Of a stretch of 64,000 nucleotides of DNA, positions 1 to 64,000 are shown piece by piece. The stretch comes from Coriobacteriia bacterium (GTDB lineage: Bacteria > Actinomycetota > Coriobacteriia > Anaerosomatales > Kmv31): NCBI GenBank assembly GCA_014859305.1, contig JACUUM010000001.1, positions 25,409 through 89,408 of the forward strand, given 5' to 3'. Positions within the stretch are counted from its first letter, which is position 1. Every line of letters starts with the position of its first letter. Made by a program: the position numbers and the translations under genes. The notes beneath the pieces were generated by a model, which worked only from the letters and a program-made list of their open reading frames with translations, did no database searches and was not told the origin of the DNA.

Positions 1-130
1 GGCCGGACAGGCCCGTGGGGGCGAGCAACGGCTCCATCGCCGTCTCCAGCGCGGCGAAGTACCGCGCGAGGAACGCGTCCAGGTCGATGTCGAGCAGGGT
101 GCCGTCCAGGTCGAACAGTATGCCTCGCAT
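1..130 (-). CDS. HAD-superfamily hydrolase, N-terminal fragment (gene continues left of window)
   Basis: Reverse-strand translation from the ATG (complement of 128-130) reads MRGILFDLDGTLLDIDLDAFLARYF..., which carries HAD motif I (DxDGT). It is absent from the ORF track because it is truncated by the window edge. Confidence 0.6.
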   Translation of the reverse strand, partial: MRGILFDLDGTLLDIDLDAFLARYFAALETAMEPLLAPTGLSG

Positions 131-245
131 CTCGTCCTTCCCTCGGGGCTCCGTCGAAGATGGTAGCACTGCGGGCCCGGTGGCCGCGTCGCGAGTGGCC
201 GCCTTCCGAGCGGCCCGGCGCATGAACGGCGGGTCCGTGGTGGAC

Positions 246-306
246 TTGACGACGAATACCCCGGCCAGTATCTTGACCGGAGAGATAAGGATACCCATTG
301 GGGTAT
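246..306 (+). promoter_or_regulatory. Candidate sigma70-type promoter plus downstream palindrome (possible operator) for the FAD/Fe-S oxidoreductase gene
   Basis: TTGACG (246-251), 17 nt spacer, TATCTT (269-274). This is followed by a perfect inverted repeat ATACCC-N4-GGGTAT (291-306). The site lies in the divergent gap between the HAD gene and the next CDS. Confidence 0.3.
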
Positions 307-372
307 GGTGTGCGACCTCGGGCGGACCGGACGCCGGAAGCGGTGTGCGGAGCCGGCCCGGCCGGAGGAGGG

Positions 373-3300
373 ATGGACCCGATGGCAGCGCTGTCAGGAC
401 GAGCACGATCGGCACTGGATGCCGCGTTCGGAGAGCGTCTCCGCTCAGACCGGGTGGAACGCAAGATGTACTCCTCGGACATCGGGGCGCTTCCCGGGCT
501 CGTGAAGCCGTTCGTGCCCGCGGGTCTCGCGGGTGCCGTGGTGCGGCCGCGTCATGAGGCCGATGTCGTCGAGCTGTTGCGCCTGGCCTCGCGGGAGCGG
601 TTCGCCGTGGTGCCTCGGGGCATGTCCACGTCGGGCTACGGGGGCGCGTTGCCTCCGGCCGGCGCAGTGGTGGCGGACATGTCGGGGATGGACGAGGTGC
701 TCGAGGTCGATCGCGGCGCGCTTCGCGCCCGGGTCCAGCCCGGTGTGATCTGGGAGCGGCTCGAGCGGGGGTTGCGCGAGCACGGCCTGGCCCCGCGTCT
801 CTATCCGTCCTCGGCGCCGTCGTCGACGGTGGCCGGCTGGCTCGCGCAGGGCGGTTCAGGCTTCGGCTCCTTCGGGTACGGGTGGTTCAAGGACAACGTG
901 CTCTCCGCGCGAGTCGTCCTGCCCTCCGGCGACGTGCGCGAGTTCGCCGGCGACGACCTGCGCGCCTTCGTCGCCGACGCCGAGGGCGTCACGGGGATCG
1001 TCGTCGAGGTCACGATCGCGCTGCGCCCCATGGAGGACGAGGTGCACCGCCTCTTCGCCCTGCCGGATCACGAGGCCCTGCAGGTGGCGCTGGAGCGGGT
1101 CTCGACCGAGGCGCTGCCGCTATGGTCGGTCAGCTTCCTCAATCCCGAGTCCGTCCGGCTGAAGAAGCGCCTGCCGCATCGGCACGGGCATCCCTACGAG
1201 GAGGCGCACGAGCGCTACGAGCCCGACCTGCCCGAGGAGTACCTCCTCGTCGTGGCGTACCCGGCGCCGAGAGGCGACGCGGTCGACTCGGGGCTCTCGG
1301 CCGCAGTCGCCGCCGCCGGCGGACGGGAGCTCGACGAGCGCGCGGCGGAGCACGAGTGGGAGCAGCGGTTCGCTCCCATGCGCCTGAAGCGCATCGGCCC
1401 CTCGATCGTGCCGACCGAGGTCGTCGTCCCGCTGGCGGAGCTCTCGGCCGTCCTCGGCGAGATCGGCGAGAGGATCGGGCAGCCCTTCGTGCTCGAAGGC
1501 ATGCACGGTGCCGGCGACGCGGTCACCCTGCTCGGCTTCATCCCGCATGACGAGCGTTCCTTCGCGTTCAATCTCGCCTTCGCACTGTCGCTGTCGGTCA
1601 TCGCGATCGCCCGGCGCCACGGCGGACGCGCGTATTCGACGGGGCTGTACTTCCGGCGCGAGGCGCGGCGCGTGCTCGGTGCGGAGCGGCTGGAGGCGTT
1701 GCGCGCCTTCAAGGGTGACGTCGACCCGCGCGGACTGATGAATCCCGGCAAGGTCCTCGGCACAGGAGCCGTCGACGCGCTCATGGGCGCGGCGAGCGCC
1801 CTCGAGCCGATGGTCCGGAGGGTAGCCAACGCGGCGAGGCCGCCGCGTCACCCCGAGCCGGCCGACGTGCGCGGCGTCCCCGCCGACGTCGCGCTCATGT
1901 CCTACGCCTGCGCGCGATGCGGGTACTGCGTGCCGACCTGCGAGCAGTTCAGCGGCCGCGGGTGGGAGAGTCACTCCCCGCGCGGCAAGTACGCCTACCT
2001 GCGCGAGGTGATGGCGGGCCGTGAGAAGTGGGACCGCAAGGCCGTGGACACGTTCCTCGTCTGCACCACCTGTGAGGTCTGCAACACGCGCTGCCAGCTC
2101 CAGCTCCCCGTCGAGCACGACTGGATGGCGATGCGCGGCAGGCTCGTGCACGACGAGAAGCTGGGGACGTTCCCGCCGTTCGAGATGATGGCGGCGAGTC
2201 TGCGCGGCGAGCGGGACATCTGGGCCGGGAAGGCCGAGCACAGGGCGGACTGGGTGCCGGCCGACGTCGCGCCCGACCTCGCGGACTCGGGCGAGTACGT
2301 GTACTTCGCGGGCTGCACGGCGAGCTTCGTCAACACCGACGTCGCCGAGGCGAGCGTGCGGCTTCTCACCGACGCCGGCTACGACGTCGCCTACATGGGC
2401 ACCGACGAGGCGTGCTGCGGGATCCCGATGAAGGTCGCCGGGAAGTGGGACCTCTTCGAGGAGATCTACGAGCACAACGTCGGCGAGGCCAGGAAGCGGG
2501 GGGCCACGACGATCGTCACGTCGTGTCCCGCATGCGGACTGGTGTGGAAGGAGCTCTACGCAAAGCTCGCCAGGGAGCGCGGCGAGGACTACGAGTTCGA
2601 GGTGAAGCACTACTCCGAGCTGGTCGCCGACGCCCTGGCCGACGGGCGCCTCGAGCTGAAGGACCCGATCGAGGCCAGGGTGACGTTCCACGATTCGTGC
2701 CACGCGGGAAGGGCGCAGGGGCTGTACGAGCCGCCGCGTGAGATGCTCAAGGCGATCCCCGGCATCGACTACGTCGAGATGGAGCACAACCGCGAGGAGG
2801 GGCTCTGCTGCGGTTCGGTGCTGACGCTCGTCGGCGAGCCGCCCGTGGCACCCAAGCTCGGCAAGGCGCGCCTGGACGAGGCCGTCGACGCGAAGGCGGA
2901 CACGGTGGTGGCCCTGTGTCCGTGCTGCCAGGTGCAGCTTCGCGACAGCAACGTGAAGAACGACCTGGGGCTCAGGATCGACGACCTCTCGCGTATCGTC
3001 GCGCAGGCCGCCGGTTACGAGATCGAGTCCAAGAGCGACCACTCGCTCGTGATGTGGGGCTACTTCGAGAGGTTCATCGACCTCATGCAGCCGGAGAACA
3101 TGGCGGCGCTGATGGAGCGGATCTTCCCGCAGATGTCCGATGCGATGCCGCCGGGCCTGAAGCCGATGATGCGCGCGATGATCAGGCTGCCGGGTGGGCC
3201 GGCGATGATGCGGGCGATGATGCCCGTGATGTTCCCGATGCTCGCTCCGGGGATCCTCGGCGAGGTCATGCCCGACATGGTCGCGGCGGTCGAGCGGTAC

Positions 3301-3468
3301 ATCGGACCCATGCCCGAGGACATGCGGGAGCTGCTGCCGGAACTGCTGCCGGCGACGATGGAGTCGCTGATGCCCACCTATCTGCCGCAGCTGATCCCGC
3401 ACCTCGTGCCGAGGTTCGTGAAGTGCATGGAGAGCGGGCGGTGCTTCGCAGGCGCCGAGGTAGCGTAG
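373..3468 (+). CDS. Fused FAD-binding oxidase (GlcD-like) / Fe-S, CCG-domain oxidoreductase (GlcF/HdrD-like) with a Met-rich C-terminal tail
   Basis: ORF 298..3468. The internal ATG at 373 is preceded by GGAGGAG. The N-terminal half resembles FAD-linked oxidases (PRGMSTSGYGG). The middle has two ferredoxin-like Cys clusters (CARCGYCVPTCE, CTTCEVCNTRC). Two CCG-type motifs follow (FAGC...ACCG, CPCC / LCCG). The last ~130 aa are extremely Met/Pro rich. Confidence 0.85.
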   Translation: MDPMAALSGRARSALDAAFGERLRSDRVERKMYSSDIGALPGLVKPFVPAGLAGAVVRPRHEADVVELLRLASRERFAVVPRGMSTSGYGGALPPAGAVVADMSGMDEVLEVDRGALRARVQPGVIWERLERGLREHGLAPRLYPSSAPSSTVAGWLAQGGSGFGSFGYGWFKDNVLSARVVLPSGDVREFAGDDLRAFVADAEGVTGIVVEVTIALRPMEDEVHRLFALPDHEALQVALERVSTEALPLWSVSFLNPESVRLKKRLPHRHGHPYEEAHERYEPDLPEEYLLVVAYPAPRGDAVDSGLSAAVAAAGGRELDERAAEHEWEQRFAPMRLKRIGPSIVPTEVVVPLAELSAVLGEIGERIGQPFVLEGMHGAGDAVTLLGFIPHDERSFAFNLAFALSLSVIAIARRHGGRAYSTGLYFRREARRVLGAERLEALRAFKGDVDPRGLMNPGKVLGTGAVDALMGAASALEPMVRRVANAARPPRHPEPADVRGVPADVALMSYACARCGYCVPTCEQFSGRGWESHSPRGKYAYLREVMAGREKWDRKAVDTFLVCTTCEVCNTRCQLQLPVEHDWMAMRGRLVHDEKLGTFPPFEMMAASLRGERDIWAGKAEHRADWVPADVAPDLADSGEYVYFAGCTASFVNTDVAEASVRLLTDAGYDVAYMGTDEACCGIPMKVAGKWDLFEEIYEHNVGEARKRGATTIVTSCPACGLVWKELYAKLARERGEDYEFEVKHYSELVADALADGRLELKDPIEARVTFHDSCHAGRAQGLYEPPREMLKAIPGIDYVEMEHNREEGLCCGSVLTLVGEPPVAPKLGKARLDEAVDAKADTVVALCPCCQVQLRDSNVKNDLGLRIDDLSRIVAQAAGYEIESKSDHSLVMWGYFERFIDLMQPENMAALMERIFPQMSDAMPPGLKPMMRAMIRLPGGPAMMRAMMPVMFPMLAPGILGEVMPDMVAAVERYIGPMPEDMRELLPELLPATMESLMPTYLPQLIPHLVPRFVKCMESGRCFAGAEVA

Positions 3469-3566
3469 CCGCCCCCTCGGGCGCAGCCCCCGGCACGGGG
3501 CCCGGGCCCCGTTCGGCCCTCGCGGCGTACCTAAAGTCACACATCGCGTGAGCCGAGATAGAGGGC

Positions 3567-4265
3567 ATGACCACGACGGCTAGAGAGACGATCGTCCCGA
3601 AGCTGCGCTCCATCCCCATGTTCTCCGACCTTCCCGAGCGGGACCTGGAGACGCTGGCCGGGATGATGCAGTACCGCAAGCTGCCCAAGGGCGCCTTCGT
3701 CATCACTCAGAACGAGGTGGGGAACTCGATGTTCCTGCTCGTCTCGGGCCGGGTCAAGGTCTCGCTGGCCTCGCCCGACGGCAAGGAGCTCGCGCTCAAC
3801 TACCTCGAGGCGCCGGCGCACTTCGGGGAGATGAGCCTGGTCGACGCCGAGCCGCGCAGCGCGGACGTGATCGCGGTGACCGAGGTCGAGGTGCTCGGAC
3901 TGGACGGCAAGGACCTGTCGACGGCCATCCAGCTGCAACCCCGGTTGGCACTCTCGCTGATCGCCACCCTCTCGCGCCGCTTGCGGCACACCATCGCGCG
4001 CCTGGAGGACATGGCGTTCCACGACGCGACCCACCGCGTCGCCCGTGTGCTGCTCAACGTGGCGACCGCTTCCTACGAGTCGCGCGGCGTCCCGGTGATA
4101 TCCGGCCTGACGCACTACGAGATAGCCACGCTGGCGGGGACGTCCCGCGAGACCGCGAGCCGGATCATCTCCAGCTTCGCCAAGAGCGGCGTGCTGGCCA
4201 CGAAGGGCCGGCGGATCGTGGTCGATCTGCTGCGGCTCAGGGAGCGGCTCGAGTCGAGAGGCTAG
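3567..4265 (+). CDS. Crp/Fnr-family transcriptional regulator (cNMP-binding domain + C-terminal HTH)
   Basis: 232 aa. It has a cyclic-nucleotide-binding-like beta-roll (FGEMSLVD...RSADV) and an HTH (THYEIATLAGTSRETASRIIS). RBS AGAGGG lies upstream of the ATG at 3567. Confidence 0.9.
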   Translation: MTTTARETIVPKLRSIPMFSDLPERDLETLAGMMQYRKLPKGAFVITQNEVGNSMFLLVSGRVKVSLASPDGKELALNYLEAPAHFGEMSLVDAEPRSADVIAVTEVEVLGLDGKDLSTAIQLQPRLALSLIATLSRRLRHTIARLEDMAFHDATHRVARVLLNVATASYESRGVPVISGLTHYEIATLAGTSRETASRIISSFAKSGVLATKGRRIVVDLLRLRERLESRG

Positions 4266-4285
4266 CGGCCGCGGTCGTGCGTGCA

Positions 4286-4321
4286 AGAGGGCGCCGTAAC
4301 TGGAGGGAAGCGGCGCCCTCT
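4286..4321 (+). terminator. Hairpin terminator candidate after the Crp-family gene
   Basis: Perfect 11-bp stem AGAGGGCGCCG (4286-4296) / CGGCGCCCTCT (4311-4321) with a 14-nt loop. There is no clear U-tract. Confidence 0.45.
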
Positions 4322-4425
4322 CGTCGTGCGCGTCGCTCCTCCATGGGGGGACCGGGGCTCCTGTTGGAGAAGAACTCGGGAGAGGCCCGCAGCATGGCGC
4401 GGGGGATGAGGACGCTGGAGGCGAG

Positions 4426-4650
4426 ATGCGAGAGATCACGCAGGAGGAGCTCGCGACCAACGACGGGCGCGAAGGACGGCCGGCCTGGGTGGCCTACGAG
4501 GGCACGGTCTACGACGTGACGGACAGCGCGATGTGGGTGGACGGCGAGCACATGGACCACCAGGCAGGGCGCGACCTCACGGAGGAGCATGCCGAAGCGC
4601 CTCACGACGTCCTGGTGACCGACTTGCCCGCGGTCGGCAGCCTGGCCTGA
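4426..4650 (+). CDS. Small cytochrome b5-like haem/steroid-binding domain protein (COG4892-like)
   Basis: 74 aa. The pattern ITQEELATNDG..P.WVAYEGTVYDVT.S..W..GEH...H.AG.DLT matches the b5-like domain family. RBS GGAGG lies upstream. Confidence 0.65.
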   Translation: MREITQEELATNDGREGRPAWVAYEGTVYDVTDSAMWVDGEHMDHQAGRDLTEEHAEAPHDVLVTDLPAVGSLA

Positions 4651-4690
4651 ACGGCAGGCCGACGCCGACGCGCCTCAGCGCCCGGAGATG

Positions 4691-6007
4691 CTAGGCGTCC
4701 AGGACGGCGACCGCCTCCACGTGATGCGTCTGCGGGAAGAGGTCGATGGGGGTGACCGAGGCAGGGCGGTATCCCCTGGCGGCGAGCGTTGCCAAGTCTC
4801 GGGCGAGCGTGGCCGGGTCGCAGGACACGTAGACGATCCGCGACGCCCGGCTGGCGACCAGGGCTTCGAGGGCCGGCCCGCTCAGTCCCGCCCGGGGCGG
4901 GTCCACGACCGCGGCGTCGGCCTCGCCGGCGGCCCGCATCGAACGCGCGGCATCGCCGGGCACCACCTCCACGGGCAGCCGCGCGCGGTCAGCGTTGCGC
5001 CGCAGGTCCCTCACGGCGGAGCCTTCGGCCTCGAACGCGGTCACCCCGGCACCGAGGGCGGCGAACGGCAGCGTGAAGGTCCCGACGCCGGCGTAGACGT
5101 CGAACACCCGGGCGCGCACCGGTGAGGGTACCGCGTCGACGACGCGTCTCACGAGGAGCTCAGCGGCATCGGTGTTGACCTGGAAGAACGAGGGAGCCGA
5201 GACGGTGAAGGAGAACTCGGCGAGCCTCTCGGTCCAGTGGCCCTTGCCGCCGAGGACCTCCACCTTGGAGACACGCCGGCCGCGGGTGTCGCCCTTGACG
5301 AGCACGCGGACCACGCTGGTGGCCCCGACCGCGTCGGCAAGCACCTTGGCGGCCGGCGCTCGGGGGAACGCCCCCGGGGGGCCCCACAGCGACACCTCGA
5401 CCTCGCCCGTCCTCGTCGAGGCCCGAAGCGCCACCCGCGATATCCCGATGTCGCGTCCCTTCGAGAGGTAGTTCAGGGCCCCTGCGACGGCCCTGGGCGC
5501 GCCGGCGTGCTTACCCGGCAGCAGGAGGCAACGCTCGACGGGGACGAAACCGCCCTGGCGGGTGTAGCCCAGCCGGACCCTGCCTGCGGAGAGGTCGACG
5601 GCGAACTCCGCCTTGTTGCGGTACCCGTCCACGACCGGAGAAGCGACGGCTGCCTCCACCACGGAGCGATCCAGCTTGCCGACGCGCTCGAGACTGTCGG
5701 CGACCTGGGAGTGCTTGGCCGCCAGCTGACGGTCGTACGCTATGTGGCGCCACTGGCAACCGCCGCACTGGTCGTCGCGCGGGCACGTCGGGCGCACGCG
5801 GTCAGGGGAAGCCTGAAGGACCTCCTCGGCGGTCGCGCGCACGTAGGATCCGCGGTCCTCGGTTATCACCGCCCGCACGAGGTCACCGGGGCAGGTGCCG
5901 CCGATGAAGGCGACGCGCCCGTCGCCGAGACGGGCGACGCCCTCGCCCCCTGCGGCCAGGCGCTCCACGAGCAGCTCCTCGGCTCTTCGATCGTCGTGCG
6001 ACACCAT
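4691..6007 (-). CDS. 23S rRNA (uracil-C5)-methyltransferase, RlmD/RumA family (TRAM + Fe-S Cys cluster + SAM methyltransferase)
   Basis: 438 aa. It has an N-terminal TRAM-like barrel, the Cys cluster CPRDDQCGGCQWRH, the SFFQVN motif, a SAM-binding fold (VFDVYAGVGTF) and the catalytic C-terminal motif YVSCDPATLARD. Confidence 0.85.
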   Translation of the reverse strand: MVSHDDRRAEELLVERLAAGGEGVARLGDGRVAFIGGTCPGDLVRAVITEDRGSYVRATAEEVLQASPDRVRPTCPRDDQCGGCQWRHIAYDRQLAAKHSQVADSLERVGKLDRSVVEAAVASPVVDGYRNKAEFAVDLSAGRVRLGYTRQGGFVPVERCLLLPGKHAGAPRAVAGALNYLSKGRDIGISRVALRASTRTGEVEVSLWGPPGAFPRAPAAKVLADAVGATSVVRVLVKGDTRGRRVSKVEVLGGKGHWTERLAEFSFTVSAPSFFQVNTDAAELLVRRVVDAVPSPVRARVFDVYAGVGTFTLPFAALGAGVTAFEAEGSAVRDLRRNADRARLPVEVVPGDAARSMRAAGEADAAVVDPPRAGLSGPALEALVASRASRIVYVSCDPATLARDLATLAARGYRPASVTPIDLFPQTHHVEAVAVLDA

Positions 6008-6153
6008 CGGTCCCTTCCTCGAGCGCCGTGCGCACGATGATACCGGAGGGGCGGTTGGCGGTTCAGGTGGCTCGCGGGGCTGCCGATACCTAGGTAGCGG
6101 CCGTGAAGGCCGACGACCGCGGGATTCGCAGCGAGGAGGCCCGAGTGGCGGAG

Positions 6154-7818
6154 ATGAAGGTCCTCGTCGTTCACGACGACGTCGCGTTCTTCGGACGCAT
6201 CCGGGACGGCTTCGCGTCCGAGGGAGCGTCGGTGGAGGTGACCGACGCGATCTCCGGCCCAGGGGTCGTCGGGCTCGCCGCCGGCCAGTCCCCCGACGTG
6301 ATCGTCGTCGAGGCGGATCTCGTCGGCATGGACGGCTACGTACTCACCAAGCATCTCAAGGCCGAGCCGGGTACGGCGGGGATCCCCGTCATCATCCTGG
6401 CGTCCAAGCCCAGCGAGGCCTCCGCGCTGAAGGCGCGGCAGGTCGGCGCTGCGGCGCAGATGCCCCACGACGTGGACGTCCGGCTGCTGCTCGAGAAGGT
6501 GCGGTCGCTGGCAGGGACGCCTCACCCGGTTCCCGCCTCCGTGCCCGCCGCGGCGCAGGCCACCGCGGCACCGGCCGCGGCGCAGGCCACCGCGGCGCCG
6601 GCGGCGGCACCCGCGGCAGCAGCGGCACCCGCGGCGGCACCGGCTGCGTCCCCGGCGTACGGGGTGCCCCAGCCGCCTCCAGCTCCCGGAGGCAACGGCG
6701 ATGCCAGGGACGGCGCGACGGAGGCCTCCGGGCGGGCTCCCGGTTCGGAGGTCCCGCAGATCGACGATCTGTTGCGCCTCATGCTCGAGCGTGGTGGCTC
6801 GGACCTGCACATCACGGTGGGCAGCGCTCCCGGTATCCGGCTGCGTGGCGACATCGTGCCGGTGGAGACGGCCGCGCCGCTGTCGCCGAAGCAGACGCAG
6901 GAGATGATCCTGAACCTGCTGTCCGAGGAGCAGCGCCGGCGCTTCGAGACGGAGTTGGAGCTGGACTTCGCCTACAGCATCCCCGGCGTCTCGCGCTTCC
7001 GGGCGAACGTCTTCCAGCAGCGCAACTCGATGGGCGCGGTGTTCCGCGTCATCCCCATCAGGATCCCTTCGATGGAGGAGCTCGGCCTCCCGAAGGTCTG
7101 CCGGGTCCTGGCCGACAGGCCAAGGGGCCTGGTGTTGGTGACCGGACCGACGGGGTCGGGTAAGTCGACCACGCTCGCGGCCATGGTCGACCACATAAAC
7201 GACAACCGCGCGTGCCACATCGTCACTCTCGAGGACCCCATCGAGTTCATGCACAAGAACAAGATGGCCTACGTGAACCAGCGCGAGGTCGGGGAGGACA
7301 CACATTCCTTCTCCGCGGCGCTGAAACGGGTGTTGCGGCAGGACCCCGACGTCATCCTCGTCGGCGAGATGCGCGACCTCGAGACGATCTCCGCCGCGAT
7401 CACCGCGGCGGAGACGGGCCACCTGGTGCTGGCCACGCTCCACACGACCGGGGGCCCGGCGACCGTGGACCGCGTCATCGACGTCTTCCCGCCCCATCAG
7501 CAGCAGCAGGTGCGCATGCAGCTCTCCACCACGCTGGAGGGCGTGCTCTCGCAGGTGCTGCTGCGCTCGACCGACGGGCGGACCCGCGTGTTGGCCATGG
7601 AGATCATGCTCGGCATCCCCGCGATCGGCAACCTGATCCGCGAGGGCAAGACCCACCAGATGGCCACGATCATCCAAGGCGGCGCGTCACAGGGGATGCA
7701 GACGCTCGACCAGAACCTGAAGACGCTCCTGCAAGGGGGTAGAATCACCTTCGAGGAAGCTATCGGCAAGGCGATGAACCCCAAGGAGCTCGCGCAGATG
7801 ATGGGCCGCAGGATCTGA
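6154..7818 (+). CDS. pilT: Receiver-like domain fused through an Ala/Pro-rich linker to a PilT-type twitching-motility (type IV pilus retraction) ATPase
   Basis: ORF 6103..7818. I prefer the ATG at 6154 (MKVLVVHDD...). The C-terminal ~340 aa carry Walker A GPTGSGKST, Walker B ILVGEMRD, the His box GHLVLATLHT and the PilT signature AIGNLIREGK. The N-terminal ~120 aa fold like a CheY-type receiver, but key residues are not conserved (see findings). Confidence 0.85.
   Translation: MKVLVVHDDVAFFGRIRDGFASEGASVEVTDAISGPGVVGLAAGQSPDVIVVEADLVGMDGYVLTKHLKAEPGTAGIPVIILASKPSEASALKARQVGAAAQMPHDVDVRLLLEKVRSLAGTPHPVPASVPAAAQATAAPAAAQATAAPAAAPAAAAAPAAAPAASPAYGVPQPPPAPGGNGDARDGATEASGRAPGSEVPQIDDLLRLMLERGGSDLHITVGSAPGIRLRGDIVPVETAAPLSPKQTQEMILNLLSEEQRRRFETELELDFAYSIPGVSRFRANVFQQRNSMGAVFRVIPIRIPSMEELGLPKVCRVLADRPRGLVLVTGPTGSGKSTTLAAMVDHINDNRACHIVTLEDPIEFMHKNKMAYVNQREVGEDTHSFSAALKRVLRQDPDVILVGEMRDLETISAAITAAETGHLVLATLHTTGGPATVDRVIDVFPPHQQQQVRMQLSTTLEGVLSQVLLRSTDGRTRVLAMEIMLGIPAIGNLIREGKTHQMATIIQGGASQGMQTLDQNLKTLLQGGRITFEEAIGKAMNPKELAQMMGRRI
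6547..6600 (+). repeat. Tandem 27-nt coding repeat (2 copies, 1 mismatch) encoding AAAQATAAP x2 in the REC-PilT linker
   Basis: gccgcggcgcaggccaccgcggcaccg (6547-6573) is directly followed by gccgcggcgcaggccaccgcggcgccg (6574-6600). The flanks are degenerate GCN-rich Ala/Pro codons. Confidence 0.8.
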
Positions 7819-7856
7819 CGGTCGCGCGCGCCGGGGGCCCGAGAAGAGGGAGCGGC

Positions 7857-8285
7857 GTGGACACCGTCACCGTCCGGCTCGCGCGCAACCGCCAGTTCGT
7901 CGGGTGGGACGAGGCGGGTCACGCCGTCGTGATGGACGCGCGGCCCGAGCACGGGGGCGAGGCATCGGGCATGCGCCCCCTCCAGGTGTTCCTCTGCGCT
8001 CTCGCGGGCTGCACCGGCATGGACGTCGTGTCGATCCTCGGCAAGAAGCGCCAGGAGGTCACCGGCGTCGAGCTCTACGTCGAGGCCGACCAGCGCACGG
8101 ACGAGTACCCGCGGATATACACAGAGATCCGGCTGCACTTCGCCGTCACCGGCCGCGCGGTCGAGCCGAGGGCCGTCGCGAGAGCGATCGAGCTGTCCGA
8201 AGAGAAGTACTGCTCGGTCGCGGGGATGCTGGGCGCTCAGACGACGGTCAAGACTTCCTTCAGCATCGAAGGGGCCGGCTCCTGA
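7857..8285 (+). CDS. OsmC/Ohr-family (thiol peroxidase-like) protein
   Basis: 142 aa. It has the family pattern with two conserved Cys (LCALAGCTGMDV ... EKYCSVAGML). GTG start with RBS AGAGGGAG, 38 nt after the pilT stop. Confidence 0.85.
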   Translation: MDTVTVRLARNRQFVGWDEAGHAVVMDARPEHGGEASGMRPLQVFLCALAGCTGMDVVSILGKKRQEVTGVELYVEADQRTDEYPRIYTEIRLHFAVTGRAVEPRAVARAIELSEEKYCSVAGMLGAQTTVKTSFSIEGAGS

Positions 8286-8286
8286 C

Positions 8287-9030
8287 GTGACGTGGTCCCC
8301 GGCTCGCACTCGCTCGTCTCGTGCGGACCGCTCCGCCGTGCTCATGCCCGTGTACAACGAGGAGGCGACCGTCACCGCCGTCCTCGACGCCGTGCGCGCG
8401 CGCTTCGCAGGGAGGATCCTGGTGGTGGACGACGGATCGACCGACGCGACGGCGCGCATCCTGGGGGTCCGGCCCGACGTCCTCGTCGTATCGTTCGCGG
8501 CGAACCGGGGGTACGGCGCCGCGCTGCGCGCCGGCTTCGAGGCCGCCTCGGCCGAGGGGGTTGACGCGCTCGTCACGATGGACGTCGACGGGCAGCACGA
8601 ACCATCGCACATCCCGGAGTTCCTGAACGCTCTCGCGGCGGGCGACGCCGACGTCGTCTCGGGGAGCCGCTACCTGCCCGGCAGCCGCGCCACCGGCTCT
8701 TCTCCTCCCGAGCGCAGGGAGGTCAACCGCGTCGTGACGGCCGAGATCAACGCCGTGACCGAGTGGGGGATCACCGACGCCTTCTGCGGTTTCAAGGCGT
8801 ATCGGATGCGCGCGCTGGACGGGATCCGGTTCGAAGAGGAGGGCTACGCCATGCCGATGGAGCTATGGGCCAAGGCGTGGCGCGCGGGGCTGCGCGTGAA
8901 GGAGTTGCCGGTGGAGCGCATCTACTTCGACCACGACAGGTCTTTCGGGGAGGACCTGGACGACCCGGAGAAGCGCCTGCGCTACTATCTGCGGGTGTGG
9001 CGCCACGCGCTCGAAGAGGGGGAACGTTGA
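8287..9030 (+). CDS. Family-2 glycosyltransferase (DPM1 / polyprenol-phosphate glycosyltransferase-like, soluble form)
   Basis: 247 aa. Motifs: PVYNEE..., VVDDGSTD, NRGYGAALRAGF, MDVDGQH (DxD-like). It starts 1 nt after the OsmC stop, which suggests translational coupling. Confidence 0.85.
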   Translation: MTWSPARTRSSRADRSAVLMPVYNEEATVTAVLDAVRARFAGRILVVDDGSTDATARILGVRPDVLVVSFAANRGYGAALRAGFEAASAEGVDALVTMDVDGQHEPSHIPEFLNALAAGDADVVSGSRYLPGSRATGSSPPERREVNRVVTAEINAVTEWGITDAFCGFKAYRMRALDGIRFEEEGYAMPMELWAKAWRAGLRVKELPVERIYFDHDRSFGEDLDDPEKRLRYYLRVWRHALEEGER

Positions 9031-9704
9031 GCGACGTCCTATGCGTCGGGGCGCACCCCGACGACGTCGAGATCGGGATGGGTGGCGCCGTCGCCCGCAT
9101 GGTGGACGAGGGCCTCTCCGTGGTGCTGTGCGACCTCACCGACGGCGAGCCGACGCCAAGGGGTACCCCCGAGACCCGGGCCGCCGAGGCGGCCGAGGCC
9201 GCGGTGGTGCTCGGCGTGCGACGCGTGACGCTAGGCCAGCCGAACCGACACCTCCTCGACACGGTGGAGGCGCGAGAGGAGCTCGCCGAGGTGATCCGCG
9301 GTCACCGTCCCCGGCTGCTCTTCGCGCCGTACCCGGTCGACGCGCACCCCGATCACGTGGCCGCGTCCGCTATCGCGCGGGCCGCCCGGTTCTACGCGAA
9401 GTTCACCAAGACCGACATGGCGGGACAGCCGCACTACCCCGGGAAGCTGTACTCGTACGCAGCGGTGCACCTGCGGCTGAACCACCGGCCGAGCTTCGTG
9501 CTCGACATCTCCGGTGGGCTGAGCCGCAAGATGGACGCGCTGGCGGCGTACCGCTCGCAGTTCGGGGATGAGCGGGGAGAGCGCCTTCTCGCCGGGTTGC
9601 GCACGGCGGCCGCCTGGTGGGGGTCGCGCATCGGCGTGGAGGCGGGCGAGGCGTTCTTCGCCGAAGAGGAGGTCGGCGTGGCCTCCCTCGACTCTCTCCT
9701 GTAG
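9027..9704 (+). CDS. PIG-L/LmbE-family N-acetylglucosaminyl deacetylase, BshB1-like
   Basis: The in-frame TTG at 9027 overlaps the TGA of the GT2 gene (TTGA). The protein reads LSDVLCVGAHPDDVEIGMGG...DLTDGEPTPRGT.ETR..EA..AA..LG...HPDH, the zinc-binding signature of PIG-L deacetylases, and closely follows the BshB1 pattern as I recall it. Confidence 0.8.
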   Translation: MSDVLCVGAHPDDVEIGMGGAVARMVDEGLSVVLCDLTDGEPTPRGTPETRAAEAAEAAVVLGVRRVTLGQPNRHLLDTVEAREELAEVIRGHRPRLLFAPYPVDAHPDHVAASAIARAARFYAKFTKTDMAGQPHYPGKLYSYAAVHLRLNHRPSFVLDISGGLSRKMDALAAYRSQFGDERGERLLAGLRTAAAWWGSRIGVEAGEAFFAEEEVGVASLDSLL

Positions 9705-9713
9705 GAGGCGGGG

Positions 9714-11276
9714 ATGGTACACAAGGCACCCGCGCTCCCTCACGGCCACGGGGAAGTGCTCACCAGCCCGGCCTTCGCGGAGTGGGCCGAGCTGATGCGG
9801 CGCAACGCGCGGGCGGCGCGGGCGTGGCGGTTCGACGTCTTCGGCGCCGACGCGCTCGCCCTGCGCCGGGACGCGCGCCGCGACGCCCTCGCCGCGGCAG
9901 AGGCGTTCTCCGCGCGCGTGGGCGTTCCCCTGGCCGTGCCCTCTGAACCGGCGCACATAGTAGCCACCGGGCACCAGCCCGAGTTCTACCACCCGGGCGT
10001 GTGGATCAAGGTCTTCCTGCTGCAGCGGCTCGCCGACGAGACCGGTGCCGCGGCGCTGGACATGGTGGTCGACTCGGACGCGTTCGATGCGCTCGGTGTC
10101 ACCGCTCCGGTCGTACGGGGGAAGGTGGAGAGACGCCGGGAGCACTTGGCGGTGGGCGGACGAGACGTCTGCTACGCGTGCGCGGGCCCGCCGTCGGCCG
10201 AGGAGCTTGAGGCGTTCTGCTCCGCCGGCCTCAGGATGCTCTCGACGCTTCCCAACTGGGCGGTGGCGCGTCACTTCGGCGACTTCTGCGATGCCCTGCG
10301 CGAGTCGCTCCCAGGCGCGGTCAACCTCGCGGAACTGGTCACGTTCGCTCGCCGGCGGTACGAGGCGCAGGCGGGCACCGACTACCTGGAACTGCCCGTG
10401 ACGGCGCAGTCGGCGACCGCGCCGTTCCTGCGCTTCGTCGCACATGTGGCCACCGAGGCGGAACGGTTCGCGACCGGCTACAACGCGGAGCTCGCCTCGT
10501 TCCGCGCCGCGACGAAGAGCCGCTCCGAGGCACAGCCCTTCCCCGACCTGCAGATCGGCGGCGGTTTCGTGGAGCTGCCGTTGTGGCACCTGGAGGGAGG
10601 GCGGCGCGACGCCGTGCGGGTCCGCGTCGGCGAAGAGACGGAGCTCCTCGCCGACGGAGGCGTCCTCGCGCGCCTTCCTTCGCGTCCCGGCGGCGACGCG
10701 CTCGCCCGCGTGTCCGGTGTGCTGGCACCCAAGGCCGCCGCGCTCACGATGTTCACCCGCATGTTCGTGGCCGACGTGTTCGTGCACGGGGTCGGCGGCG
10801 GACGGTACGACCGGGTGACCGACGGCGTCATCCGGCGCTTCTTCGGCGTGGATCCGCCGCGCTACACGGTGGCATCGATGACGATGTACCTCCCCTTGGG
10901 CGGCCACATCGTGGGCGAGGGGGAGGTGGCGGCGGCCGAGCAGCGGCTCCGCCGCCTGCGGCACAACCCCGACCAGCTGCTGGGGGAGGCGGAGTTCGAG
11001 TCGGCCGAGGAGCGGCGCACGGCCGAGGCGCTGGCCGAGGAGAAGAGGGCGCTGGTGGAGTCGATCCGAGCGCCCGGCGCCGACAAGAAGACCCTGGGCG
11101 GGAGGATCCGCGAGGTGAACGAGGAGCTCGCCGCTATGCTGGCGCCGATGGCCGAGGAGCTGCGAGCGGAGCGCGACCGGCTGGCTGCGATGCGGGAGGC
11201 GACGGAGGTCGTCACGGACCGCACGTACCCCTTCTGCTTCTGGAGCCCGTTCGAGATCGCGGACAAGGCGAGGTGA
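9714..11276 (+). CDS. Uncharacterised 520-aa protein; distant BshC-like (putative cysteine ligase) candidate with C-terminal coiled coil
   Basis: ATG at 9714, 10 nt after the deacetylase stop, with RBS AGGAGG. Segment TGHQPEFYHPGVWIK resembles the BshC GGQQ(x)9K motif. HGVGGGRYDRVTDGVIRRFFGVDPP has the same spacing as B. subtilis BshC AGPGEINYWGELKQAFAVMGFKMPP (sequence recalled from memory). The C-terminal ~110 aa are charged and heptad-like. The CDS call is solid; the function call is weak. Confidence 0.5.
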   Translation: MVHKAPALPHGHGEVLTSPAFAEWAELMRRNARAARAWRFDVFGADALALRRDARRDALAAAEAFSARVGVPLAVPSEPAHIVATGHQPEFYHPGVWIKVFLLQRLADETGAAALDMVVDSDAFDALGVTAPVVRGKVERRREHLAVGGRDVCYACAGPPSAEELEAFCSAGLRMLSTLPNWAVARHFGDFCDALRESLPGAVNLAELVTFARRRYEAQAGTDYLELPVTAQSATAPFLRFVAHVATEAERFATGYNAELASFRAATKSRSEAQPFPDLQIGGGFVELPLWHLEGGRRDAVRVRVGEETELLADGGVLARLPSRPGGDALARVSGVLAPKAAALTMFTRMFVADVFVHGVGGGRYDRVTDGVIRRFFGVDPPRYTVASMTMYLPLGGHIVGEGEVAAAEQRLRRLRHNPDQLLGEAEFESAEERRTAEALAEEKRALVESIRAPGADKKTLGGRIREVNEELAAMLAPMAEELRAERDRLAAMREATEVVTDRTYPFCFWSPFEIADKAR

Positions 11277-11356
11277 GGCGAGTCTCCGCGACTCCTCGGG
11301 CCGCGCTGCACCGGTTCGCCGCGCTCCGTGGTCGGCCCGGTTCTTGCACCAGCCTG

Positions 11357-11365
11357 TGGTACGAT
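11357..11365 (+). promoter_or_regulatory. Extended -10 promoter candidate (TGG-TACGAT) upstream of the small ferredoxin gene
   Basis: The sequence cctgTGGTACGATg has the same TGTGGTA core seen upstream of tRNA-Arg and mreB. Confidence 0.3.
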
Positions 11366-11443
11366 GTGCCGGCCCGGGCCGGAGCGGGCTCCCGCCAGCC
11401 GAGACGGGCGGGTCGGTAGGAGGCGTGGAAAGGAAGGCGTCGC

Positions 11444-11623
11444 ATGGGAAAGCCTGTCGTCGACAGCTCCCTCTGCACCGCGTGCGGCATCTGCGTCGAC
11501 GAGTGCACCACGAGCGCTCTCGACCTCGAAGAGGACGTCGTCGTCCTGACGCGTCCCGACGACTGCACCGAGTGCGGCACGTGCCTGGACGTCTGCCCGA
11601 ACGAGGCCGTCACCCTCGAGTAG
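11444..11623 (+). CDS. Small 2x[4Fe-4S]-type ferredoxin (59 aa)
   Basis: It is not in the supplied ORF track, whose shortest entries are 60 aa, so it probably falls below the length cutoff. The ATG at 11444 is preceded by AGGAAGG. Translation: MGKPVVDSSLCTACGICVDECTTSALDLEEDVVVLTRPDDCTECGTCLDVCPNEAVTLE*, with two CxxCxxCxxxC(P)-type clusters. Stop TAG at 11621-11623. Confidence 0.8.
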   Translation: MGKPVVDSSLCTACGICVDECTTSALDLEEDVVVLTRPDDCTECGTCLDVCPNEAVTLE

Positions 11624-11644
11624 GCGCAGACGAGATGCGAGACG

Positions 11645-11672
11645 AGAGGCCGGCGCCCTGGTGCCGGCCTCT
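11645..11672. terminator. Bidirectional hairpin terminator candidate between convergent ferredoxin and plsY genes
   Basis: Perfect 10-bp stem AGAGGCCGGC / GCCGGCCTCT with an 8-nt loop. Confidence 0.5.
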
Positions 11673-11739
11673 TCGCGTGCGGCCGAGGGCGCGGCCGCAG
11701 CCGAGGGCGGCGGCCCGACCTCCGGGTCGGCCCCTCGCC

Positions 11740-12438
11740 TCAGCCCCGGGGGCCCATGCGGTCCTCGACGTAGAGCCGCGGCTCCTCGCCGCGCAGCAGG
11801 CCGACGAAGCGGCGGTGGTGGCGCACGTAGATGAGGGTCCCCGCCAGCAGCGCGAACGGCCAGTCCCAGGCGCCCGAGGCGAGCGCGAAGACCGGCAGCG
11901 CGACGGCCGCGGCCACCTGTCCGGCCATCATGTACCGGGTGAGGGCGATCGTGCCCAGCCCGACGGCGAGCACCACCAGGAAGTACACCGGGTCGTAGGC
12001 GAGCAGGGCGCCGCCGCCGGTGGCGAGCCCCTTCCCTCCCAGCACGCGCTTCTTCGCGAGAGACAGCCACAGCGAGAAGTCGTGGCCGAGCACCGCTCCC
12101 ATCACGGCGGCCTGAGCCGCGTAGGCCGGCGGCCACTGGCCCCCGAGGTCGGGCCTACTGGCCATGAACGCGTAGACGCCGAGGACCGACAGGAGCCCCT
12201 TGAGGCCGTCGAGGACCATGGCGAGCGTGAACCAGGCCCACGACCCCGTCGTGCGTCGCACGTTCATCGCGCCGACGTTGCCCGTCCCGTGCGTCGTTAT
12301 GTCCTCACCCGTGACCCACTTGACGATGAGGTAGGACCACGGGATCGAGCCGACGAGGTAGGAGCCGGCCAGGGCGGTGCCGATGAGCAGCCAACCCCTT
12401 GCGGACACTGCGGCCAGATCGGTGAAGTATGCGAACAC
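11740..12438 (-). CDS. plsY: Glycerol-3-phosphate acyltransferase PlsY
   Basis: PlsY motifs GTGNVGAMN, LDGLKG, GHDFS and GGKGLATGGG are present. I prefer the GTG at 12438, 5 nt after GAGGAGG. The longer track ORF (to 12597) adds an Arg/Gly-rich, non-homologous N-terminus. Confidence 0.85.
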   Translation of the reverse strand: MFAYFTDLAAVSARGWLLIGTALAGSYLVGSIPWSYLIVKWVTGEDITTHGTGNVGAMNVRRTTGSWAWFTLAMVLDGLKGLLSVLGVYAFMASRPDLGGQWPPAYAAQAAVMGAVLGHDFSLWLSLAKKRVLGGKGLATGGGALLAYDPVYFLVVLAVGLGTIALTRYMMAGQVAAAVALPVFALASGAWDWPFALLAGTLIYVRHHRRFVGLLRGEEPRLYVEDRMGPRG

Positions 12439-12440
12439 CG

Positions 12441-13364
12441 TTACCTCCTCGGGACGATCGCTTCGACGGCTCCCGGCAGCACCTCGATGTCGTAGGCCAC
12501 GGACAGGACGACCTCGCCGTCGACCTGGCCCTCGACCGGGACGTCCGACACCAGACCGACCCGCCGGTGCCTCGACATGTGCATCGGCCTCATCCACCGA
12601 TGCCTACCCGCCACCACGAACGGCAGTCGCCACAGCGCCTGGGGAAGCGACACGGCGTCGATGAGGCACACGTCGAGCAGACCGTCGTCCGGGACGGCGT
12701 CGGGGTTTATGAAGAAGCCGCCGCCGTAGGTCGGGCCGTGGCTGAGCGCGAGCAGCAGCATCGATCGAGCCTCGGCGGGGCCGTCGTCGAAGGTGAGGCG
12801 GACGCGGTGTCCGTAGAACTGCCGGAGGAGCACGAACATAAGCGCTCGGAAGTACAGGGTGAGGCCCGACCACCCCCTCGTGAGCTTGAGCTCGACCGCC
12901 TTGGCCGCGACTCGAGCGTCCAGGCCGATGCCGACGGAGTTCGCGAAGTACCGCCCGCAGGGCGGCTCGCCGTCGAGCCGGAGGACGCCTACGTCCAGGT
13001 GCCGCCGCTCGCCGGATGCGAGCTGCCGGACGGCGGTGGAGAGGTCGTTCGAGACACCCAGGGTACGGCGGTAGTCGTTGCCGGAGCCCGTCGGGAGGAG
13101 GCCGAGCGCGGGCCGGTCCTCGGCGGGGCGGTCCATCAGCCCGTTGAGCACCTCGTGCACGGTGCCGTCGCCGCCGACGGCGACAAGCGTCTCGAAGCCG
13201 GCGGCCTCGCGGGCCACGGCACGAGCCTCCTCGGGGGAGGAGGTGACGTGCTCCTCGAAGTCGAGGAGGCCCTCGGCGATCTCTCGGATGGCGGGAAGCA
13301 GCTTCGCGCTGACGCCGTGCCTCGCCGCGGGGTTGACGATGAGCAGGCACCTTCCGGGGGGCAC
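12441..13364 (-). CDS. Diacylglycerol kinase-family lipid kinase (YegS/DagK-like)
   Basis: Motifs LLIVNPAARHG, VAVGGDGTVHEV and LPTGSGNDYRRTLG are present. GTG start at 13364 is preceded by GAGGAGG. The stop TAA overlaps the plsY RBS, so the two form an operon. The track ORF extends upstream across the tRNA-Arg locus, and that extension is rejected. Confidence 0.85.
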   Translation of the reverse strand: MPPGRCLLIVNPAARHGVSAKLLPAIREIAEGLLDFEEHVTSSPEEARAVAREAAGFETLVAVGGDGTVHEVLNGLMDRPAEDRPALGLLPTGSGNDYRRTLGVSNDLSTAVRQLASGERRHLDVGVLRLDGEPPCGRYFANSVGIGLDARVAAKAVELKLTRGWSGLTLYFRALMFVLLRQFYGHRVRLTFDDGPAEARSMLLLALSHGPTYGGGFFINPDAVPDDGLLDVCLIDAVSLPQALWRLPFVVAGRHRWMRPMHMSRHRRVGLVSDVPVEGQVDGEVVLSVAYDIEVLPGAVEAIVPRR

Positions 13365-13495
13365 GCGCCTCCTCGTCTCTCGTGGGGGACCCGCGTCGTG
13401 TCGGGCAGAGCATAGCCCGACCCGGAGGCGACGGGCTAGGGTCGCGGGCACCGCCGCGACCCCCTCCGAGTCGGGTGGCGAGCGGCACCGCCGTG

Positions 13496-13504
13496 TGGTA
13501 CAGT
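13496..13504 (+). promoter_or_regulatory. Extended -10 promoter candidate (TGG-TACAGT) for tRNA-Arg
   Basis: The sequence cgTGTGGTACAGTg ends 36 nt upstream of the mature tRNA 5' end. Confidence 0.35.
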
Positions 13505-13540
13505 GCGCATTCGCCGACGGCGGGGAGCCGCCGGAGAAAC

Positions 13541-13616
13541 GCCCTCGTAGCTCAGTGGATAGAGCGTCTGCCTCCGGAGCAGAAGGCCACAGGTTCGAAT
13601 CCTGTCGAGGGCGCCA
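13541..13616 (+). tRNA. tRNA-Arg (anticodon CCG), CCA encoded
   Basis: Manual cloverleaf: acceptor GCCCTCG/CGAGGGC, D arm GCTC-AGTGGATA-GAGC, anticodon arm TCTGC-CTCCGGA-GCAGA (anticodon CCG), T arm ACAGG-TTCGAAT-CCTGT, discriminator G, then CCA. Confidence 0.9.
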
Positions 13617-13630
13617 TCGAGCACCGCCAT

Positions 13631-13655
13631 CGAGACCCGGCGCTGCCGGGTCTCG
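13631..13655 (+). terminator. Hairpin terminator candidate after tRNA-Arg
   Basis: 11-bp stem CGAGACCCGGC / GCCGGGTCTCG with a short loop. Confidence 0.45.
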
Positions 13656-13695
13656 TCGATGACGGCGGGGAGAAGGTCGAGGGGAGGAAGTGCCG

Positions 13696-14247
13696 ATGAA
13701 GGTAGAGACGAGGCACGCGTTCGTGTTCCCGAGCCCGGTGGCGGTGGTCACGGCCGCCGCCCCCGGCGGCGGCTCGAACCTGATAACGCTCGCGTGGGTG
13801 GGTATGGCCTGCTCGGAACCGGTCCACGTCACCGTCGCGGTCCGTCCCACGCGGCACACCCACGGCCTCATCGTGGCGAGCGGCGAGTTCTGCCTGAACC
13901 TGCTGTCCGAGGAGATGGTGCGTTCGGTGGACGTCTGCGGGGTGCGCAGCGGACGCGACACGGACAAGTGGGAGGCTGCCGGCCTGACACCGGAACCGGC
14001 GGAGGACGTAGGTGCTCCGCGGATCGCCGAGGCCGCGTACGTCCTGGAGTGCGCCGTCGTGGAGCGGCTCTCGCTGGGGGTGCACGACTTGTTCGTGGCG
14101 CGCGTACTCGGCGCGTACGCCGAGGAGTCCGTGCTCGCCGACGGGAAGGTCGACTACGATGCGTTGAGGCCCCTGTCGTACTGCCCGACGGAGTACCGCT
14201 CGCTCGGCGCCAGGGTCTACGGCTACGGGGAGTCCGTCAAAGGCTAG
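13696..14247 (+). CDS. Flavin reductase-family protein (FMN-binding split-barrel)
   Basis: The pattern VTAAAPGGGSNLITLAWVGMACSEP...VAVRPTRHT...FCLNLL is typical of flavin reductase-like domains. The ATG at 13696 lies 7 nt after GGAGGA. The track start at 13690 (GTG) is too close to the RBS. Confidence 0.8.
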   Translation: MKVETRHAFVFPSPVAVVTAAAPGGGSNLITLAWVGMACSEPVHVTVAVRPTRHTHGLIVASGEFCLNLLSEEMVRSVDVCGVRSGRDTDKWEAAGLTPEPAEDVGAPRIAEAAYVLECAVVERLSLGVHDLFVARVLGAYAEESVLADGKVDYDALRPLSYCPTEYRSLGARVYGYGESVKG

Positions 14248-14338
14248 CCTGCGAGGGCGGTGGGCCGAACGCCGCCCGGCGCGGAGACCACACGAGCCGC
14301 GCACGCCGCATCGCGTGAGTCATCATCGGCCGACGAAC

Positions 14339-14370
14339 GCGAGGGCCGCCTCGAGGGAGGCGGCCCTCGC
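14339..14370. terminator. Bidirectional hairpin terminator candidate between the flavin reductase gene and the EF-G gene
   Basis: Perfect 12-bp stem GCGAGGGCCGCC / GGCGGCCCTCGC with an 8-nt loop. Confidence 0.5.
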
Positions 14371-14401
14371 GTCGTTGCAGAGGCGGGGCAGGAAAGCGGT
14401 G

Positions 14402-16459
14402 CTATTCCTTGTCCTTGGCGGCCTGCTCGATGACCTTCTTGGCCAGGTCGCCGGGAACCTGCTCGTAGTCCTCGATCCTGATGCTGTACTCGCCCGTCCC
14501 GCTCGTGATGGAGCGCAGGTGCGGCGAGTAGTGGACCACCTCGGCGTAGGGCACCTGCACCTTGATCGTCTGGACGCCGGGCTCGGGGGCGTCCATGCCC
14601 AGCACGCGTCCGCGGATCGAGCTGATGTCGCCCATCACGGCGCCGGCGTACTGGTCGGGTACGCGCACCTCCATCGTGGCGATGGGCTCGAGCAGGACCG
14701 GGTCCGCCTTCTCGGCGGCGGCACGGAAGCCGATTCGCGCCGCGGTCTTGAACGCGATCTCCGAGGAGTCCACCGAGTGGTACGAGCCGTCATAGACGGC
14801 GACCTTGACGTCGACGACGGGATAGCCCGCGAGCACGCCCTGCGCCATGGTCTCCCGGACGCCCTTGTCCACAGCCGGGATGAACTGCCGGGGGATCTTG
14901 CCGCCGACGATCTCGTCGACGAACTCGTAGCCGCCACGGGGGTTGGGCTCCAGGCGCAGCCACGCGTCACCGAACTGGCCGGCGCCGCCGGTCTGCTTCT
15001 TGTGCCGGCCCTGCGCTTGCGCGGTCTTGCGGATCGTCTCGCGGTACGGGATGCGCAACTCCTCGAGCTCCGCCTCCACGTGGAAGCGCTCGCGAAGACG
15101 GCTCACGACCACGTCGATCGCGGTCTCGCCCATGCCGGTCAGCACGGTCTGGTGCGTTTCGTCGTCGCGTCGCAGCGAGAGGCTCGGGTCCTCGTCGACG
15201 ATCGACTTGAGCGCCGTGCCGAGCTTGTCCTCGTCGGTCTTGGTCTTGGCCACCACCGCGACCGGGTACAGGGGCTCGGGCAGCGGCATGCCGCCGAAGC
15301 GCGCCTTGCCGCCGGTCGACAGCGTGTCGTTCGTGAGCACGTCGCCGAGCTTCGGCAGCACGGCGATATCGCCCGCGGGCACGGAGGTGACATCCTCGGT
15401 CTCCTTGCCGCGCATCTTGTAGACGTGGCCGGCACGCTCCTTCTTGCCCGTGCGCGCGTTGACCAGATCGACGTTGGGCGCGACCGCACCCGAGACGACC
15501 TTCACGAAGTTCATGCGCCCCACGTACGGGTCCGACATCGTCTTGAACACGAACGCGGCCGTCTCGCCGCCGGCGGTCACGCGGGCCTCGCCGCCCTCCG
15601 CGGTGGGGATGGGGGCGTGGCCCGTGGGGTCAGGGAAGAACGACACGATCTCCTCCAGCAGGTCCTCGACGCCCTGGAGCGTCTCCGCGGAACCTACGAA
15701 GACCGGGATGAAGATGCCCTTGGCGATCGCCTTGTCCAGCAGCGACTCGAGCTCCTCCTGTGAGAGCTTCTCGCCCTCGAGGTACTTCTCCATCAGCTCG
15801 TCGTCGGCCTCGGCGACCAGGTCCATCAGCTTCTCGCGGGCAGCGTCGGCGGCGTCGGCGAACTCCGCGGGGACGTCGCCGACGACCTCCTTGTCGCCCT
15901 CGTGGTGGAAGGCCTTCATCCGGATCACGTCGACGACGCCGCGAAGGTCGGCCTCCGCGCCCATCGGGATCTGAACGGTGCCGACCCGGTGCCCGAAGGC
16001 GGCGTCGAGTTTGGCCATGGTCGCGTCGAAGTCGGCATGCTCCTTGTCCAGCCGGTTCACGAAGACGGCCCGGGCGACGCCCATGTCCCCCGCGATCTTC
16101 CAGAGGCGCTCCGTCTGCACCTGCGGCCCGGCGACCGCGTCGACAACGAACAGGGCCATCTCGGCGGCTTGTATCCCGGCGATCGCGTCGGCGACGAAGT
16201 CGACGTAGCCGGGGGTGTCGATCACGTTGACCTTGAAGCCCTTGAACGTCAGCGGAGCGAGGCTCAGGTTCACCGTGAAGCCCCGTTTGACCTCTTCGGG
16301 GTCGTAGTCGAGGTTGGAGCTGGCCCCGACCTTACCGAGGCGTTTCGTCTCGCCGGCCAGGTACATCATCGCCTCGGCCAGGGACGTCTTGCCTGCTCCC
16401 TGATGGCCGACGAGAACCACGTTTCGGACCTTGTCCGTGCTGGGTGCTCCCAAGCGCAT
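14402..16459 (-). CDS. Elongation factor G-family translational GTPase (stand-alone copy, not in an rpsL-rpsG-fusA-tuf context)
   Basis: 685 aa. G1 is GHQGAGKT, G3 is DTPGYVDF, G4 is NRLD, and EF-G domains II-V are recognisable throughout. ATG is preceded by GGAGGAG. Confidence 0.9.
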   Translation of the reverse strand: MRLGAPSTDKVRNVVLVGHQGAGKTSLAEAMMYLAGETKRLGKVGASSNLDYDPEEVKRGFTVNLSLAPLTFKGFKVNVIDTPGYVDFVADAIAGIQAAEMALFVVDAVAGPQVQTERLWKIAGDMGVARAVFVNRLDKEHADFDATMAKLDAAFGHRVGTVQIPMGAEADLRGVVDVIRMKAFHHEGDKEVVGDVPAEFADAADAAREKLMDLVAEADDELMEKYLEGEKLSQEELESLLDKAIAKGIFIPVFVGSAETLQGVEDLLEEIVSFFPDPTGHAPIPTAEGGEARVTAGGETAAFVFKTMSDPYVGRMNFVKVVSGAVAPNVDLVNARTGKKERAGHVYKMRGKETEDVTSVPAGDIAVLPKLGDVLTNDTLSTGGKARFGGMPLPEPLYPVAVVAKTKTDEDKLGTALKSIVDEDPSLSLRRDDETHQTVLTGMGETAIDVVVSRLRERFHVEAELEELRIPYRETIRKTAQAQGRHKKQTGGAGQFGDAWLRLEPNPRGGYEFVDEIVGGKIPRQFIPAVDKGVRETMAQGVLAGYPVVDVKVAVYDGSYHSVDSSEIAFKTAARIGFRAAAEKADPVLLEPIATMEVRVPDQYAGAVMGDISSIRGRVLGMDAPEPGVQTIKVQVPYAEVVHYSPHLRSITSGTGEYSIRIEDYEQVPGDLAKKVIEQAAKDKE

Positions 16460-16549
16460 CTCCTCCTTCGGTCCGTCTCAACCGTGTGCGCGCCGGAGGG
16501 CTCCGGTCCGGAGCGAGTCCGGACAATGATACTCCTAGCGAGCGGCCAC

Positions 16550-16558
16550 TGATAGAAT
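16550..16558 (+). promoter_or_regulatory. Extended -10 promoter candidate (TGA-TAGAAT) for the cyclophilin gene
   Basis: The sequence cacTGATAGAATga lies in the 170-nt divergent gap between the EF-G gene and the PPIase gene. Confidence 0.3.
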
Positions 16559-16630
16559 GACCCACAGCCCCGAGCGGGATGCCCGGTCCTCTGTCCGCTG
16601 GCGCCTGCGACACGGACGGAGGGACCACGA

Positions 16631-17338
16631 TTGCGTAGATTCCCGCTCGGCCCCGTCGCCCTCGCGCTCACCGTGGCGCTGGTCTCGTCGGTCCTCGCGC
16701 TGCAAGGGTGCTCGGGCGGGCAGGCCGACGGCGGCGGGGGGGGTCGGGACGGTCGAAGCACCGCCGAGGAAACGGAAACGCTACCGCCCGAGACGCGGGA
16801 GGAAGGGGAGGCACAGGTGGCTACTCCCACCGCAGGCGCGACGGCTCTCATCAGGACGTCCAAGGGGGACGTCGAGGTCGAGTTCTACCCCGAGGATGCC
16901 CCCGAGACCGTGAAGTCCTTCCTGAAGCTCGCCGAGGACGGGTTCTACGACGGCATCCGGTTCCACCGCGTTGAGCCCGGATTCGTGGTGCAGGGAGGTG
17001 ACCCGCTCACCAAGGGCCTCTCGGCGGCGGAGGTCAGAGCGGTCATCGAGCGGCAGAGGACGCGGACGATGCGGCCGCAGGACCCGGCGCTGGGAACCGG
17101 CGGCCCGGGGTTCAACGTGAGAGCGGAGTTCAACTCGCGCAAGCACGTGACGGGGACGCTCGCGATGGCCAGGAGCGAGAGCCCGGACTCCGCCGGCTCC
17201 CAGTTCTACATCTGCCTCGGGCCACAGCCGTTCCTTGACGGCAACTACACCGTCTTCGGTCAGGTCACGAGCGGAATGGACGTTGTGGAGAGCATCGAGA
17301 TCGGTGACTCCATCGGGACGATCGACGTGCGCGAGTAG
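16631..17338 (+). CDS. Cyclophilin-type peptidyl-prolyl cis-trans isomerase, probable lipoprotein
   Basis: It has a signal peptide with a lipobox-like LALQGC. The cyclophilin core motifs are FHRVEPGFVVQGGDP and GTLAMARS..PDSAGSQFYI. TTG start follows GGAGGGA. Confidence 0.9.
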   Translation: MRRFPLGPVALALTVALVSSVLALQGCSGGQADGGGGGRDGRSTAEETETLPPETREEGEAQVATPTAGATALIRTSKGDVEVEFYPEDAPETVKSFLKLAEDGFYDGIRFHRVEPGFVVQGGDPLTKGLSAAEVRAVIERQRTRTMRPQDPALGTGGPGFNVRAEFNSRKHVTGTLAMARSESPDSAGSQFYICLGPQPFLDGNYTVFGQVTSGMDVVESIEIGDSIGTIDVRE

Positions 17339-17346
17339 GGGCCCGG

Positions 17347-18744
17347 GTGGACGAAGCGCGCTTCCGCGAGGCCGAGGAGGCCTACGCCGCCGGCGATTTG
17401 CGGGCGGCCGCCAAGGCCTTCCTTGCTTCCGCGGGGCGGGGCAAGGAAGGGAACGGCGCCGCCTACCACAGGGCGGGCAACTCCCTCATGCGGTTGCGGC
17501 GGTACTCGGACGCGGTGACGGTCTACGGCCACGCTCTCATGGACGAGATCTACGAGAAGCGCGGCGCGGTGTGGGCGAACCTCGGAACCGCGCAAGCGGC
17601 GACCGGGGCCTACGACGAGGCGGTGAGGGCCTACCGCGAGGCCCTGGAGGAACCGGGCTACGATGCCGACCACAAGGCCCTCCAGGGGATGGCAGGTGCC
17701 CTGTGGGAGATGGGGCGCGTGGAGGACGCCGCTCTCGCCTATCGGCAGGCGGCGCTGGACACGGGCAACCGGGACCCGGGCAAGGCGCTGAACAACCTCG
17801 GCCTGTGCCTGATGCGGCTCGACCGGCCCGAGGACGCGATCGAGGCGTACAAGGCCGCTCTCGAGCTGCCGGAGTACAAGGGCAAGGGGCGCGCGGCCGC
17901 GAACCTGGGCGTGGCGTTCGCGTCGGTGGGCAAGCACGAGGACGCCATCCGCGCGTTCGAGAAGGCCGTGGCACTCTACGACCATACGCTCTCCCCCGAC
18001 ACGGCGGCCGTCTACGAGGCGAGCCGCCGGGCGGCGACCGGCCGGGCGGGGGACCGCGAGATCGTGGAGGGCTGGGTGACCGGCGAGATGCCGCCGGTCG
18101 CGCCGGAAGTCCGCGTGGAGGAGGTGCCCGGCCAAGCGCCCCGCGCCGAGATCCCGGGGAGCGTGAGAGCCGGCGTGGACGCCATGGTGGCGGTCCCGCC
18201 CGGGGCCGCGGTGCCTACGGTGCCGGACGCGACGGCTGCGGGCGAGCAGGGCGACCGCATGGCCGACTTCTTCAACCGGACCGAGGAGCAGATGCGGGAG
18301 AGCGACCGCGCGGCGCGCCGCGACGAGCGTCGCGACCGCGCGGCCTCCGGCGGCCGGAAGGGCCCGGGCTTGTGGGTGGCCGGCGCTCTTGCGACGGTGG
18401 TCGTCCTCGTCTCGGCCTACGCCGCAGGGCTGGGATACCCGACCCAGTCGGGCACCGTGAAGGGGCTTCTCCACGCGCGCGGCAAGGGGACGGCCATCGA
18501 GGGCTACTGGGTGGCCGTGCCCGAGAAGGACATCGACAAGGAGATGGCGAAGGTGCCTCCGAGCTTCCAGGGCTTCACCATCGGGGGCGTCGACCGTTCG
18601 GCGTCCAGGTCGGTCGTCGAGGTGACGCTGACCCTGGACCGCGGGGCGCCGCTCCGTCTGAAGCTGACGCTGGCGCGCGAGGGCGTGGGATGGAAGGTCA
18701 CGGGCGTCGAGAACGACTGGCGCTCGACGGGCGGGGGCTCGTAG
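17347..18744 (+). CDS. TPR-repeat protein with one C-terminal transmembrane helix and a small extracytoplasmic domain
   Basis: It has multiple 34-aa TPR-like repeats (A..AY..AL...P). A hydrophobic segment GLWVAGALATVVVLVSAYAAGLGY is followed by a ~110-aa domain. Confidence 0.7.
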   Translation: MDEARFREAEEAYAAGDLRAAAKAFLASAGRGKEGNGAAYHRAGNSLMRLRRYSDAVTVYGHALMDEIYEKRGAVWANLGTAQAATGAYDEAVRAYREALEEPGYDADHKALQGMAGALWEMGRVEDAALAYRQAALDTGNRDPGKALNNLGLCLMRLDRPEDAIEAYKAALELPEYKGKGRAAANLGVAFASVGKHEDAIRAFEKAVALYDHTLSPDTAAVYEASRRAATGRAGDREIVEGWVTGEMPPVAPEVRVEEVPGQAPRAEIPGSVRAGVDAMVAVPPGAAVPTVPDATAAGEQGDRMADFFNRTEEQMRESDRAARRDERRDRAASGGRKGPGLWVAGALATVVVLVSAYAAGLGYPTQSGTVKGLLHARGKGTAIEGYWVAVPEKDIDKEMAKVPPSFQGFTIGGVDRSASRSVVEVTLTLDRGAPLRLKLTLAREGVGWKVTGVENDWRSTGGGS

Positions 18745-18781
18745 GGAGGCCGCTCGCCGGATACGTGAAGAAGGAGACCGA

Positions 18782-19183
18782 GTGACCCAGAGGACCTACG
18801 TGATGATCAAGCCGGATGCCGTGGCGCGGGGTCTGGTGGGGCGGATCGTGTCCCGCTTCGAGGACGCCGGCCTGACGATCGAGCGGGCCGAGTACGGCAC
18901 GGTGACCAAGGAGCAGGCCGCCGCCAACTACGCCGAGCATCAGGGGAGGTCCTTCTACGAGGGGCTCATCGCCTACGTCACTTCGGGGCCCGTGCTCAAG
19001 ATGGTCCTCTCCGGTCCCGGGGCCGTCTCCGTTGTGCGCAAGCTCATCGGCGCGACGGACCCCGCCGAGGCGGCGCCCGGGACCATCCGTGGCGATTACG
19101 GCCTCGAGCTCGACGCGAACCTCGTGCACGGATCCGATTCGCCCGCCAGTGCGGAGCGGGAGATCGCGGTCTTCTTCGGCTGA
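18782..19183 (+). CDS. ndk: Nucleoside-diphosphate kinase
   Basis: 133 aa. Motifs TYVMIKPDAV, RGDYG and NLVHGSDS (catalytic His) are present. GTG start follows AGGAG. Confidence 0.95.
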   Translation: MTQRTYVMIKPDAVARGLVGRIVSRFEDAGLTIERAEYGTVTKEQAAANYAEHQGRSFYEGLIAYVTSGPVLKMVLSGPGAVSVVRKLIGATDPAEAAPGTIRGDYGLELDANLVHGSDSPASAEREIAVFFG

Positions 19184-19246
19184 GCCGACCGGACAAGTCG
19201 CGAAGCCGACGCGAAGGTCATGGGTGCGCGCCATGGCGAACAGCCG

Positions 19247-19299
19247 TACAATGCATCCCTAAGGCCGTCCTGGAGATCGCCCTCCGGGACACCGGCCTT
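19247..19299 (+). promoter_or_regulatory. Candidate -10 (TACAAT) followed by a long stem-loop at the 5' end of the rnf leader
   Basis: TACAAT lies at 19247-19252. AAGGCCG (19261-19267) pairs with CGGCCTT (19293-19299). An inner stem TCCTGGAG / CTCCGGGA extends the helix to about 15 bp. I found no convincing -35. Confidence 0.3.
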
Positions 19300-19385
19300 G
19301 GGGTAAGAGGTGCGGCTGAAGGAGTCCGGGCCGGGATATCGGATCGTAGTCGAAACGCGTCCCCCCGCTCCCGTATCACCTCGAG

Positions 19386-20696
19386 GTGATGAATTTGGCG
19401 TATGTACGTTTCCGGGGTGGAGTGCACCCTCCGGAGCACAAAGAGGCCACCGAAGGACGGGTCGTGGTCCGTGCGCCCGTACCCGAGCGGATCGTCGTGC
19501 CGATGAGCCAGCACCTCGGCGCTCCGAACGAGCCCGTCGTGGCGAAGGGCGACCGGGTCCGAAGGGGCGAGGTGGTCGGCAGTGTAGAGGCGATGGTGAG
19601 CGCGCCGGTGCACTCGCCCGTGGACGGCCAGGTGGCCGGCGTCGTCGAGGTCCCGCTCGCACCCGGTCTGCGGTCGCGCGCCGTCGAGATCGTCCCCGAT
19701 GCCGAGCAGGACCTGGACTCCTTCGTGACGCTGGAGCGATCCGAGGACGTCAAGGCCGTTGTGCGGGCGGCGGGCATCGTCGGCATGGGCGGGGCGGCCT
19801 TCCCGTCCGCCGTGAAGCTGCAGCCCCCTCAGGACATGCGGATCAGCACCGTGATCCTGAACGGCTGCGAGTGCGAGCCGTTCCTGACGGCCGACCACCG
19901 CCTCATGCTCGAGCAGCCGGAGCGCGTCGTGCGCGGGGGGCGGCTGATCCGCGACGCGGTGGGCGCCTCGCGTGTCGTCATAGGGGTCGAGGATAACAAG
20001 ATGGATGCGGTGGAGGCCCTTCGTGCCGTCGCGGGCGACGACGTCGAGGTCGCGGCGCTCCCGACCCGCTACCCCCAAGGGGCGGAGAAGCAGCTGATCT
20101 GGACGCTGCTGGGCAAGGAGGTCCCCAAGGGCAAGCTCCCTGCCGCCACCGGCGCGCTGGTGCACAACGTCGGCACCGCCGCCGCCGTGGCCGACGCCGT
20201 CGACCGGGGGAAGCCGCTCATCGAGCGGATCGTCACCGTCACCGGTGCAGTGGCGCGGCCGGGCAACTACCTGACGCTGCTGGGCACGCCCGTGTCGGCG
20301 CTGATAGAGGCCGCGGGCGGCCTCGTCGAGCCGGTCGGCCGCGTGGTCTCCGGCGGGCCGATGACCGGCTTCGCCCTCGGGGTGCTCGACGTCCCTGTCA
20401 CCAAAGGCACCTCCGGGATCACGGTGCTGCGAGCGGACCAGGTACCGCCCGAGGTCTACGGCGACCAGCCCTGCATCAGGTGCGGGCGCTGCGCGGAGGC
20501 CTGCCCGATATTCCTCCGGCCGTACGCGATCGGGATCTTCGCGACCGGCGGTGACTGGTCCAGGGCCGAGGAGGCCCACGTACTGGACTGCATCGAGTGC
20601 GGGTGCTGCGCGTACGCGTGCCCGACGAGCCGGCCGCTGGTGCAGCTGCTCCGTCGCGCGAAGCAGGCGGCGATGCTGAAAGGAGCGAAGCAGTGA
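19386..20696 (+). CDS. rnfC: Rnf electron-transport complex subunit C
   Basis: 436 aa. It has an NADH/FMN-binding-like region (GIVGMGGAAFP), the SLBB-like middle region and two ferredoxin clusters (CIRCGRCAEACP, CIECGCCAYACP). GTG at 19386 or ATG at 19389. Confidence 0.9.
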   Translation: MMNLAYVRFRGGVHPPEHKEATEGRVVVRAPVPERIVVPMSQHLGAPNEPVVAKGDRVRRGEVVGSVEAMVSAPVHSPVDGQVAGVVEVPLAPGLRSRAVEIVPDAEQDLDSFVTLERSEDVKAVVRAAGIVGMGGAAFPSAVKLQPPQDMRISTVILNGCECEPFLTADHRLMLEQPERVVRGGRLIRDAVGASRVVIGVEDNKMDAVEALRAVAGDDVEVAALPTRYPQGAEKQLIWTLLGKEVPKGKLPAATGALVHNVGTAAAVADAVDRGKPLIERIVTVTGAVARPGNYLTLLGTPVSALIEAAGGLVEPVGRVVSGGPMTGFALGVLDVPVTKGTSGITVLRADQVPPEVYGDQPCIRCGRCAEACPIFLRPYAIGIFATGGDWSRAEEAHVLDCIECGCCAYACPTSRPLVQLLRRAKQAAMLKGAKQ

Positions 20697-21697
20697 GCGA
20701 GGCAGGGGGTGTTCGCCGGCTCAAGGCCGGGTCCTCCCCGCACATCGCGGCGTCCTTGACCGCACGGGGCATCATGGCGTGGGTGCTGGCGGCTTTGGCG
20801 CCGTCGCTGCTGTGGGCACTGTGGAACATGGGCACCCCGGCGCTGCTCGTGGCCGCGGGCAGCCTCACCGGCGCGGTGGGCACCGAGTTCGCATGGAACG
20901 CGATCGCCAAGAAGCGTCACACGCTCGGCGACCTGACCGCTGTGCTCACGGGCGTACTGCTGGCGATGACGCTGCCCCCTTACACACCGTGGTGGATGGC
21001 GTTCGCCGGAGGTGTCGTCGCCATCGGGCTCGGCAAGATGCTCTTCGGCGGGCTGGGCTGGAACCTGTTCAACCCGGCGCTCGTCGGCCGCGCGATGATA
21101 GTCATCTCGTGGGCCGGCGTGCTGGCTCTGCAGCCCAACGGGGGGTGGTTCCGCACGCTGGGGATGGAGGGCGTCGGCGAGCTGGACGCCGTGAGCGGCG
21201 CCACGCCGCTGGGACTGGCCGCGGCTGACCGGGCGGCGGCCGGAGGGTACGGGTTCCAGACGTCCTCGCTCTACGGGGACCTGCTCTTCCGGAATCTCTC
21301 GGGGTCCATCGGCGAGATCTCCGCCGCTCTGCTCATCGCCGGGGGCTTGGTGCTGGTCGCGGTCCGCATCATCGACTGGCGGATCCCCGCCGGCTACGTC
21401 GGGACGATGGCGGTGCTGTCCGCGGCCTTCGGGGGCGACCCCGTCTTCCATATGCTCGCCGGCGGGCTCATGATCGGCGCCTTCTACATGGCGACCGACT
21501 ACGTCTCCTCCCCGATGTCGCCCAACGCGCGGCTGCTCTTCGGAGTGGGCTGCGGCGTCTTCAACGCGTTGGGGCGCTTCTTCGGCTCGATGCCGGAGGC
21601 CACGACCTTTGCGATCCTGTTCATGAACGGTCTGGCGCCGATGCTGGACCGGGCCTTCGTGCCGAGGACCTACGGGTGGGTGAGCCGCAGTGAGTGA
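20693..21697 (+). CDS. rnfD: Rnf complex subunit D (NqrB/RnfD family)
   Basis: The GTG at 20693 overlaps the rnfC stop (GTGA). The protein is polytopic and membrane-embedded. The flavinylation motif SGATPL is present (LDAVSGATPLG). Confidence 0.9.
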   Translation: MSEAGGVRRLKAGSSPHIAASLTARGIMAWVLAALAPSLLWALWNMGTPALLVAAGSLTGAVGTEFAWNAIAKKRHTLGDLTAVLTGVLLAMTLPPYTPWWMAFAGGVVAIGLGKMLFGGLGWNLFNPALVGRAMIVISWAGVLALQPNGGWFRTLGMEGVGELDAVSGATPLGLAAADRAAAGGYGFQTSSLYGDLLFRNLSGSIGEISAALLIAGGLVLVAVRIIDWRIPAGYVGTMAVLSAAFGGDPVFHMLAGGLMIGAFYMATDYVSSPMSPNARLLFGVGCGVFNALGRFFGSMPEATTFAILFMNGLAPMLDRAFVPRTYGWVSRSE

Positions 21698-22280
21698 CAA
21701 TCATCCTCTTAGGCTGGTCCTCTCCGTCGTGGTCACGTGCGTGGTCGCGTCGGGTGCTCTCGGAGCGACGTATCTGGCGACGAGGGAGCGGATCCTGGAC
21801 CAGGACCGGCAGGCCGAGGCGCGGTCGCTGTCGGCGGCCTATCAGGGCGCCGAGAGCTTCGACCCCGTGCTCGATGAGGCGCTCCTCACGCGGGCGCAGG
21901 AGGCCGCGGGCGAGCCACGGGTGCTCGGGATCTTCCGCGCGGTGACCGCGGAGGAGGAGGCGGGGTGGGCGCTGAAGGTGGCACCTCGTGGCTACGGCGG
22001 CAGGATACAGATGGTCGTGGCCGTGGATAGGAATGGGAAAGTCCTCGGCGTCAGCATACTCACGATGAACGAGACTCCGGGGCTGGGGACGCAGGTCGGG
22101 CAGGCCCGGTTCCTGGAGCAGTTCTCGGCGTGGTCCGCCGAGACGATCGCCGACGACGCCAAGACGCTGGATGCGATCAGCGGTGCGACGAAGTCGTCGC
22201 GCGGTGTCGCCAACGGCGTGGCGGCCGCGGGACGCGTGTTCGACGAGGTGCTGAGAGGGGAGGAGGTGGCGAGCCGATGA
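21690..22280 (+). CDS. rnfG: Rnf complex subunit G (FMN-binding)
   Basis: It has an N-terminal TM helix, an FMN_bind-type domain (ETPGLG) and the covalent-FMN motif DAISGATKSS (Thr167 by my count). It overlaps the rnfD stop. Confidence 0.9.
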   Translation: MSDNHPLRLVLSVVVTCVVASGALGATYLATRERILDQDRQAEARSLSAAYQGAESFDPVLDEALLTRAQEAAGEPRVLGIFRAVTAEEEAGWALKVAPRGYGGRIQMVVAVDRNGKVLGVSILTMNETPGLGTQVGQARFLEQFSAWSAETIADDAKTLDAISGATKSSRGVANGVAAAGRVFDEVLRGEEVASR

Positions 22281-22939
22281 GCGAGTGGCTGCGTGTGTTC
22301 CGTTCGGGACTGGTCCTGGAGAACCCGCTCACGCGTCTGATGATAGGGCTGTGTGCCACCCTGGCGGTGTCGAACCTCATCCAGGGAGCCTTCTTCATGG
22401 CCCTGGCGGTGATCTTCGTGCTCGTGATGAGCAACGTGATCGTCTCGTCGATCCGCACTCTGGTGCCCACCACGGTCCGCATCCCGGTCTTCATCGTGGT
22501 CATCGCCACGTTCGTGACCATCGTCGACCTGACCATGAAGGCGTTCCTTCCGAGCATCTACGCGATCCTCGGGATATGGATCCCGCTCATCGTCGTGAAC
22601 TGCCTCATCCTCGGGCGCTCCGAGGCGTTCGCCTACCAGAACGGCGTGACGCTCTCCGTCGCCGACGGACTCGGCAAGGGGCTCGGTTTCGCGATGGTGA
22701 TCGTGACCCTGGGATTCGTGCGCGAGCTCTTCGGCTCCGGGCACCTCGACTTCCTCGGCGCCACGCTTCTCCGGATGCCGGGGTTCTACCAGCCTCCCAG
22801 CATCCTCATCCTGTTCCCCGGCGCGTTCATCCTGTTCGGCTTCCTGATGGGCGCGATCAACGCGTTCGAGTCCTGGAACAAGGGCAGGCGCATACGGGCA
22901 CACGTCGACGAGGGGTTCGGCGAGGAGGCAGCGGCATGA
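22277..22939 (+). CDS. rnfE: Rnf complex subunit E
   Basis: The ATG at 22277 overlaps the rnfG stop (ATGA). The sequence ENPLTRLMIGLCATLAVSN... is typical of RnfE/NqrD. Confidence 0.9.
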   Translation: MSEWLRVFRSGLVLENPLTRLMIGLCATLAVSNLIQGAFFMALAVIFVLVMSNVIVSSIRTLVPTTVRIPVFIVVIATFVTIVDLTMKAFLPSIYAILGIWIPLIVVNCLILGRSEAFAYQNGVTLSVADGLGKGLGFAMVIVTLGFVRELFGSGHLDFLGATLLRMPGFYQPPSILILFPGAFILFGFLMGAINAFESWNKGRRIRAHVDEGFGEEAAA

Positions 22940-23559
22940 GCACGCTGGCGCAGTACGGGCTGCTCTTCATCGGCGCCGCGTTCGTCAGCAACATCCTGCT
23001 GACGAGGTTCATCGGCCTGTGCCCCTTCTTCGGCGTCTCGTCGAGCTACGAGACATCCATCGGCATGAGCCTCGCTGTGGTCTTCGTGATGACGATGGCG
23101 TCGGCGGCGACGTGGGTGTTCTGGCGCTTCCTGCTCGAGCCGCTCGGCGTCGGGGATTTCCTGTACATCCCCGCGTTCATCCTGGTGATCGCCGGGCTCG
23201 TGCAGTTCGTGGAGATGTTCCTGCGCAAGTCGAGCCCCCCGTTGTACACGGCGATGGGGATCTTCCTGCCGCTGATCACCACCAACTGCGCGGTGCTGGC
23301 CACCGCCACGGAGTCGGTGAAGGTGGAGTTCTTCAAGCTCGGGGTGGACTTTTACGTGGGCGATTTCCTTCAGGCGATCGTCTACACGCTCGGCAGCGCG
23401 GTGGGCTTCGGCTTCGCGCTGCTGACGTTCGCGGCGATCCGGGACCGGCTGGAACTCGCTCCTGCGCCGGCCGCGCTCAAGGGCGCGCCGATGGCGTTCA
23501 TAACCGCGGGTTTGCTCTCGCTGGCCTACATCGGGCTGGCGGGCTGGTTCGGGCTGTAG
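22936..23559 (+). CDS. rnfA: Rnf complex subunit A
   Basis: The ATG at 22936 overlaps the rnfE stop. The sequence FVSNILLTRFIGLCPFFGVSS... is typical of RnfA/NqrE. Confidence 0.9.
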   Translation: MSTLAQYGLLFIGAAFVSNILLTRFIGLCPFFGVSSSYETSIGMSLAVVFVMTMASAATWVFWRFLLEPLGVGDFLYIPAFILVIAGLVQFVEMFLRKSSPPLYTAMGIFLPLITTNCAVLATATESVKVEFFKLGVDFYVGDFLQAIVYTLGSAVGFGFALLTFAAIRDRLELAPAPAALKGAPMAFITAGLLSLAYIGLAGWFGL

Positions 23560-23574
23560 GGAAGGAGGGTCTCC

Positions 23575-24474
23575 TTGGACGCGACACTGCTGCTCAAAGC
23601 GATCGGGGCCCTCGCCCTCATGGGGCTGGTCATCGGCGCGGCGCTCGCCGTGGCCTCTCGCGCCTTCCACGTGGAGGTCGACGAGCGCGTCGCCCGCGTC
23701 AACACGATGCTGCCGGGGGCGAACTGCGGGGCATGCGGCAACCCGTCGTGCTTCCAGGTGGCCGTGGGCATGGTGGAGGGCACGCTGCCGCCGACCGCGT
23801 GCACGGCAGGCGGACCGTCGGTGGCCGAGGCGGTCTGCGAGACGCTCGGGCTGGAGAAGGCTACGATGGCCGCGGTCGTCTCGGCCCGGCACTGCGGCGG
23901 AGGGACCCGGGCGGAGCGGGCGTTCGACTACTCGGGTGTCCTGTCGTGCAACGCCGTGCAGAGGGTCGGGGGCGGGGACCTCGCATGCGCCTGGGGGTGC
24001 CTCGGGTACGGGGACTGCGTGTCGGCGTGCCCGTTCGACGCGATCCACCTCGACGAGCGCCGCCTGCCCGTGATCGACCTGCGCAAGTGCACCGGGTGCG
24101 GGCTGTGCGTCAAGGAGTGCCCGCGCGACCGGTTCAAGCTGCTCGAGATGATTCCCGACGATGCGGCGGTCGTGGTGCGCTGCAGCGCGCACGACAAGCC
24201 GGCGCTGCGAAAGAAGACGTGCCCCGTGTGCTGTATCGCCTGCAAGAAGTGCGAGAAGGCGTGCGAGTCCGATGCCATACACGTGGAGGACGGCAACGCC
24301 GTCATCGACTACGCCAAGTGCACGGCCTGCGGCGTCTGCGTGGAGGTGTGCCCGCAGGACTGCATCGACTTCACCGGGGCGGGGAGCAGGCTCCCCACGA
24401 GCGCCTTCGACGGCAAGGCGGGCGACGCCGCGGTCAAGCCCGCGTCACGTCCCAAGGAGGCTGCCGAGGCCTGA
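23575..24474 (+). CDS. rnfB: Rnf complex subunit B, long form with extra ferredoxin domains
   Basis: TTG start follows GGAAGGAGGG. It has an N-terminal TM helix and the CGACGNPSC cluster. Several CxxCxxCxxxCP motifs follow (CGDCVSACP, CTGCGLCVKECP, CIACKKCEKAC, CTACGVCVEVCP). Confidence 0.9.
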   Translation: MDATLLLKAIGALALMGLVIGAALAVASRAFHVEVDERVARVNTMLPGANCGACGNPSCFQVAVGMVEGTLPPTACTAGGPSVAEAVCETLGLEKATMAAVVSARHCGGGTRAERAFDYSGVLSCNAVQRVGGGDLACAWGCLGYGDCVSACPFDAIHLDERRLPVIDLRKCTGCGLCVKECPRDRFKLLEMIPDDAAVVVRCSAHDKPALRKKTCPVCCIACKKCEKACESDAIHVEDGNAVIDYAKCTACGVCVEVCPQDCIDFTGAGSRLPTSAFDGKAGDAAVKPASRPKEAAEA

Positions 24475-24818
24475 TGACCCGCGGTGACCGTATCGTCGTG
24501 GCCGTCGTCGGCGCGCTGGCACTGGCCGCGGTGCCGCTGTCTTCCCGCGCGATCGCCGGTCCCGAGGGGGGCGTGACCGTGCGCTCCCCGCAGGGAGTGA
24601 GCCGCTTCGCCGAGGATGCGCGGTTGAAGGTCGCCGGCTCGCGAGGGGAGCTCGTCGTGGAGGTCGCCGGCGGGCGCGCGCGCGTGCTGGAGGCCGACTG
24701 CCCCGACCAGGTCTGCGTGCGAAGCGGGTGGTCCTCGGCGGGTCGCCCCGTGGTGTGCGCGCCGAACCGCGTCGTCATCGAGAGCGCGGGAGGGTCGCTG
24801 GATGCCGTCTCGCGCTGA
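24474..24818 (+). CDS. NusG domain II-containing small membrane-anchored protein (PF07009-like)
   Basis: The ATG at 24474 overlaps the rnfB stop (TGATG). 114 aa with an N-terminal TM helix. The hallmark EADCPDQVCVRSGW....PVVCAPNRVVIE is present. Confidence 0.6.
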   Translation: MTRGDRIVVAVVGALALAAVPLSSRAIAGPEGGVTVRSPQGVSRFAEDARLKVAGSRGELVVEVAGGRARVLEADCPDQVCVRSGWSSAGRPVVCAPNRVVIESAGGSLDAVSR

Positions 24819-25383
24819 CCTCACCGTTCAGACGGCGGCCCTCGTGGCGCTCGCCGCCGTGCTGGGCTACGCGGAGGCCGTCGCATTGCCGCCGTTGCCG
24901 GTGCCGGGTGTCCGCCTCGGGCTCGGCAACGTCGCCGTGGTGGTCGCGCTCGCGCTGCTCGGAGCGCGCCCGGCGCTGGTCGTGAGCCTGGGCCGTGTGC
25001 TGGCCGTGGGGCTGGCGACAGGCTCCCTCGGGGGACCGGCCTCGGCCATGGCGCTTGCCGGCGCCGGTGCGGCGTGGCTGGTCATGGCCGGTCTCGCCTC
25101 GGCGGGCCGGACGTTCAGCGCCGTGGGCTGGTCGGTCGCCGGCGCGGCCGCCCACGTGCTCGCCCAACTCGCGGCGGCGTGCGTCCTGACCGGGTCGCCG
25201 GCCCCGCTCTCGCTCGCCCCGCTCTCCCTGGCGCTCGCCCTCGCGGCGGGCCTGGCGACCGGGTCGATGGCCGCCGCGGCCCTCTCTCGCGCTCCCCGCG
25301 TCCTCTCCCGCCCCCTCGCCGAAGGCGCACCGGGGACGGGGGAGGGGGTGCCGCGTGGCCCCGCGGCCGCTCGGGAGCTCTGA
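24802..25383 (+). CDS. Gx-transporter family membrane protein (heptaprenyl diphosphate synthase component I-like, PF07456-like)
   Basis: 193 aa, very hydrophobic. The motif AAVLGYAEAVALPPLPVPGVRLGLGNVAVVVAL matches the family signature as I recall it. It overlaps the preceding gene by 17 nt. Confidence 0.6.
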   Translation: MPSRADLTVQTAALVALAAVLGYAEAVALPPLPVPGVRLGLGNVAVVVALALLGARPALVVSLGRVLAVGLATGSLGGPASAMALAGAGAAWLVMAGLASAGRTFSAVGWSVAGAAAHVLAQLAAACVLTGSPAPLSLAPLSLALALAAGLATGSMAAAALSRAPRVLSRPLAEGAPGTGEGVPRGPAAAREL

Positions 25384-26014
25384 GGTCCCGGCGAGGGAGC
25401 TGCTCCTCTCCGGGTATCCGGAGTCCGTCTCGGACGAGGCGCTGCTGGCGGTGCTCGCCGGCACGGCCGAGGGCAGCGCGCGGGAGATACTGCGGAGTCA
25501 CCCCCTGCCCGACCTGTGGCGCCTGTGCGCCGAGGAGCTCGTCCGCTACCCCGGTGTGGGGCCGGCCGCCGCGGCGCGTGTGCTCGCGTGCCTCGAGGTG
25601 AGCCGCCGCGCGGCGAGCAGGGGTCAGGGAGCGAGACCGGTGGTCTCGACTCCCGAGCAGGTGGTGGAGATATGCGGGCCGCAGCTGTGGGGGCTGGACC
25701 GCGAGCACTTCTGGATCCTGGCGCTCAACACCAAGAACCGGCTCCTTCGGCTGCTGGAGATCTCGGTAGGCAGCCTCAACGCCTCGATCGTGCACCCGCG
25801 CGAGCTGTTCAAGGAGGCGGTCCGCGTCTCGGCAGCCTCCGTGGTGCTCGTCCACAACCACCCCAGCGGCGACCCGACGCCCTCGGGCGCGGACATGCAG
25901 CTCACCCGGCGCCTGGTACGCGCGGGGGACGTGCTCGGGATCGAGGTGCTCGACCACGTGATCATCGGCGACGGAGGGACGCACGCCAGCTTACGCGACA
26001 TGGGCGCGATGTGA
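25355..26014 (+). CDS. radC: RadC-family (JAMM-motif, UPF0758) protein
   Basis: It has an N-terminal HhH-like region (SDEALLAVLAG) and a C-terminal JAMM motif HNHPSGDPTPSGADMQLT. Confidence 0.85.
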   Translation: MAPRPLGSSEVPARELLLSGYPESVSDEALLAVLAGTAEGSAREILRSHPLPDLWRLCAEELVRYPGVGPAAAARVLACLEVSRRAASRGQGARPVVSTPEQVVEICGPQLWGLDREHFWILALNTKNRLLRLLEISVGSLNASIVHPRELFKEAVRVSAASVVLVHNHPSGDPTPSGADMQLTRRLVRAGDVLGIEVLDHVIIGDGGTHASLRDMGAM

Positions 26015-26053
26015 CCGTGGAACCTGCGGAGATGTCATGCGGGAGAGTCGCCC

Positions 26054-26064
26054 TGTGGTATGCT
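26054..26064 (+). promoter_or_regulatory. Extended -10 promoter candidate (TGG-TATGCT) for the mre operon
   Basis: The sequence ccTGTGGTATGCTc lies 40 nt after the radC stop. Confidence 0.3.
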
Positions 26065-26182
26065 CTACCGGACCTTGGAGCGGCCGCGCACCCGGTGGGG
26101 TCGCGGGCCGTTCTTTCGCGCCGTCGGCTCCCGGCGGCCCTCGCCGCGCTCGTTCGCGGCCGTGAAGACGAGGAGACGACGG

Positions 26183-27223
26183 GTGTCGCTCATCGATATG
26201 TTCTTCAACTCGTGGGGCGGCGACATGGCGGTCGACCTCGGCACCGCCAACACGCTGGTCTCGGTCCGAGGACGGGGCATCGTGCTGATCGAGCCGTCGG
26301 TCGTGGCCGTCGAGAAGGACACCAAGCGCGTGCTGGCCGTGGGCATCGAGGCCAAGCGCATGCTCGGCCGCACGCCCGGCAGCATCGTGGCCATCCGCCC
26401 GCTGAAGGACGGGGTCATCGCCGACTTCGAGGTCACCGAGGCGATGCTGCGCTACTTCATAAACAAGACTCGTTTGAAACGCTTCCCCTGGCAGCCCAAA
26501 CCGCGCGTGGTGGTCTGCGTGCCGTCCGGCGTGACGGAGGTCGAGAAGCGCGCGGTCTTCGAGGCGACCATGCAGGCCGGGGCGCGTCACGCGTACTTGA
26601 TCGAGGAGCCGATGGCCGCCGCCATCGGGGCGGGTCTGCCGATCCAGGAGCCCACCGGCAACATGGTCGTGGACATCGGGGGCGGCACCACCGAGGTCGC
26701 CGTGATCTCGCTGGGCGGCGTGGTGGTGGCGCAGTCGATACGCATCGGCGGCGACGAGTTCGACGAGGCGATCATCAACCACATCAAGCGCGAGTACAAC
26801 GTGCTCATCGGGGAGCGCACCGCCGAGGAGATCAAGTTCGAGATCGGCTCGGCCCACCCGCTGACCGAGGAGCTGGACGTCGAGGTGCGCGGCCGCGACC
26901 TGCTCACCGGGCTGCCCAGGACGCTGCAGATCTCCTCGGAGGAGATCCGCGGGGCCGTCGAGGAGCCGACGCTGGCGATCATCGCGGCGATCAAGGGCAG
27001 CCTGGAGCAGACCCCGCCCGAGCTCTCCAGCGACATCATGGAGTACGGCATCGTGTTGACCGGCGGCGGCGCGCTGCTCAAGGGCATCGACGACCGTCTG
27101 AAGGCGGAGACGAGCATGCCCGTGCACGTCTCCGAGAACGCGCTCATCAACGTCGTGCTCGGAAGCGCCATGGCGCTCGAGGAGATCGATGCGCTCAAGA
27201 AGGTACTGACCGTCTCGCGCTAG
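26183..27223 (+). CDS. mreB: Rod-shape-determining actin homologue MreB
   Basis: Motifs DLGTANTLV and the actin/Hsp70 phosphate loops ([21 protein letters not shown]) are present. The start is GTG at 26183 (7 nt after AGGAG) or ATG at 26198. The track ORF start at 26060 is unlikely. Confidence 0.9.
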
Positions 27224-27250
27224 CCGGCTCGCGGCCGGCCGAAGGCATCC

Positions 27251-28108
27251 ATGAGGTCCCTAGGCAACGACCCACATCGATCCGGTCCGCTGCTGCTCGC
27301 CGCGCTCATCACGGCGTCCCTGGTCCTGATGACCCTCTACTTCAGGGAAGGCGACGCCGGCCCGTTGCACCGGACCCGCTCGGGACTGCTGGCCGCCGTG
27401 ACGCCCGCGGTGCGGGCGGGACGATGGGTCACGGCGCCCATCCGCTGGACGGGTGACCGTGTGGCCGCACTGGGCCTGTCGCGCACCCAGATCGAGACGC
27501 TGCGCGAGCAGAACGCGGAGCTGCGCCGTGCGAACGCCGACCTGCAGGAGGCCGCTCTGGAGAACGCGCGGCTCCGGGCGCTGGTCGGCTTCGCCGAGCA
27601 GGAGCGTTACGACGCCCTTGCGGCCCACATCATCGGCAAGCCGGCAGCACCGTGGGAGGGCGCCATGACGATCGACCGGGGCACCGACCACGGGGTCGTG
27701 CCGGGGATGCCGGTGGTGGGCAGCGAGGGCCTCCTCGGGCAGGTCGTGACGGTCTCGGCGCGCAGCGCCAGGATACGGCTCATCACCGACCAGCGTAGCG
27801 GGGTGGCGGCCATGGTCCAGCGGACGCGCGCCGAGGGCGTCGTCCGCGGCTCGATCGAGGGGCTGATGACGCTGGACTTCACCGACCGCAAGAACCTGCC
27901 CAAGGTCGGCGACGTGGTCCTCACCTCCGGCATGGGCGGCGTCTACCCCAGAGGCCTGCCGGTAGGCGAGGTGGTGGAGGTCGAGGCGCGCTCGGCCGAC
28001 CTCTTCCCGAGGATCGTGGTCGCCCCCGCCGTGCCGGTCGGCCGGATCGAGGAGGTCCTCGTGCTGCGCGGCGGGGCGCCGGAGGTGGAGGGGGTGGATC
28101 CGGAGTGA
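27251..28108 (+). CDS. mreC: Rod-shape-determining protein MreC
   Basis: It has an N-terminal TM helix, a coiled coil (LREQNAELRRANADLQE) and beta-barrel repeats (GMPVVG.EGLLGQV, VLTSGMGGVYPRGLPVG). Confidence 0.85.
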   Translation: MRSLGNDPHRSGPLLLAALITASLVLMTLYFREGDAGPLHRTRSGLLAAVTPAVRAGRWVTAPIRWTGDRVAALGLSRTQIETLREQNAELRRANADLQEAALENARLRALVGFAEQERYDALAAHIIGKPAAPWEGAMTIDRGTDHGVVPGMPVVGSEGLLGQVVTVSARSARIRLITDQRSGVAAMVQRTRAEGVVRGSIEGLMTLDFTDRKNLPKVGDVVLTSGMGGVYPRGLPVGEVVEVEARSADLFPRIVVAPAVPVGRIEEVLVLRGGAPEVEGVDPE

Positions 28109-28617
28109 GGGGCTTGCTTCCGACGGTCGGCGCGATCGCGGCGGCGACGCTGCTCCAGGTGGCCATCGCCCCGGAGTTCGCGATCGGCGGCGTCGTGCCT
28201 AACTTCCTGCTGCTCGTGGTCGTCGTGATCGCGCTGGTGGAGGGGCCGCGGCACGGCGCCTCGGCGGGCTTCGCGGCCGGGCTCCTGCTCGACCTGCTCG
28301 GCACGTCGCCGGTGGGGCCCTGGGCGCTCGTGCTGACGCTGGTCGGCTACGGCGCGGGAGCGCTGCAGGCGAACATGTTCGCGGCGGGGTGGCTCATGCC
28401 GGTGACCGTCGCGCTCGTCGCCGCGTTGGGCGCCGAGCTCGGGTACTGGCTCGTGCTCTCGGTGCTCGGGGTGGGCGGTCCGTTCGTCTCGACGCTGGCG
28501 GGCGTCGTACTGCCCGGCGCCGTGTACGACACGGTGCTGGCGCTGCTCGTCTTCCCGTGGCTTGCCCGGTTGCTGCGACAGGGCCCGTCGATCACCACCT
28601 TCAAACGCCTAGCTTAG
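28105..28617 (+). CDS. mreD: Rod-shape-determining protein MreD
   Basis: 170-aa polytopic membrane protein. It overlaps the mreC stop and sits in the canonical position before PBP2. Confidence 0.75.
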   Translation: MRGLLPTVGAIAAATLLQVAIAPEFAIGGVVPNFLLLVVVVIALVEGPRHGASAGFAAGLLLDLLGTSPVGPWALVLTLVGYGAGALQANMFAAGWLMPVTVALVAALGAELGYWLVLSVLGVGGPFVSTLAGVVLPGAVYDTVLALLVFPWLARLLRQGPSITTFKRLA

Positions 28618-28624
28618 GAGACCT

Positions 28625-30487
28625 GTGGCGACCGTGGACTACCGCCAACGGCTCAAGCCCCGCTTCGCGGCCCTCGGCATCATCGTCGTCGGCATCCTCG
28701 GCGTGCTGCTCGTGCGGCTGTGGACGATGCAGGTTCTCTTCGGCGAGACGTTCGCGGCGCAGGCCGAGGACAACCGGATCCACGAGATACCGCTCGACGC
28801 GGCCCGCGGCCGTATCCTGGACCGCAAGGGGCGCCCGCTGGTCACCAACCGCGCTGCCCTCGCGGTGACCGTGGAACCCGGAGCCAAGGACGACCGGCCG
28901 CTCGTGGACGACCTCTCGGCGCTGCTCGGGATACCGGCCGACGAGATCGAGGAGCGGCTCTCGAGCGTGCGCGAGGCTGCGCTGAAGCCGCGGGTCGTCG
29001 CGGTGGACGTGCCGATGCGCGTGGTCGCCTACCTCGAGGAGAACTCGGAGCGCTTCCCGGGAGTGGAAGCCGCGGTGGTCGCGGTGCGCGACTACCCCGG
29101 CGGCAGCACGGCGGCGCACGTGCTCGGCTACACCGGTGAGATCAGCGAGCGTGAGCTCGTGCAGGCGGACCTCACCGGCTACCGCCTCGGTGACACAGTG
29201 GGCAAGAGCGGCGCGGAGCGGCAGTTCGAGACGGTGCTGCAGGGCGACCGCGGCTACAGGCGCATCGAGGTGGACGCGCGCGGCCGTCCCAAGGGGGTGA
29301 TCGAGGAGATCGAGCCGGTGCCGGGGCGCGACGTCCGACTGACGATCGACCTTGACGTGCAGGAGGTCGCGGAGAAGGCGCTCGCCGACGCGCTCGAGGA
29401 GGCCCGTGCGCAGCGCTTCCCCAAGGCCAAGGCCGGCGCGGTCGTGGCGATGGACGTGCGCAGCGGCGAGGTGCTCGCGATGGCCAGTGCGCCCACGTAC
29501 GACCCCGGCCTCTTCCTCGGCGGCATCAGCAGCAGGGAGTGGAAGCGGCTCAACGACGAGGGCAGCGAGTACCCCCTGAACAACCGCGCCATCATGGCGG
29601 CGTACCCGCCCGCCTCCACGTTCAAGCTCGTCACGGGGGCCGCGGCGCTGGACGCCGGCATCGCGAGCGAGTGGACCACGTACCGGTGCTCCGGGAAGTG
29701 GAGCGGCATGGGAGAGCAGTGGTCGAAGTACTGCTGGAACCGCTCGGGGCACGGGTCGGTGAGCTTCCGCCGAGGCATCCAGGACTCGTGCGACACGGTG
29801 TTCTACGAGATCGGCTACGCCTTCTACAAGCGCGGCGAGGAGGAGATCCAGGAGGTCGCCCGCCGGTTCGGGTACGGCGCGCCCACCGGCGTCGACCTCC
29901 CCGGGGAGGTGGGCGGACGGGTGCCCGACGCCGCCTGGAAGAAGAAGTTCAACGAGAACTATCCGGAAGCGGCGGTGTGGGTGCCGGGCGACACCGTGAA
30001 CATGGCGATCGGCCAGGGCGACATGCTGGCCACGCCGCTGCAACTCGCCGTGTCGTACGCGGCCATCGCCAACGGCGGCGAGGTCCTGCGGCCCCGCGTG
30101 CTCGACGCCGTGCTCGACGTGGACGGCAAGGCAGCCCTCCAGGGGGAACGTCGCGTCGAGCGGGACCTGAAGCTGTCGCGCGGGCGGATCGGGGTGCTCC
30201 GGCGCGGGCTGCGCGACGTCACGACGGGAGGCACGGCCGCGGCCGTCTTCCGCGGTTTCGGCACGACGGTGGAGGGCAAGACCGGCACCGCGGAGGTCAA
30301 CAAGAAGGACGACTACGCTCTCTTCGTGGGCTACGCGCCTGCCGAGAACCCGCGGTACGTGGTGGCTGCGGTGGTGGAGCAGGGCGGACACGGTGGCTCC
30401 GTGGCCGGGCCCGCGGCGCGCTCGGTCCTCGGCAAGCTGCTCGGGTTGTCGACGGAGCGGGTCCACGCGACGGACGTCTCGAGGTAG
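28625..30487 (+). CDS. mrdA: Penicillin-binding protein 2 (elongasome transpeptidase)
   Basis: 620 aa with an N-terminal TM helix and a PBP dimerisation domain. Transpeptidase motifs STFK (PASTFKL) and KTGTAE are present. Confidence 0.9.
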   Translation: MATVDYRQRLKPRFAALGIIVVGILGVLLVRLWTMQVLFGETFAAQAEDNRIHEIPLDAARGRILDRKGRPLVTNRAALAVTVEPGAKDDRPLVDDLSALLGIPADEIEERLSSVREAALKPRVVAVDVPMRVVAYLEENSERFPGVEAAVVAVRDYPGGSTAAHVLGYTGEISERELVQADLTGYRLGDTVGKSGAERQFETVLQGDRGYRRIEVDARGRPKGVIEEIEPVPGRDVRLTIDLDVQEVAEKALADALEEARAQRFPKAKAGAVVAMDVRSGEVLAMASAPTYDPGLFLGGISSREWKRLNDEGSEYPLNNRAIMAAYPPASTFKLVTGAAALDAGIASEWTTYRCSGKWSGMGEQWSKYCWNRSGHGSVSFRRGIQDSCDTVFYEIGYAFYKRGEEEIQEVARRFGYGAPTGVDLPGEVGGRVPDAAWKKKFNENYPEAAVWVPGDTVNMAIGQGDMLATPLQLAVSYAAIANGGEVLRPRVLDAVLDVDGKAALQGERRVERDLKLSRGRIGVLRRGLRDVTTGGTAAAVFRGFGTTVEGKTGTAEVNKKDDYALFVGYAPAENPRYVVAAVVEQGGHGGSVAGPAARSVLGKLLGLSTERVHATDVSR

Positions 30488-30493
30488 GCGGAC

Positions 30494-31609
30494 GTGCGCA
30501 GAGAGGGCATAGGGCGGATCCGGGCACGGGCGAACCTGCCGCTGCTGCTGGTCGTGACGGGCCTCACCGTCTACGGCACGGTCGTCGTGAGGTCGGCCAC
30601 CAGCGGGATGCCCGGCGCGGACGGCATGATCGGGCGGCACGTGCTCGGCCTGGCCATCGGGCTGGTGCCGCTGCTCGTGGCTTGGGCCCTGGACTACCAG
30701 AAGCTCAAGGGCTGGATCGGGCCGCTGGCCGTGCTGAACGCGCTGCTCATCATCTCGCCGAGGATCCCGGGGCTGGGGGACACGGCCAAGGGCGCGACCT
30801 CGTGGCTCCAGGTCGCCGGCTTCAGGCTCTTCCAGCCCTCGGAACCCGCCAAGCTCATCACCATCGTGATCATGGCGGCGGTGATATCCGGCTTCAAGGG
30901 GCGCATCGAGCAGCCCAGGGACGTGCTCCGCGTGCTCGCGCACCTCGCCGTCCCCCTGACGCTCATCCTGATGCAGCCCGACCTCGGCACGGGGCTCGTC
31001 TTCGTGGCCATCACGTTGGGGATGCTGCTCGTCGGCGGGCTGAGACCCAGGTGGTTCCTCGTGTTCGCGCTGGTAGGCGTCCTCGTCACCGGCGTGGTGC
31101 TGAAGGCGGGGCTGCTCGAGGACTACCAGGAGGACCGGCTGCTCGTGTTCGTGGATCCGGCGCGCGACCCGCTGGGAGCGGGCTACAACCTGGCCCAGTC
31201 CAAGATCGCCATCGGCTCGGGCGGCATCAGCGGCAAGGGCCTCTACTCGGGGACCCAGGGCAACCTGAACTTCCTGCCGGAGCGACACACGGACTTCGTG
31301 TTCGCGGTCCTCGGCGAGGAGCTGGGCTTCCTGGGCGTCGTGGGGCTGCTCGCACTCTATCTCGGGCTGCTGGTGGTCTCCCTGGAGGTGGCGACGTCGT
31401 CGCGCGACCTGTTCGGCGCACTGATCGCCGCGGGGCTCATCAGCATGTGGGCCTTCCAGATACTGGAGAACGTCGGCATGACGGTCGGCATCATGCCGAT
31501 CACGGGCATACCCCTGCCCTTCATCAGCTTCGGCAGCTCGTTCATGGTAACCAACCTGGCAGGAACGGGTATGCTGTTGTCCGTCTGGGCTCGCCGCTAC
31601 GGCGCCTAG
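30494..31609 (+). CDS. rodA: SEDS-family peptidoglycan glycosyltransferase RodA
   Basis: 371 aa, FtsW/RodA/SpoVE family (QPSEPAKL, HTDFVFAVLGEELGF, PITGIPLPFISFGSS). Confidence 0.9.
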   Translation: MRREGIGRIRARANLPLLLVVTGLTVYGTVVVRSATSGMPGADGMIGRHVLGLAIGLVPLLVAWALDYQKLKGWIGPLAVLNALLIISPRIPGLGDTAKGATSWLQVAGFRLFQPSEPAKLITIVIMAAVISGFKGRIEQPRDVLRVLAHLAVPLTLILMQPDLGTGLVFVAITLGMLLVGGLRPRWFLVFALVGVLVTGVVLKAGLLEDYQEDRLLVFVDPARDPLGAGYNLAQSKIAIGSGGISGKGLYSGTQGNLNFLPERHTDFVFAVLGEELGFLGVVGLLALYLGLLVVSLEVATSSRDLFGALIAAGLISMWAFQILENVGMTVGIMPITGIPLPFISFGSSFMVTNLAGTGMLLSVWARRYGA

Positions 31610-31662
31610 GGCCGACCGCGTCCGCGTCACCGCGTTCGCGACGACGCAGCCAAGGGGGTCTC

Positions 31663-32670
31663 ATGCCGTCCCTTCTCGACATCCGCGATCTGCTGAGGTC
31701 CGGCTCGCAGCTGACTGAGGAGCGGGAGCGGCTCCTGCGTCTGGTGCTCTTCGTCGAGCCCGACGCCTCGCTGGCCGTCCTCGAGGTGCTCGAGGAGCGG
31801 CTCCGGCACGCCACACGCACCGTACAGATGCGCCTCGACCTGCTCGAGCCGGGGTTCGTTCCGGTGGTGGATCCGAGCGCGGACGCCGTGGCGGTGCTCG
31901 TGGGCAGCGGGGGCGCCGCCGCGCAGGACGCACTGCGGGCGCCGCTTCGCGAGGGCGTGCCGGTGGCGCTTCTGGCCACGAGCGGGATAGGCGACACCGT
32001 GGCCCGGCGCACGGGCGTGCCGTCTTCAGACACGCTCATCGAGCCCGACGCGGTCCGCCTGGTGGATGGGCGCCTGGGCGAATGGCTGGTCGACCGCGTT
32101 CCCCGCAAGCGGCTCGCTCTGGCGCACAACTTCCCCTTCCTTCGGCGCCGTGTGGCCGAGGAGGCGGTGAAGGCCACGTCGTGGCAGAACGCGCTGATCG
32201 GGGGGGTGGCCATCATCCCGGGCGCGGACATGCCGCTGATGACGGCGAACCAGGCGAAGATGCTGCTGCAGATCGCGGCGGCCTTCGGGCAGCGCCTCGG
32301 CCCGGACCGCATCAAGGAGCTCGCCGCCGTGGTCGGAGGAGGGTTCGTCTTCCGGGCCGTCGCGCGGCAGGGGCTGGCCTTGCTGCCCGGTTTCGGGTGG
32401 GCCCTCAAGGGCGGAGTCGGCTACGCGGGCACCACCGCCATGGGGCGGGCCGCGATCGAGTACTTCGAGCAGGGCGCGGACATCGGACAGGTGGCGCTGC
32501 GCCTCAAGGAGCTCGGAGACGGCGTCGCACGACGCGCCCGCGATGCCCGAGGCAGCCTGGCACGGGGGGCGGAGCACCTTCGGCCGGCGCGCGAAGGCCG
32601 GCCCGGCGCACCCGCCGCCCGGGCGGGCGGTCCTGGGCAAGACGAGGCCTCGGGCAGCCGCATTGGGTGA
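31663..32670 (+). CDS. Uncharacterised protein with a DUF697-like C-terminal half
   Basis: The ATG at 31663 follows AAGGGGG. It is read from the tail of spurious track ORF 29539..32670. The C-terminal segment IIPGADMPLMTANQAKMLLQIAAAFG...GFGWALKGGVGYAGTTAMGRAAIEYF resembles DUF697 (YcjF-like). The N-terminal half has no P-loop. Confidence 0.55.
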   Translation: MPSLLDIRDLLRSGSQLTEERERLLRLVLFVEPDASLAVLEVLEERLRHATRTVQMRLDLLEPGFVPVVDPSADAVAVLVGSGGAAAQDALRAPLREGVPVALLATSGIGDTVARRTGVPSSDTLIEPDAVRLVDGRLGEWLVDRVPRKRLALAHNFPFLRRRVAEEAVKATSWQNALIGGVAIIPGADMPLMTANQAKMLLQIAAAFGQRLGPDRIKELAAVVGGGFVFRAVARQGLALLPGFGWALKGGVGYAGTTAMGRAAIEYFEQGADIGQVALRLKELGDGVARRARDARGSLARGAEHLRPAREGRPGAPAARAGGPGQDEASGSRIG

Positions 32671-34510
32671 GCTCGCACAGCGCACGGCGGCGTTGTTCGG
32701 GCGCGTCGAGCGGCCGGCGCGCTACCTCGACTCGGAGTGGGGCGCGAGGCGGCGCGAGGACGTCTCCTACCGCGTCTGCCTGGTCTATCCGGACACCTAC
32801 GAGCTCGGGATGGCCAATCAGGCGCTGGCGATCCTGTACGACCTGCTGAACTCGATCGGCGGAGTGGCCGCGGAGCGCTGCTTCGTGCCCGCCCGGGACA
32901 TGGCCGCCCTCCTGCGGGCCGAGGGCGTCCCGCTGGCGACCCTGGAATCGGTGACGCCGCTGCGCGAGTGTCGCATGATCGGCATCACGCTGCCCTATGA
33001 GCTGACCTACACCAACGTCCTGGAGACGCTCGACCTCGCCCAGGTGCCGCTGCACTCCTCCGAGCGTGAGGAGGACGACCCGCTCGTCCTCGGCGGCGGA
33101 CCGTCCGCCTACAACCCGGAGCCGCTGGCCCCGTTCCTGGACGCGGTGCTCCTCGGCGAGGGCGAGGAGGCCGCCGGCGAGATCGTGGCCGCCCACAGGG
33201 CCTCGCTCGAGGCCGGGGAGGACCGCGCCACGCTCCTGCGCCGTCTCGCCGACGTTCCCGGCGTGTACGTGCCCTCGCTGTACGAGCCGGACTCCGCCGG
33301 CCGGCCGCGGCCGCTGGCCGGAGCGCCCGCCCGCGTGCTCAAGCGCGTGGTGACGGACTTGGAGGCGCACCGCTCACCCACGTGCCCGGTCGTGCCCTAC
33401 ATGGACGTCGTGCACGACCGCGCGACGGTGGAGGTGACGCGCGGCTGCACTCGGGGCTGCCGCTTCTGCCAGGCGGGCATGGTCTATCGCCCGGTGCGCG
33501 AGCGGGGTGCGGACGCCGTCGTGCGCGACGCCCTGGCCACGCTGGAGTGCACCGGCTACGACGAGGTCTCGCTCACGTCGCTGTCCACCGCCGACCACTC
33601 GCAGCTGGAGGACGTTCTGAGGCGGCTCGCGCGGCGGCTCGAAGGGACGGGCATCTCGGTGTCGCTGCCGAGCCTGCGGGTCGACGCGTTCTCCGTCGAC
33701 ATGGCCCGGCTCGTCTCGGCAGGCCGGCGCAGCGGTCTGACGTTCGCGCCCGAGGCAGGCACGCAGCGCCTGCGCGACGTCGTCAACAAGAACGTGACCG
33801 ACGACGACCTCCTGGGAACGGTCCGCCGCGCGTTCTCGTCGGGCTGGCGCCGGGTGAAGCTCTACTTCATGCTCGGCCTCCCCACGGAGACCGACGACGA
33901 CATCCGCGGCATCGGCGAGCTCGTCGCCCGCGTGATGGCCGACGCCAGGGCAGCCGTCCCCCCGAACGAGCGCGGCGCCGTGCGCGTCGGGGTCTCGGTG
34001 TCGACCTTCGTGCCCAAGGCGCACACCCCCTTCCAGTGGGAGCCTCAGCTGACGCTGGAGGAGGTGCGCCGGCGCCAGGCGGTCCTGCGCGAGACGATGC
34101 CGAGGAAGGGCGTCGACCTTTCCTGGCACGACCCCGAGGCCTCCTTCCTCGAGGGCGTCCTCGCCCGTGGAGACAGGCGCCTAGCCGAAGCCGTCGAGGC
34201 GGCATGGCGCGCCGGCGCCGTCTTCGACGCCTGGACGGAGGAGTTCGACCTCGGCAGGTGGCTGGTGGCCTTCGAGAGCGCGGGCGTCGACCCGGGGGCG
34301 ATCGCCTCGGGGAAGCGGGAGCCGGGCGCTCCGCTGCCGTGGGAGCACCTGTCCTCGGGCGTGTCCACCGCGTACCTGAGGCTCGAGCGCAAGCGGGCGC
34401 TCGCGGCCGAGGTGACGCCGGACTGCAGCTTCGGCGAGTGCACGGGCTGCGCGGTGTGCGAGGAGCTGGGCGTGGACGTGGTCCTGGGGGGCGAGCGCCG
34501 TGGCACCTGA
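32663..34510 (+). CDS. Radical SAM protein, TIGR03960-like family (function unknown)
   Basis: It has the CxxxCxxC cluster in VEVTRGCTRGCRFCQAG, and an N-terminal region YRVCLVYPDTYELGMANQALAILY typical of this family. The start is uncertain. The TTG at 32663 overlaps the upstream stop; the track start at 32543 would overlap that gene by 128 nt. Confidence 0.85.
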   Translation: MGELAQRTAALFGRVERPARYLDSEWGARRREDVSYRVCLVYPDTYELGMANQALAILYDLLNSIGGVAAERCFVPARDMAALLRAEGVPLATLESVTPLRECRMIGITLPYELTYTNVLETLDLAQVPLHSSEREEDDPLVLGGGPSAYNPEPLAPFLDAVLLGEGEEAAGEIVAAHRASLEAGEDRATLLRRLADVPGVYVPSLYEPDSAGRPRPLAGAPARVLKRVVTDLEAHRSPTCPVVPYMDVVHDRATVEVTRGCTRGCRFCQAGMVYRPVRERGADAVVRDALATLECTGYDEVSLTSLSTADHSQLEDVLRRLARRLEGTGISVSLPSLRVDAFSVDMARLVSAGRRSGLTFAPEAGTQRLRDVVNKNVTDDDLLGTVRRAFSSGWRRVKLYFMLGLPTETDDDIRGIGELVARVMADARAAVPPNERGAVRVGVSVSTFVPKAHTPFQWEPQLTLEEVRRRQAVLRETMPRKGVDLSWHDPEASFLEGVLARGDRRLAEAVEAAWRAGAVFDAWTEEFDLGRWLVAFESAGVDPGAIASGKREPGAPLPWEHLSSGVSTAYLRLERKRALAAEVTPDCSFGECTGCAVCEELGVDVVLGGERRGT

Positions 34511-35183
34511 CGAGTTCCGGCTTCGAGCCCGCTATCGCAAAGGGGGACGCCTGCGCTTCCTCTCCCATCTGGAGGTCGCCAGGGCACTCGAGCGGGCTGC
34601 GCGCCGAGGCGGTATGCCGTATGCTGTGACGAAAGGGTACACGCCCCGGATGAAGGTGGCCTTCGGGCCGGCGTTGCCGGTGGGGACGGCCGGCGAGCGC
34701 GAGTACCTCGACCTGTGGCTGCGGGAGTACGTTCCCGCGCCCGCGGCGCTGCGGCGGCTCGCCGGCGCCACGCCGGAGGACCTCGCGCCCACGGAGGCCC
34801 GCTACACGCGGGCCGCCGAGCCGTCGCTGGCTTCGGCTCTCACCATCGCCCGGTACGAAGCCGTCGTGGACGGGGTGGTGGCCGAGGAGTTGGAAGCGGC
34901 GCTCGGGGAGCTTACGGCTTCGGGCGAGCTGGCCGTGGAGCACAAGGGCAAGACCAAGGTTTTCGACCTCGCACGCAGCCTCCCGGAGGAGGTGCGCGTG
35001 AAGGCCGACGGAGGACGGAGCGTCGTGACGCTGACGACGCGGATGGGTCCTGAGGGCTCGCTCCGTCCCGAGGTGCTCCTTTCGGCGGCGTTCGATGTCG
35101 CAGGCATCCGCGACGCGCCGGTGAGCGTGACGCGCACGGACGTCCTCATGGAAGAGGAGGGCGGCTGGGCACGTCCGCTCTGA
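34500..35183 (+). CDS. Radical-SAM-associated protein, TIGR03936 / DUF2344-like
   Basis: 227 aa. The sequence RLRARYRKGGRLRFLSHLEVARALERAARR...PYAVTKGYTPRMKVAFGPALPVG is the family signature. It overlaps the radical SAM gene by 11 nt. Confidence 0.8.
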   Translation: MAPDEFRLRARYRKGGRLRFLSHLEVARALERAARRGGMPYAVTKGYTPRMKVAFGPALPVGTAGEREYLDLWLREYVPAPAALRRLAGATPEDLAPTEARYTRAAEPSLASALTIARYEAVVDGVVAEELEAALGELTASGELAVEHKGKTKVFDLARSLPEEVRVKADGGRSVVTLTTRMGPEGSLRPEVLLSAAFDVAGIRDAPVSVTRTDVLMEEEGGWARPL

Positions 35184-35199
35184 GGCGGAAGCGGGAGCG

Positions 35200-36684
35200 G
35201 TGTCGGAGATCCTCAGAGAGATGCTCGTCTCGCACGACATGAGCGAGACGCGCGTCGCGCTGCTCGAGGACCGGGAGCTCGTAGAGCTCTACGTGGAGCG
35301 GCCGAAGCGCAGCGTGGTAGGCAACGTCTACCTCGGCAAGGTGAAAGACGTGCTGCCCGGGATGCAGGCGGCCTTCGTGGACATCGGGCTGGAGAAGAAC
35401 GCGTTCCTCTACGTGGACGAGGTCGTGGCGCCCGAGGGGCTCGAGGACCTGCCGCGGCGCGAGATCAGCGCCCTGCTCAAGCCCGGTCAGCAGATCATGG
35501 TGCAAGTGCTCAAGGACGCGATGGGCACGAAGGGCGCCCGCGTGACCACGGAGGTCACGTTGCCGGGCCGCTTCCTCGTGCTGATGCCGTTCTCGGAGTT
35601 CGTCGGCGTCTCGCGCAAGCTGCCCGAGGACGAGCGGGAGCGCCTGCGGGAGGTCGTGGAGAGCCACGTCCGCGAGGGACTCGGGGTCATCATCCGTACC
35701 GCCGCGCAGGGCTGCTCGGACAAGGACGTCGTCGGCGACCTCGAGTTCCTCCTGCGGCTGTGGAAACGGGTGCGGCACCAGGCGCACGAAGGACTGGCCC
35801 CCGAGGTCGTCTACACCGAGATGGACCTGCCGTTGCGCATGGTACGGGACGTCTTCGGCGAGGAGTACAAGAGGCTGGTCGTGGACGACCGGCAGCTCAA
35901 CGAGAAGATCGTCTCCTTCCTGAAGAAGACGTCGCCGCATCTGGTCCGGCGCGTGGTCCAGTACCGGGACCGCGTGCCGCTGTTCGGCCAGTACGCCCTG
36001 CAGGCCCGGATCGACTCGGCCATCCACCGGCGGGTGGACCTGCCCTCGGGCGGGCACCTGACGATCGACAAGACGGAGGCGCTGACGGCGATCGACGTGA
36101 ACACGGGTCGCTTCGTGGGCCGCAAGAACCTCGAGGACACGGTGTTGCGCACGAACCTGGAGGCCGCCGACGAGGCCGTCCGCCAGCTCCGTCTGCGCGA
36201 CATCGGCGGCATCATCGTCATCGACTTCATCGACATGGAGGACTCGTTCCATCGGACGGACGTCCTGCGCCGCCTGGTCAAGGCGCTGGAACGCGACCGC
36301 ACCAAGACGCGGGTCTCCGAGATCAGCAAGCTCGGGCTGGTGGAGATGACGCGCAAGAACGTCACCGACGGCCTCTACGGGATGCTGACCGAGCCCTGCC
36401 CGCACTGCGGGGGCGAGGGGAGGGTCCTCTCCGAGGCCACACGACGGATCACCGTCGAGCGCAAGATGCGCGAGATACTGCGGGCGGGCAAGTCGTCCGC
36501 ATACCTCTTCGGCCTGAACCCCGAGACCCTGGCGCTCGTCCGCGCGCCGGGTCACAACGCGGTGGCGGCGCTGAAGGCCGAGACCGGCCGGCAGCTCTCG
36601 GTCGTGGCCGACCCCGACTGCGGCCCCACCGACGTGCGGGTGCTGATCGAGGGACGCGGAGGGACGCTACAGGCCGTCGAATAG
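35200..36684 (+). CDS. rng: Ribonuclease E/G family endoribonuclease (RNase G-like)
   Basis: 494 aa. It has an S1 domain (GNVYLGKVKDVLPGMQAAFVDIG) and the catalytic region (TEALTAIDVNTG, IGGIIVIDFIDM), plus the Zn-link CPHCGGEG. Confidence 0.9.
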   Translation: MSEILREMLVSHDMSETRVALLEDRELVELYVERPKRSVVGNVYLGKVKDVLPGMQAAFVDIGLEKNAFLYVDEVVAPEGLEDLPRREISALLKPGQQIMVQVLKDAMGTKGARVTTEVTLPGRFLVLMPFSEFVGVSRKLPEDERERLREVVESHVREGLGVIIRTAAQGCSDKDVVGDLEFLLRLWKRVRHQAHEGLAPEVVYTEMDLPLRMVRDVFGEEYKRLVVDDRQLNEKIVSFLKKTSPHLVRRVVQYRDRVPLFGQYALQARIDSAIHRRVDLPSGGHLTIDKTEALTAIDVNTGRFVGRKNLEDTVLRTNLEAADEAVRQLRLRDIGGIIVIDFIDMEDSFHRTDVLRRLVKALERDRTKTRVSEISKLGLVEMTRKNVTDGLYGMLTEPCPHCGGEGRVLSEATRRITVERKMREILRAGKSSAYLFGLNPETLALVRAPGHNAVAALKAETGRQLSVVADPDCGPTDVRVLIEGRGGTLQAVE

Positions 36685-36731
36685 GACCCGGCGGCCCCCT
36701 TCCAGGGGGTGGAGACGCCCGACAGCGTTTG

Positions 36732-36761
36732 TTGACGCTGCCGAAGAGCGGGTGTTAGCAT
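36732..36761 (+). promoter_or_regulatory. Promoter candidate for rplU-rpmA
   Basis: TTGACG (36732-36737), 18 nt spacer, TAGCAT (36756-36761) preceded by TGT (extended -10). It lies in the 118-nt gap after rng. Confidence 0.45.
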
Positions 36762-36802
36762 AGTTCTTTGCGTTCACGCCACGGATGGAAGGCGAGGATC
36801 GG

Positions 36803-37264
36803 ATGTACGCTGTCGTCTCTTCAGGCGGTAAGCAGCTGAAGGTCGTCGAAGGCGCGGAGGCCGTCGTCGAGAAGCTCGACGCCGCGGTCGGAGAGAGCGT
36901 CGAACTCGACGTCGTCTTCATCGCCGACGGCGACGAGATCGTCGTGGACGCGTCCACTCTGTCCTCGGCGAGCGTGACGGCAGAGGTCGTCGAGCACTTC
37001 AAGGACGACAAGGTCGTCGTGTTCAAGTTCAAGAAGCGCAAGGGCTACAGGCGCACCAAGGGGCATCGCCAGAGCCTGACGCGGGTGCGGGTGACCGGCA
37101 TCGCGGGACCGGCTCCGACGAAGCCCGCGCGTAAGAAGGAGCCGGCCGGCAAGGCCGAGCCCGCGAAGGCGAGCGCCGCCGCCGAGGAGAAGCCGAAGCG
37201 CACGCGCGCGAAGAAGGCGGCGGAGGGCGAAGCCCCCGCCCGGTCCGCCGAGTCAGGCGAGTAG
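36803..37264 (+). CDS. rplU: Ribosomal protein L21 with a Lys/Ala/Pro-rich C-terminal extension
   Basis: MYAVVSSGGKQLKV... is the canonical L21 N-terminus (ATG at 36803). About 55 extra C-terminal residues follow (PTKPARKKEPAGKAEPAKA...). Confidence 0.9.
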   Translation: MYAVVSSGGKQLKVVEGAEAVVEKLDAAVGESVELDVVFIADGDEIVVDASTLSSASVTAEVVEHFKDDKVVVFKFKKRKGYRRTKGHRQSLTRVRVTGIAGPAPTKPARKKEPAGKAEPAKASAAAEEKPKRTRAKKAAEGEAPARSAESGE

Positions 37265-37279
37265 CGAGGGTGATGAGCG

Positions 37280-37534
37280 ATGGCTCATAAGAAGGGTCTC
37301 GGTTCCACCAAGAACGGCCGCGACTCCAAGGCCAAGCGCCTGGGCGTCAAGCGGTTCGCCGGTCAGATCGTCACCACCGGCACGATCATCGTGCGCCAGC
37401 GCGGCACCCACCTCAAGCCCGGCGACAACGTCGGACGGGGCGGAGACGACACGCTGTTCGCGCTGGTGGACGGGACCGTAGACTTCACCAAGGGCAAGGA
37501 CCGCAAGGTCCACGTGCGACCGCTCGAGGGCTGA
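37280..37534 (+). CDS. rpmA: Ribosomal protein L27
   Basis: [24 protein letters not shown]... is the canonical L27 sequence without an N-terminal pro-peptide. Confidence 0.95.
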
Positions 37535-37567
37535 CGGCGCGTCCGCCCGCGAGGAGAGTAGCGATCA

Positions 37568-37603
37568 CGAGGACCCTCCGCCCGCCGGGCCGGAGGGTCC
37601 TCG
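37568..37603 (+). terminator. Strong hairpin (terminator or attenuator) between rpmA and obg
   Basis: Perfect 13-bp stem CGAGGACCCTCCG / CGGAGGGTCCTCG with a 10-nt loop. Confidence 0.5.
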
Positions 37604-37658
37604 CGCATCGGAGGCGACGGGGGCGGGAGAGCGGGCGGCCGGGGACGAGGAGACGAGG

Positions 37659-38987
37659 ATGTTCGTCGACGAGGCCAAGATACACGTCAAGGGCGGTGAC
37701 GGAGGGGCGGGGTGCAAGTCGTTCCGCCGTGAGGCACATGTCCCCAGGGGCGGTCCCGACGGCGGCGACGGAGGCCGCGGGGGCGACGTGCTCGTCCAGG
37801 CCGACCCGGGTCTGTCCACCCTCCTGGACTTCCACTACAAGCGGCACTTCAAGGCGCAGCGCGGACAGCACGGCAAGGGTTCGGACCGCGACGGCGCAGC
37901 AGGTGAGGACCTCGTGCTCAAGGTGCCGCTGGGCACCGTCGTCCGTGACGCGGAGAGCGGCGAGGTGATCGCCGACCTGACGCACCCTGGGCAGCGGGCG
38001 GTGGTGGCCGAGGGCGGCCGCGGCGGGCGCGGCAACACGCACTTCACGACCCCGACGCGCAGGGCGCCGGCCTTCGCGGAGCTGGGCGAGCCCGCCGAGG
38101 AGCGCTGGATAGCGGTCGAGCTCAAACTGCTCGCCGACGTGGCGCTCGTCGGCTTCCCGAACGCGGGGAAGTCTTCGATCATCGCCAGGATCAGCGCCGC
38201 GCGGCCCAAGATCGGCGACTACCCGTTCACGACCCTCGTGCCGAACCTGGGCGTGGTGAGGGCGGGCGAGCGCAGCTTCGTCGCCGCCGACGTCCCCGGC
38301 CTCATCGAGGGGGCGAGCACCGGCGCGGGGCTCGGGCACGCGTTCCTGCGGCACATCGAGCGCACGGCGCTGATCGTGCACGTCGTCGACCTGACCGGCG
38401 GCTACGAGGGGCGCGATCCGGTCGAGGACGTGGTCGCCGTCGACCGGGAGCTCGAGCTTCACTCCGAGGACCTCGCGCACCGGCCGAAGGTGGTCGCGGG
38501 CAACAAGTCCGACGCTCCCGGCGCCGCCGAGGCCTCCCGGCGCCTCGCCTCCTGGTGCGAGGAGCGGGAGCTGCCGTACTTCGAGGTCTCGGCGCTCACG
38601 GGCGCGGGGCTCGATCAGCTCGTCCTGGCCGTCGGCGAGCGGGTGTTCCGGACGAGGACCGAAGCGGCCACGGCGGGCGAGCGCTACGAGAAGGTGTACT
38701 CGGCGCCCAGACGAGCGGCCGAGCCCTTCGAGGTGAGGCGCGAAGGCGGAGGATGGCTCGTGAGGGGGCGCGACGTCGAGCGTATGGTGATCATGACGGA
38801 CATGGACAACGAGGAGGCCGTCGCCTACCTGCAGCGGCGGCTGAACCGGGTCGGCGTGGAGAGAGCGCTCGCGGAGGCGGGCGCGCGAGAGGGCGACCAG
38901 GTTACGATAGCGGCGGTGGCATTCGACTTCGCGCCTTCGGGGACCCTCGAGACCGAGGCGTCGGGGTCCGGCGAAGGCGAGGAGTGA
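37659..38987 (+). CDS. obg: GTPase Obg/CgtA
   Basis: MFVDEAKIHVKGGDGGAG... is the Obg fold. G motifs GFPNAGKSS, DVPGLIEGA and NKSD are present, followed by a C-terminal OCT-like domain. Confidence 0.95.
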   Translation: MFVDEAKIHVKGGDGGAGCKSFRREAHVPRGGPDGGDGGRGGDVLVQADPGLSTLLDFHYKRHFKAQRGQHGKGSDRDGAAGEDLVLKVPLGTVVRDAESGEVIADLTHPGQRAVVAEGGRGGRGNTHFTTPTRRAPAFAELGEPAEERWIAVELKLLADVALVGFPNAGKSSIIARISAARPKIGDYPFTTLVPNLGVVRAGERSFVAADVPGLIEGASTGAGLGHAFLRHIERTALIVHVVDLTGGYEGRDPVEDVVAVDRELELHSEDLAHRPKVVAGNKSDAPGAAEASRRLASWCEERELPYFEVSALTGAGLDQLVLAVGERVFRTRTEAATAGERYEKVYSAPRRAAEPFEVRREGGGWLVRGRDVERMVIMTDMDNEEAVAYLQRRLNRVGVERALAEAGAREGDQVTIAAVAFDFAPSGTLETEASGSGEGEE

Positions 38988-38991
38988 GGGA

Positions 38992-40110
38992 GTGGGCGGC
39001 TCCGGTACCTCGTACGGCAGGGTGGTCGTCAAGGTCGGCAGCTCCTTGCTGTCCGCTCCGGACGGCGGGCTGGACGTCGCGTTCATGGAGGCGTTGGTCG
39101 AGCAGGTCGCGCGGCTGCACGAGCGCGGAACGGAGGCGGTCATCGTGACCAGCGGCGCCATCGCAGCCGGGATCGAGCGGCTCGACTGGGAGGAGCGGCC
39201 GCGGGCGATGCCGGCGCTCCAGGCCGCCGCCGCCGTCGGTCAGGTGCGCATCATCGGCACGTACGCGGAGCTCTTCGCCGCCCACGACCTTCCGGTGGGG
39301 CAGGTGCTGGTCACCAGGCACGACACCGCGCACCGGGCGCAGTACCTGCATGCGCGCGACACTCTGGAGAAGCTGCTCGCGCTGGGCGTGGTGCCGGTCG
39401 TCAACGAGAACGACACCACCGCGGTCGACGAGATCCGGTTCGGCGACAACGACACGCTCGCGGCGCTCGTGGGCACGATGGTCAAAGCCGACCTCGTCGT
39501 CCTGCTCACCGACATCGAAGGGCTGTACTCGGCGGACCCGCGGGCGGACGAGGGGGCGGCGCTGCTGGAGCACGTGGACGAACTCACCGAGGAGATGCTC
39601 GCCGCGGCCGGCGGCCCCGGCTCGACGCTGGGCTCGGGGGGCATGGCCACCAAACTCGAGGCGGCTCGCGTGCTCATGAAGGCCGGCATCCCCATGGTGG
39701 TGTGCGACGGCCGCCGTCCCGACGTCGTCGTGGACGCCGCCTCGGGAGGCTGCGTCGGCACCTTCTTCGCCGGCGACGCCTGCTCCATCGGCAGCCGCAA
39801 GACATGGATCGCGCTGGGGCGCAGGCCGGCCGGGACGATCGTGGTCGACGCCGGGGCGGCGGAGGCCGTGCGGACCAGGGGCAAGAGCCTGCTGCCCGCC
39901 GGCGTGCTGTCCGTGTCGGGCCCCTTCCAGCCCGGCGACGCCGTGCTCATCCAGGACGCCGAGGGACGCACCGTGGCGCGGGGGCTCGTCGAGATGTCCT
40001 CGGCGGATCTGGACAGGGTCAAGGGCCTGAAGACCTCGGAGATCCCCGGTATACTTGCGGGCTACAAGGGCGAGGAGGTCATCCACCGCGACCGGCTCGT
40101 GCTGCTGTGA
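38992..40110 (+). CDS. proB: Glutamate 5-kinase (with PUA domain)
   Basis: Motifs VVKVGSSLL, VTSGAIAAG, VNENDT and GMATKLEAA are present, followed by a C-terminal PUA domain. Confidence 0.95.
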   Translation: MGGSGTSYGRVVVKVGSSLLSAPDGGLDVAFMEALVEQVARLHERGTEAVIVTSGAIAAGIERLDWEERPRAMPALQAAAAVGQVRIIGTYAELFAAHDLPVGQVLVTRHDTAHRAQYLHARDTLEKLLALGVVPVVNENDTTAVDEIRFGDNDTLAALVGTMVKADLVVLLTDIEGLYSADPRADEGAALLEHVDELTEEMLAAAGGPGSTLGSGGMATKLEAARVLMKAGIPMVVCDGRRPDVVVDAASGGCVGTFFAGDACSIGSRKTWIALGRRPAGTIVVDAGAAEAVRTRGKSLLPAGVLSVSGPFQPGDAVLIQDAEGRTVARGLVEMSSADLDRVKGLKTSEIPGILAGYKGEEVIHRDRLVLL

Positions 40111-40167
40111 CGAGGCCGGCTCCGCGGTCGGGCGCGCCGCGTTCGGGCCGAACGAGAGGATGGGTCG

Positions 40168-41421
40168 ATGTCGGAAGTTCTCACGCTGGCGACCGCCGCG
40201 CGCTCGGCCGCGCGCAAGCTGGCCGTCACCTCGACGGATGAGCGCAACCGGGCGCTGCTCTCGATGGCGCACGCGCTGTCGGACCGCTCCGACGAGGTGC
40301 TCGCCGCCAATGCCGAGGACATGGAGGCTGCACGCGCCAAGGACACCGCGGCGGCTCTGCTTGACAGGCTCGAGCTGACCCCCGCCCGCCTGGATGCGAT
40401 CTCCGAGGCCCTGCGTGAGCTGGCGGCGCTGCCCGACCCGATAGGGGAGGTCGTGGAGGGGCATCGCCTGCCCAACGGCATCTGGCTGCAGCAGGTCCGC
40501 GTGCCGCTGGGCGTCGTGGCCATCATCTACGAGGCGCGCCCCAACGTGACGGCCGATGCGGCGGGGTTGTGCCTCAAGACGGGCAACGCCGTCATCCTTC
40601 GCGGCGGCTCGCTGGCGATCCGCAGCTGCCTGGCCCTGACGCGGGTGCTGGCCTCGGCCGCGACCGGCGCGGGCATGCCGGAGGGCTGCATCGCCTCGAT
40701 CGAGTCGACCGAGCGTGAGGCCGCCGAGGAGCTGATGGGGCTGCACGGCTACGTCGACGTCCTCATCCCCAGGGGAGGCGCCGGGCTGATCCGCAGCGTC
40801 GTGGACAACGCCAAGGTGCCGGTGATAGAGACCGGCGTGGGCAACTGTCACGTCTACGTGCACGAGGCGGCCGACCCGGAGATGGCCCGGCGGATCGTCG
40901 TCAACGCGAAGTGCCAGCGGCCAGGTGTGTGTAACGCGGCCGAGAGCCTCCTGGTCGACGAGGCCGTCTACGAGCGCGTGCTCCCGCCGATCCTGAAGGC
41001 GCTGGAGGCCGAGGGCGTCACCATCCTCGCCGACGAGAAGACGCGTGCCCTCGGCGCGATCGCGAACGTCGAGCCGGCGACCGAGGAGGACTGGGGGGCC
41101 GAGTACCTCGACCTGAAGATGTCGTGCAAGGTCGTCTCCGGGTTCGACGAGGCGATCGAGCACATCGACACGTACGGTACCAAGCACTCCGAAGCCATCG
41201 TGACGGAGGACTACGAGGCGGCCCGGCGCTTCCTCGACGGCGTGGACGCCGCGGCGGTGTACGTGAACGTGTCGACCCGCTTCACCGACGGCGGAGAGTT
41301 CGGCTTGGGAGCCGAGATCGGCATCTCGACCCAGAAGCTGCACGCACGCGGGCCGATGGGGCTCGCGGCGCTGACGTCCACCAAGTTCGTCGCGATGGGG
41401 GGCGGTCAGATACGCGAGTGA
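40168..41421 (+). CDS. proA: Glutamate-5-semialdehyde dehydrogenase
   Basis: 417 aa, ALDH-type. The catalytic motif NAKCQRPGVCNAAESLLV is present, followed by STRFTDGGEFG. Confidence 0.95.
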   Translation: MSEVLTLATAARSAARKLAVTSTDERNRALLSMAHALSDRSDEVLAANAEDMEAARAKDTAAALLDRLELTPARLDAISEALRELAALPDPIGEVVEGHRLPNGIWLQQVRVPLGVVAIIYEARPNVTADAAGLCLKTGNAVILRGGSLAIRSCLALTRVLASAATGAGMPEGCIASIESTEREAAEELMGLHGYVDVLIPRGGAGLIRSVVDNAKVPVIETGVGNCHVYVHEAADPEMARRIVVNAKCQRPGVCNAAESLLVDEAVYERVLPPILKALEAEGVTILADEKTRALGAIANVEPATEEDWGAEYLDLKMSCKVVSGFDEAIEHIDTYGTKHSEAIVTEDYEAARRFLDGVDAAAVYVNVSTRFTDGGEFGLGAEIGISTQKLHARGPMGLAALTSTKFVAMGGGQIRE

Positions 41422-42032
41422 GGAGCAAGCGGCTCGGCATAATGGGTGGGACGTTCGACCCCATCCATTACGGTCACCTCGTCGCAGCCGAGGAGGCGCT
41501 CGTCCAGTTCAACCTGGATTCGGTCGTCTTCATGCCGACGGGAGTGCCCGCCACGAAGGGTCACGGGCGGGTGACGCCCGTCGAGCACCGCTACCTGATG
41601 ACCGTCATCGCCACGGCCGCGAACCCCGACTTCCAGGTCTCGCGCCTCGAGGTCGACCGCCCGGGGGTGACCTACACGGTCGATACGCTGCGGCAGCTCA
41701 GGGCTGCCCACGGCCCTGGGACGGCGCTGTACTTCATCACGGGCGCGGACGCGGTGCGCGAGATACTCGAATGGAAGGACGCCGAGGAGGTCGCACGCCT
41801 CACGACGTTCATCGCCGCCACGCGCCCCGGGTACGACCTGGAGCGCTTCGGCGCGGAGCTGTCCTCGCTTCCGGCGGCTCCGGACGTCGAGTTCATAGAG
41901 GTACCCGCGCTGGCGATATCCTCGACGGACATCCGGTCCCGTGTCGCCGCAAGGCGTCCGGTCCGCTATCTGCTACCCGAGGCGGTGGCGGCCTACATCG
42001 ACAAGAACGGACTGTACCGGGATGTCCTCTGA
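41418..42032 (+). CDS. nadD: Nicotinate-nucleotide adenylyltransferase
   Basis: The GTG at 41418 overlaps the proA stop. GIMGGTFDPIHYGHL is the (H/T)xGH motif. ISSTDIR lies near the C-terminus. Confidence 0.9.
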   Translation: MRSKRLGIMGGTFDPIHYGHLVAAEEALVQFNLDSVVFMPTGVPATKGHGRVTPVEHRYLMTVIATAANPDFQVSRLEVDRPGVTYTVDTLRQLRAAHGPGTALYFITGADAVREILEWKDAEEVARLTTFIAATRPGYDLERFGAELSSLPAAPDVEFIEVPALAISSTDIRSRVAARRPVRYLLPEAVAAYIDKNGLYRDVL

Positions 42033-42624
42033 GATCGAGCAGCTCATCGCCGAGGCCCAGCGGGTGCTCCCGCGGCACCTCGGTTCTCGCGGCGCCGCGC
42101 ACTCGCGGGCGGTGGCGGAGACCGCGGCGTCGCTGGCGCGCGAGTACGGAGCGGACGAGCGCCGCGCGTTCCTCGGCGGGCTGCTGCACGACTGGGCGAG
42201 GGACGTCCCGGCGGAGGAGCTCCTGAAGGAGGCGGCGCGGCGGGGCATCCCCGTCACGGAGGTGGACCGCGAGGTCCCCTACCTGCTGCATGCCGCCGTC
42301 GGCGCCGCTCAGGCGCGTGATGCGCTGGGCGGCCTGCCCGAGGACGTGTTCCGCGCCGTCGAGCGGCACACGCTCGCGGCGCCGGGGATGACGGCACTGG
42401 AAGCCATCGTGTTCGTCGCGGACATGCTGGAGCCCGGGCGGGACTACCCCGCGGCCGAGGAGCTGCGGTCCCTCGCCGGGTCGGCCCCGCTGCCAGTGCT
42501 GTTCGTGGCGGCGTACGCGCGGTCGCTGACGCACGTGATCGAGACGCGGCGCCATCTGCACCCGGCCTCCGTGCCGGCATGGAACGCCGCGATCGCCGCC
42601 GCTGAGGGGCTGAAGACCCCGTGA
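42022..42624 (+). CDS. yqeK: HD-domain bis(5'-nucleosyl)-tetraphosphatase, YqeK family
   Basis: The HD motifs HSRAVAETA...GLLHDWAR are present. It sits in the canonical position after nadD. ATG at 42022 overlaps the nadD end by 11 nt. Confidence 0.8.
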   Translation: MSSEIEQLIAEAQRVLPRHLGSRGAAHSRAVAETAASLAREYGADERRAFLGGLLHDWARDVPAEELLKEAARRGIPVTEVDREVPYLLHAAVGAAQARDALGGLPEDVFRAVERHTLAAPGMTALEAIVFVADMLEPGRDYPAAEELRSLAGSAPLPVLFVAAYARSLTHVIETRRHLHPASVPAWNAAIAAAEGLKTP

Positions 42625-43772
42625 GCGGCTCCGAGCGGCCCGTCGCTTCCACGGAGCAGGCGGCGGAGCGCCTGCGGCGGGCGAAGGTGACGGTGGCCCC
42701 GGAGGTCCCGAGCGGGTACCGCTCGTCGCGGCGAGGCTCGAAAGCGGCGAAGAGCGCCAAGCGCGCCCGCAGGGCCTTCCGCGTGCGCGAGGTCGTGACC
42801 GGCACGGTCGACTGGGTGCACAGGGGCGCATGGGTCGGCGTGAGGGTCGCGGTCGTGGCGGCCGCGGGCGCCGCCGCCGTCGTGCTGGCGCTGTTCCTTC
42901 TCGCTCTGGGCATCAACGCGACGGCCCGATGGGTCGCGGTGGTACGTGCCGGCGACGGCGCCGGGAGCGCCCTGTCCGAGAGCGCGCGCGAGAACGTGCT
43001 CGTCGTCGCCGTCGAGGGAGACCGCGCCCGCGGCTTCCTGGCGCTGCGCGCGGCCGAGAAGGAGAAGCGCGTCTTCGGGCTGGCCATACCCGACGGGGCG
43101 TTCATGGAGGTCCCGGGCCAGGGGTTCGAGCGCATCGGGGACAGCTATCACGCGGGGCCCGAGGTCTCGATGGCGGCCGTCTCGAACTACCTCTCGGTCC
43201 CGTTCGAGCGCTACCTCGTCGTCGATGCCTCCGTCTACGAGCAGGTGCTGCAGAAGCAGAGCGTCGCGGGTCTGCTCGACGCGTCGATCAGGACGGACCT
43301 CACCCCCGAGGAGGCGGACCGGTTCCGGAGGATCGCGGACGTGACACCGACCGAGGACGTGCTGATCGTGCCGCTGCCCGTGAAGCCGATCACGCTCGGG
43401 GACGAGACGTACTTCGAGCCTCGGCGCGCGGAGGTGGCGGAGTTGATCGAGTCCTGGTGGGGTGTGAAGCTCACCGGGGACGACGGGCCGGCGCGCGTGA
43501 TCGTGTACAACGGCTCGGGTGTGCCCGGTATCGCGGGCCACGCCGCGCGGCAGCTGATCCGCGGCGGCTACAGGGTCGTCGACACCAAGAACGCGGACCG
43601 GTTCGGCTACGCCGAGACGCTCATCATCGTGCAGCACCCGGGCGAGGTGGATCCGGAGGGCGTGCGCAAGACGCTCGGCGTGGGGAAGGTGGTCTCGCAG
43701 CCGTCCGATCAGCGCATCGCGGACGTGATCGTGATCATCGGGAAAGACTATGCGCCGCCGCAGGACGGGTAG
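42621..43772 (+). CDS. LytR-CpsA-Psr (LCP)-like protein with C-terminal LytR_C domain
   Basis: It has an N-terminal TM helix and an LCP-like core (VLVVAVEGDRARGFLALR...GLAIPDGAFMEVPGQG). The C-terminal VIVYNGSGVPGIAGHAARQL..GGYRVVDTKNADRFGY is typical of LytR_C. Confidence 0.7.
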   Translation: MSGSERPVASTEQAAERLRRAKVTVAPEVPSGYRSSRRGSKAAKSAKRARRAFRVREVVTGTVDWVHRGAWVGVRVAVVAAAGAAAVVLALFLLALGINATARWVAVVRAGDGAGSALSESARENVLVVAVEGDRARGFLALRAAEKEKRVFGLAIPDGAFMEVPGQGFERIGDSYHAGPEVSMAAVSNYLSVPFERYLVVDASVYEQVLQKQSVAGLLDASIRTDLTPEEADRFRRIADVTPTEDVLIVPLPVKPITLGDETYFEPRRAEVAELIESWWGVKLTGDDGPARVIVYNGSGVPGIAGHAARQLIRGGYRVVDTKNADRFGYAETLIIVQHPGEVDPEGVRKTLGVGKVVSQPSDQRIADVIVIIGKDYAPPQDG

Positions 43773-44289
43773 GGCGGCCGGCAGCGAGCCGTACGCCGGG
43801 CCGCCGTCGGGTCGCGAGAGGCGCGGGTCCGACGGAGGCCGGGAGGAGAAGGAGGGGGACGAGCTGGAGCCGAGGGAAGTGGCCCGTCTCGCCGCCGAGG
43901 CGGCGGCGGACAAGAAGGCGCGGGACGTGGTCGCGCTCGACGTGGGTGACCTGCTCGTGGTGACGGACTACTTCGTCCTGGCGACAGGCGCTACGGACCG
44001 ACAGGTCAGGACCATCGCCGAGGAGGTCGAGAAGCGTCTCAAGGAGCGAGCCGGCGTCCGCGCGATCGGACGGGAGGGCGAGCGTGAGGCGCGGTGGGTG
44101 CTGCTCGACTTCGTCGACGTCGTGGTGCACGTCTTCCAGCCTGGGGAGAGGGACTTCTACCGTCTCGACCGGCTGTGGTCCGACGCTCCTCGGCTGGAGC
44201 TCCCGGCGGAGGTGACCAACGCTTCGGGGGAGGGCGCCGCGGCCGAGGGCGCGGCCGAGGGCGGCGCCGGCGAGCAGCCGCCGTCGTGA
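43750..44289 (+). CDS. rsfS: Ribosomal silencing factor RsfS
   Basis: The core reads KKARDVVALDVGDLLVVTDYFVLATGATDRQVRTIAEEVEKRLKE...WVLLDFVDVVVHVFQPGERDFYRLDRLW. The start is uncertain: the conserved part begins near 43860, and the N-terminal ~35 aa of the track ORF are Arg/Gly rich. Confidence 0.8.
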   Translation: MRRRRTGRAAGSEPYAGPPSGRERRGSDGGREEKEGDELEPREVARLAAEAAADKKARDVVALDVGDLLVVTDYFVLATGATDRQVRTIAEEVEKRLKERAGVRAIGREGEREARWVLLDFVDVVVHVFQPGERDFYRLDRLWSDAPRLELPAEVTNASGEGAAAEGAAEGGAGEQPPS

Positions 44290-45332
44290 CGGACGCGGCC
44301 CGCCGCTGGGCCCTGTTGGCGGCCCTCACCGGCGTCACGGCCGTGTGGGGGCTGACGTTCGTGATGGTCAAGGAGGCGATCGCCGCCTACCCCCTGTACG
44401 CGTTCCTCGCCGTGCGTTTCGCGATCGCGGCCGTGGCGTTCGGCGCGATGTTCCCGCGAACGCTGCGGGCGCTGTCGGACAGACGTCTGCTCGCCGTGGG
44501 CGTGCTGGCCGGAACGCTGCTGACCTCGGGATACGTCTTCCAGACGGTCGGCTTGCAGTACACGAAGGCCTCCGTCGCGGCGTTCATCACAGGGCTGTTC
44601 GTGGTGCTGACGCCGCTGATGGAGTACGTCTTCTTCCGGCGACCGCCCGGACGCGCCTCCGCGCTCGGGGTCGCGCTCGCGGTCCCGGGGATGTGGCTGC
44701 TGACGGGCGCGGACGTTGCGGCGTGGGGGCGGGGCGAGTGGCTGCTGCTGCTCTGCGCCGTCGCGTTCGCGGCGCACCTGGTGGCTCTCGCCGGTCCCGG
44801 GCGCAGGCACGACCCGCTCGCGCTCACGCTCGTGCAACTCGCGTTCACCGCGGGCGTGTGCGGCGCCATCTCGCTCGCCACCGAACGCGCCCCGTTGCCG
44901 TCGTCGGGACAGGTGTGGGTGGCACTGCTGGTGACCGGGATACTCGCCTCGGCGGTGGCCTTCGGCGTGCAGACGGTGGCCCTGCGCTACCTGTCCGCCA
45001 CCCGGACCGCGCTCATCCTGGTCACGGAGCCGGTCTTCGGCGGGATCTTCGGGTTCCTGCTCGCCGGCGAGGTCCTCGGGGCGGTAGGTCTGTCGGGCGC
45101 CGGCCTGATGCTCGGCGGCATGGTCGTCTCGGAGGCCGGCCGGTTCGTGAGGAGGCCCCACGCGAGGCTGGTGGTCGGCATCGAGGGGCCCGCGGTGCCC
45201 GTGGCCGACGAGGCCGCCTCCAGGAGGCGGGCGGGGCTGGAGCAGGCGAGGCTCGGACCACCGGACACACCGCCGCGGGAAACCGGCGACCAGGACCGCG
45301 GCGAGCGTCGGTGCGGTGGCGAGCGCGGTTGA
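44286..45332 (+). CDS. EamA/DMT-superfamily transporter
   Basis: The GTG at 44286 overlaps the rsfS stop. It has ten predicted hydrophobic segments in two EamA-like halves (WGLTFVMVKEA..., YLSATRTALILVTEPVFGGIFG). Confidence 0.85.
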   Translation: MTDAARRWALLAALTGVTAVWGLTFVMVKEAIAAYPLYAFLAVRFAIAAVAFGAMFPRTLRALSDRRLLAVGVLAGTLLTSGYVFQTVGLQYTKASVAAFITGLFVVLTPLMEYVFFRRPPGRASALGVALAVPGMWLLTGADVAAWGRGEWLLLLCAVAFAAHLVALAGPGRRHDPLALTLVQLAFTAGVCGAISLATERAPLPSSGQVWVALLVTGILASAVAFGVQTVALRYLSATRTALILVTEPVFGGIFGFLLAGEVLGAVGLSGAGLMLGGMVVSEAGRFVRRPHARLVVGIEGPAVPVADEAASRRRAGLEQARLGPPDTPPRETGDQDRGERRCGGERG

Positions 45333-45356
45333 CCCGCCCACGCACCCTGCTATACT
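45329..45356 (+). promoter_or_regulatory. Promoter candidate for tRNA-Ala
   Basis: TTGACC (45329-45334), 16 nt spacer, TATACT (45351-45356). The site overlaps the EamA stop codon and lies 31 nt before the tRNA. Confidence 0.5.
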
Positions 45357-45387
45357 TCCGTGATGCGTCGCGAGGCGCTCCAGACGT

Positions 45388-45463
45388 GGGGCCATAGCTC
45401 AGCTGGGAGAGCGCATGGCTGGCAGCCATGAGGTCAGGGGTTCGATCCCCCTTGGCTCCACCA
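45388..45463 (+). tRNA. tRNA-Ala (anticodon GGC), CCA encoded
   Basis: Manual cloverleaf: acceptor GGGGCCA/TGGCTCC with the G3:U70 Ala identity pair, D arm GCTC-AGCTGGGA-GAGC, anticodon arm CATGG-CTGGCAG-CCATG (anticodon GGC), T arm AGGGG-TTCGATC-CCCCT, discriminator A, then CCA. Confidence 0.9.
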
Positions 45464-45475
45464 GACGATCGCAGA

Positions 45476-45503
45476 GCCCGCCGGGGGACCGGCGGGCTTC
45501 TTC
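45476..45503 (+). terminator. Intrinsic terminator after tRNA-Ala
   Basis: 9-bp GC stem GCCCGCCGG / CCGGCGGGC with loop GGGA, followed by TTCTTC. Confidence 0.55.
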
Positions 45504-45648
45504 GTGGAGGCGGCGGTGCCCGGACGCGGGGCGCGAGGGTGTCAATGGGCAGGTCAAGCTGGCCTTTTCCAGTTTCAGGTGGTATAAAGGTCAATGAAGA
45601 CGCGTGCCGTACGGCCTCATGCTGGGGCGCTCCGGAGGGAGCACCCGA

Positions 45649-48600
45649 GTGTCTCTTGATTCATGCCATCCGCTTCGAGTAGCGGCCCGTGGCCTGCCGT
45701 GGGTCGCGTTCGTGACGCTCGCGCTCGCGCTGTCGGCGCCGGCGGACGCGAGGGCGGCCGAGGCCCACGGACCCTACAGCTTCCTCTCGTCCAAGTGCGT
45801 CCTGTGTCACGCTCCTCACGTCGCTGCATCCCCCGACAACCTCTTCGTAGCGTCCACTCCCAAGACGCTGTGCTACTCGTGCCACGACGGCACAGGGTCC
45901 GTGTACGACACCAGGTCGGCGTTCGGCGAGACGGTCGAAGGCTCCTCGGACAAGACGTCGCGCCACCCCGTACCCGAGGGGGCCCTGCAGTGCAGGGACT
46001 GCCACAGTGCACATGCCGATCCCGCCTCGCGCGCGCGGCTGCTCGCCGCCGGAGAATCCCACGCCTCCACCGGCACGGCGGTGTGCGGCTCCTGCCACGG
46101 CAGCGGCTCGGGGCTGCCCGGCGGCGATCTCACGTCGGGCCTCGCGGGGACGGGGCACGCCACACTCGGGTCGGTACCCTCGGCCGCCGACATCGCCTGC
46201 GTCGCATGCCACGAGCCCCACGGCTCTGCGCGGCCGCAGCTCCTTCGGGAGGTCGTCATGCGGTCGAACGGCACGACGCGCACGGCCGCCGACGACAAGG
46301 CGTTGTGCCTGGCCTGTCACGAGGTGCGACAGGGGGACTACCCCGGCGAGTCCGTGGCGTCTGCCGGCAAGCACTCGACGACGCTCTCGTCGACCAAGGC
46401 GGCGGTCTCGTATCCCGGTTCAGGCCGGCCGCCCGGCGACTGCATGAACTGCCACGAGCCCCACGGGACCACGGGCAACGGCGCGTATGCGAGGAAGCCC
46501 GGCTCGGAGCTGTGCGGAGAGTGCCACGATGCGGCGGGAGCGGTCTATCCGTCGGGCTACTCCTACCGGGGCGCCGGGGCGATGTCCGTCTCGGGCCATG
46601 TGAGCGTGGACAGCGGGCTCGGGTACGCCTCGCTGTCCTGCGACAGCGAGGGCTTCGCGGCGTGGGAGAGCGTCGCGCAGCCCACGCCCTCCGCGCCCGG
46701 CCAGCCCATCGCGCTCGCGCGACTCGGCGGCATGCGCTCGATGGACTCCTCCGTCACCGTGACGAGCCTGGCGTCGGTGACCGGAGAGTACGACTACCAG
46801 ATGTACCGCTTCCGGGTGGAGCAGCCGCGGGCGGACGTCCGCGGGCTCGCCGCCGTGTGGCGGGGGTTCGGCGAGGAGAAGGCCGGCAACCCGGTCGTCG
46901 TGTCCGTGTGGGACAACAGCACGTCGTCGTGGCATCAGTTCGCCAACCGGCAGATGGTGGACCCGACCACGTCGCGGCTGGAGCTCGAGGTGGCGAAGCA
47001 CCTGGACGCGAACGGCGACGTGTACCTGCTCGCCGGCGCCCGGAACTCCCAGGACACGGACCTGGTCAGCGGGCCGACGCTGCTGCGTCTGAGCGATACC
47101 TCGGTGCGAATCGACTGGACCACCTCCGGGCCGAGCGACAGCTGGGTCGACTACGGAGCGACCTCCGCGTACGGGACCACGGTGGGGACGTCGACGCGCG
47201 CGACCTCGCATAGCGTGACGCTCTCCGGGCTGTCCGAGCGCACCTACCACTACCGGGTCCGATCCGCAAGCGGGGACGGGGACAGTTACGTCTCGCCCGA
47301 CTTCACGCTCGGCCTTCCCGGTCCCGTCCTCACGCCGGTGCCCGACCAGGAGATAATCGCTCCGGTCACGGTGGCGTTCGCCTGGACGGTGCCGTCGGAG
47401 GAGTATCGCCCCTTCCGCTACCGCGTGCAGGTGAGGGACTGGAGCGGTGCGGAGGTGTGGAGCACCTGGACGGACGACGTCACGAGCGCCTCGACGGTCC
47501 TCGGCGTCGGATCCTATCGATGGCGCGTCGAGGCCGTCGACAAGGACGAGTTCTCCTACGGCTGGTCGAACGAGGACATCTTCTACCTCTACGAGTCCGG
47601 CTCGTGCCCCTTCCTGTTCACCTGGGACGGGGAGCGATTCGGCTTTGAGGCAGACCTGTACGGCGCCGGCAAGCTCGGGGTGGTCACCAAGGACGGCTAC
47701 CTGAAGCCGGAGCCCAACGACCACTACGTGCTGCGGCACGAGCCGGCTCTGCGCGACGGCCGCTACGAGTTGCGGCTGGTGGAGGAACGCGCCGAGATCG
47801 ACTACCTGGACGAGCTGCGGCTCTACGCGGTGGACGCGCCGGCCGGGCGGCGGGTGATGGCCGAGAAGCCGCAAGCCGGGGAGGCGCCCTTCCCCGGGCT
47901 GGAGAAGGTGCTGCACACGATCGCGGAGGACGCTCCCGCACCCCGATCGGTCGTGCACGTGAACACGGGTCGCGACGTGACCGCCGAGATCGCATCGGAC
48001 GACGACGTCTGCGTGGTGCTCAACGAGGACCGCAACGTGGACTTCGACTACCAGACCCTCGAGCTCGACCTGGGTGACGTATCCGCCGAGGATCACGTGC
48101 GGATCGCCATGGACGCGGTGAGCATGTTCCCCAACACGGCCGAGGGGAAGAAGCGCTCCGCCTCCTTCGGTGCGCGCACGAAGCTCGAGGTCCAGGATGC
48201 CGATGGGAACTGGGTGCTCGCGGATCCAGCGAAGGCCACCTTGCCCAAGGCACCGGAGTTCTCGCGCCCCTACGTCTTCGACATCTCCGACATCTGGGTC
48301 TCGGATAGCCGGAAGGTGCGCTTCACGTTCCTGTTCAAGACGTACGTGGACTGGATCGCGGTGGACACGAGCGCGGACGTCCCGGTGAAGATCACCGAGC
48401 TGCCGATGGCCTCCGCGGGGCTGCGGCTGCGCGGTCTGGACCCCCGCGACGGCGAGGAGGAGCGATACGAGTACGTCTACGGGGAGCCGACCGGGCGCAC
48501 CGCCTACCTTCCCGGCGCCTACACGCGCTTCGGCGATGTGCGGGAGCTCCTGGAGCGCACGGACGACATGTTCGTCATCTACGGCGGGGGCGACGAGATC

Positions 48601-51600
48601 GCGCTGTCGTTCGAGCCGATCGCGCCGGCCGCGGAGGGCGAGGTCCGCTACTTCCTCGCGTACACCAACGGCTACTACAAGAACACGAAGATTCGCGGCT
48701 CGCTGGCGGTGGAGCCGCTTCCGTTCGCCGAGATGAGCAACTACCCGTACGGCGCAGACGAGTCCTACCCCGACGACGAAGCGCACCGGGAGTACCGCTC
48801 GGAGTGGAACACGCGTGTCGTCGGAGAGGACGAGGTGCTCGCGACGCCTTCGGCCGCCGAGGACGACGGATCTCCCCCCCGACTCCTGGCGGCGGTGGGC
48901 TCGTTCCTGGAGAGGATCTGGGACGGGCTCGTGTCCCTGTTCGCGCCGTCGGATCCACGGGTCGCGAGCGGGGGAGCCGGGACGGGCGACTCCGGCGAGG
49001 AGGTTCACCGCTCGCTCAACACCGACTACGTGGGGCTGGAGATCAGCTTCCCGTCGGCCAACGTCTCCGGATCCTGTCTCGCCTGCCACGCGGTCCACGG
49101 ACAGGAAGAGGGAGGGCAGCCGTTGCGGGGTTCCACCTGGGGGCGCGACGCACGGGTCTGCACCGCGGACGGGACCGGCTGCCACGCCGAGGCGACGTCC
49201 TCGGTGTCGGGGGTCGACATCCTCGGCCGCTTCACCGCCAGCGGGGACGCCAGAGCGCATCACGACGTGATGCCTTGGGAGCAGGAACGGACGGGCGCGC
49301 GCATAGAGTGCTCGAGTTGCCACAACCCGCACTTGGATCGCAGGGATGTCCAGGTCGTCGACCCCTACGACAAGAGCGTCGCGGTCCCGCCGACGTTCTC
49401 TCGGTTCATCGACGGTTCCAACGACGTGTACGTGCTCGTGGGCGCGGATCACGACGGCAACCCGCCGGTCGTATCGAATCGACGGACCGACGTCTCCACC
49501 GGATGGCGGACACCGACGGTAAGGTGGTCGACGAACGAGCCGGCGGACTCCTGGGTGGACTACGGGACCGACACGACGTACGGTTCGGGGACCGTGGGAA
49601 GCGGCACGCTGACCACCTCGCACGCGGTGCTGATGCCCACGCTCACGGACGGCGTCACCTGGTACATGAGGGTCCGGACGGTCGATGCCGTGGGGAACGA
49701 GGCCGTCTCCGAGTTCACGTACTTCCCGGTGGAGCCCCCGCCCGCGCCTACGCTCGTTCCCGTCGGGGACAAGAGGGTGAACGGCTTCTGGGGGCCCTCG
49801 ACGGTGGACGTCACGTTCTCATGGTCGGCCGTCACCTGTCCGGACGGGGATCCGGTCGAGTACGTGTTCGAGCTGCGGCGCAACGGCGTCGTGTGGACGA
49901 CCGTCACGACAGCGGAGACGACGCACACCGTGACAGGTCTCACGGGAGGGGATGACTACCAGCCGACCGTGCTCTACACCTGGCAGGTGCGCTCGCGTGA
50001 CACCCTGCACACCGACGCGGTCTCCCCGTGGGCTCAGTCCAGCTTCTACGTGACGGACGTCGAACCGTCCGGCTCGTGCCCGTTCCTGTTCACGTGGGAC
50101 GGGGAGGACCATGCTTTCGAAGCCGACCTGTACGGGGCGGGCAAGCTCGCGGCCAAGACGAAGGACGGGTACCTGAGGCCCGAGCCGCGTGACGCGTACG
50201 TCCTGCGGAGCGAGCCGGCTCTGCGCGACGGCCTGTACGACCTGCGGCTGGTGGAGGAGCGCGCCGAGGTCGACTACCTCGACGAGCTGAAGCTGTACGC
50301 AGTGGACGCGCCCGCCGACCGGCTCGTCATCGCTGAGAAGCCCCAAGCCGGGGGTAAGGCGTACGGGCCGCTGGACGAGGTGGTGCAGACGATCGCAGCC
50401 GACGCGCCGCCCCCGGTCAGCGCGGTACACGTACAGGCGGGGCTCGACGTGCTCGAGCTCATCGCGAAGGACGACGACGAGTGCGTGGTGCTCAACGAGG
50501 ACCGCAACGTCGACTTCGACTACCAGACCCTCGAACTCGACCTGGGCGACCTCGCCGGGGCCGAGAGCGTGCGCATCGCCATGGACGCCGTGAGCATGTT
50601 CCCGGACACGCCCGAAGGGACCGCTCGCTCCGCGTCGTTCGGCGCGCGGACCAAGCTCGAGGTGCAGGACGCCGAGGGGAACTGGGTGACGGCGGAGCCG
50701 TCCAAGGCCACCTTGCCCAAGGCGCCGGAGTTCTCGAGGCCGTACGTCTTCGACGTCTCCGACATCTGGGTCTCGGATAGCCGGAAGGTGCGCTTCACGT
50801 TCCTGTTCAAGACGTACGTGGACTGGATCGCGGTGGACACGAGCGAAGACGTCCCCGTGGCGATGATCGAGCTGCCGTTGGTCTCGGCGGAGCTGCGCGT
50901 CCACGGCATCGACGATAAGAGCGGCCGCGACGAGCGCTACGAGTACGTCTACGGTGAGGGCAACGGGGTGACCCTCTACATGCCCGGTGCCTACACCCGC
51001 TTGGGGGACGTCCGCGAACTCCTCGACGCCTGTGACGACAAGTTCGTGATCTACGGTGGAGGAGACGAGCTCGCTCTCTCTTTCGAGCCCGCAGCCGAGC
51101 CCGGGAGCGGCACCCGGCGCTCGTTCGTGATGTACACGAACGGCTACTACAAGGACAACAAGGTCGACGTCCCCCATGCGGTCGAGCCGCTACCCTTCGC
51201 CGCCATGAGCAACTTCCCGTACGGCGAGGACGAACACTACCCGGACGACGAGGAGCACCTCGCATACCTCGCCGAGTGGAACACGCGGGTCGTCGATGAG
51301 GACGACGCCATGGCAGGGTCCACGAGCTCGGCGTCGGCGGTCGGAGCCGTTGGGGAGGGCAGGGACGCCCCCTCGCTGTGGCAGCTGGTCTTCGGCCGGA
51401 CGTGGGGCGAGCTCATGGACGACGTCGCGGCTCCGGCGACCGAGGAGACGCTCGCCGATGACGATGCTGTGCTGCCGCCGTCCGAGACGGAGACACCGGC
51501 CGCGGAGACATCCGTTGCCGGGGCTGGCGAGGGCGAGTGGCCGGATACCGTCGAGCACTATTCCCTCAACACGGACCGCCTCGTGCTGGCGGGCGTGCGC

Positions 51601-52569
51601 ACGAGCGCCTCGCAGCTCGTCATAACGCCGGTGCAGGGATGGGAGAGCGAGGGGTCCGCGACGGCGCCGACGCCCTCGGCGCCCGGCTCCGAGGTGGCCG
51701 AAGGCGTCTTGACACGGGTCGGCGTGGCGGACGAGCAGTACTGGCGCACCGACCTGGCGTCCAGTGACCGGCGCTGGAACTGGCAGGTCGCGCGCTTCAG
51801 GATCACGCCGGAGGAGATCGGGGCTCTCAAGGACTTCCGTGTGCTGTGGACCGGGTACGGGGAGCCGACGCCGGGGTATGCGACGAAGGTCGCGATCTGG
51901 GACCCCGCGACCACGTCGTGGGTCTGGCTGCACACGCGGGATGCTCTGGGCGCGACGGCGAACCTCGCGTACTTCGAAGGCGGTACGCCGGATTCGTTCT
52001 GCCTGGCGTGCCATGACGGCTCCACCCCCGAGGGCGTCACCTTGCCGAGCGGTGTGACGAACATCGGGGCGAACTGGGGAGCTACGAGCAAGGCGGACTT
52101 TCATGGCGCGCGCGCGGGGACGGGCTACTCGGGCAGCACGGGCGGCATGGCTCCGCCGTACCGCCGCGGCATGGCCGCGTTGCCGTGCGTGACCTGTCAC
52201 GACCCGCACGGGAGCGGCAACCTCTTCCACATAGCGGACAACGTGAACGAACGGACCGGGATCGTCGCCGTAAGCGGCAACGGGATGAAGGATCTGTGCT
52301 ACGCGTGCCACACCGGCACGGTGGACCAGTGGCATAAGGAGTGCCTGGACTGCCACAACGGCGGGTGGGGGCACGGAGACGTGTACGTGGACTCTCCCGA
52401 GACGTACGGCGGGCAGAACTACCCCAACGCCAACAGCGACTGCAGGCTCTGCCACAACCACGGCAGCAAGTCGAACGTGCACAGTGACGGTGGCAGAGGC
52501 GTCGACGAGCGGGAGCAGATCCCCTCCTGGTGCGATCACTACTGCCACCACTGGGACACCACGTTCTGA
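45649..52569 (+). CDS. Giant secreted multihaem c-type cytochrome (~2300 aa) with FN3-like domains and two copies of an unassigned ~410-aa module
   Basis: Track ORF 45604..52569. I prefer the GTG at 45649, 9 nt after GGAGGG. The signal peptide reads [30 protein letters not shown]. It has 15 canonical CxxCH motifs, many in the CxxCH.PH(G) form typical of doubled-CXXCH / cytochrome c3-like domains. There are also one Cx6CH and one Cx3CH variant. Confidence 0.85.
45796..46527 (+). other. N-terminal haem cluster: 8 CxxCH motifs within ~245 aa
   Basis: The motifs are CVLCH, CYSCH, CRDCH, CGSCH, CVACH, CLACH, CMNCH and CGECH, at residues 65-308 of the track ORF numbering. Confidence 0.85.
47596..48828 (+). 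repeat. Copy 1 of the unassigned ~410-aa module (starts [14 protein letters not shown]...)
   Basis: Residues ~665-1075. By eye it is roughly 70% identical in protein sequence to copy 2. Confidence 0.8.
49075..49323 (+). other. Central haem cluster: 2 CxxCH motifs plus one Cx6CH variant
   Basis: The motifs are CLACH (1158), CTADGTGCH (1186-1194) and CSSCH (1236). Confidence 0.75.
50062..51303 (+). repeat. Copy 2 of the unassigned ~410-aa module (starts [15 protein letters not shown]...)
   Basis: Residues ~1487-1900. It is offset 2472 nt (824 codons) from copy 1. It contains a 90-nt block (50756-50845) identical to 48284-48373. Confidence 0.8.
52000..52548 (+). other. C-terminal haem cluster: 5 CxxCH motifs plus one Cx3CH variant
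   Basis: The motifs are CLACH, CVTCH, CYACH, CLDCH, CRLCH and CDHYCH, at residues 2133-2315. Confidence 0.85.
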
Positions 52570-52690
52570 CGCCTCCCGTGACGGGATGTCCGCGGCTCTT
52601 CGGCGGCGGCGCCAGTGTGAAGCCGGGCCCGTCCTCGGCTATCATGCACTGGCGACCCGTCGACACCGGCCGCACGGAGGGACGTCTGGG

Positions 52691-55267
<2,577 letters not shown>

Positions 55268-55416
55268 GCGCGCGGGATGCGGGAGCTCGCCGAGGAGCGT
55301 TCCCAAGCCGTCGCTCACCGCCGGCGTTAAGGCCCCGGTCAGGTTCCGGTGAGACCGACGCGTAGACTCGTCGTCAGGTCATGACGACGGCCCCTCCGTC
55401 GCGAGGGGGTGTCGCG

Positions 55417-56103
55417 ATGACGGGCGAACGGCTTGAGGAGCTGCTGCGGCGCGCCGGGGTCTCCTCGGTCACTCAGGCACAGGTCGTGGTCGTCGTGGTG
55501 CTCGCGCTGGCCTGCGCGGGGTGGTTCGCCTGGCGGTCGCGGCCCCCAGGCGGCGACGAGTTCACCGCGTCGGAGGCGCCGGGGACGACGGAGGCGCCGG
55601 AGGGCGCCGGTGACGCGCCCGGCGGTTCGGAGCAGGCGGGAGAGCCCGCGGAACTGGTGGTGCACGTCGTGGGCGCAGTGGCGCACCCGGGCGTGTACAG
55701 GCTGCCGGCGGGCAGCCGCGTCGCCGACGCGGTAGAGGCCGCGGGGGGCGCGCTGGGAAACGCCGCTCCCGACGCGGTCAACTTCGCGCGGCTGCTGTCC
55801 GACGGCGAGCAGCTGGCGCTGCCCACGCGCGAGGAGTGGGGGTCGGGCAAGGCGCAGTCCGTGCCGGGCGGGGGGAGCGGCGCCGCGGGCGCGCCGGCCG
55901 CTGCGGCCGGGGTGGTCGACCTGAACACCGCTGACGAGGCTGCCCTGGACACGCTGCCGGGAGTCGGCCCGGCGACCGCGCGGCGCATCGTCGAGGACCG
56001 GGCGGCCAACGGGCCCTTCGCGAGACCCGAGGACCTCATGCGGGTCTCGGGCATCGGCGAGAAGAAGTACGAGGCGCTGAAGGACCTGGTGACGGTGCGA
56101 TGA
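55417..56103 (+). CDS. comEA: ComEA-family DNA receptor (TM + SLBB-like + helix-hairpin-helix)
   Basis: The ATG at 55417 lies 7 nt after GAGGGGG; the track start at 55381 is also possible. The sequence VHVVGAVAHPGVYRLPAGSRVADAV is SLBB-like. VDLNTADEAALDTLPGVGPATARRIV...SGIGEKKYEAL is the HhH region. Confidence 0.85.
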   Translation: MTGERLEELLRRAGVSSVTQAQVVVVVVLALACAGWFAWRSRPPGGDEFTASEAPGTTEAPEGAGDAPGGSEQAGEPAELVVHVVGAVAHPGVYRLPAGSRVADAVEAAGGALGNAAPDAVNFARLLSDGEQLALPTREEWGSGKAQSVPGGGSGAAGAPAAAAGVVDLNTADEAALDTLPGVGPATARRIVEDRAANGPFARPEDLMRVSGIGEKKYEALKDLVTVR

Positions 56104-59100
56104 GCGCCGCCGAGGACCGTCGCCTCTCAGTGACCCGGCCGTCCGTCCCACCCGTGACGTGGGCTGCGGCGGCCCTGTGGTGCGGCTGCGTGTTGGGGGA
56201 GGACGTCGCCTGGAGGGTGTGGCAGGGGAGCTGGGCGCCGGGCGCCCAGTGGGCGGCGGTGGCGGGAGCCGCCGCGGTGGCAGGCGTCTCGGTCGCTCTC
56301 TCGGCCGGGGCGAGGCGGAGACGCGGGGCCGCCTTGCGAGCCGTGCTGGGAACGGGGCTGGCGCTGGGCGTGTTCGTCTCGGTGACGTCGGGTGCGGCGT
56401 GGCGGCACAAGGCCGAGGCGTGCCGGGGCGCCGGGGCCGCGGATTGGGCCGCGGTGGTGGTCTCCGACCCGAGACCCGGGCGGTTCGGCAGCTCCGTCGC
56501 GTGCCGTCTCGAGGGCCCGCCAGCCCGCGGGGCGCTCGTGTCGGTGCGGCTCCCCGAGGGGGTCGAGCCGCAGATGGGGGAGCGGCTCCGCTTCGCGGCG
56601 ACGCTGCGGCCGCCCGAGCCGGCGGAGGAGTGGGCGCGCCGCTCGGCGCGGCGCGGCGAAGCGGCGTCGGGCAACGCGTGGCGGGCGGAGCGGTCCGGCT
56701 GGGCGCCGGGGTGGCGCGGTCTGCTGTACCGCTGGAGGGCGCGCGTGGCCGCGGAGCTGTCGGTCTCCACGAAGGGGCCGGCCGGTGACCTCATGGCCGG
56801 CGTGCTGCTGGGCGACAGGAGGCGCGTGAGCGGCACGCCGCTCGAACGCGACTTCCGCACGCTCGGCCTGTCGCACCTGCTCGCGGTCTCGGGCAACCAC
56901 CTGGGCGTCGTGTGCGCGGTGTCGGTCTGGGTGGTCTCCCGCATCCGCGCCCCCCGCGCGGTTCGCGTAGCCCTCACGGTGGCCGCGGGCGCCGCCTTCG
57001 CCGCGGTGACCGGGTTCCAGATGTCGGCGCTGCGGGCGCTCGGGATGGTCACGGTCGCGGCCGCCGTGTCGGTGCTGCACCGACGAGGAGATCCTCTCGC
57101 CTCCCTGGCGCTCGCCGCGTCCGCGATGGCGCTGGCCGTCCCCTGGTCGGTGTTCGGCGTCGGCCTGCAGCTCTCGGTCCTCGCGGTCGCGGGGCTGGCG
57201 GTCTTCGGCGATCTCGCGGGGGAGTGGGTGTCACTCGCGCTCGGCGGGCGGCTGCGGCGGGTGTCCTCGGCCATGGGCATGACGCTGGCGTGCCAGGCGG
57301 CGACGGCGCCCGTGGCCGTGCCCGCGTTCAACATGTTCTCGCTGGCCGCGCCCCTGGCCAACGCGCTGGTCGTGCCCCTGGTCGCCATCGCGCTCCCCGT
57401 CGCGCTCTGCGGCGCCGCGGTCCTGCCGCTCGCGCGCGGGCCTGCCGTCGTCGCGATCGGGCTCGCGGCGCTGCCGTTGCGGCTGGCCGCCGTCGCCGCG
57501 GGCGCGCTGGCACGCCTGCCGGGTGCGGCCGTCCCTCTCTCGGGCGCGGCGGGGGTGCTCGGGGCGGTCACGTTCGCGGTCCTGGCCGGCGTGTGGGTGA
57601 CGTGGCCCCGTCCGTCGCGTCCCTCGCATGCGCGCTTCGTCGCGCTGGGGGCGCTGCTCGCCATGGGGCTGGTAGCCGTCGGCCCGCATGCGGGAGGAGC
57701 GCGCGTCGTCGTGATGGACGTGGGGCAGGGTGACGCCGTCCTCGTGCGGGACGGCGGGGCCGCGATGCTCGTGGACGCGGGCCCGGATGCAGCGGGCATC
57801 AGGAGCGCACTGGCCCGCCAGGGCGTGCGGAGGCTGGATTCGGTCGTGCTGACGCACGACCACGACGATCACACCGGCGGGCTGGAGGGCCTCGCCGGCC
57901 TCGTGCGGATCGGCTGGGTCGGGGTCCCCGGCGTGCCGGAGGCGTCCTTCGCCGAGGAGCGCCCCGTCGCGCGCGCGATGGGTGTGGGGGAGTGGCGGGA
58001 GTTGGGCGCGGGCGCGCGGTGGAAGGTCGGGACGCTGGAGGTGCGGGTGCTGTGGCCGCCGGCCGGAGAGGAGGGGCTCTCCACCAACGACACGAGCGCG
58101 ATCCTCGGGGTGAGCGCCGGAGACACCCACGTCGTGCTCACCGGTGACGCCGAGGGCCTGCCGCAGACGCGACTGGAGGCGGACGGAGCCCTGCTCCCCG
58201 TGGAGGTGCTCAAGGTGCCGCACCACGGCAGCGTCAACGGCCTCGACCGGACGGGTCTGCGGGCGTGGAGGCCGCAGGTCGCCGTCGTCAGCGTGGGAGA
58301 GGGCAACTCGTTCGGTCATCCGGCGCCCTCCACTCTGGCGATGCTCCGGAACGCCGGAGCGGCGATCTACCGCACGGACCGCGACGGCGACGTGACGGTG
58401 CGCTTCGGCCGCGCGGGGTTCCGGGTCGAGACGCAGGGCGCAGGGTCATCACGGCGGTCCCCGGGCGTCTCGCGGCACGCTGACGGGTGTGCGAGAATCC
58501 GGGGGGTGTCGCTGCCCGAGGGGGCGATCCGTACCCGTTGCGACTCACGAGGGGCCTTTCGTGTCGGACCTGGGCGACCTCAAGCCGGTGTACCTCATCC
58601 ACGGCTCCGAGGAGCTGCTGCTGGAGCGCGCTGTCGCGCGCCTCCGCGAGAGGCTCGCCAGGGTGGCCGACCTCGACTTCAACTTCGACCACTTCGACGG
58701 CGCTCAGGCGAGCGCGGACGAGATCGTAGCCGCGGCGAACACGCTGCCGTTCATGTCGGAGCGGCGGCTCGTGGTCGTGCGCGACGTGGACAAGATGCCC
58801 GCCGAGGAGCAGCAGCGGCTGGCCGAGTACGTGAAGGATCCGGCCGAGCACACATGTCTCGTGCTCGTCGGGGTGAAGCTGGCGAAGAACTCGCGGCTCT
58901 ACAAGGCCGTGGCGGCGCTCGGTGGCGTATCCGAGTACGCCGCCCCAAAGAGGTCCGAGTACCCGGCCAAGGTCGTCGGACTCTTCGAGGAGAAGGGCCG
59001 GGAGGTGGGGATCGACGCCGCCGAGACACTCGTGGAGGCGGTGGGGCGGGATCTGCGGCGCCTCGCGACCGAGATCGACAAGATAGTCGCGTTCGCCGGC

Positions 59101-59408
59101 GAGACGACGACGCTCACGCGGCAGGACGTGGAAGCGGTCCTGTCCACCGTCGCCCCGGCGTCGATCTTCGACTTCCTGGAGGCGATGGGGATGCGAGACG
59201 CGCGGCGGGCCATGCGCCTGCTCTCGGACCTGCTCGCGCAAGGGGAGGCGCTCCTCGGCGTGCATGCCATGGCGGTGCGGCACGTGAGGCAGCTGGCCTC
59301 CGTGCGTGCGCTGACGGACCGGGGGCTCTCGTGCGGGGAGGTCGCCGGAGCGATGGGGCTGGCCGACTGGCAGGTGCGCAAGCTGGCGCCCCAGGCGGCG
59401 CGGCATGA
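56100..59408 (+). CDS. comEC: ComEC/Rec2 DNA internalisation channel with metallo-beta-lactamase domain; the frame lacks a stop at the expected end (~58440) and runs on over holA
   Basis: The ATG overlaps the comEA stop. It has a polytopic competence domain (GLSHLLAVSGNHLG) and an MBL domain (VVMDVGQGDAVLV, LTHDHDDHTGG, VPHHGS). Homology-like sequence ends at ...DGDVTVRFGRAGFRVETQG (~58440). The remaining ~320 codons are Arg/Gly-rich and out of frame with holA. Confidence 0.75.
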   Translation: MSAAEDRRLSVTRPSVPPVTWAAAALWCGCVLGEDVAWRVWQGSWAPGAQWAAVAGAAAVAGVSVALSAGARRRRGAALRAVLGTGLALGVFVSVTSGAAWRHKAEACRGAGAADWAAVVVSDPRPGRFGSSVACRLEGPPARGALVSVRLPEGVEPQMGERLRFAATLRPPEPAEEWARRSARRGEAASGNAWRAERSGWAPGWRGLLYRWRARVAAELSVSTKGPAGDLMAGVLLGDRRRVSGTPLERDFRTLGLSHLLAVSGNHLGVVCAVSVWVVSRIRAPRAVRVALTVAAGAAFAAVTGFQMSALRALGMVTVAAAVSVLHRRGDPLASLALAASAMALAVPWSVFGVGLQLSVLAVAGLAVFGDLAGEWVSLALGGRLRRVSSAMGMTLACQAATAPVAVPAFNMFSLAAPLANALVVPLVAIALPVALCGAAVLPLARGPAVVAIGLAALPLRLAAVAAGALARLPGAAVPLSGAAGVLGAVTFAVLAGVWVTWPRPSRPSHARFVALGALLAMGLVAVGPHAGGARVVVMDVGQGDAVLVRDGGAAMLVDAGPDAAGIRSALARQGVRRLDSVVLTHDHDDHTGGLEGLAGLVRIGWVGVPGVPEASFAEERPVARAMGVGEWRELGAGARWKVGTLEVRVLWPPAGEEGLSTNDTSAILGVSAGDTHVVLTGDAEGLPQTRLEADGALLPVEVLKVPHHGSVNGLDRTGLRAWRPQVAVVSVGEGNSFGHPAPSTLAMLRNAGAAIYRTDRDGDVTVRFGRAGFRVETQGAGSSRRSPGVSRHADGCARIRGVSLPEGAIRTRCDSRGAFRVGPGRPQAGVPHPRLRGAAAGARCRAPPREARQGGRPRLQLRPLRRRSGERGRDRSRGEHAAVHVGAAARGRARRGQDARRGAAAAGRVREGSGRAHMSRARRGEAGEELAALQGRGGARWRIRVRRPKEVRVPGQGRRTLRGEGPGGGDRRRRDTRGGGGAGSAAPRDRDRQDSRVRRRDDDAHAAGRGSGPVHRRPGVDLRLPGGDGDARRAAGHAPALGPARARGGAPRRACHGGAAREAAGLRACADGPGALVRGGRRSDGAGRLAGAQAGAPGGAA

Positions 59409-59532
59409 TCAGGCGGGGTCCTCCGGCGCCCTGCGCTCGGCCGCCGCTGCGGAGGCGGAGATGAAGACGAACCGGGATGCCCGGCTCGCCTTCGAACGGT
59501 GGGTGCTGGAGGTCTGCGGCGAGTCGACCTAG
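58561..59532 (+). CDS. holA: DNA polymerase III delta subunit
   Basis: The GTG at 58561 follows [24 protein letters not shown]...FNFDHFDG...[18 protein letters not shown] is typical of the HolA N-terminus. It sits in the canonical position after comEC. Confidence 0.85.
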
Positions 59533-59795
59533 CCCTCCATCGCGTTGACGCGCTTCATCACGCCGCGCTTGCGATTGGCGGCCTGGTTGGCGTGCAGCAC
59601 GCCCTTGGACGCTGCCTTGTCCAGCATCCTGGACGCGGCCTGCGCCCGGTCGAGCGCGCCGGCCTTGTCGCCGGCCTCCACGGCCTCGGTGGCGCGGCGG
59701 ATCGCCGTCTTGACGGAAGACCGCACCGCCTTGTTGCGCTGGTGGCGCTTCTCGTTCGTGATGTTGCGCTTCTTCTGGCTCTTGATGTTGGCCAA
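59529..59795 (-). CDS. rpsT: Ribosomal protein S20
   Basis: [23 protein letters not shown]... is canonical S20, with a TTG start. Its stop overlaps the holA stop within CTAG. Confidence 0.95.
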
Positions 59796-59868
59796 GTCCT
59801 CGGTTCCCTTCGGCTCACCGGCCCGTGTCCGTTTCCGCGCAGCGGGGTGGTGGCGGACGAACCTGTGA

Positions 59869-59877
59869 AGTCTAGCA
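59869..59877 (-). promoter_or_regulatory. Extended -10 promoter candidate (TGC-TAGACT) for rpsT
   Basis: The reverse strand reads gtgTGCTAGACTtc. This is the same 9-mer as the lepA promoter on the other strand. Confidence 0.4.
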
Positions 59878-59911
59878 CACGCCTCCGCGCGTTTCCAAGA
59901 CCCGATACCCT

Positions 59912-59939
59912 TTGTGAGCGGCGTGGGGCTTGCTAGACT
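59912..59939 (+). promoter_or_regulatory. Promoter candidate for lepA, probably giving a leaderless mRNA
   Basis: TTGTGA (59912-59917), 16 nt spacer, TGC-TAGACT (59931-59939). The ATG at 59948 begins 8 nt after the -10. No Shine-Dalgarno sequence lies between them. Confidence 0.4.
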
Positions 59940-59947
59940 GAACCGCC

Positions 59948-61753
59948 ATGACCCGGCCTTCAGACATACGCAACTTCTCGATCATCGCGCACATCGACCA
60001 CGGGAAATCCACCCTGGCCGACCGCATGCTCGAGCTCACCCACACCGTGGAGGGGCGCGACATGGTCGAGCAGGTGCTGGACTCGATGGACATCGAGCGC
60101 GAGCGCGGCATCACGATCAAGGCGCAAGCCGTCCGGCTCATGTACGACGCCGACGACGGCCGTACCTACCAGCTCAACCTGATCGACACGCCGGGCCACG
60201 TCGACTTCACCTACGAGGTCTCGCGCTCGCTCGCAGCCTGCGAGGGCGTGCTGCTCGTCGTGGACGCGGCACAGGGCGTGGAGGCCCAGACGGTGGCCAA
60301 CGCTCTCATGGCCATGAACGCGCACCTCGAGATCATCCCGGTCATCAACAAGATCGACCTGCCGGCGGCCGACCCCGAGCGCGTGCGTCACGAGATCGAG
60401 GAGGCGCTCGCGGTGCCCGCGGAGGACGCCGTGCTGGCCAGCGGCAAGACCGGCGAGGGCGTCCGGGAGGCGTTGGAGGCCGTCATCGCGCGCGTCCCTG
60501 CTCCGGCCGGTGATCCGGATACTCCTCTCAAAGCGCTCATCTTCGACAGCTACTTCGACGCCTACCGGGGCGTAGTCGCGCTGGTCCGCGTGGTGGACGG
60601 CACGATCGGCAAGGGCGCCAAGGTGCGCATGATGGCCACCGGCGAGACCACAGAGGTGGAGGAGGTCGGCGTCCGCCGTCCGGCGAACGTGCCGGTCGGG
60701 GCGCTCGGCGTGGGCGAGGTGGGCTACGTCATCATGGGCCTGAAGGACCCGGCCCTCGTCAAGGTGGGCGACACGCTGACGCTGGCCAGACACGGAGCGA
60801 CCGAGGCCCTGCGCGGTTACCGGGACGTGAAGCCGATGGTCTACACCGGGCTCTTCCCGATCGACGGCGACCAGTACCCCGAGCTCCGCGACGCGCTGGA
60901 CAAGCTGAAGCTGAACGACCCGGCGCTTCTCTACGAGCCCGAATCCAGTCACGCGCTGGGCTTCGGCTTCCGCGTCGGCTTCCTCGGCCTGCTGCACATG
61001 GAGGTCGTCAAGGAACGCCTGGAGCGCGAGTTCGACCTCGATCTGCTGGCGACCGCTCCGAGCGTGGAATACCACGCGTTCCGCACCGACGGGGAGATGG
61101 TGGAGGTCCATTCCCCCCAGGACATGCCCGAACCGGGACGCCTGGAGCGGGTGGAGGAGCCGTACTTGAACGCCACGATCCTCGTGCCGCCGAAGTACGT
61201 CGGCGCGGTGATGGAGCTGGCCGAGGGCCGGCGGGCGGGCTTCAAGGACATGCAGTACCTCTCGGCGACGACGGTCGAGATGCACTACGAGATCCCGCTC
61301 TCCGAGCTCATCATGGACTTCTTCGACCAGCTCAAGAGCCGCACCCGCGGCTACGCGTCGCTCGACTACGAGTACGTCGGCTATCGGGAGAGCAACCTGG
61401 TCAAGCTCGACATCCTGCTCGCAGGCAAGGCCGTGGACGCTCTGTCCTTCATCGTGCACAGGGACAAGGCCTACGCGCGGGGCCGCGTGCTCACCGAGAA
61501 GTTGCGCGAGATCATCCCGCGGCAGATGTTCGAGGTGCCCATCCAGGCGGCGATCGGATCCAAGATCATCTCGCGCGAGACGGTGCGCGCGAAGCGCAAG
61601 GACGTGCTCGCGAAATGCTACGGCGGCGACATCACCCGCAAGCGCAAGCTGCTCGAGAAGCAGAAGGCCGGGAAGAGGCGGATGAAGAACGTCGGCAACG
61701 TCGAGGTCCCCCAGGACGCCTTCATGGCGATCCTGAAGGTCGACGAGGGGTAG
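59948..61753 (+). CDS. lepA: Elongation factor 4 (LepA)
   Basis: [28 protein letters not shown] and NKID are present. The LepA-specific C-terminal domain ends ...[15 protein letters not shown]. Confidence 0.95.
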
Positions 61754-61759
61754 GCGCGT

Positions 61760-63118
61760 GTGAGCGCGGAGGAGTCCCGGCGATCACGCGATCCCTTCGG
61801 GGCCGTCGGCTCCGCCGGCGGCGTCTCGCTCTACGTCCACGTCCCGTTCTGCGCGAGCAGGTGCGCCTACTGCGACTTCTTCTCGATCCCGCTGCCCGGG
61901 CGGCCGCCTGGCCAGGGGCCCCGGCCGGCGGGCGCCGACGGGATGCTCGCGGACCCTGTCGGCGAGTTCCTCGCGGCATCGCGGATGGACGGCTTCCTGG
62001 GGGAGGTCCTCCAGGACGTCCCGACGCTCTACGTCGGCGGCGGGACGCCGACCGTTCTGGGCGAACGGCTGGTCGAGCTGCTCTCCGAGACGTGCGCGCA
62101 CGTCGGGCTGCGGCCCGGGGCCGAGATCACGGTGGAGGCCAACCCCGACTCGCTGACCCCCGCGCTCGCCGAAGCGCTCGCGGCGGCCGGGGTGAGCCGC
62201 GTCAGCCTGGGCGTGCAGTCCTTCGACGACGACGTCCTCGCAGCGCTGGGGCGACGCCACGACGCGCGGCGTGCCGAGGAGGCGGCGGCGGCGGTGGCCG
62301 GGTCGGGCCTGCGGCTGTCGGTGGACCTGATGTGCGGCGTGCCGCGACAGTCGGCGTCCGGCTGGCGCGAGTCGCTGGAGCGGGCGCTGGACAGCGGCGC
62401 GGGCCACGTGAGCGTGTACCCGCTCTCGGTCGAGCCGGGGAGCGCGCTGGCCGAGTCGGTACGCCGCGGCGAGCTCCGCGAGCCGGACCAGGACTCCACG
62501 GCCGGGATGATGCTGGCGGCCGAGGAGGTCCTCGGCGAGGGGGGGCTCGTCCGGTACGAGGTCGCGAACTACTCCCTGCCGGGCGAGGAGTCGCGACACA
62601 ACCTGCGTTACTGGACCGGAGGCGAGTACGCCGGGGTCGGGCCTCGCGCGCACAGCATGATGTCGCCGGCGACGCTCGCGCGGGTCGGCGTGCTCGGCGA
62701 GCTCGCGCTGGAGCGGCTCGGCGTGGACGCGGACGACGGGGGGCGCGTCCGGCTCATGGCCGACGCGTCGCTGGAGGAGTTCGTGCGCGAGCGGTGGGAC
62801 GGACGGCCCGCCGAGGTGGAGTACCTCGCGCCGGGCGACGCCGCGCGCGAGGACGTCATGCTGGGGCTGCGGCTGGCGGAAGGCGTCACCGACGCCCTGG
62901 TCGAGCTCGCCGGCGCGGACGTGCGCGCGGCTCTGGAGCGGCTCGAGGCGGCGGGCCTGGTCGAACGGTGGGCGAGCGAGGCCGGCGCTCCGGCGTCCGA
63001 CGCGCAGCGGACGGAGCCGCCCGGCACGAAGAGGGCCTCCCGCTGGCGGACCACGCGTCGGGGCTGGCTGCTGGGCAACGAGGTCTTCGGCGCCGTCTGG
63101 AACGCGCGGGGAGCGTAG
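61760..63118 (+). CDS. hemW: Radical SAM haem chaperone HemW (HemN-like, oxygen-independent coproporphyrinogen oxidase family)
   Basis: LYVHVPFCASRCAYCDF is the CxxxCxxC motif. GGGTPT is present, followed by a HemN_C-like tail. It sits in the canonical position between lepA and hrcA. Confidence 0.9.
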   Translation: MSAEESRRSRDPFGAVGSAGGVSLYVHVPFCASRCAYCDFFSIPLPGRPPGQGPRPAGADGMLADPVGEFLAASRMDGFLGEVLQDVPTLYVGGGTPTVLGERLVELLSETCAHVGLRPGAEITVEANPDSLTPALAEALAAAGVSRVSLGVQSFDDDVLAALGRRHDARRAEEAAAAVAGSGLRLSVDLMCGVPRQSASGWRESLERALDSGAGHVSVYPLSVEPGSALAESVRRGELREPDQDSTAGMMLAAEEVLGEGGLVRYEVANYSLPGEESRHNLRYWTGGEYAGVGPRAHSMMSPATLARVGVLGELALERLGVDADDGGRVRLMADASLEEFVRERWDGRPAEVEYLAPGDAAREDVMLGLRLAEGVTDALVELAGADVRAALERLEAAGLVERWASEAGAPASDAQRTEPPGTKRASRWRTTRRGWLLGNEVFGAVWNARGA

Positions 63119-63157
63119 AGGACGGCTCTCCTCGGGTACCTACCTTCACCTGAGACC

Positions 63158-63184
63158 CTGGCACTCGCTATACTCGAGTGCCAA
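63158..63184. promoter_or_regulatory. CIRCE operator (HrcA binding site) overlapping the hrcA promoter
   Basis: CTGGCACTC-N9-GAGTGCCAA versus the consensus TTAGCACTC-N9-GAGTGCTAA. The spacer contains TATACT (63169-63174), with TTCACC 18 nt upstream (63145-63150). Confidence 0.8.
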
Positions 63185-63202
63185 CAGGAGGTCTTGCCGC
63201 TG

Positions 63203-64000
63203 ATGCTGAACGAACGAAGGCGGATCGTGCTCTCCGCCCTGGTGAGCGAGTACATCCGCAGCGCCCAGCCCGTCGGGTCGAAGCACCTCGTCGACGCGTA
63301 TCGGCTCGACTGCAGTCCCGCCACCGTGCGCAACGAGCTGGCGGCGCTGGAGGACGCCGGGCACGTGTACCAGCCGCACGTCTCCGCCGGACGCGTGCCG
63401 ACCGACTCCGGCTACCGCGTGTACGTGGACGGGGTCGCTCCGTCGCCCGAGGGCCTGACCGGCGAGGAGGCCGAGAGCGTCCGAGCGCACTACCACAGGC
63501 TCGCCGACGAGATCGACGACGTGGTTCGCGAGACGAGTGCGCTGCTCACGCGCCTGACCGACTACGCCGCGGTCGTGGTCGCGCCCGGGTTCCGCGGGGC
63601 GACGATCCGTCGCGTCGACGTGGTGGCGCTGTCGGCCGCGCGCGCCCTGGTGGTGGTCATCACGGACGCGGGGCAGGTCGGGAACCGGCACGTCGACCTC
63701 GGCGAGGAGACCGTCGCGGCCGAGCTCAGCGTTCTCGAGAGGCTCTTGAACGAGGCGCTCGAGGGGTTCCGTGCCTCCGACGACCTCCCCGGTCTCAGCC
63801 CCGCGCTGGCCGAGGGGGTGGGTGCGCGGCTGCTGGAGGCGGTGCGAGACTGTCTGGTGGAGCAGGACCGTGCCCGCTTGAGGCACGCGGGGACGTCGGC
63901 GCTGCTTGGCCAGCCGGAGTTCGCCGACGCCTCGGCGGTCCGTCCCCTCATCGAGACCATAGAGGACGGGCTGGCGATGCTGAAGGTGCTCTCCGGCGCG
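63203..64000 (+). CDS. hrcA: Heat-inducible transcription repressor HrcA (5' part; continues right of window)
   Basis: The ATG at 63203 follows CAGGAGG. The translation MLNERRRIVLSALVSEYIRSAQPVGSKHLVDAYRLDCSPATVRNELAALEDAGHVYQPHVSAGRVPTDSGYRVYVD is the canonical HrcA winged-helix N-terminus. It is not in the ORF track because no stop lies within the window. Confidence 0.9.
   Translation, partial: MLNERRRIVLSALVSEYIRSAQPVGSKHLVDAYRLDCSPATVRNELAALEDAGHVYQPHVSAGRVPTDSGYRVYVDGVAPSPEGLTGEEAESVRAHYHRLADEIDDVVRETSALLTRLTDYAAVVVAPGFRGATIRRVDVVALSAARALVVVITDAGQVGNRHVDLGEETVAAELSVLERLLNEALEGFRASDDLPGLSPALAEGVGARLLEAVRDCLVEQDRARLRHAGTSALLGQPEFADASAVRPLIETIEDGLAMLKVLSGA

Follow-up and report, generated by a model that had tools for sequence, protein, structure and literature searches.

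A glycosyltransferase, deacetylase and remote BshC homologue form a gene cassette that probably makes an undescribed relative of bacillithiol

Genes at the locus

The window analyzed here is a 64,000-nt stretch of Coriobacteriia bacterium GCA_014859305.1 (contig JACUUM010000001.1, positions 25,409-89,408, forward), and all coordinates refer to it. Four open reading frames on the + strand were confirmed, encoding an OsmC-family protein, a GT2 glycosyltransferase, a PIG-L deacetylase, and a protein that we call G4 (Table 1). Their junctions, read in the sequence, are as tight as described in a first-pass annotation of this DNA. A single nucleotide separates the OsmC stop codon (TGA, 8283-8285) from the GTG start codon of GT2 (8287); the TTG start codon of the deacetylase gene (9027-9029) overlaps the GT2 stop codon (TGA, 9028-9030) in the sequence TTGA; and the 9-nt gap between the deacetylase stop codon (TAG, 9702-9704) and the ATG of G4 (9714) contains GGAGG. 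The deacetylase reading frame is open from 8763; its start was placed at TTG 9027 because the match to the BshB1 model begins at residue 3 and orthologues start there. A ferredoxin reading frame lies 167 nt downstream of G4.

Table 1. Genes of the cassette locus and its flanks, in window coordinates
Feature	Position	Strand	Remarks
OsmC-family protein, 142 aa	7857..8285	+	First gene of block; lineage-specific; PF02566
GT2 (GT-A fold) glycosyltransferase, 247 aa	8287..9030	+	PF00535
BshB1-class PIG-L/LmbE zinc deacetylase, 225 aa	9027..9704	+	TIGR04001; PF02585
G4, remote BshC homologue, 520 aa	9714..11276	+	Structure and profile-profile comparison
Small 2x[4Fe-4S]-type ferredoxin, 59 aa	11444..11623	+	Lineage-specific trailing gene; PF00037

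The glycosyltransferase matches PF00535 with an E value of 4.4e-28. Its top NCBIfam match is PpgS (104 bits, far under the cut-off of 370), and its closest solved structures by sequence are DPMS (5mlz, 3e-14) and ArnC (9e-12). When its AF2 model (pLDDT 92, no transmembrane segment) was compared with known structures by Foldseek, ArnC, DPMS, and GtrB ranked highest, followed by the soluble enzyme GpgS, all with similar TM-scores (0.72). A DxD motif and the motif TDAFCGFKAYR are invariant across 30 orthologues. These neighbors agree with the earlier proposal that the enzyme adjacent to the deacetylase is an inverting, DPM1-like GT2 and no member of GT4, and they place it in the company of DPM1, ArnC, and PpgS.

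The deacetylase matches PF02585 (PIG-L, E = 2e-24) and scores 192.8 bits on the BshB1 model TIGR04001, above the NCBI cut-off of 182.5 and compared with only 37.9 bits on the MshB model. The BshB1 pattern noted in this gene at first reading was thus borne out, and we conclude that the enzyme belongs to the BshB1 class. Among solved structures, it is closest to TT1542 (3e-39), B. subtilis BshB (6p2t, 2.5e-36), and BcZBP (2ixd), with the zinc motifs HPDD and HPDH in alignment. One loop sets it apart: all 26 cassette-type deacetylases compared carry GEPTPxG where canonical BshB1 proteins of Planctomycetota carry GE-x-[GA]-[TS]-x-G (13/13). Since this substrate loop is unlike that of canonical BshB1, the compound handled here probably differs from bacillithiol in its aglycone or anomer.

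The OsmC-type assignment of the first gene also stands (PF02566, E = 5.2e-18, 65.7 bits against a cut-off of 27.5; NF008009, 107.9 bits, under the cut-off of 138), making its product a putative thiol-dependent hydroperoxide reductase. The trailing ferredoxin matches PF00037 (Fer4, E = 5e-14).

Relationship of G4 to BshC

G4 has no match among Pfam and NCBIfam models, and it fails the BshC sequence models TIGR03998 and PF10079. Its AF2 model (pLDDT 89.3), however, retrieved B. subtilis BshC (4wbd) as the best Foldseek match (E = 9e-12), and VIA-align matched the two along their whole length (Z = 26.3, rmsd 6.6, 452 residues aligned). The runner-up was class I LysRS (Z = 19.2), while MshC and CysRS gave Z values of about 10. 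A Protein Atlas structure search with G4 returned PF10079-bearing clusters at TM 0.67-0.74. Consistently, when 51 G4-family sequences were compared by hhalign with 11 genuine BshC sequences from Planctomycetota, the probability was 93.9% (E = 1.5e-7, 308 columns), as opposed to 0.2% and 2.1% for control alignments of the deacetylase and GT2. Residues invariant in both families pair as G86/G90, Q88/Q92, D120/D134, D122/D136, G359/G352, and Y365/Y358 (G4/BshC). The two motif pairings with BshC that had been made by eye are both in register in this alignment, which uses Planctomycetota BshC and not the B. subtilis sequence of the by-eye comparison. The BshC-like size and C-terminal coiled coil were recovered as well, the last 120 residues of the modeled protein forming long helices. 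From the model and the profile-profile alignment, we conclude that G4 is a remote BshC homologue, in which a Rossmann core like that of class-I aminoacyl-tRNA synthetases is predicted, together with a helical coiled coil at the C terminus. The first-pass annotation would have abandoned this kinship for want of a significant PF10079 hit. There is indeed no such hit, yet both structure and hhalign detect the relationship; the test was too strict because the G4 family lies beyond the reach of HMMER.

CysRS and MshC recognize cysteine through a zinc-thiolate site. No cysteine is invariant across the G4 family, and hence nothing resembling that site is present. According to PMC4360819, canonical BshC itself was never shown to ligate cysteine in vitro; on that account, the term cysteine ligase would be applied to G4 at second hand.

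Linkage and distribution of the cassette

The GT2, deacetylase, and G4 genes are adjacent and in the same order in 59 of 80 related loci from several phyla. The genes immediately 5' of G4 are those for GT2 and the deacetylase in all 30 Coriobacteriia-type loci and in 29 of the 50 others (Armatimonadota, Nitrospinota, Atribacterota, Limnochordales and other Firmicutes-labelled MAGs, Nitrospirae, Planctomycetota, and unclassified bacteria). OsmC is found immediately 5' of GT2, and a ferredoxin reading frame with Cys motifs after G4, each in 29/30 Coriobacteriia-type loci versus 0/50 others. Both are therefore additions particular to one Coriobacteriia order, and what had been taken for a four-gene block reduces to three genes that recur across phyla, with OsmC linked to them within that order only. 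Across phyla, the cassette has no conserved partner that is a membrane protein, flippase, or GT-C transferase, nor is an MshD-like acetyltransferase conserved in it. In one lineage, the cassette is located between haem-synthesis and ccm genes.

The G4 gene is present in 40/41 genomes of the Coriobacteriia order. In a sample of 121 genomes of the class, G4, the deacetylase, and GT2 are all carried by the same 53 genomes, which belong to one order, and none of the three occurs in the 68 genomes from other orders; related genomes are not independent, and co-occurrence at this level reflects a single gain or loss. Planctomycetota present a clearer picture. Among 101 genomes, 17 have G4, and exactly these 17 also have the cassette GT2, which is missing from the other 84. 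BshC (52 genomes) and BshA (49 genomes) are absent from all 17. A BshB1-type deacetylase accompanies either set (17/17 G4 genomes, 49/52 BshC genomes) and is missing from the 32 genomes with neither; bshB and bshC are often adjacent in this phylum. Even in the five genomes where G4 is solitary, a BshB1 that passes the cut-off is encoded elsewhere in each, as is a single strong GT2 of the cassette type (282-334 bits, the next best scoring <=120). The proposed co-occurrence check thus shows that GT2, deacetylase, and G4 behave as a single unit and that, in Planctomycetota, the GT2+G4 and BshA+BshC sets are mutually exclusive, with a BshB1-type deacetylase common to both.

In the genome from which the window comes (98% complete), profile searches found no BshC, no BshA above cut-off (best 123 versus 273.7 bits), and no MshC (the only strong match, 296 bits, is below the cut-off of 485), so the canonical bshA/bshC or mycothiol ligase genes whose presence elsewhere would have counted against a variant pathway were not detected. 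GshB and GCS2 were not found either, nor were the bacillithiol-system proteins YpdA (best 56.6 versus 339.9 bits) and YtxJ. YpdA-like genes occur in 2/17 variant and 6/52 canonical Planctomycetota genomes.

Proposed pathway and its alternatives

We found no published description of the cassette. With moderate confidence, we propose that its three enzymes form a pathway modeled like bacillithiol synthesis, with two of the three enzymes swapped, that ends in a soluble cysteinyl-hexosamine glycoside. We infer the chemistry as follows. GT2 would move an N-acetylhexosamine, probably GlcNAc from UDP-GlcNAc, onto a soluble acceptor or polyprenyl phosphate; BshA makes an alpha-glycoside, whereas the product of an inverting GT-A enzyme would be expected to carry a beta linkage or to be a sugar-1-phosphodiester. 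The zinc deacetylase would then strip the N-acetyl group, exposing the 2-amino group, to which G4 would join an amino acid, most likely cysteine, in an ATP-dependent reaction.

The references for bacillithiol are BshA (GT4, TIGR03999), BshB1 (TIGR04001), and BshC (TIGR03998; PF10079 + PF24850; PDB 4wbd). The cassette shares their step logic (glycosyltransferase, LmbE/PIG-L deacetylase, BshC-type ligase), a deacetylase above the BshB1 cut-off, the whole-length BshC fold with its six invariant positions, and frequent gene adjacency. It differs in using an inverting-type GT-A enzyme instead of the retaining BshA, in a ligase outside all BshC sequence models, in the deacetylase loop, and in never occurring together with the canonical set in the Planctomycetota sampled. 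Mycothiol synthesis (MshA, a GT4; MshB; MshC, a CysRS paralogue; MshD) has the proposed order of glycosylation, de-N-acetylation, and cysteine ligation, a ligase core of the class-I aminoacyl-tRNA-synthetase type, and hosts in Actinomycetota. Set against this are the low MshB score, the distance of G4 from MshC structures, and the lack of MshC above cut-off in the host genome and of a conserved MshD-like gene in the cassette.

A less likely alternative is a lipid-linked route, in which GT2 would make a membrane polyprenyl-phosphate-HexNAc, PIG-L would de-N-acetylate it, and G4 would aminoacylate it, the product being flipped to decorate an envelope polymer or glycolipid, or serving as a membrane-anchored head group. 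PIG-L de-N-acetylates GlcNAc-PI, and mycobacterial polyprenyl-P-GalN is likewise proposed to arise by deacetylation after the synthase step. The nearest characterized relatives of GT2 by NCBIfam, PDB sequence, and fold (mycobacterial PpgS/Rv3631, which makes polyprenyl-P-GalNAc, and DPMS, ArnC, and GtrB) are all polyprenyl-phosphate glycosyltransferases, which favors a lipid acceptor. However, GT2 is far under the PpgS cut-off, soluble-acceptor GpgS is nearly as close in fold, and ArnC, GtrB, and DPMS have the transmembrane helices that the GT2 model lacks, although PpgS lacks them too. Furthermore, the cassette has no conserved flippase, GT-C transferase, or membrane partner, those pathways have no counterpart of its BshC-type ligase, and its deacetylase is nearest to GlcNAc-malate deacetylases. 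The exclusivity with BshA and BshC, genes for a soluble thiol, indicates an equivalent role.

That exclusivity, together with the common BshB1-type deacetylase, also argues for bacillithiol equivalence over a somewhat less probable reading, in which the same chemistry gives a non-redox product because G4 adds an amino acid other than cysteine, yielding a compatible solute, metal chelator, or cofactor precursor. The catalytic core of G4 is nearer to class I LysRS than to CysRS/MshC, YpdA and YtxJ are missing from the genome, and the haem-synthesis and ccm neighbors in one lineage would fit such a product. Against it, the genome has no other recognized low-molecular-weight thiol pathway among BshC, BshA, MshC, GshB, and GCS2, and the lineage-specific neighbors, OsmC and ferredoxin, are redox proteins. 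It is very improbable that the genes are mere neighbors and G4 a non-catalytic or unrelated helical protein, as its want of a family-model match might suggest: gene order is kept across phyla, G4 and GT2 occur together in Planctomycetota even when unlinked, and G4 shares invariant residues with BshC.

The evidence therefore supports the variant bacillithiol-like pathway first suggested from gene content, given the BshB1-class deacetylase, the BshC-related G4, GT2 in place of GT4, and exclusivity with BshA+BshC. By analogy with bacillithiol, the product is most likely a cysteinyl-hexosamine glycoside, which the OsmC-type peroxidase and small ferredoxin may use or recycle. Such a compound would fill the role of the bacterial antioxidant bacillithiol where BshA and BshC are absent, the cassette standing in for the normal bacillithiol pathway in several groups of bacteria that have received little study.

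Organization and conservation of the gene block

The first-pass annotation had described OsmC, GT2 glycosyltransferase, BshB1-like and BshC-like genes at 7857–11276 as a candidate bacillithiol-like operon. The gene junctions are as it described them: a 1-nt gap follows the OsmC gene, the stop codon of the GT2 gene and the start codon of the deacetylase gene overlap in TTGA, and 9 nt, with a GGAGG among them, separate the last gene from the deacetylase gene. We refer to the product of this last gene as G4, and to the GT2, deacetylase and G4 genes together as the cassette. The OsmC-family protein scored 65.7 bits with PF02566 (gathering score 27.5) and 107.9 with the equivalog model NF008009, below the 138 demanded there. 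The G+C content of the cassette region (70–72%) is the same as that of the remaining window, and the many long antisense ORFs that overlap the genes of this block were taken to be high-G+C artefacts. A scan of 7500–11900 for consensus promoters and terminators found none of either, which says little at 70% G+C. In the upstream PilT/PilU-type ATPase, the receiver domain is joined via an Ala/Pro-rich linker. The first cluster motif of the window ferredoxin ends in CT, where its relatives have CP.

Features of the cassette region and its flanks
Feature	Coordinates	Strand	Length (aa)	Match or remark
PilT/PilU-type ATPase with N-terminal response-regulator receiver domain	6103-7818	+		TIGR01420, 481 bits
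OsmC-family gene	7857-8285	+	142	PF02566, E 5e-18
GT2 glycosyltransferase	8287-9030	+	247	PF00535, E 4e-28
PIG-L/LmbE deacetylase	9027-9704	+	225	PF02585, E 2e-24
G4	9714-11276	+	520	no match to Pfam or NCBIfam models
Ferredoxin, 2x[4Fe-4S]-type	11444-11623	+	59	3' of G4
PlsY	11740-12597	opposite to cassette		downstream

A scan of species representatives with the G4 motif [IV]HGxGG[AG][KR]YD returned 585 relatives in 600 stretches, from which we retained the 80 best loci. At all 30 loci from Coriobacteriia/Actinomycetota MAGs (Coriobacteriia-type loci), both the GT2 and the deacetylase gene lie upstream of G4; none has only one of them or neither. The other 50 loci come from Armatimonadota, Nitrospinota, Planctomycetota (including anammox genera), Atribacterota, Nitrospirae, Limnochordales, other Firmicutes-labelled MAGs and unclassified bacteria. 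Both genes are upstream at 29 of these, GT2 only at 4, the deacetylase only at 1 (L057, in which the GT2 gene is cut by the contig end), and neither is found within about 7 kb at 16, which are mostly from Planctomycetota. Each of five Planctomycetota genomes with such a solitary G4 gene encodes a BshB1 above cut-off elsewhere and exactly one strong cassette-type GT2 (282–334 bits; next-best GT2, 120 or less).

No further gene family is kept with the cassette across phyla among the 80 loci. The OsmC gene adjoins the cassette, and the ferredoxin gene follows G4, in 29/30 Coriobacteriia-type loci each, compared with 0/50 of the others; these two genes belong only to the Coriobacteriia-type block. 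The PilT and PlsY flanks are likewise syntenic with the cassette in Coriobacteriia-type loci. At 16 of the 50 non-Coriobacteriia loci (L053-L055, L058, L060, L062, L064, L066, L068, L071, L075, L081, L082, L086, L087, L097), ccmA- and ccmB-like genes directly follow G4 and are succeeded by ccmC, ccmE and ccmF, while hemC, hemD, hemB or ferrochelatase and a MerR-type regulator precede the cassette. The genes of this neighborhood were annotated from a single representative of each cluster; the loci probably belong to one Armatimonadota-like lineage, and the arrangement may be plain synteny.

Relationship of the cassette proteins to known enzymes

G4 had been called BshC-like by eye. A significant PF10079 match, which that assignment would lead one to expect, was not obtained for any of 51 family members, even at E up to 10, while both Planctomycetota BshC proteins tested as positive controls matched PF10079 and PF24850. 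A six-frame search of the window's genome with TIGR03998 gave no match either. Searching PDB sequences with G4 by phmmer (E up to 10) offered no route to BshC, a 22-sequence G4 profile matched only designed helical bundles there (residues 414-496), and the two motif-bearing segments of G4, searched singly, found no BshC. Fused forms of G4 of 911-2600 aa were not found, in a search that we rate as weak evidence.

Structure comparison gave a different picture. An AlphaFold2 model of G4 built on 22 sequences (mean pLDDT 89.3) was compared with the PDB by Foldseek, and B. subtilis BshC (4wbd) ranked first (E 9e-12, TM 0.51, 536 columns), followed by class I LysRS, MshC and CysRS. With VIA-align, model residues 1-520 superposed on residues 10-528 of the 4wbd chain with Z 26.3 (452 residues, rmsd 6.6 Å); the runners-up were class I LysRS (Z 19.2, 273 residues) and, at about 10, GlnRS, MshC, CysRS and GluRS. 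The model has the Rossmann-like core, connecting peptides and C-terminal helical coiled coil of the BshC fold. In the Protein Atlas, unnamed Planctomycetota clusters are nearest to G4 and PF10079-bearing clusters come next (TM 0.67-0.74).

At the profile level, hhalign of a 51-sequence G4 alignment with 11 genuine BshC sequences from Planctomycetota genomes (all 11 over the TIGR03998 cut-off) aligned 308 columns at 93.9% probability (E 1.5e-7), pairing G4 54-397 with BshC 61-387, compared with 0.2% and 2.1% for control alignments of deacetylases and GT2 proteins, respectively. The paired motifs (G4/BshC) are TGHQP/TGQQP, DxD/DHD and HGxGGxxY/AGPxExxY, and the invariant residue pairs are G86/G90, Q88/Q92, D120/D134, D122/D136, G359/G352 and Y365/Y358. 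Both motif pairings that the first-pass annotation had drawn between G4 and BshC lie among these shared invariant residues. Given a fold match and profile homology without a model match, we conclude that G4 is a divergent sister family with BshC architecture, outside the BshC family as now modelled. The family is large: an E of 1e-3 or lower was reached by 544 of 8,000 scored candidate proteins, and at 50% identity the family comprises 3,229 clusters at this threshold and 1,222 at 1e-30 or lower. All of its proteins that bear a name are called 'hypothetical protein'. Three Planctomycetota genomes encode shorter or very divergent relatives directly after a cassette GT2 (G205:C1, locus L137; G245:C7; G271:C2), in frames of 430-499 aa with 77-161 bits on the G4 profile, and these may be a further subfamily. 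For B. subtilis BshC itself, one published account states that cysteine ligation had not been reconstituted in vitro (PMC4360819).

The assignment of the deacetylase to the BshB1 class was borne out: it scored 192.8 bits with TIGR04001 (curated cut-off, 182.5) and is the sole BshB1 gene of the window's genome. In the class sample, 41/53 orthologues are above the cut-off and the remainder score 175-182 bits. Among solved structures it is closest to Thermus TT1542, B. subtilis BshB (6p2t) and B. cereus BcZBP (2ixd), with E of 3e-39 to 1e-35, and diacetylchitobiose deacetylases trail these three at about 1e-26. The AHPDD and HPDH motifs align with those of the three solved enzymes, in agreement with the LmbE zinc site defined as HxDD ... 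H (PMC4101496). The cassette enzymes differ in one loop, which reads GEPTPxG in all 26 cassette-type deacetylases and GE-x-[GA]-[TS]-x-G in 13/13 Planctomycetota BshB1 adjoining BshC and in the three solved enzymes. We infer that this loop contacts the substrate; its sequence would fit a substrate unlike GlcNAc-alpha-malate in anomer or aglycone. The residue before HPDH (BcZBP Arg109) was also considered as a discriminator. It is Arg in 3/3 solved enzymes and Ala or Ser in 26/26 cassette deacetylases, but was dropped since only 2/13 canonical Planctomycetota BshB1 carry Arg.

The best NCBIfam matches of the GT2 protein are all polyprenyl-phosphate glycosyltransferases, and all are far under cut-off (PpgS, NF058614, 104.3 vs 370; ArnC, 54.1 vs 529; AglJ, 72.4 vs 325); the haloarchaeal dolichyl-phosphate hexose transferase model gave 73 bits, again far below its cut-off. 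By sequence, DPMS (3e-14) and ArnC (9e-12) are nearest, with GpgS at 4e-5. Foldseek of the predicted model (pLDDT 92) returned ArnC (1.2e-14, TM 0.72), DPMS (4.3e-14) and GtrB (3e-12), and next GpgS, which uses a soluble acceptor (1.8e-11, equal TM of 0.72). The GT-A catalytic domain is thus most similar to the polyprenyl-phosphate group of DPMS, ArnC and GtrB. A transmembrane helix is absent from the protein and from 29 orthologues; the last helix, which is Arg- and aromatic-rich, could be interfacial. Taken together, sequence, fold and the missing transmembrane segment leave both a polyprenyl-phosphate and a soluble acceptor compatible with the data.

Distribution of the cassette relative to BshA and BshC

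Model searches of the window's genome (2.13 Mb, 98% complete, 0.9% contaminated) found no canonical bshA/bshC or mycothiol ligase elsewhere, as the idea of a non-canonical pathway had anticipated. The best BshA score was 123 bits (cut-off 273.7), and the best MshC score (TIGR03447) was 296.4 bits against 485.1, on another contig, from what we take to be the housekeeping CysRS. GshB, GCS2 and YtxJ were not found in this genome, and the best YpdA score was 56.6 bits (cut-off 339.9). In Planctomycetota, YpdA-like genes (E 1e-50 or better) occur in just 8/101 genomes, 6 with the canonical set (BshA and BshC), 2 with the variant set (cassette GT2 and G4) and 0 without either; hence the absence of YpdA from the window's genome says little. 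In one variant Planctomycetota genome (G296; L136, C20:26500-35500), a YpdA-like pyridine-nucleotide disulfide oxidoreductase (306.8 bits, under the 339.9 cut-off) is encoded 1.9 kb from the cassette-type deacetylase, in convergent orientation, with a gene for a 580-aa C92-amidase-domain protein between them. The window's genome also contains two CcmE-domain matches (70 bits and 37 bits), which lie next to each other and share a strand (G000:C69:10419-10964; L120, L121); this indicates System I cytochrome c maturation in this Coriobacteriia genome.

G4 is present in 40/41 genomes of the window's order, Anaerosomatales; the sole genome without a match is G005 (91% complete), which may reflect either gene loss or a gap in the assembly. 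Among 121 genomes sampled from the class, G4, the deacetylase (E 1e-30 or better) and the cassette GT2 (E 1e-50 or better) each occur in the same 53, all of this order, and in 0/68 genomes of other orders. In this environmental order of Coriobacteriia the cassette belongs to the core traits, and its co-occurrence at class level amounts to one evolutionary event and one observation. Canonical BshC was found in 0/61 genomes of the order, in 0/5 G4-bearing genomes of other phyla, and in 0/41 genomes of the phylum of a Firmicutes-labelled MAG. Carriers elsewhere include the anammox bacteria Brocadia, Jettenia and Scalindua, as well as Nitrospinota, Armatimonadota and Atribacterota; among the anammox carriers, G4 is encoded by Candidatus Brocadia sapporoensis and Candidatus Jettenia.

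Both gene sets occur in Planctomycetota, which we sampled as 101 genomes, the draw being identical for every gene. G4 (E 1e-10 or better) was found in 17 genomes, and the cassette GT2 (E 1e-50 or better) in 17, including all 17 with G4. BshC (E 1e-5 or better) was present in 52 genomes and BshA (E 1e-60 or better) in 49, all inside the BshC 52; neither occurs in any of the 17 G4 genomes. The BshB1-type deacetylase (E 1e-40 or better) is encoded in 66 genomes: all 17 with G4, and another 49 that all fall inside the 52 with BshC. In the 32 genomes without either set it is found in 0. Thus, in the 101 Planctomycetota genomes, the deacetylase is always accompanied by one of the two sets, BshA and BshC or GT2 and G4, and in no genome by both. 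Such a distribution is what one would predict if GT2 and G4 do the job of BshA and BshC.

About half of these Planctomycetota genomes hold canonical bacillithiol genes (BshC 52, BshA 49, BshB1 49), often adjacent. A 2018 survey counts Planctomycetes with other major lineages as without documented or predicted thiol, and calls for genome-guided thiol searches (PMC6282198).

Candidate products of the cassette

Bacillithiol synthesis is the nearest described system, and the cassette keeps its logic and its class of deacetylase. It differs in using a GT2 rather than a GT4 enzyme, and in having a ligase-like protein, G4, outside the BshC models. The canonical partner of BshC is a BshA-type GT4 enzyme producing GlcNAc-malate, whereas BshA is encoded in 0/17 G4-bearing Planctomycetota genomes. 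In the proposed mechanism, GT2 would add HexNAc to an acceptor with inversion, the deacetylase would free the amine, and G4 would then ligate cysteine. We consider it somewhat probable that the product is a soluble bacillithiol analogue.

The main rival, which we regard as unlikely, is a lipid-linked version of the same three-step chemistry; the relatives of GT2 agree with it, and GpgS with its soluble acceptor matches the GT2 model at the same TM. A non-thiol product comes next and appears less likely still; the alternation of GT2 and G4 with BshA and BshC around a common deacetylase is as expected for a shared job. The membrane-bound chemistry can be spelled out as a more specific proposal, to which we give little credence. 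GT2 would make polyprenyl-phosphate-GlcNAc, which the deacetylase and G4 would convert to polyprenyl-phosphate-GlcN-Cys; once flipped, this anchored thiol would carry reducing power or a cysteinyl-sugar to the membrane's outer face, e.g., for cytochrome c maturation. Three observations are compatible with such a membrane thiol, in that they fit it and do not test it: the nearest relatives of GT2 are polyprenyl-phosphate glycosyltransferases, haem-synthesis genes on one side and ccmABCEF on the other flank the cassette in 16/50 non-Coriobacteriia loci, and its carriers include anammox bacteria and this multihaem-cytochrome-bearing Coriobacteriia order, with a presumed abundance of c-type cytochromes. 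The soluble bacillithiol analogue is the reading that we prefer.

A 2020 review records InterPro matches to BshA and BshC in Asgard archaea (PMC7278568). No published description of the cassette was found in the literature searched; new here are the profile-level homology of G4 and BshC, the mutual exclusivity with BshA/BshC, and the loop signature of the deacetylase.

Low-molecular-weight thiols such as glutathione, mycothiol and bacillithiol set the redox chemistry of the cell. The cassette, a three-gene set mutually exclusive with bshA/bshC, is a concrete candidate for the synthesis of another. Should the cassette turn out to make a new thiol, the map of cellular redox buffers would have one gap fewer, the large orphan family of G4 would gain a name, and a second, divergent enzyme would become available for studying the BshC reaction.

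Follow-up and report, generated by a model that had tools for sequence, protein, structure and literature searches.

The nearest described systems are OcwA of Thermincola potens (9 haems, PDB 6I5B) and OmhA of Carboxydothermus ferrireducens (11 haems, PDB 6QVM), which are surface terminal reductases of Gram-positive metal reducers. The MtrA/DmsE and GSU2203 decahaem proteins act within an outer-membrane porin, a setting that a monoderm does not have. In ANME archaea, large multihaem cytochromes are fused to S-layer domains; we know of none in which the haems are split into three blocks by duplicated arms. OmhA binds cells and mineral loosely (PMC7829351). Cultured Anaerosomatales are Gram-positive and carry 17-18 multihaem cytochromes together with cytochrome c biogenesis genes, and one of them is an obligate Fe(III) reducer (PMC9686372).

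The 64,000-nt stretch of DNA that we analysed (the window) encodes a cytochrome of 2306 aa which, like OcwA and OmhA, is a secreted monoderm multihaem c-type cytochrome with no sortase or SLH anchor, and whose proposed site of work is likewise the cell surface. Its N-terminal octahaem block (H8) has the same CxxCHxPHG...LCxxCH motif style. In a PDB sequence search the similarity of H8 to OcwA and OmhA is weak and confined to local matches of ~40 residues (E = 0.0039 and 0.0011). OcwA and OmhA are single haem domains of 526 and 681 aa, whereas the window protein has three haem blocks (H8, H3 and H6), two arms that each comprise two FN3-like domains and a module U, and two beta-rich elements (bX). 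We found no homology over a whole haem domain and do not assign the protein to the OcwA/OmhA group.

The best PDB sequence match of H8, again weak and local, is MtrA (PDB 6R2Q chain A, E = 1e-5), and MtrA/DmsE and H8 both have a paired-CXXCH, wire-type haem arrangement. Against the DmsE/MtrA decahaem family (TIGR03508) the score is 56.5 bits for a cut-off of 192, with eight haems in H8 and not ten, and against the GSU2203 decahaem family (NF041028) it is 32.4 bits for a cut-off of 325. The filament cytochromes OmcS, OmcE and OmcZ are absent from the PDB sequence matches of H8, H3 and H6. With the ANME cytochromes the window protein shares the idea of a huge cytochrome with non-redox envelope domains, by which electrons cross a non-conductive envelope, but those proteins belong to another domain of life and use other non-redox modules. 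With the decahaem models far below their cut-offs and U and bX unmatched, we agree with the preliminary description that this is not an ordinary member of a characterised family, and we found no published description of the cytochrome family.

Gene, genomic slot and lineage

The features of the locus are as follows, with residues numbered from the GTG start at 45649.

45388..45463, + strand: tRNA-Ala(GGC) (ARAGORN), directly upstream of the cytochrome gene, with a GC-rich hairpin after it
45634..45641, + strand: Shine-Dalgarno-like GGAGGGAG, read from the sequence, 7 nt upstream of the GTG start
45649..52569, + strand: whole giant multihaem cytochrome c gene, 2306 aa plus stop codon
45649..45756, + strand: signal peptide, residues 1-36; sole hydrophobic segment, N-terminal pattern shared by homologues
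45757..46638, + strand: H8 octahaem block, residues 37-330; 8 CxxCH and 9 conserved extra His (family alignment)
46648..46989, + strand: bX1 beta-rich element, residues 334-447; opens with a conserved W-E-S...PTPSAPG motif
47035..47598, + strand: two FN3-like domains of arm 1, residues 463-650 (weak fn3 match; module mapping)
47599..48843, + strand: U1 module of arm 1, residues 651-1065; all-beta, multi-jelly-roll, no curated family
48844..49023, + strand: linker 1, residues 1066-1125; conserved amphipathic stretch and HRSLNTD motif
49024..49368, + strand: H3 central block, residues 1126-1240; 2 CxxCH plus a conserved Cx6-7CH
49459..50073, + strand: two FN3-like domains of arm 2, residues 1271-1475 (internal repeat, homologue profiles, module mapping)
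50074..51315, + strand: U2 module of arm 2, residues 1476-1889; 71% identical to U1
51316..51633, + strand: linker 2, residues 1890-1995; acidic, rich in Ala, Thr, Ser, Gly and Glu, of varying length
51634..51978, + strand: bX2, second beta-element copy, residues 1996-2110; repeat of bX1 (alignment)
51979..52566, + strand: H6 C-terminal block, residues 2111-2306; 5 CxxCH and a variable terminal Cys pair plus His

Translation from the GTG gives a product identical to P0001, an NCBI deposit from a Coriobacteriia MAG named "hypothetical protein". The preliminary description reported an ORF of ~2300 aa with a signal peptide and three clusters of CxxCH motifs, 15 in all (8 + 2 + 5), and the sequence shows each of these; the residue numbers given there were counted from 45604 and run 15 higher than ours.

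Seventeen homologues with 30-48% identity keep the 8+2+5 layout, as do further MAGs; it is present in about 25 homologue clusters (50% identity), almost all of them from MAGs of Coriobacteriia, Anaerosomatales and other Actinobacteria. The architecture is unusual in that it matches no curated family, but it is not a one-off. Sequence comparison places it in a conserved family, so far undescribed, of uncultured Coriobacteriia of the Gram-positive type, Anaerosomatales among them. Two cultured Anaerosomatales were not among the matches of a GTDB scan with two peptide patterns. A monoderm-type lineage, as proposed earlier, agrees with the NCBI record of a Coriobacteriia MAG and with the Gram-positive wall type of cultured Anaerosomatales. 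ComEA and ComEC are present in the window as reported, while the supposed LCP protein matches the LytR_C domain only and not the LCP catalytic domain.

In 10 related loci, or 11 genomes when the window is included, the cytochrome gene has a fixed position within a housekeeping block. There are two such fixed slots, and the gene's neighbours differ between them. The tRNA-Ala(GGC) gene marks the cytochrome slot; it also precedes the cytochrome in loci L003, L005, L008, L009 and L013, and in L002, where the slot is empty, it stands directly before leuS. The Rnf complex described earlier as complete has RnfC, D, G, A and B at 19350-24474, but its RnfE has no domain match. Nothing links these genes, 20 kb upstream, to the cytochrome, whose neighbours are housekeeping genes, and no other electron-transfer genes are clustered with it in the window.

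Haem motifs and haem blocks

Eight of the 15 CxxCH motifs lie at residues 50-289, two at 1143 and 1221, and five at 2118-2265; extended motifs are found at 1171 (Cx6CH) and 2295 (Cx3CH). We count seven motifs of the form CxxCHxxH(G), in line with the CxxCH.PH(G)-type motifs noted before. In 2000 shuffles of the protein, CxxCH occurs with a mean of 0.02 and a maximum of 1, and among the other ORFs of 80 aa or longer in the window, in all frames, none exceeds one such motif. The number of predicted haem-binding sites is 16 to 17. Several Pfam models pass their cut-offs: Paired_CXXCH_1 (114.6 vs 20.6), Mtrc-MtrF_II-IV (48.3 vs 30), Cytochrome_C7 (45.7 vs 24.8) and Cytochrom_c3_2 (30.4 vs 25), as does TIGR01905 (69.4 vs 25.2). 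Judged by motif count, profile scores and conservation, the protein is a true multihaem c-type cytochrome, giant and secreted.

In the alignments of H8, H3 and H6, the canonical CxxCH cysteines are kept together with His sufficient for bis-His ligation, and one H6 site is a CxCH in about five homologues. The Paired_CXXCH_1 score of 114.6 bits is that of H8, where the Mtrc-MtrF_II-IV, c7 and c3_2 models also pass. In H3, none of the 17 homologues departs from the two canonical motifs or the extra His, and the Cx6-7CH is retained; the block is predicted to bind, probably, three haems. H6 has invariant Cys and His in the alignment, a Cytochrome_C7 match at 2177-2237 and a conserved carboxy-terminus (...TF) when the C-termini of homologues are compared; its structure prediction is poor (pLDDT <60). 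No PDB sequence match to H3 or H6 was found. A short natural form (P0018), in which haems 1-5 of H8 are joined directly to haems 2-3 of H3, suggests that haem blocks can join. The WWD motif of CcsA/CcmF (cytochrome c maturation) is absent from the window and from every other locus retrieved.

Arms, beta-rich elements and linkers

The modules follow the order SP-H8-bX-[FN3-FN3-U]-H3-[FN3-FN3-U]-bX-H6. The arm in brackets is duplicated internally, with 57% identity between residues 435-1065 and 1235-1889; this bears out the repeated ~410-aa modules seen earlier. Read as H8-bX-arm-H3-arm-bX-H6, the predicted layout is pseudo-palindromic.

At the proposed FN3-like pairs, the window protein itself reaches 15.9 bits for fn3, below the Pfam cut-off of 25; homologues pass the FN3-like Pur_ac_phosph_N model at equivalent positions (37.5 and 71.6 vs a cut-off of 30). 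Module U (415 aa) is predicted by AF2 as all-beta, with a pLDDT of 91.9 for U1, and Foldseek returns sub-domain matches only, to CBM32, discoidin and ephrin-LBD folds. Matches of U in Pfam, NCBIfam and PDB are none. In its alignment several acidic residues are invariant and a Ser-Cys-Pro at the start is nearly so; a catalytic signature is lacking, as is any invariant His or Cys-His pair. The earlier label of a module of unknown family is right in that U lacks a Pfam or NCBIfam model, but the module is not rare: we find 2303 clusters (50% identity) at E <= 1e-30. Since most of these proteins are haem-free, U is not tied specifically to electron transfer.

The commonest context of U is the C-terminus of TPR/FG-GAP/UnbV_ASPIC (CRTAC1-like) proteins, where it is 27-35% identical and haem motifs are absent. 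We do not place the window protein among CRTAC1-like/ASPIC-UnbV proteins: it has no FG-GAP or UnbV_ASPIC domain, and U alone is shared. Our analysis also found uncharacterised MHC-FN3-U fusion proteins in diderm MAGs (Desulfuromonadaceae GWC2_58_13, Geobacteraceae SKOL, Thermodesulfobacteriota, Nitrospirae and Gammaproteobacteria Glo_5). Their unit of an FN3-like domain and U is 43-67% identical to that of the window protein, and they carry 8-16 CxxCH; they differ in that U is single and C-terminal and bX is absent, and any relation of their haem parts to H8, H3 or H6 is undetectable beyond the motifs. One such gene (locus L015) has further cytochromes on its flanks.

Arm composition varies within the family. 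Among homologues, arm 2 has from 2 to 6 FN3 domains, and one homologue lacks U1; arms acting as rigid spacers would fit these changes at least as well as arms that loop back to a common haem core. In sister proteins, F5_F8_type_C or LamG domains sit between haem blocks.

The repeated beta element of the preliminary description is confirmed as residues 334-447 and 1996-2110 (30% identity, E = 4e-12), with beta strands predicted for the element and, in bX2, an AF2 pLDDT of 70-90; bX has no match in Pfam, NCBIfam or PDB. The linkers that follow each U measure 55-121 aa among homologues, and linker 2 is probably flexible.

Proposed role and competing readings

The N-terminal segment is of signal type with AxA sites, and cleavage is likely at ARA/AE, just ahead of the conserved mature start (N)PHGxY. 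Two homologues (P0006 and P0015) begin with a hydrophobic, TM-like stretch followed by an extension of 350-400 aa, partly Pro-rich, before the haem region. As noted before, there is neither an obvious wall anchor nor a second TM helix: the single hydrophobic segment is N-terminal, the protein has neither an LPXTG-like ([LIV]Px[TSA]G) motif nor a hydrophobic segment at its C-terminus, and SLH domains are not matched.

We think it fairly probable that the protein is an electron-transfer cytochrome of the cell surface that anchors itself, with arms that bind wall polymer or mineral. Its most likely task is to carry respiratory electrons to the cell surface, and by analogy a role in extracellular electron transfer is plausible. 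From the features above we infer haem attachment, surface location, the direction of electron flow, the ligands of the arms and the contacts between blocks. After Sec export, the protein would be retained at the surface of a monoderm Coriobacteriia/Anaerosomatales-like cell, or in its wall, and act there as a redox node in extracellular electron transfer. Its redox part would be the three paired-CXXCH-type blocks with His/His ligation. The arms, each a pair of FN3-like spacers plus a U, would be non-redox spacers and binding modules that hold the cytochrome in wall or matrix polymer or against mineral, in place of the missing sortase or SLH anchor. The jelly rolls of U, its fusions to cytochromes and the F5_F8_type_C and LamG domains of sister proteins make the U arms look like binding or spacer parts. 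The concern raised earlier about the ~850-aa separation of the haem clusters is valid: the stretches without haem are much too long for electrons to tunnel across, so the three blocks must meet in space. Most likely the arms would loop out and the flexible post-U linkers (55-121 aa) return the chain; linker-based domain motion or packing between molecules could also bring the blocks together.

Packing between molecules leads to a reading that we consider unlikely, in which the protein forms a redox-active surface lattice or filament. Chains would pack S-layer-like, head-to-tail or staggered, with H6, H8 and H3 of different chains as shared haem nodes and the FN3-U arms as struts, and the protein would be a constitutive envelope component and not a dedicated terminal reductase. 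The pseudo-palindromic layout, the conserved position in a housekeeping block, the absence of a classical anchor together with the strictly conserved ...TF end, and the strut-like variability in FN3 count all agree with this; but the arms would still insulate the nodes from one another, leaving no conduction over distance. Pfam profiles give no S-layer or SLH family match either, and the term S-layer occurs 0 times in the description of the cultured relatives (PMC9686372).

We give little credence to a tethered shuttle with no fixed haem chain, in which acidic flexible linkers would swing H6, and perhaps H3, between an inner donor and an outer acceptor. Electron transfer by domain motion is established for other multidomain redox enzymes, a general precedent, and the post-U linkers are acidic, of low complexity and variable in length. 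However, the flexible look is limited to the stretches following each U, the other junctions being short, and each linker has conserved motifs (the amphipathic stretch and xSLNTD), which suggests structure in the linkers.

Redox chemistry could also be secondary, in a protein that is mainly a polymer- or surface-binding adhesin or an enzyme on an extracellular substrate (polysaccharide, humic material or sulfur species, for example), with U as the working domain and the haems supplying or removing electrons. The mostly haem-free TPR/FG-GAP/UnbV_ASPIC contexts of U, its invariant acidic residues and near-invariant Ser-Cys-Pro start, and the resemblance of its jelly-roll parts to carbohydrate-binding modules point this way. 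What makes us regard this as improbable is that U lacks a catalytic signature and an invariant His or Cys-His pair, that the Pfam and NCBIfam profiles give no enzyme family match, and that no other feature of the family is conserved as strictly as the haem blocks.

An artefact, either the assembly chimera of shorter genes that the preliminary description had allowed for or a decaying pseudogene, is effectively refuted: assemblers can be misled by repeats such as the 2.5-kb internal duplication, and homologue P0006 (locus L007), with two identical U copies and a lost C-terminus, is probably mis-assembled, but the two arm copies of the window (spaced 2472 nt apart) are merely 76-81% identical at the DNA level, the frame is open without interruption from 45604/45649 to 52569 on the + strand (6.9 kb) with a GC3 of 0.90 like that of neighbouring genes, and the same eleven-module order and 8+2+5 layout recur in independent NCBI, ENA, JGI and Logan assemblies. 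Given the layout kept in homologues and the fixed slot, the gene is not an assembly chimera, and it is not a recent island either; with its shared layout, fixed position and diverged internal repeat, it is real and selected.

Gene and module map of the giant cytochrome

The giant cytochrome is encoded by a single ORF without interruption. Translation from the GTG at 45649, which GGAGGGAG precedes at a spacing of 7 nt, gives 2306 aa identical to the NCBI entry 'MAG: hypothetical protein IBX62_00370 [Coriobacteriia bacterium]', and residues are numbered from this start. The GC3 of the gene is 0.90, and the neighbouring genes are alike. The features of the gene and its surroundings in the window are as follows.

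45388-45545: region of tRNA-Ala(GGC), directly 5' of the cytochrome gene (ARAGORN)
45604/45649-52569, + strand: ORF of the giant cytochrome
47599-48843: first copy of the U module (U1)
50074-51315: second copy of the U module (U2)
52552-52566: terminal residues 2302-2306
52756-52773: downstream copy of an 18-nt direct repeat, inside the start of leuS

A motif scan finds 15 CxxCH motifs, 8 at residues 50-289, 2 at 1143 and 1221, and 5 at 2118-2265, together with a Cx6CH at 1171 and a Cx3CH at 2295. Shuffled versions of the protein (2000 shuffles) have a mean of 0.02 CxxCH, and across the 64-kb window every other ORF of 80 aa or more has at most one. Above cut-off, the haem regions match Paired_CXXCH_1 (114.6 bits), Mtrc-MtrF_II-IV, Cytochrome_C7 and Cytochrom_c3_2. 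The sole hydrophobic segment is the N-terminal signal sequence, the sequence has no LPXTG-like motif, and the net character of the protein is acidic. These results agree with a preliminary description of the same ORF, which had reported one long frame with a signal peptide, the three motif clusters (8, 2 and 5) with the two additional motifs, and neither an LPXTG nor a second transmembrane helix. Haem attachment, expression and location are inferred.

Self-comparison of the protein identifies an internal duplication (residues 435-1065 versus 1235-1889, 57% identity) and a smaller repeat (334-447 versus 1996-2110, 30% identity). The modules follow the order signal peptide, H8, bX1, FN3-FN3-U1, linker 1, H3, FN3-FN3-U2, linker 2, bX2 and H6, where H8, H3 and H6 are haem blocks, bX1 and bX2 are copies of a beta-rich element, and each FN3-FN3-U unit is an arm. 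H8 has 8 haem motifs and, in the family alignment, 9 conserved additional His, which suffice to make bis-His ligation possible across the block. In H3, 2 canonical motifs and 5 further His are invariant in 17 homologues, all of which also retain an extended C-x6-7-CH motif, and this suggests that H3 probably binds three haems. H6 has 5 conserved motifs followed by a variable terminal Cys pair with His. Its fourth motif is C-W-C-H (CxCH) in five homologues (P0002, P0005, P0007, P0008 and P0018) and CLDCH in the window protein (columns 315-320 of A2, the family alignment of the H6 region). We take CxCH and Cx6-7CH to be unusual haem-attachment spacings retained through selection, and the predicted number of haems in the giant cytochrome is probably 16-17.

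A W-[EQ]-S...PTPSAPG motif opens both bX copies. The linkers after U1 and U2 are 55-121 aa long, each with an amphipathic stretch and an xSLNTD motif, and linker 2 is acidic and of low complexity. The C-terminus of most members of the family reads ...[RKT][TA]F (TTF, RTF, KTF, RAF, QTF). A terminal Phe conserved in this way is reminiscent of sorting or assembly signals, but we know of no monoderm signal that fits. A bX profile finds nothing in the PDB even at E <= 10, and in Pfam only stray sub-threshold matches (best GH114_assoc, E = 0.016); BLAST does not detect bX in 11 other U-containing proteins. A bX-like segment is present in P0083, a Bacillota cytochrome fragment with a LamG jelly roll. 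An AlphaFold2 model of bX2 and H6 (16 sequences) reaches a pLDDT of 64, with the haem part below 60, and Foldseek with this poor model returns only noise from the PDB (E >= 1).

On sequence grounds, the haem blocks fall within the broad paired-CXXCH group. Their closest relatives of known structure are MtrA (6R2Q_A), which H8 matches at E = 1e-5 over short motif-centred stretches only, and OmhA (6QVM) and OcwA (6I5B), where the likeness is confined to short stretches of the same sort. The giant cytochrome falls far short of the curated decahaem family models.

A conserved family in two genomic slots

The giant cytochrome is a member of a conserved family. A protein search finds 17 homologues with 30-48% identity, most of them 2060-2570 aa long, in MAGs labelled Coriobacteriia, Anaerosomatales and 'Actinobacteria'. 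Module mapping indicates that the order of the eleven modules is preserved in almost all of them. Arm 2 has between 2 and 6 FN3 domains, U1 is missing from one homologue, and P0018 (1284 aa) has a single arm, with haems 1-5 of H8 fused straight to haems 2-3 of H3. Extra members come from a GTDB-wide scan, for which the query was U, so that non-cytochrome proteins were also caught, and from a search of 1.84 billion representative proteins. In total the family spans about 25 clusters (50% identity), each with an 8+2+5 or a 7+2+5 arrangement of motifs, and the 7+2+5 variant also has a TM-like segment at its N-terminus and a long extension. Database labels for the members are 'hypothetical', 'cytochrome c3 family protein' and 'fibronectin type III domain-containing protein'. 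Searches of the open-access literature find no description of the family or of U, and the domain combination, which the preliminary description had not recognised as that of a described family, matches no curated family. In the homologue P0006 (L007 4493-11518, Anaerosomatales bacterium Yes46-06) the two U modules are identical in sequence and the C-terminal haem block is missing, probably from a collapsed or mis-joined repeat in its own assembly.

The gene lies within a housekeeping block with the order proB-proA-...-rsfS-eamA-tRNA-Ala-leuS-comEA-comEC-holA-rpsT-lepA-hemN, in one of two slots.

Slots of the cytochrome gene in the housekeeping block (L numbers are genomic loci of homologues or related proteins)
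Slot A: between tRNA-Ala(GGC) and leuS; window, L003, L005, L008, L009, L013
Slot B: between holA/rpsT and lepA; L002, L007, L020, L021

In L012 leuS adjoins the cytochrome gene downstream, and the upstream genes and the tRNA are not detected there. Slot A is vacant in L002, where leuS comes directly after tRNA-Ala (L002 1133-1377). Two genes downstream of the giant gene in that locus, past lepA and hemN, a 1329-aa protein (L002 21040-25029) has a discoidin domain (F5_F8_type_C) between haem clusters. ARAGORN also calls a permuted tmRNA over the tRNA-Ala and the cytochrome start in L005 (7399-8159) and L013 (6538-7295), and these calls are almost certainly false positives.

An 18-nt direct repeat, GG(G/A)GCGCGAGGGTGTCAA, flanks the gene in the window, with 17/18 positions identical between the copy just upstream and the copy in leuS, and is not seen in L003. 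Together with the tRNA junction, the repeat may reflect an old insertion at this site, or chance. We reject an origin as a mobile island: the gene comes without an integrase, its GC is that of the surroundings, and its position is common to several species. That the ORF might be an assembly chimera, a possibility raised in the preliminary description, is excluded by its matching GC and by arm copies that are just 76-81% identical at the DNA level; with divergent repeats and the same module order in the homologues, the gene is genuine.

The U module and its other contexts

The preliminary description had called the family of the two ~410-aa modules unknown, and U has no match in the Pfam and NCBIfam copies used or, by sequence, in the PDB. 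The module is roughly 415 aa long, with a Ser-Cys-Pro at its start that hardly varies and several invariant acidic residues. AlphaFold2 on a 35-sequence alignment confidently predicts an all-beta module (pLDDT 91.9, pTM 0.90). Foldseek with this model finds no match over the whole module; at the level of sub-domains, it finds likeness to galactose-binding-like jelly rolls (CBM32, discoidin/neuropilin b1, ephrin-receptor LBD, allantoicase) with probability up to 0.98.

U is very common, with 2303 representative clusters (50% identity) at E <= 1e-30; copies beyond the two in the window include those in P0117-P0254. Most often it forms the C-terminus of TPR/FG-GAP/UnbV_ASPIC proteins of 1100-1300 aa from Planctomycetota, Terriglobales and others, in which haem motifs are absent, and it also occurs in a small FN3+U protein. 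Other multihaem cytochromes, with 8-16 CxxCH, likewise have U as their C-terminal module (43-67% identity); they are carried by Desulfuromonadaceae, Geobacteraceae, Thermodesulfobacteriota, Nitrospirae and Gammaproteobacteria MAGs; further cytochromes and an NHL-repeat protein adjoin one of these genes. In related Actinobacteria and in Bacillota MAGs, cytochromes have discoidin or LamG between haem blocks. Taken with the U fusions, these cases suggest that the insertion of beta-sandwich, putatively binding modules into extracellular cytochromes is a recurring theme. With thousands of protein clusters, no curated model and recurrent fusion to cytochromes, U merits its own family definition.

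Candidate function and the window around the gene

Anaerosomatales (OPB41) are widespread subsurface Actinobacteria. To our knowledge, electron passage through the thick insulating wall of monoderms is known from a few Firmicutes cytochromes only. In cultured Anaerosomatales the wall is of the Gram-positive type, 17-18 multihaem cytochromes are present together with biogenesis genes, and one cultured strain is an obligate Fe(III) reducer (PMC9686372). Surface reductases of Firmicutes are secreted, loosely attached multihaem cytochromes such as OmhA (PMC7829351). On the strength of these precedents, the giant cytochrome would most likely be secreted, kept in the envelope and active as a redox node in extracellular electron transfer. 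We find no cytochrome c maturation gene, and no WWD motif, in the window or any fetched locus. The arms would serve as spacers and as attachment devices for wall or matrix polymer or mineral, and such attachment would explain the missing classical anchor. Which way electrons flow and what U binds are likewise inferences.

Stretches of ~850 non-haem residues cannot carry electrons, and therefore the three haem blocks must meet in space; the preliminary description was right to ask for folding or oligomerisation here. We favour arms that loop out, with the flexible linkers after U returning the chain so that the blocks would meet. P0018, in which H8 and H3 haems are joined directly, is in favour of looped arms and indicates that parts of the two blocks can make one continuous haem domain. 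Alternatively, the arms may be rigid struts, which the variable FN3 count of arm 2 fits and argues for, and the contact would then come about through intermolecular packing or domain motion.

A wider and doubtful reading is that FN3-U is a docking module (for wall or matrix polysaccharide, or mineral) that marks self-anchoring extracellular cytochromes across phyla, with the Coriobacteriia giant as an extreme, pseudo-symmetric node of 16-17 haems and two docking arms. If so, a monoderm could secure a redox centre within its wall or outside it with no need of sortase, S-layer or porin, and U would be useful both for spotting extracellular electron transfer in genomes and for engineering the attachment of cytochromes. 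A surface multihaem cytochrome of a monoderm is already a known kind. What is new is the three-block, two-arm architecture, its retention in Anaerosomatales-like Coriobacteriia, and an uncurated, very common module repeatedly fused to cytochromes. The family supplies a concrete candidate that can be tested: a giant cytochrome, conserved, fixed in either of two slots in the housekeeping block and with non-redox arms built in, and through it a second monoderm phylum with surface cytochromes would be added. The giant cytochrome is a good experimental lead and a clear gain in annotation. Even if its function is ordinary, a 2306-aa 'hypothetical protein' receives a clean domain map.

The preliminary description had also named an Rnf complex and an LCP protein. 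The upstream Rnf genes (19.3-24.5 kb) are genuine, but we reject a functional tie to the cytochrome: the two are 21 kb apart with cell-shape and translation genes between, and Rnf does not belong to the gene neighbourhood conserved around the homologues. Within the Rnf cluster, the one Rnf-Nqr match of a 424-aa ORF (22285-23559) is confined to the C-terminal half (residues 227-420), and RnfE probably lies in a different reading frame at about 22130-22939. The supposed LCP protein (42606-43772) matches LytR_C (PF13399) only, and the LytR_cpsA_psr catalytic domain is not found in it at E <= 0.01.

Elsewhere in the window, a 523-aa ORF (9705-11276) has the GC3 of coding sequence (0.91), and no Pfam family matches it at E <= 1e-4. 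At 6094-7818, a fusion protein joins a response-regulator receiver domain, at the N-terminus, to a type II/IV secretion (T2SSE) ATPase; cultured relatives make pili-like appendages on ferrihydrite (PMC9686372). Finally, a 1059-aa fusion (289-3468) of FAD_binding_4/FAD-oxidase_C, a 4Fe-4S dicluster and two CCG domains resembles a dehydrogenase of the lactate/glycolate-oxidase type joined to an HdrD-like part.
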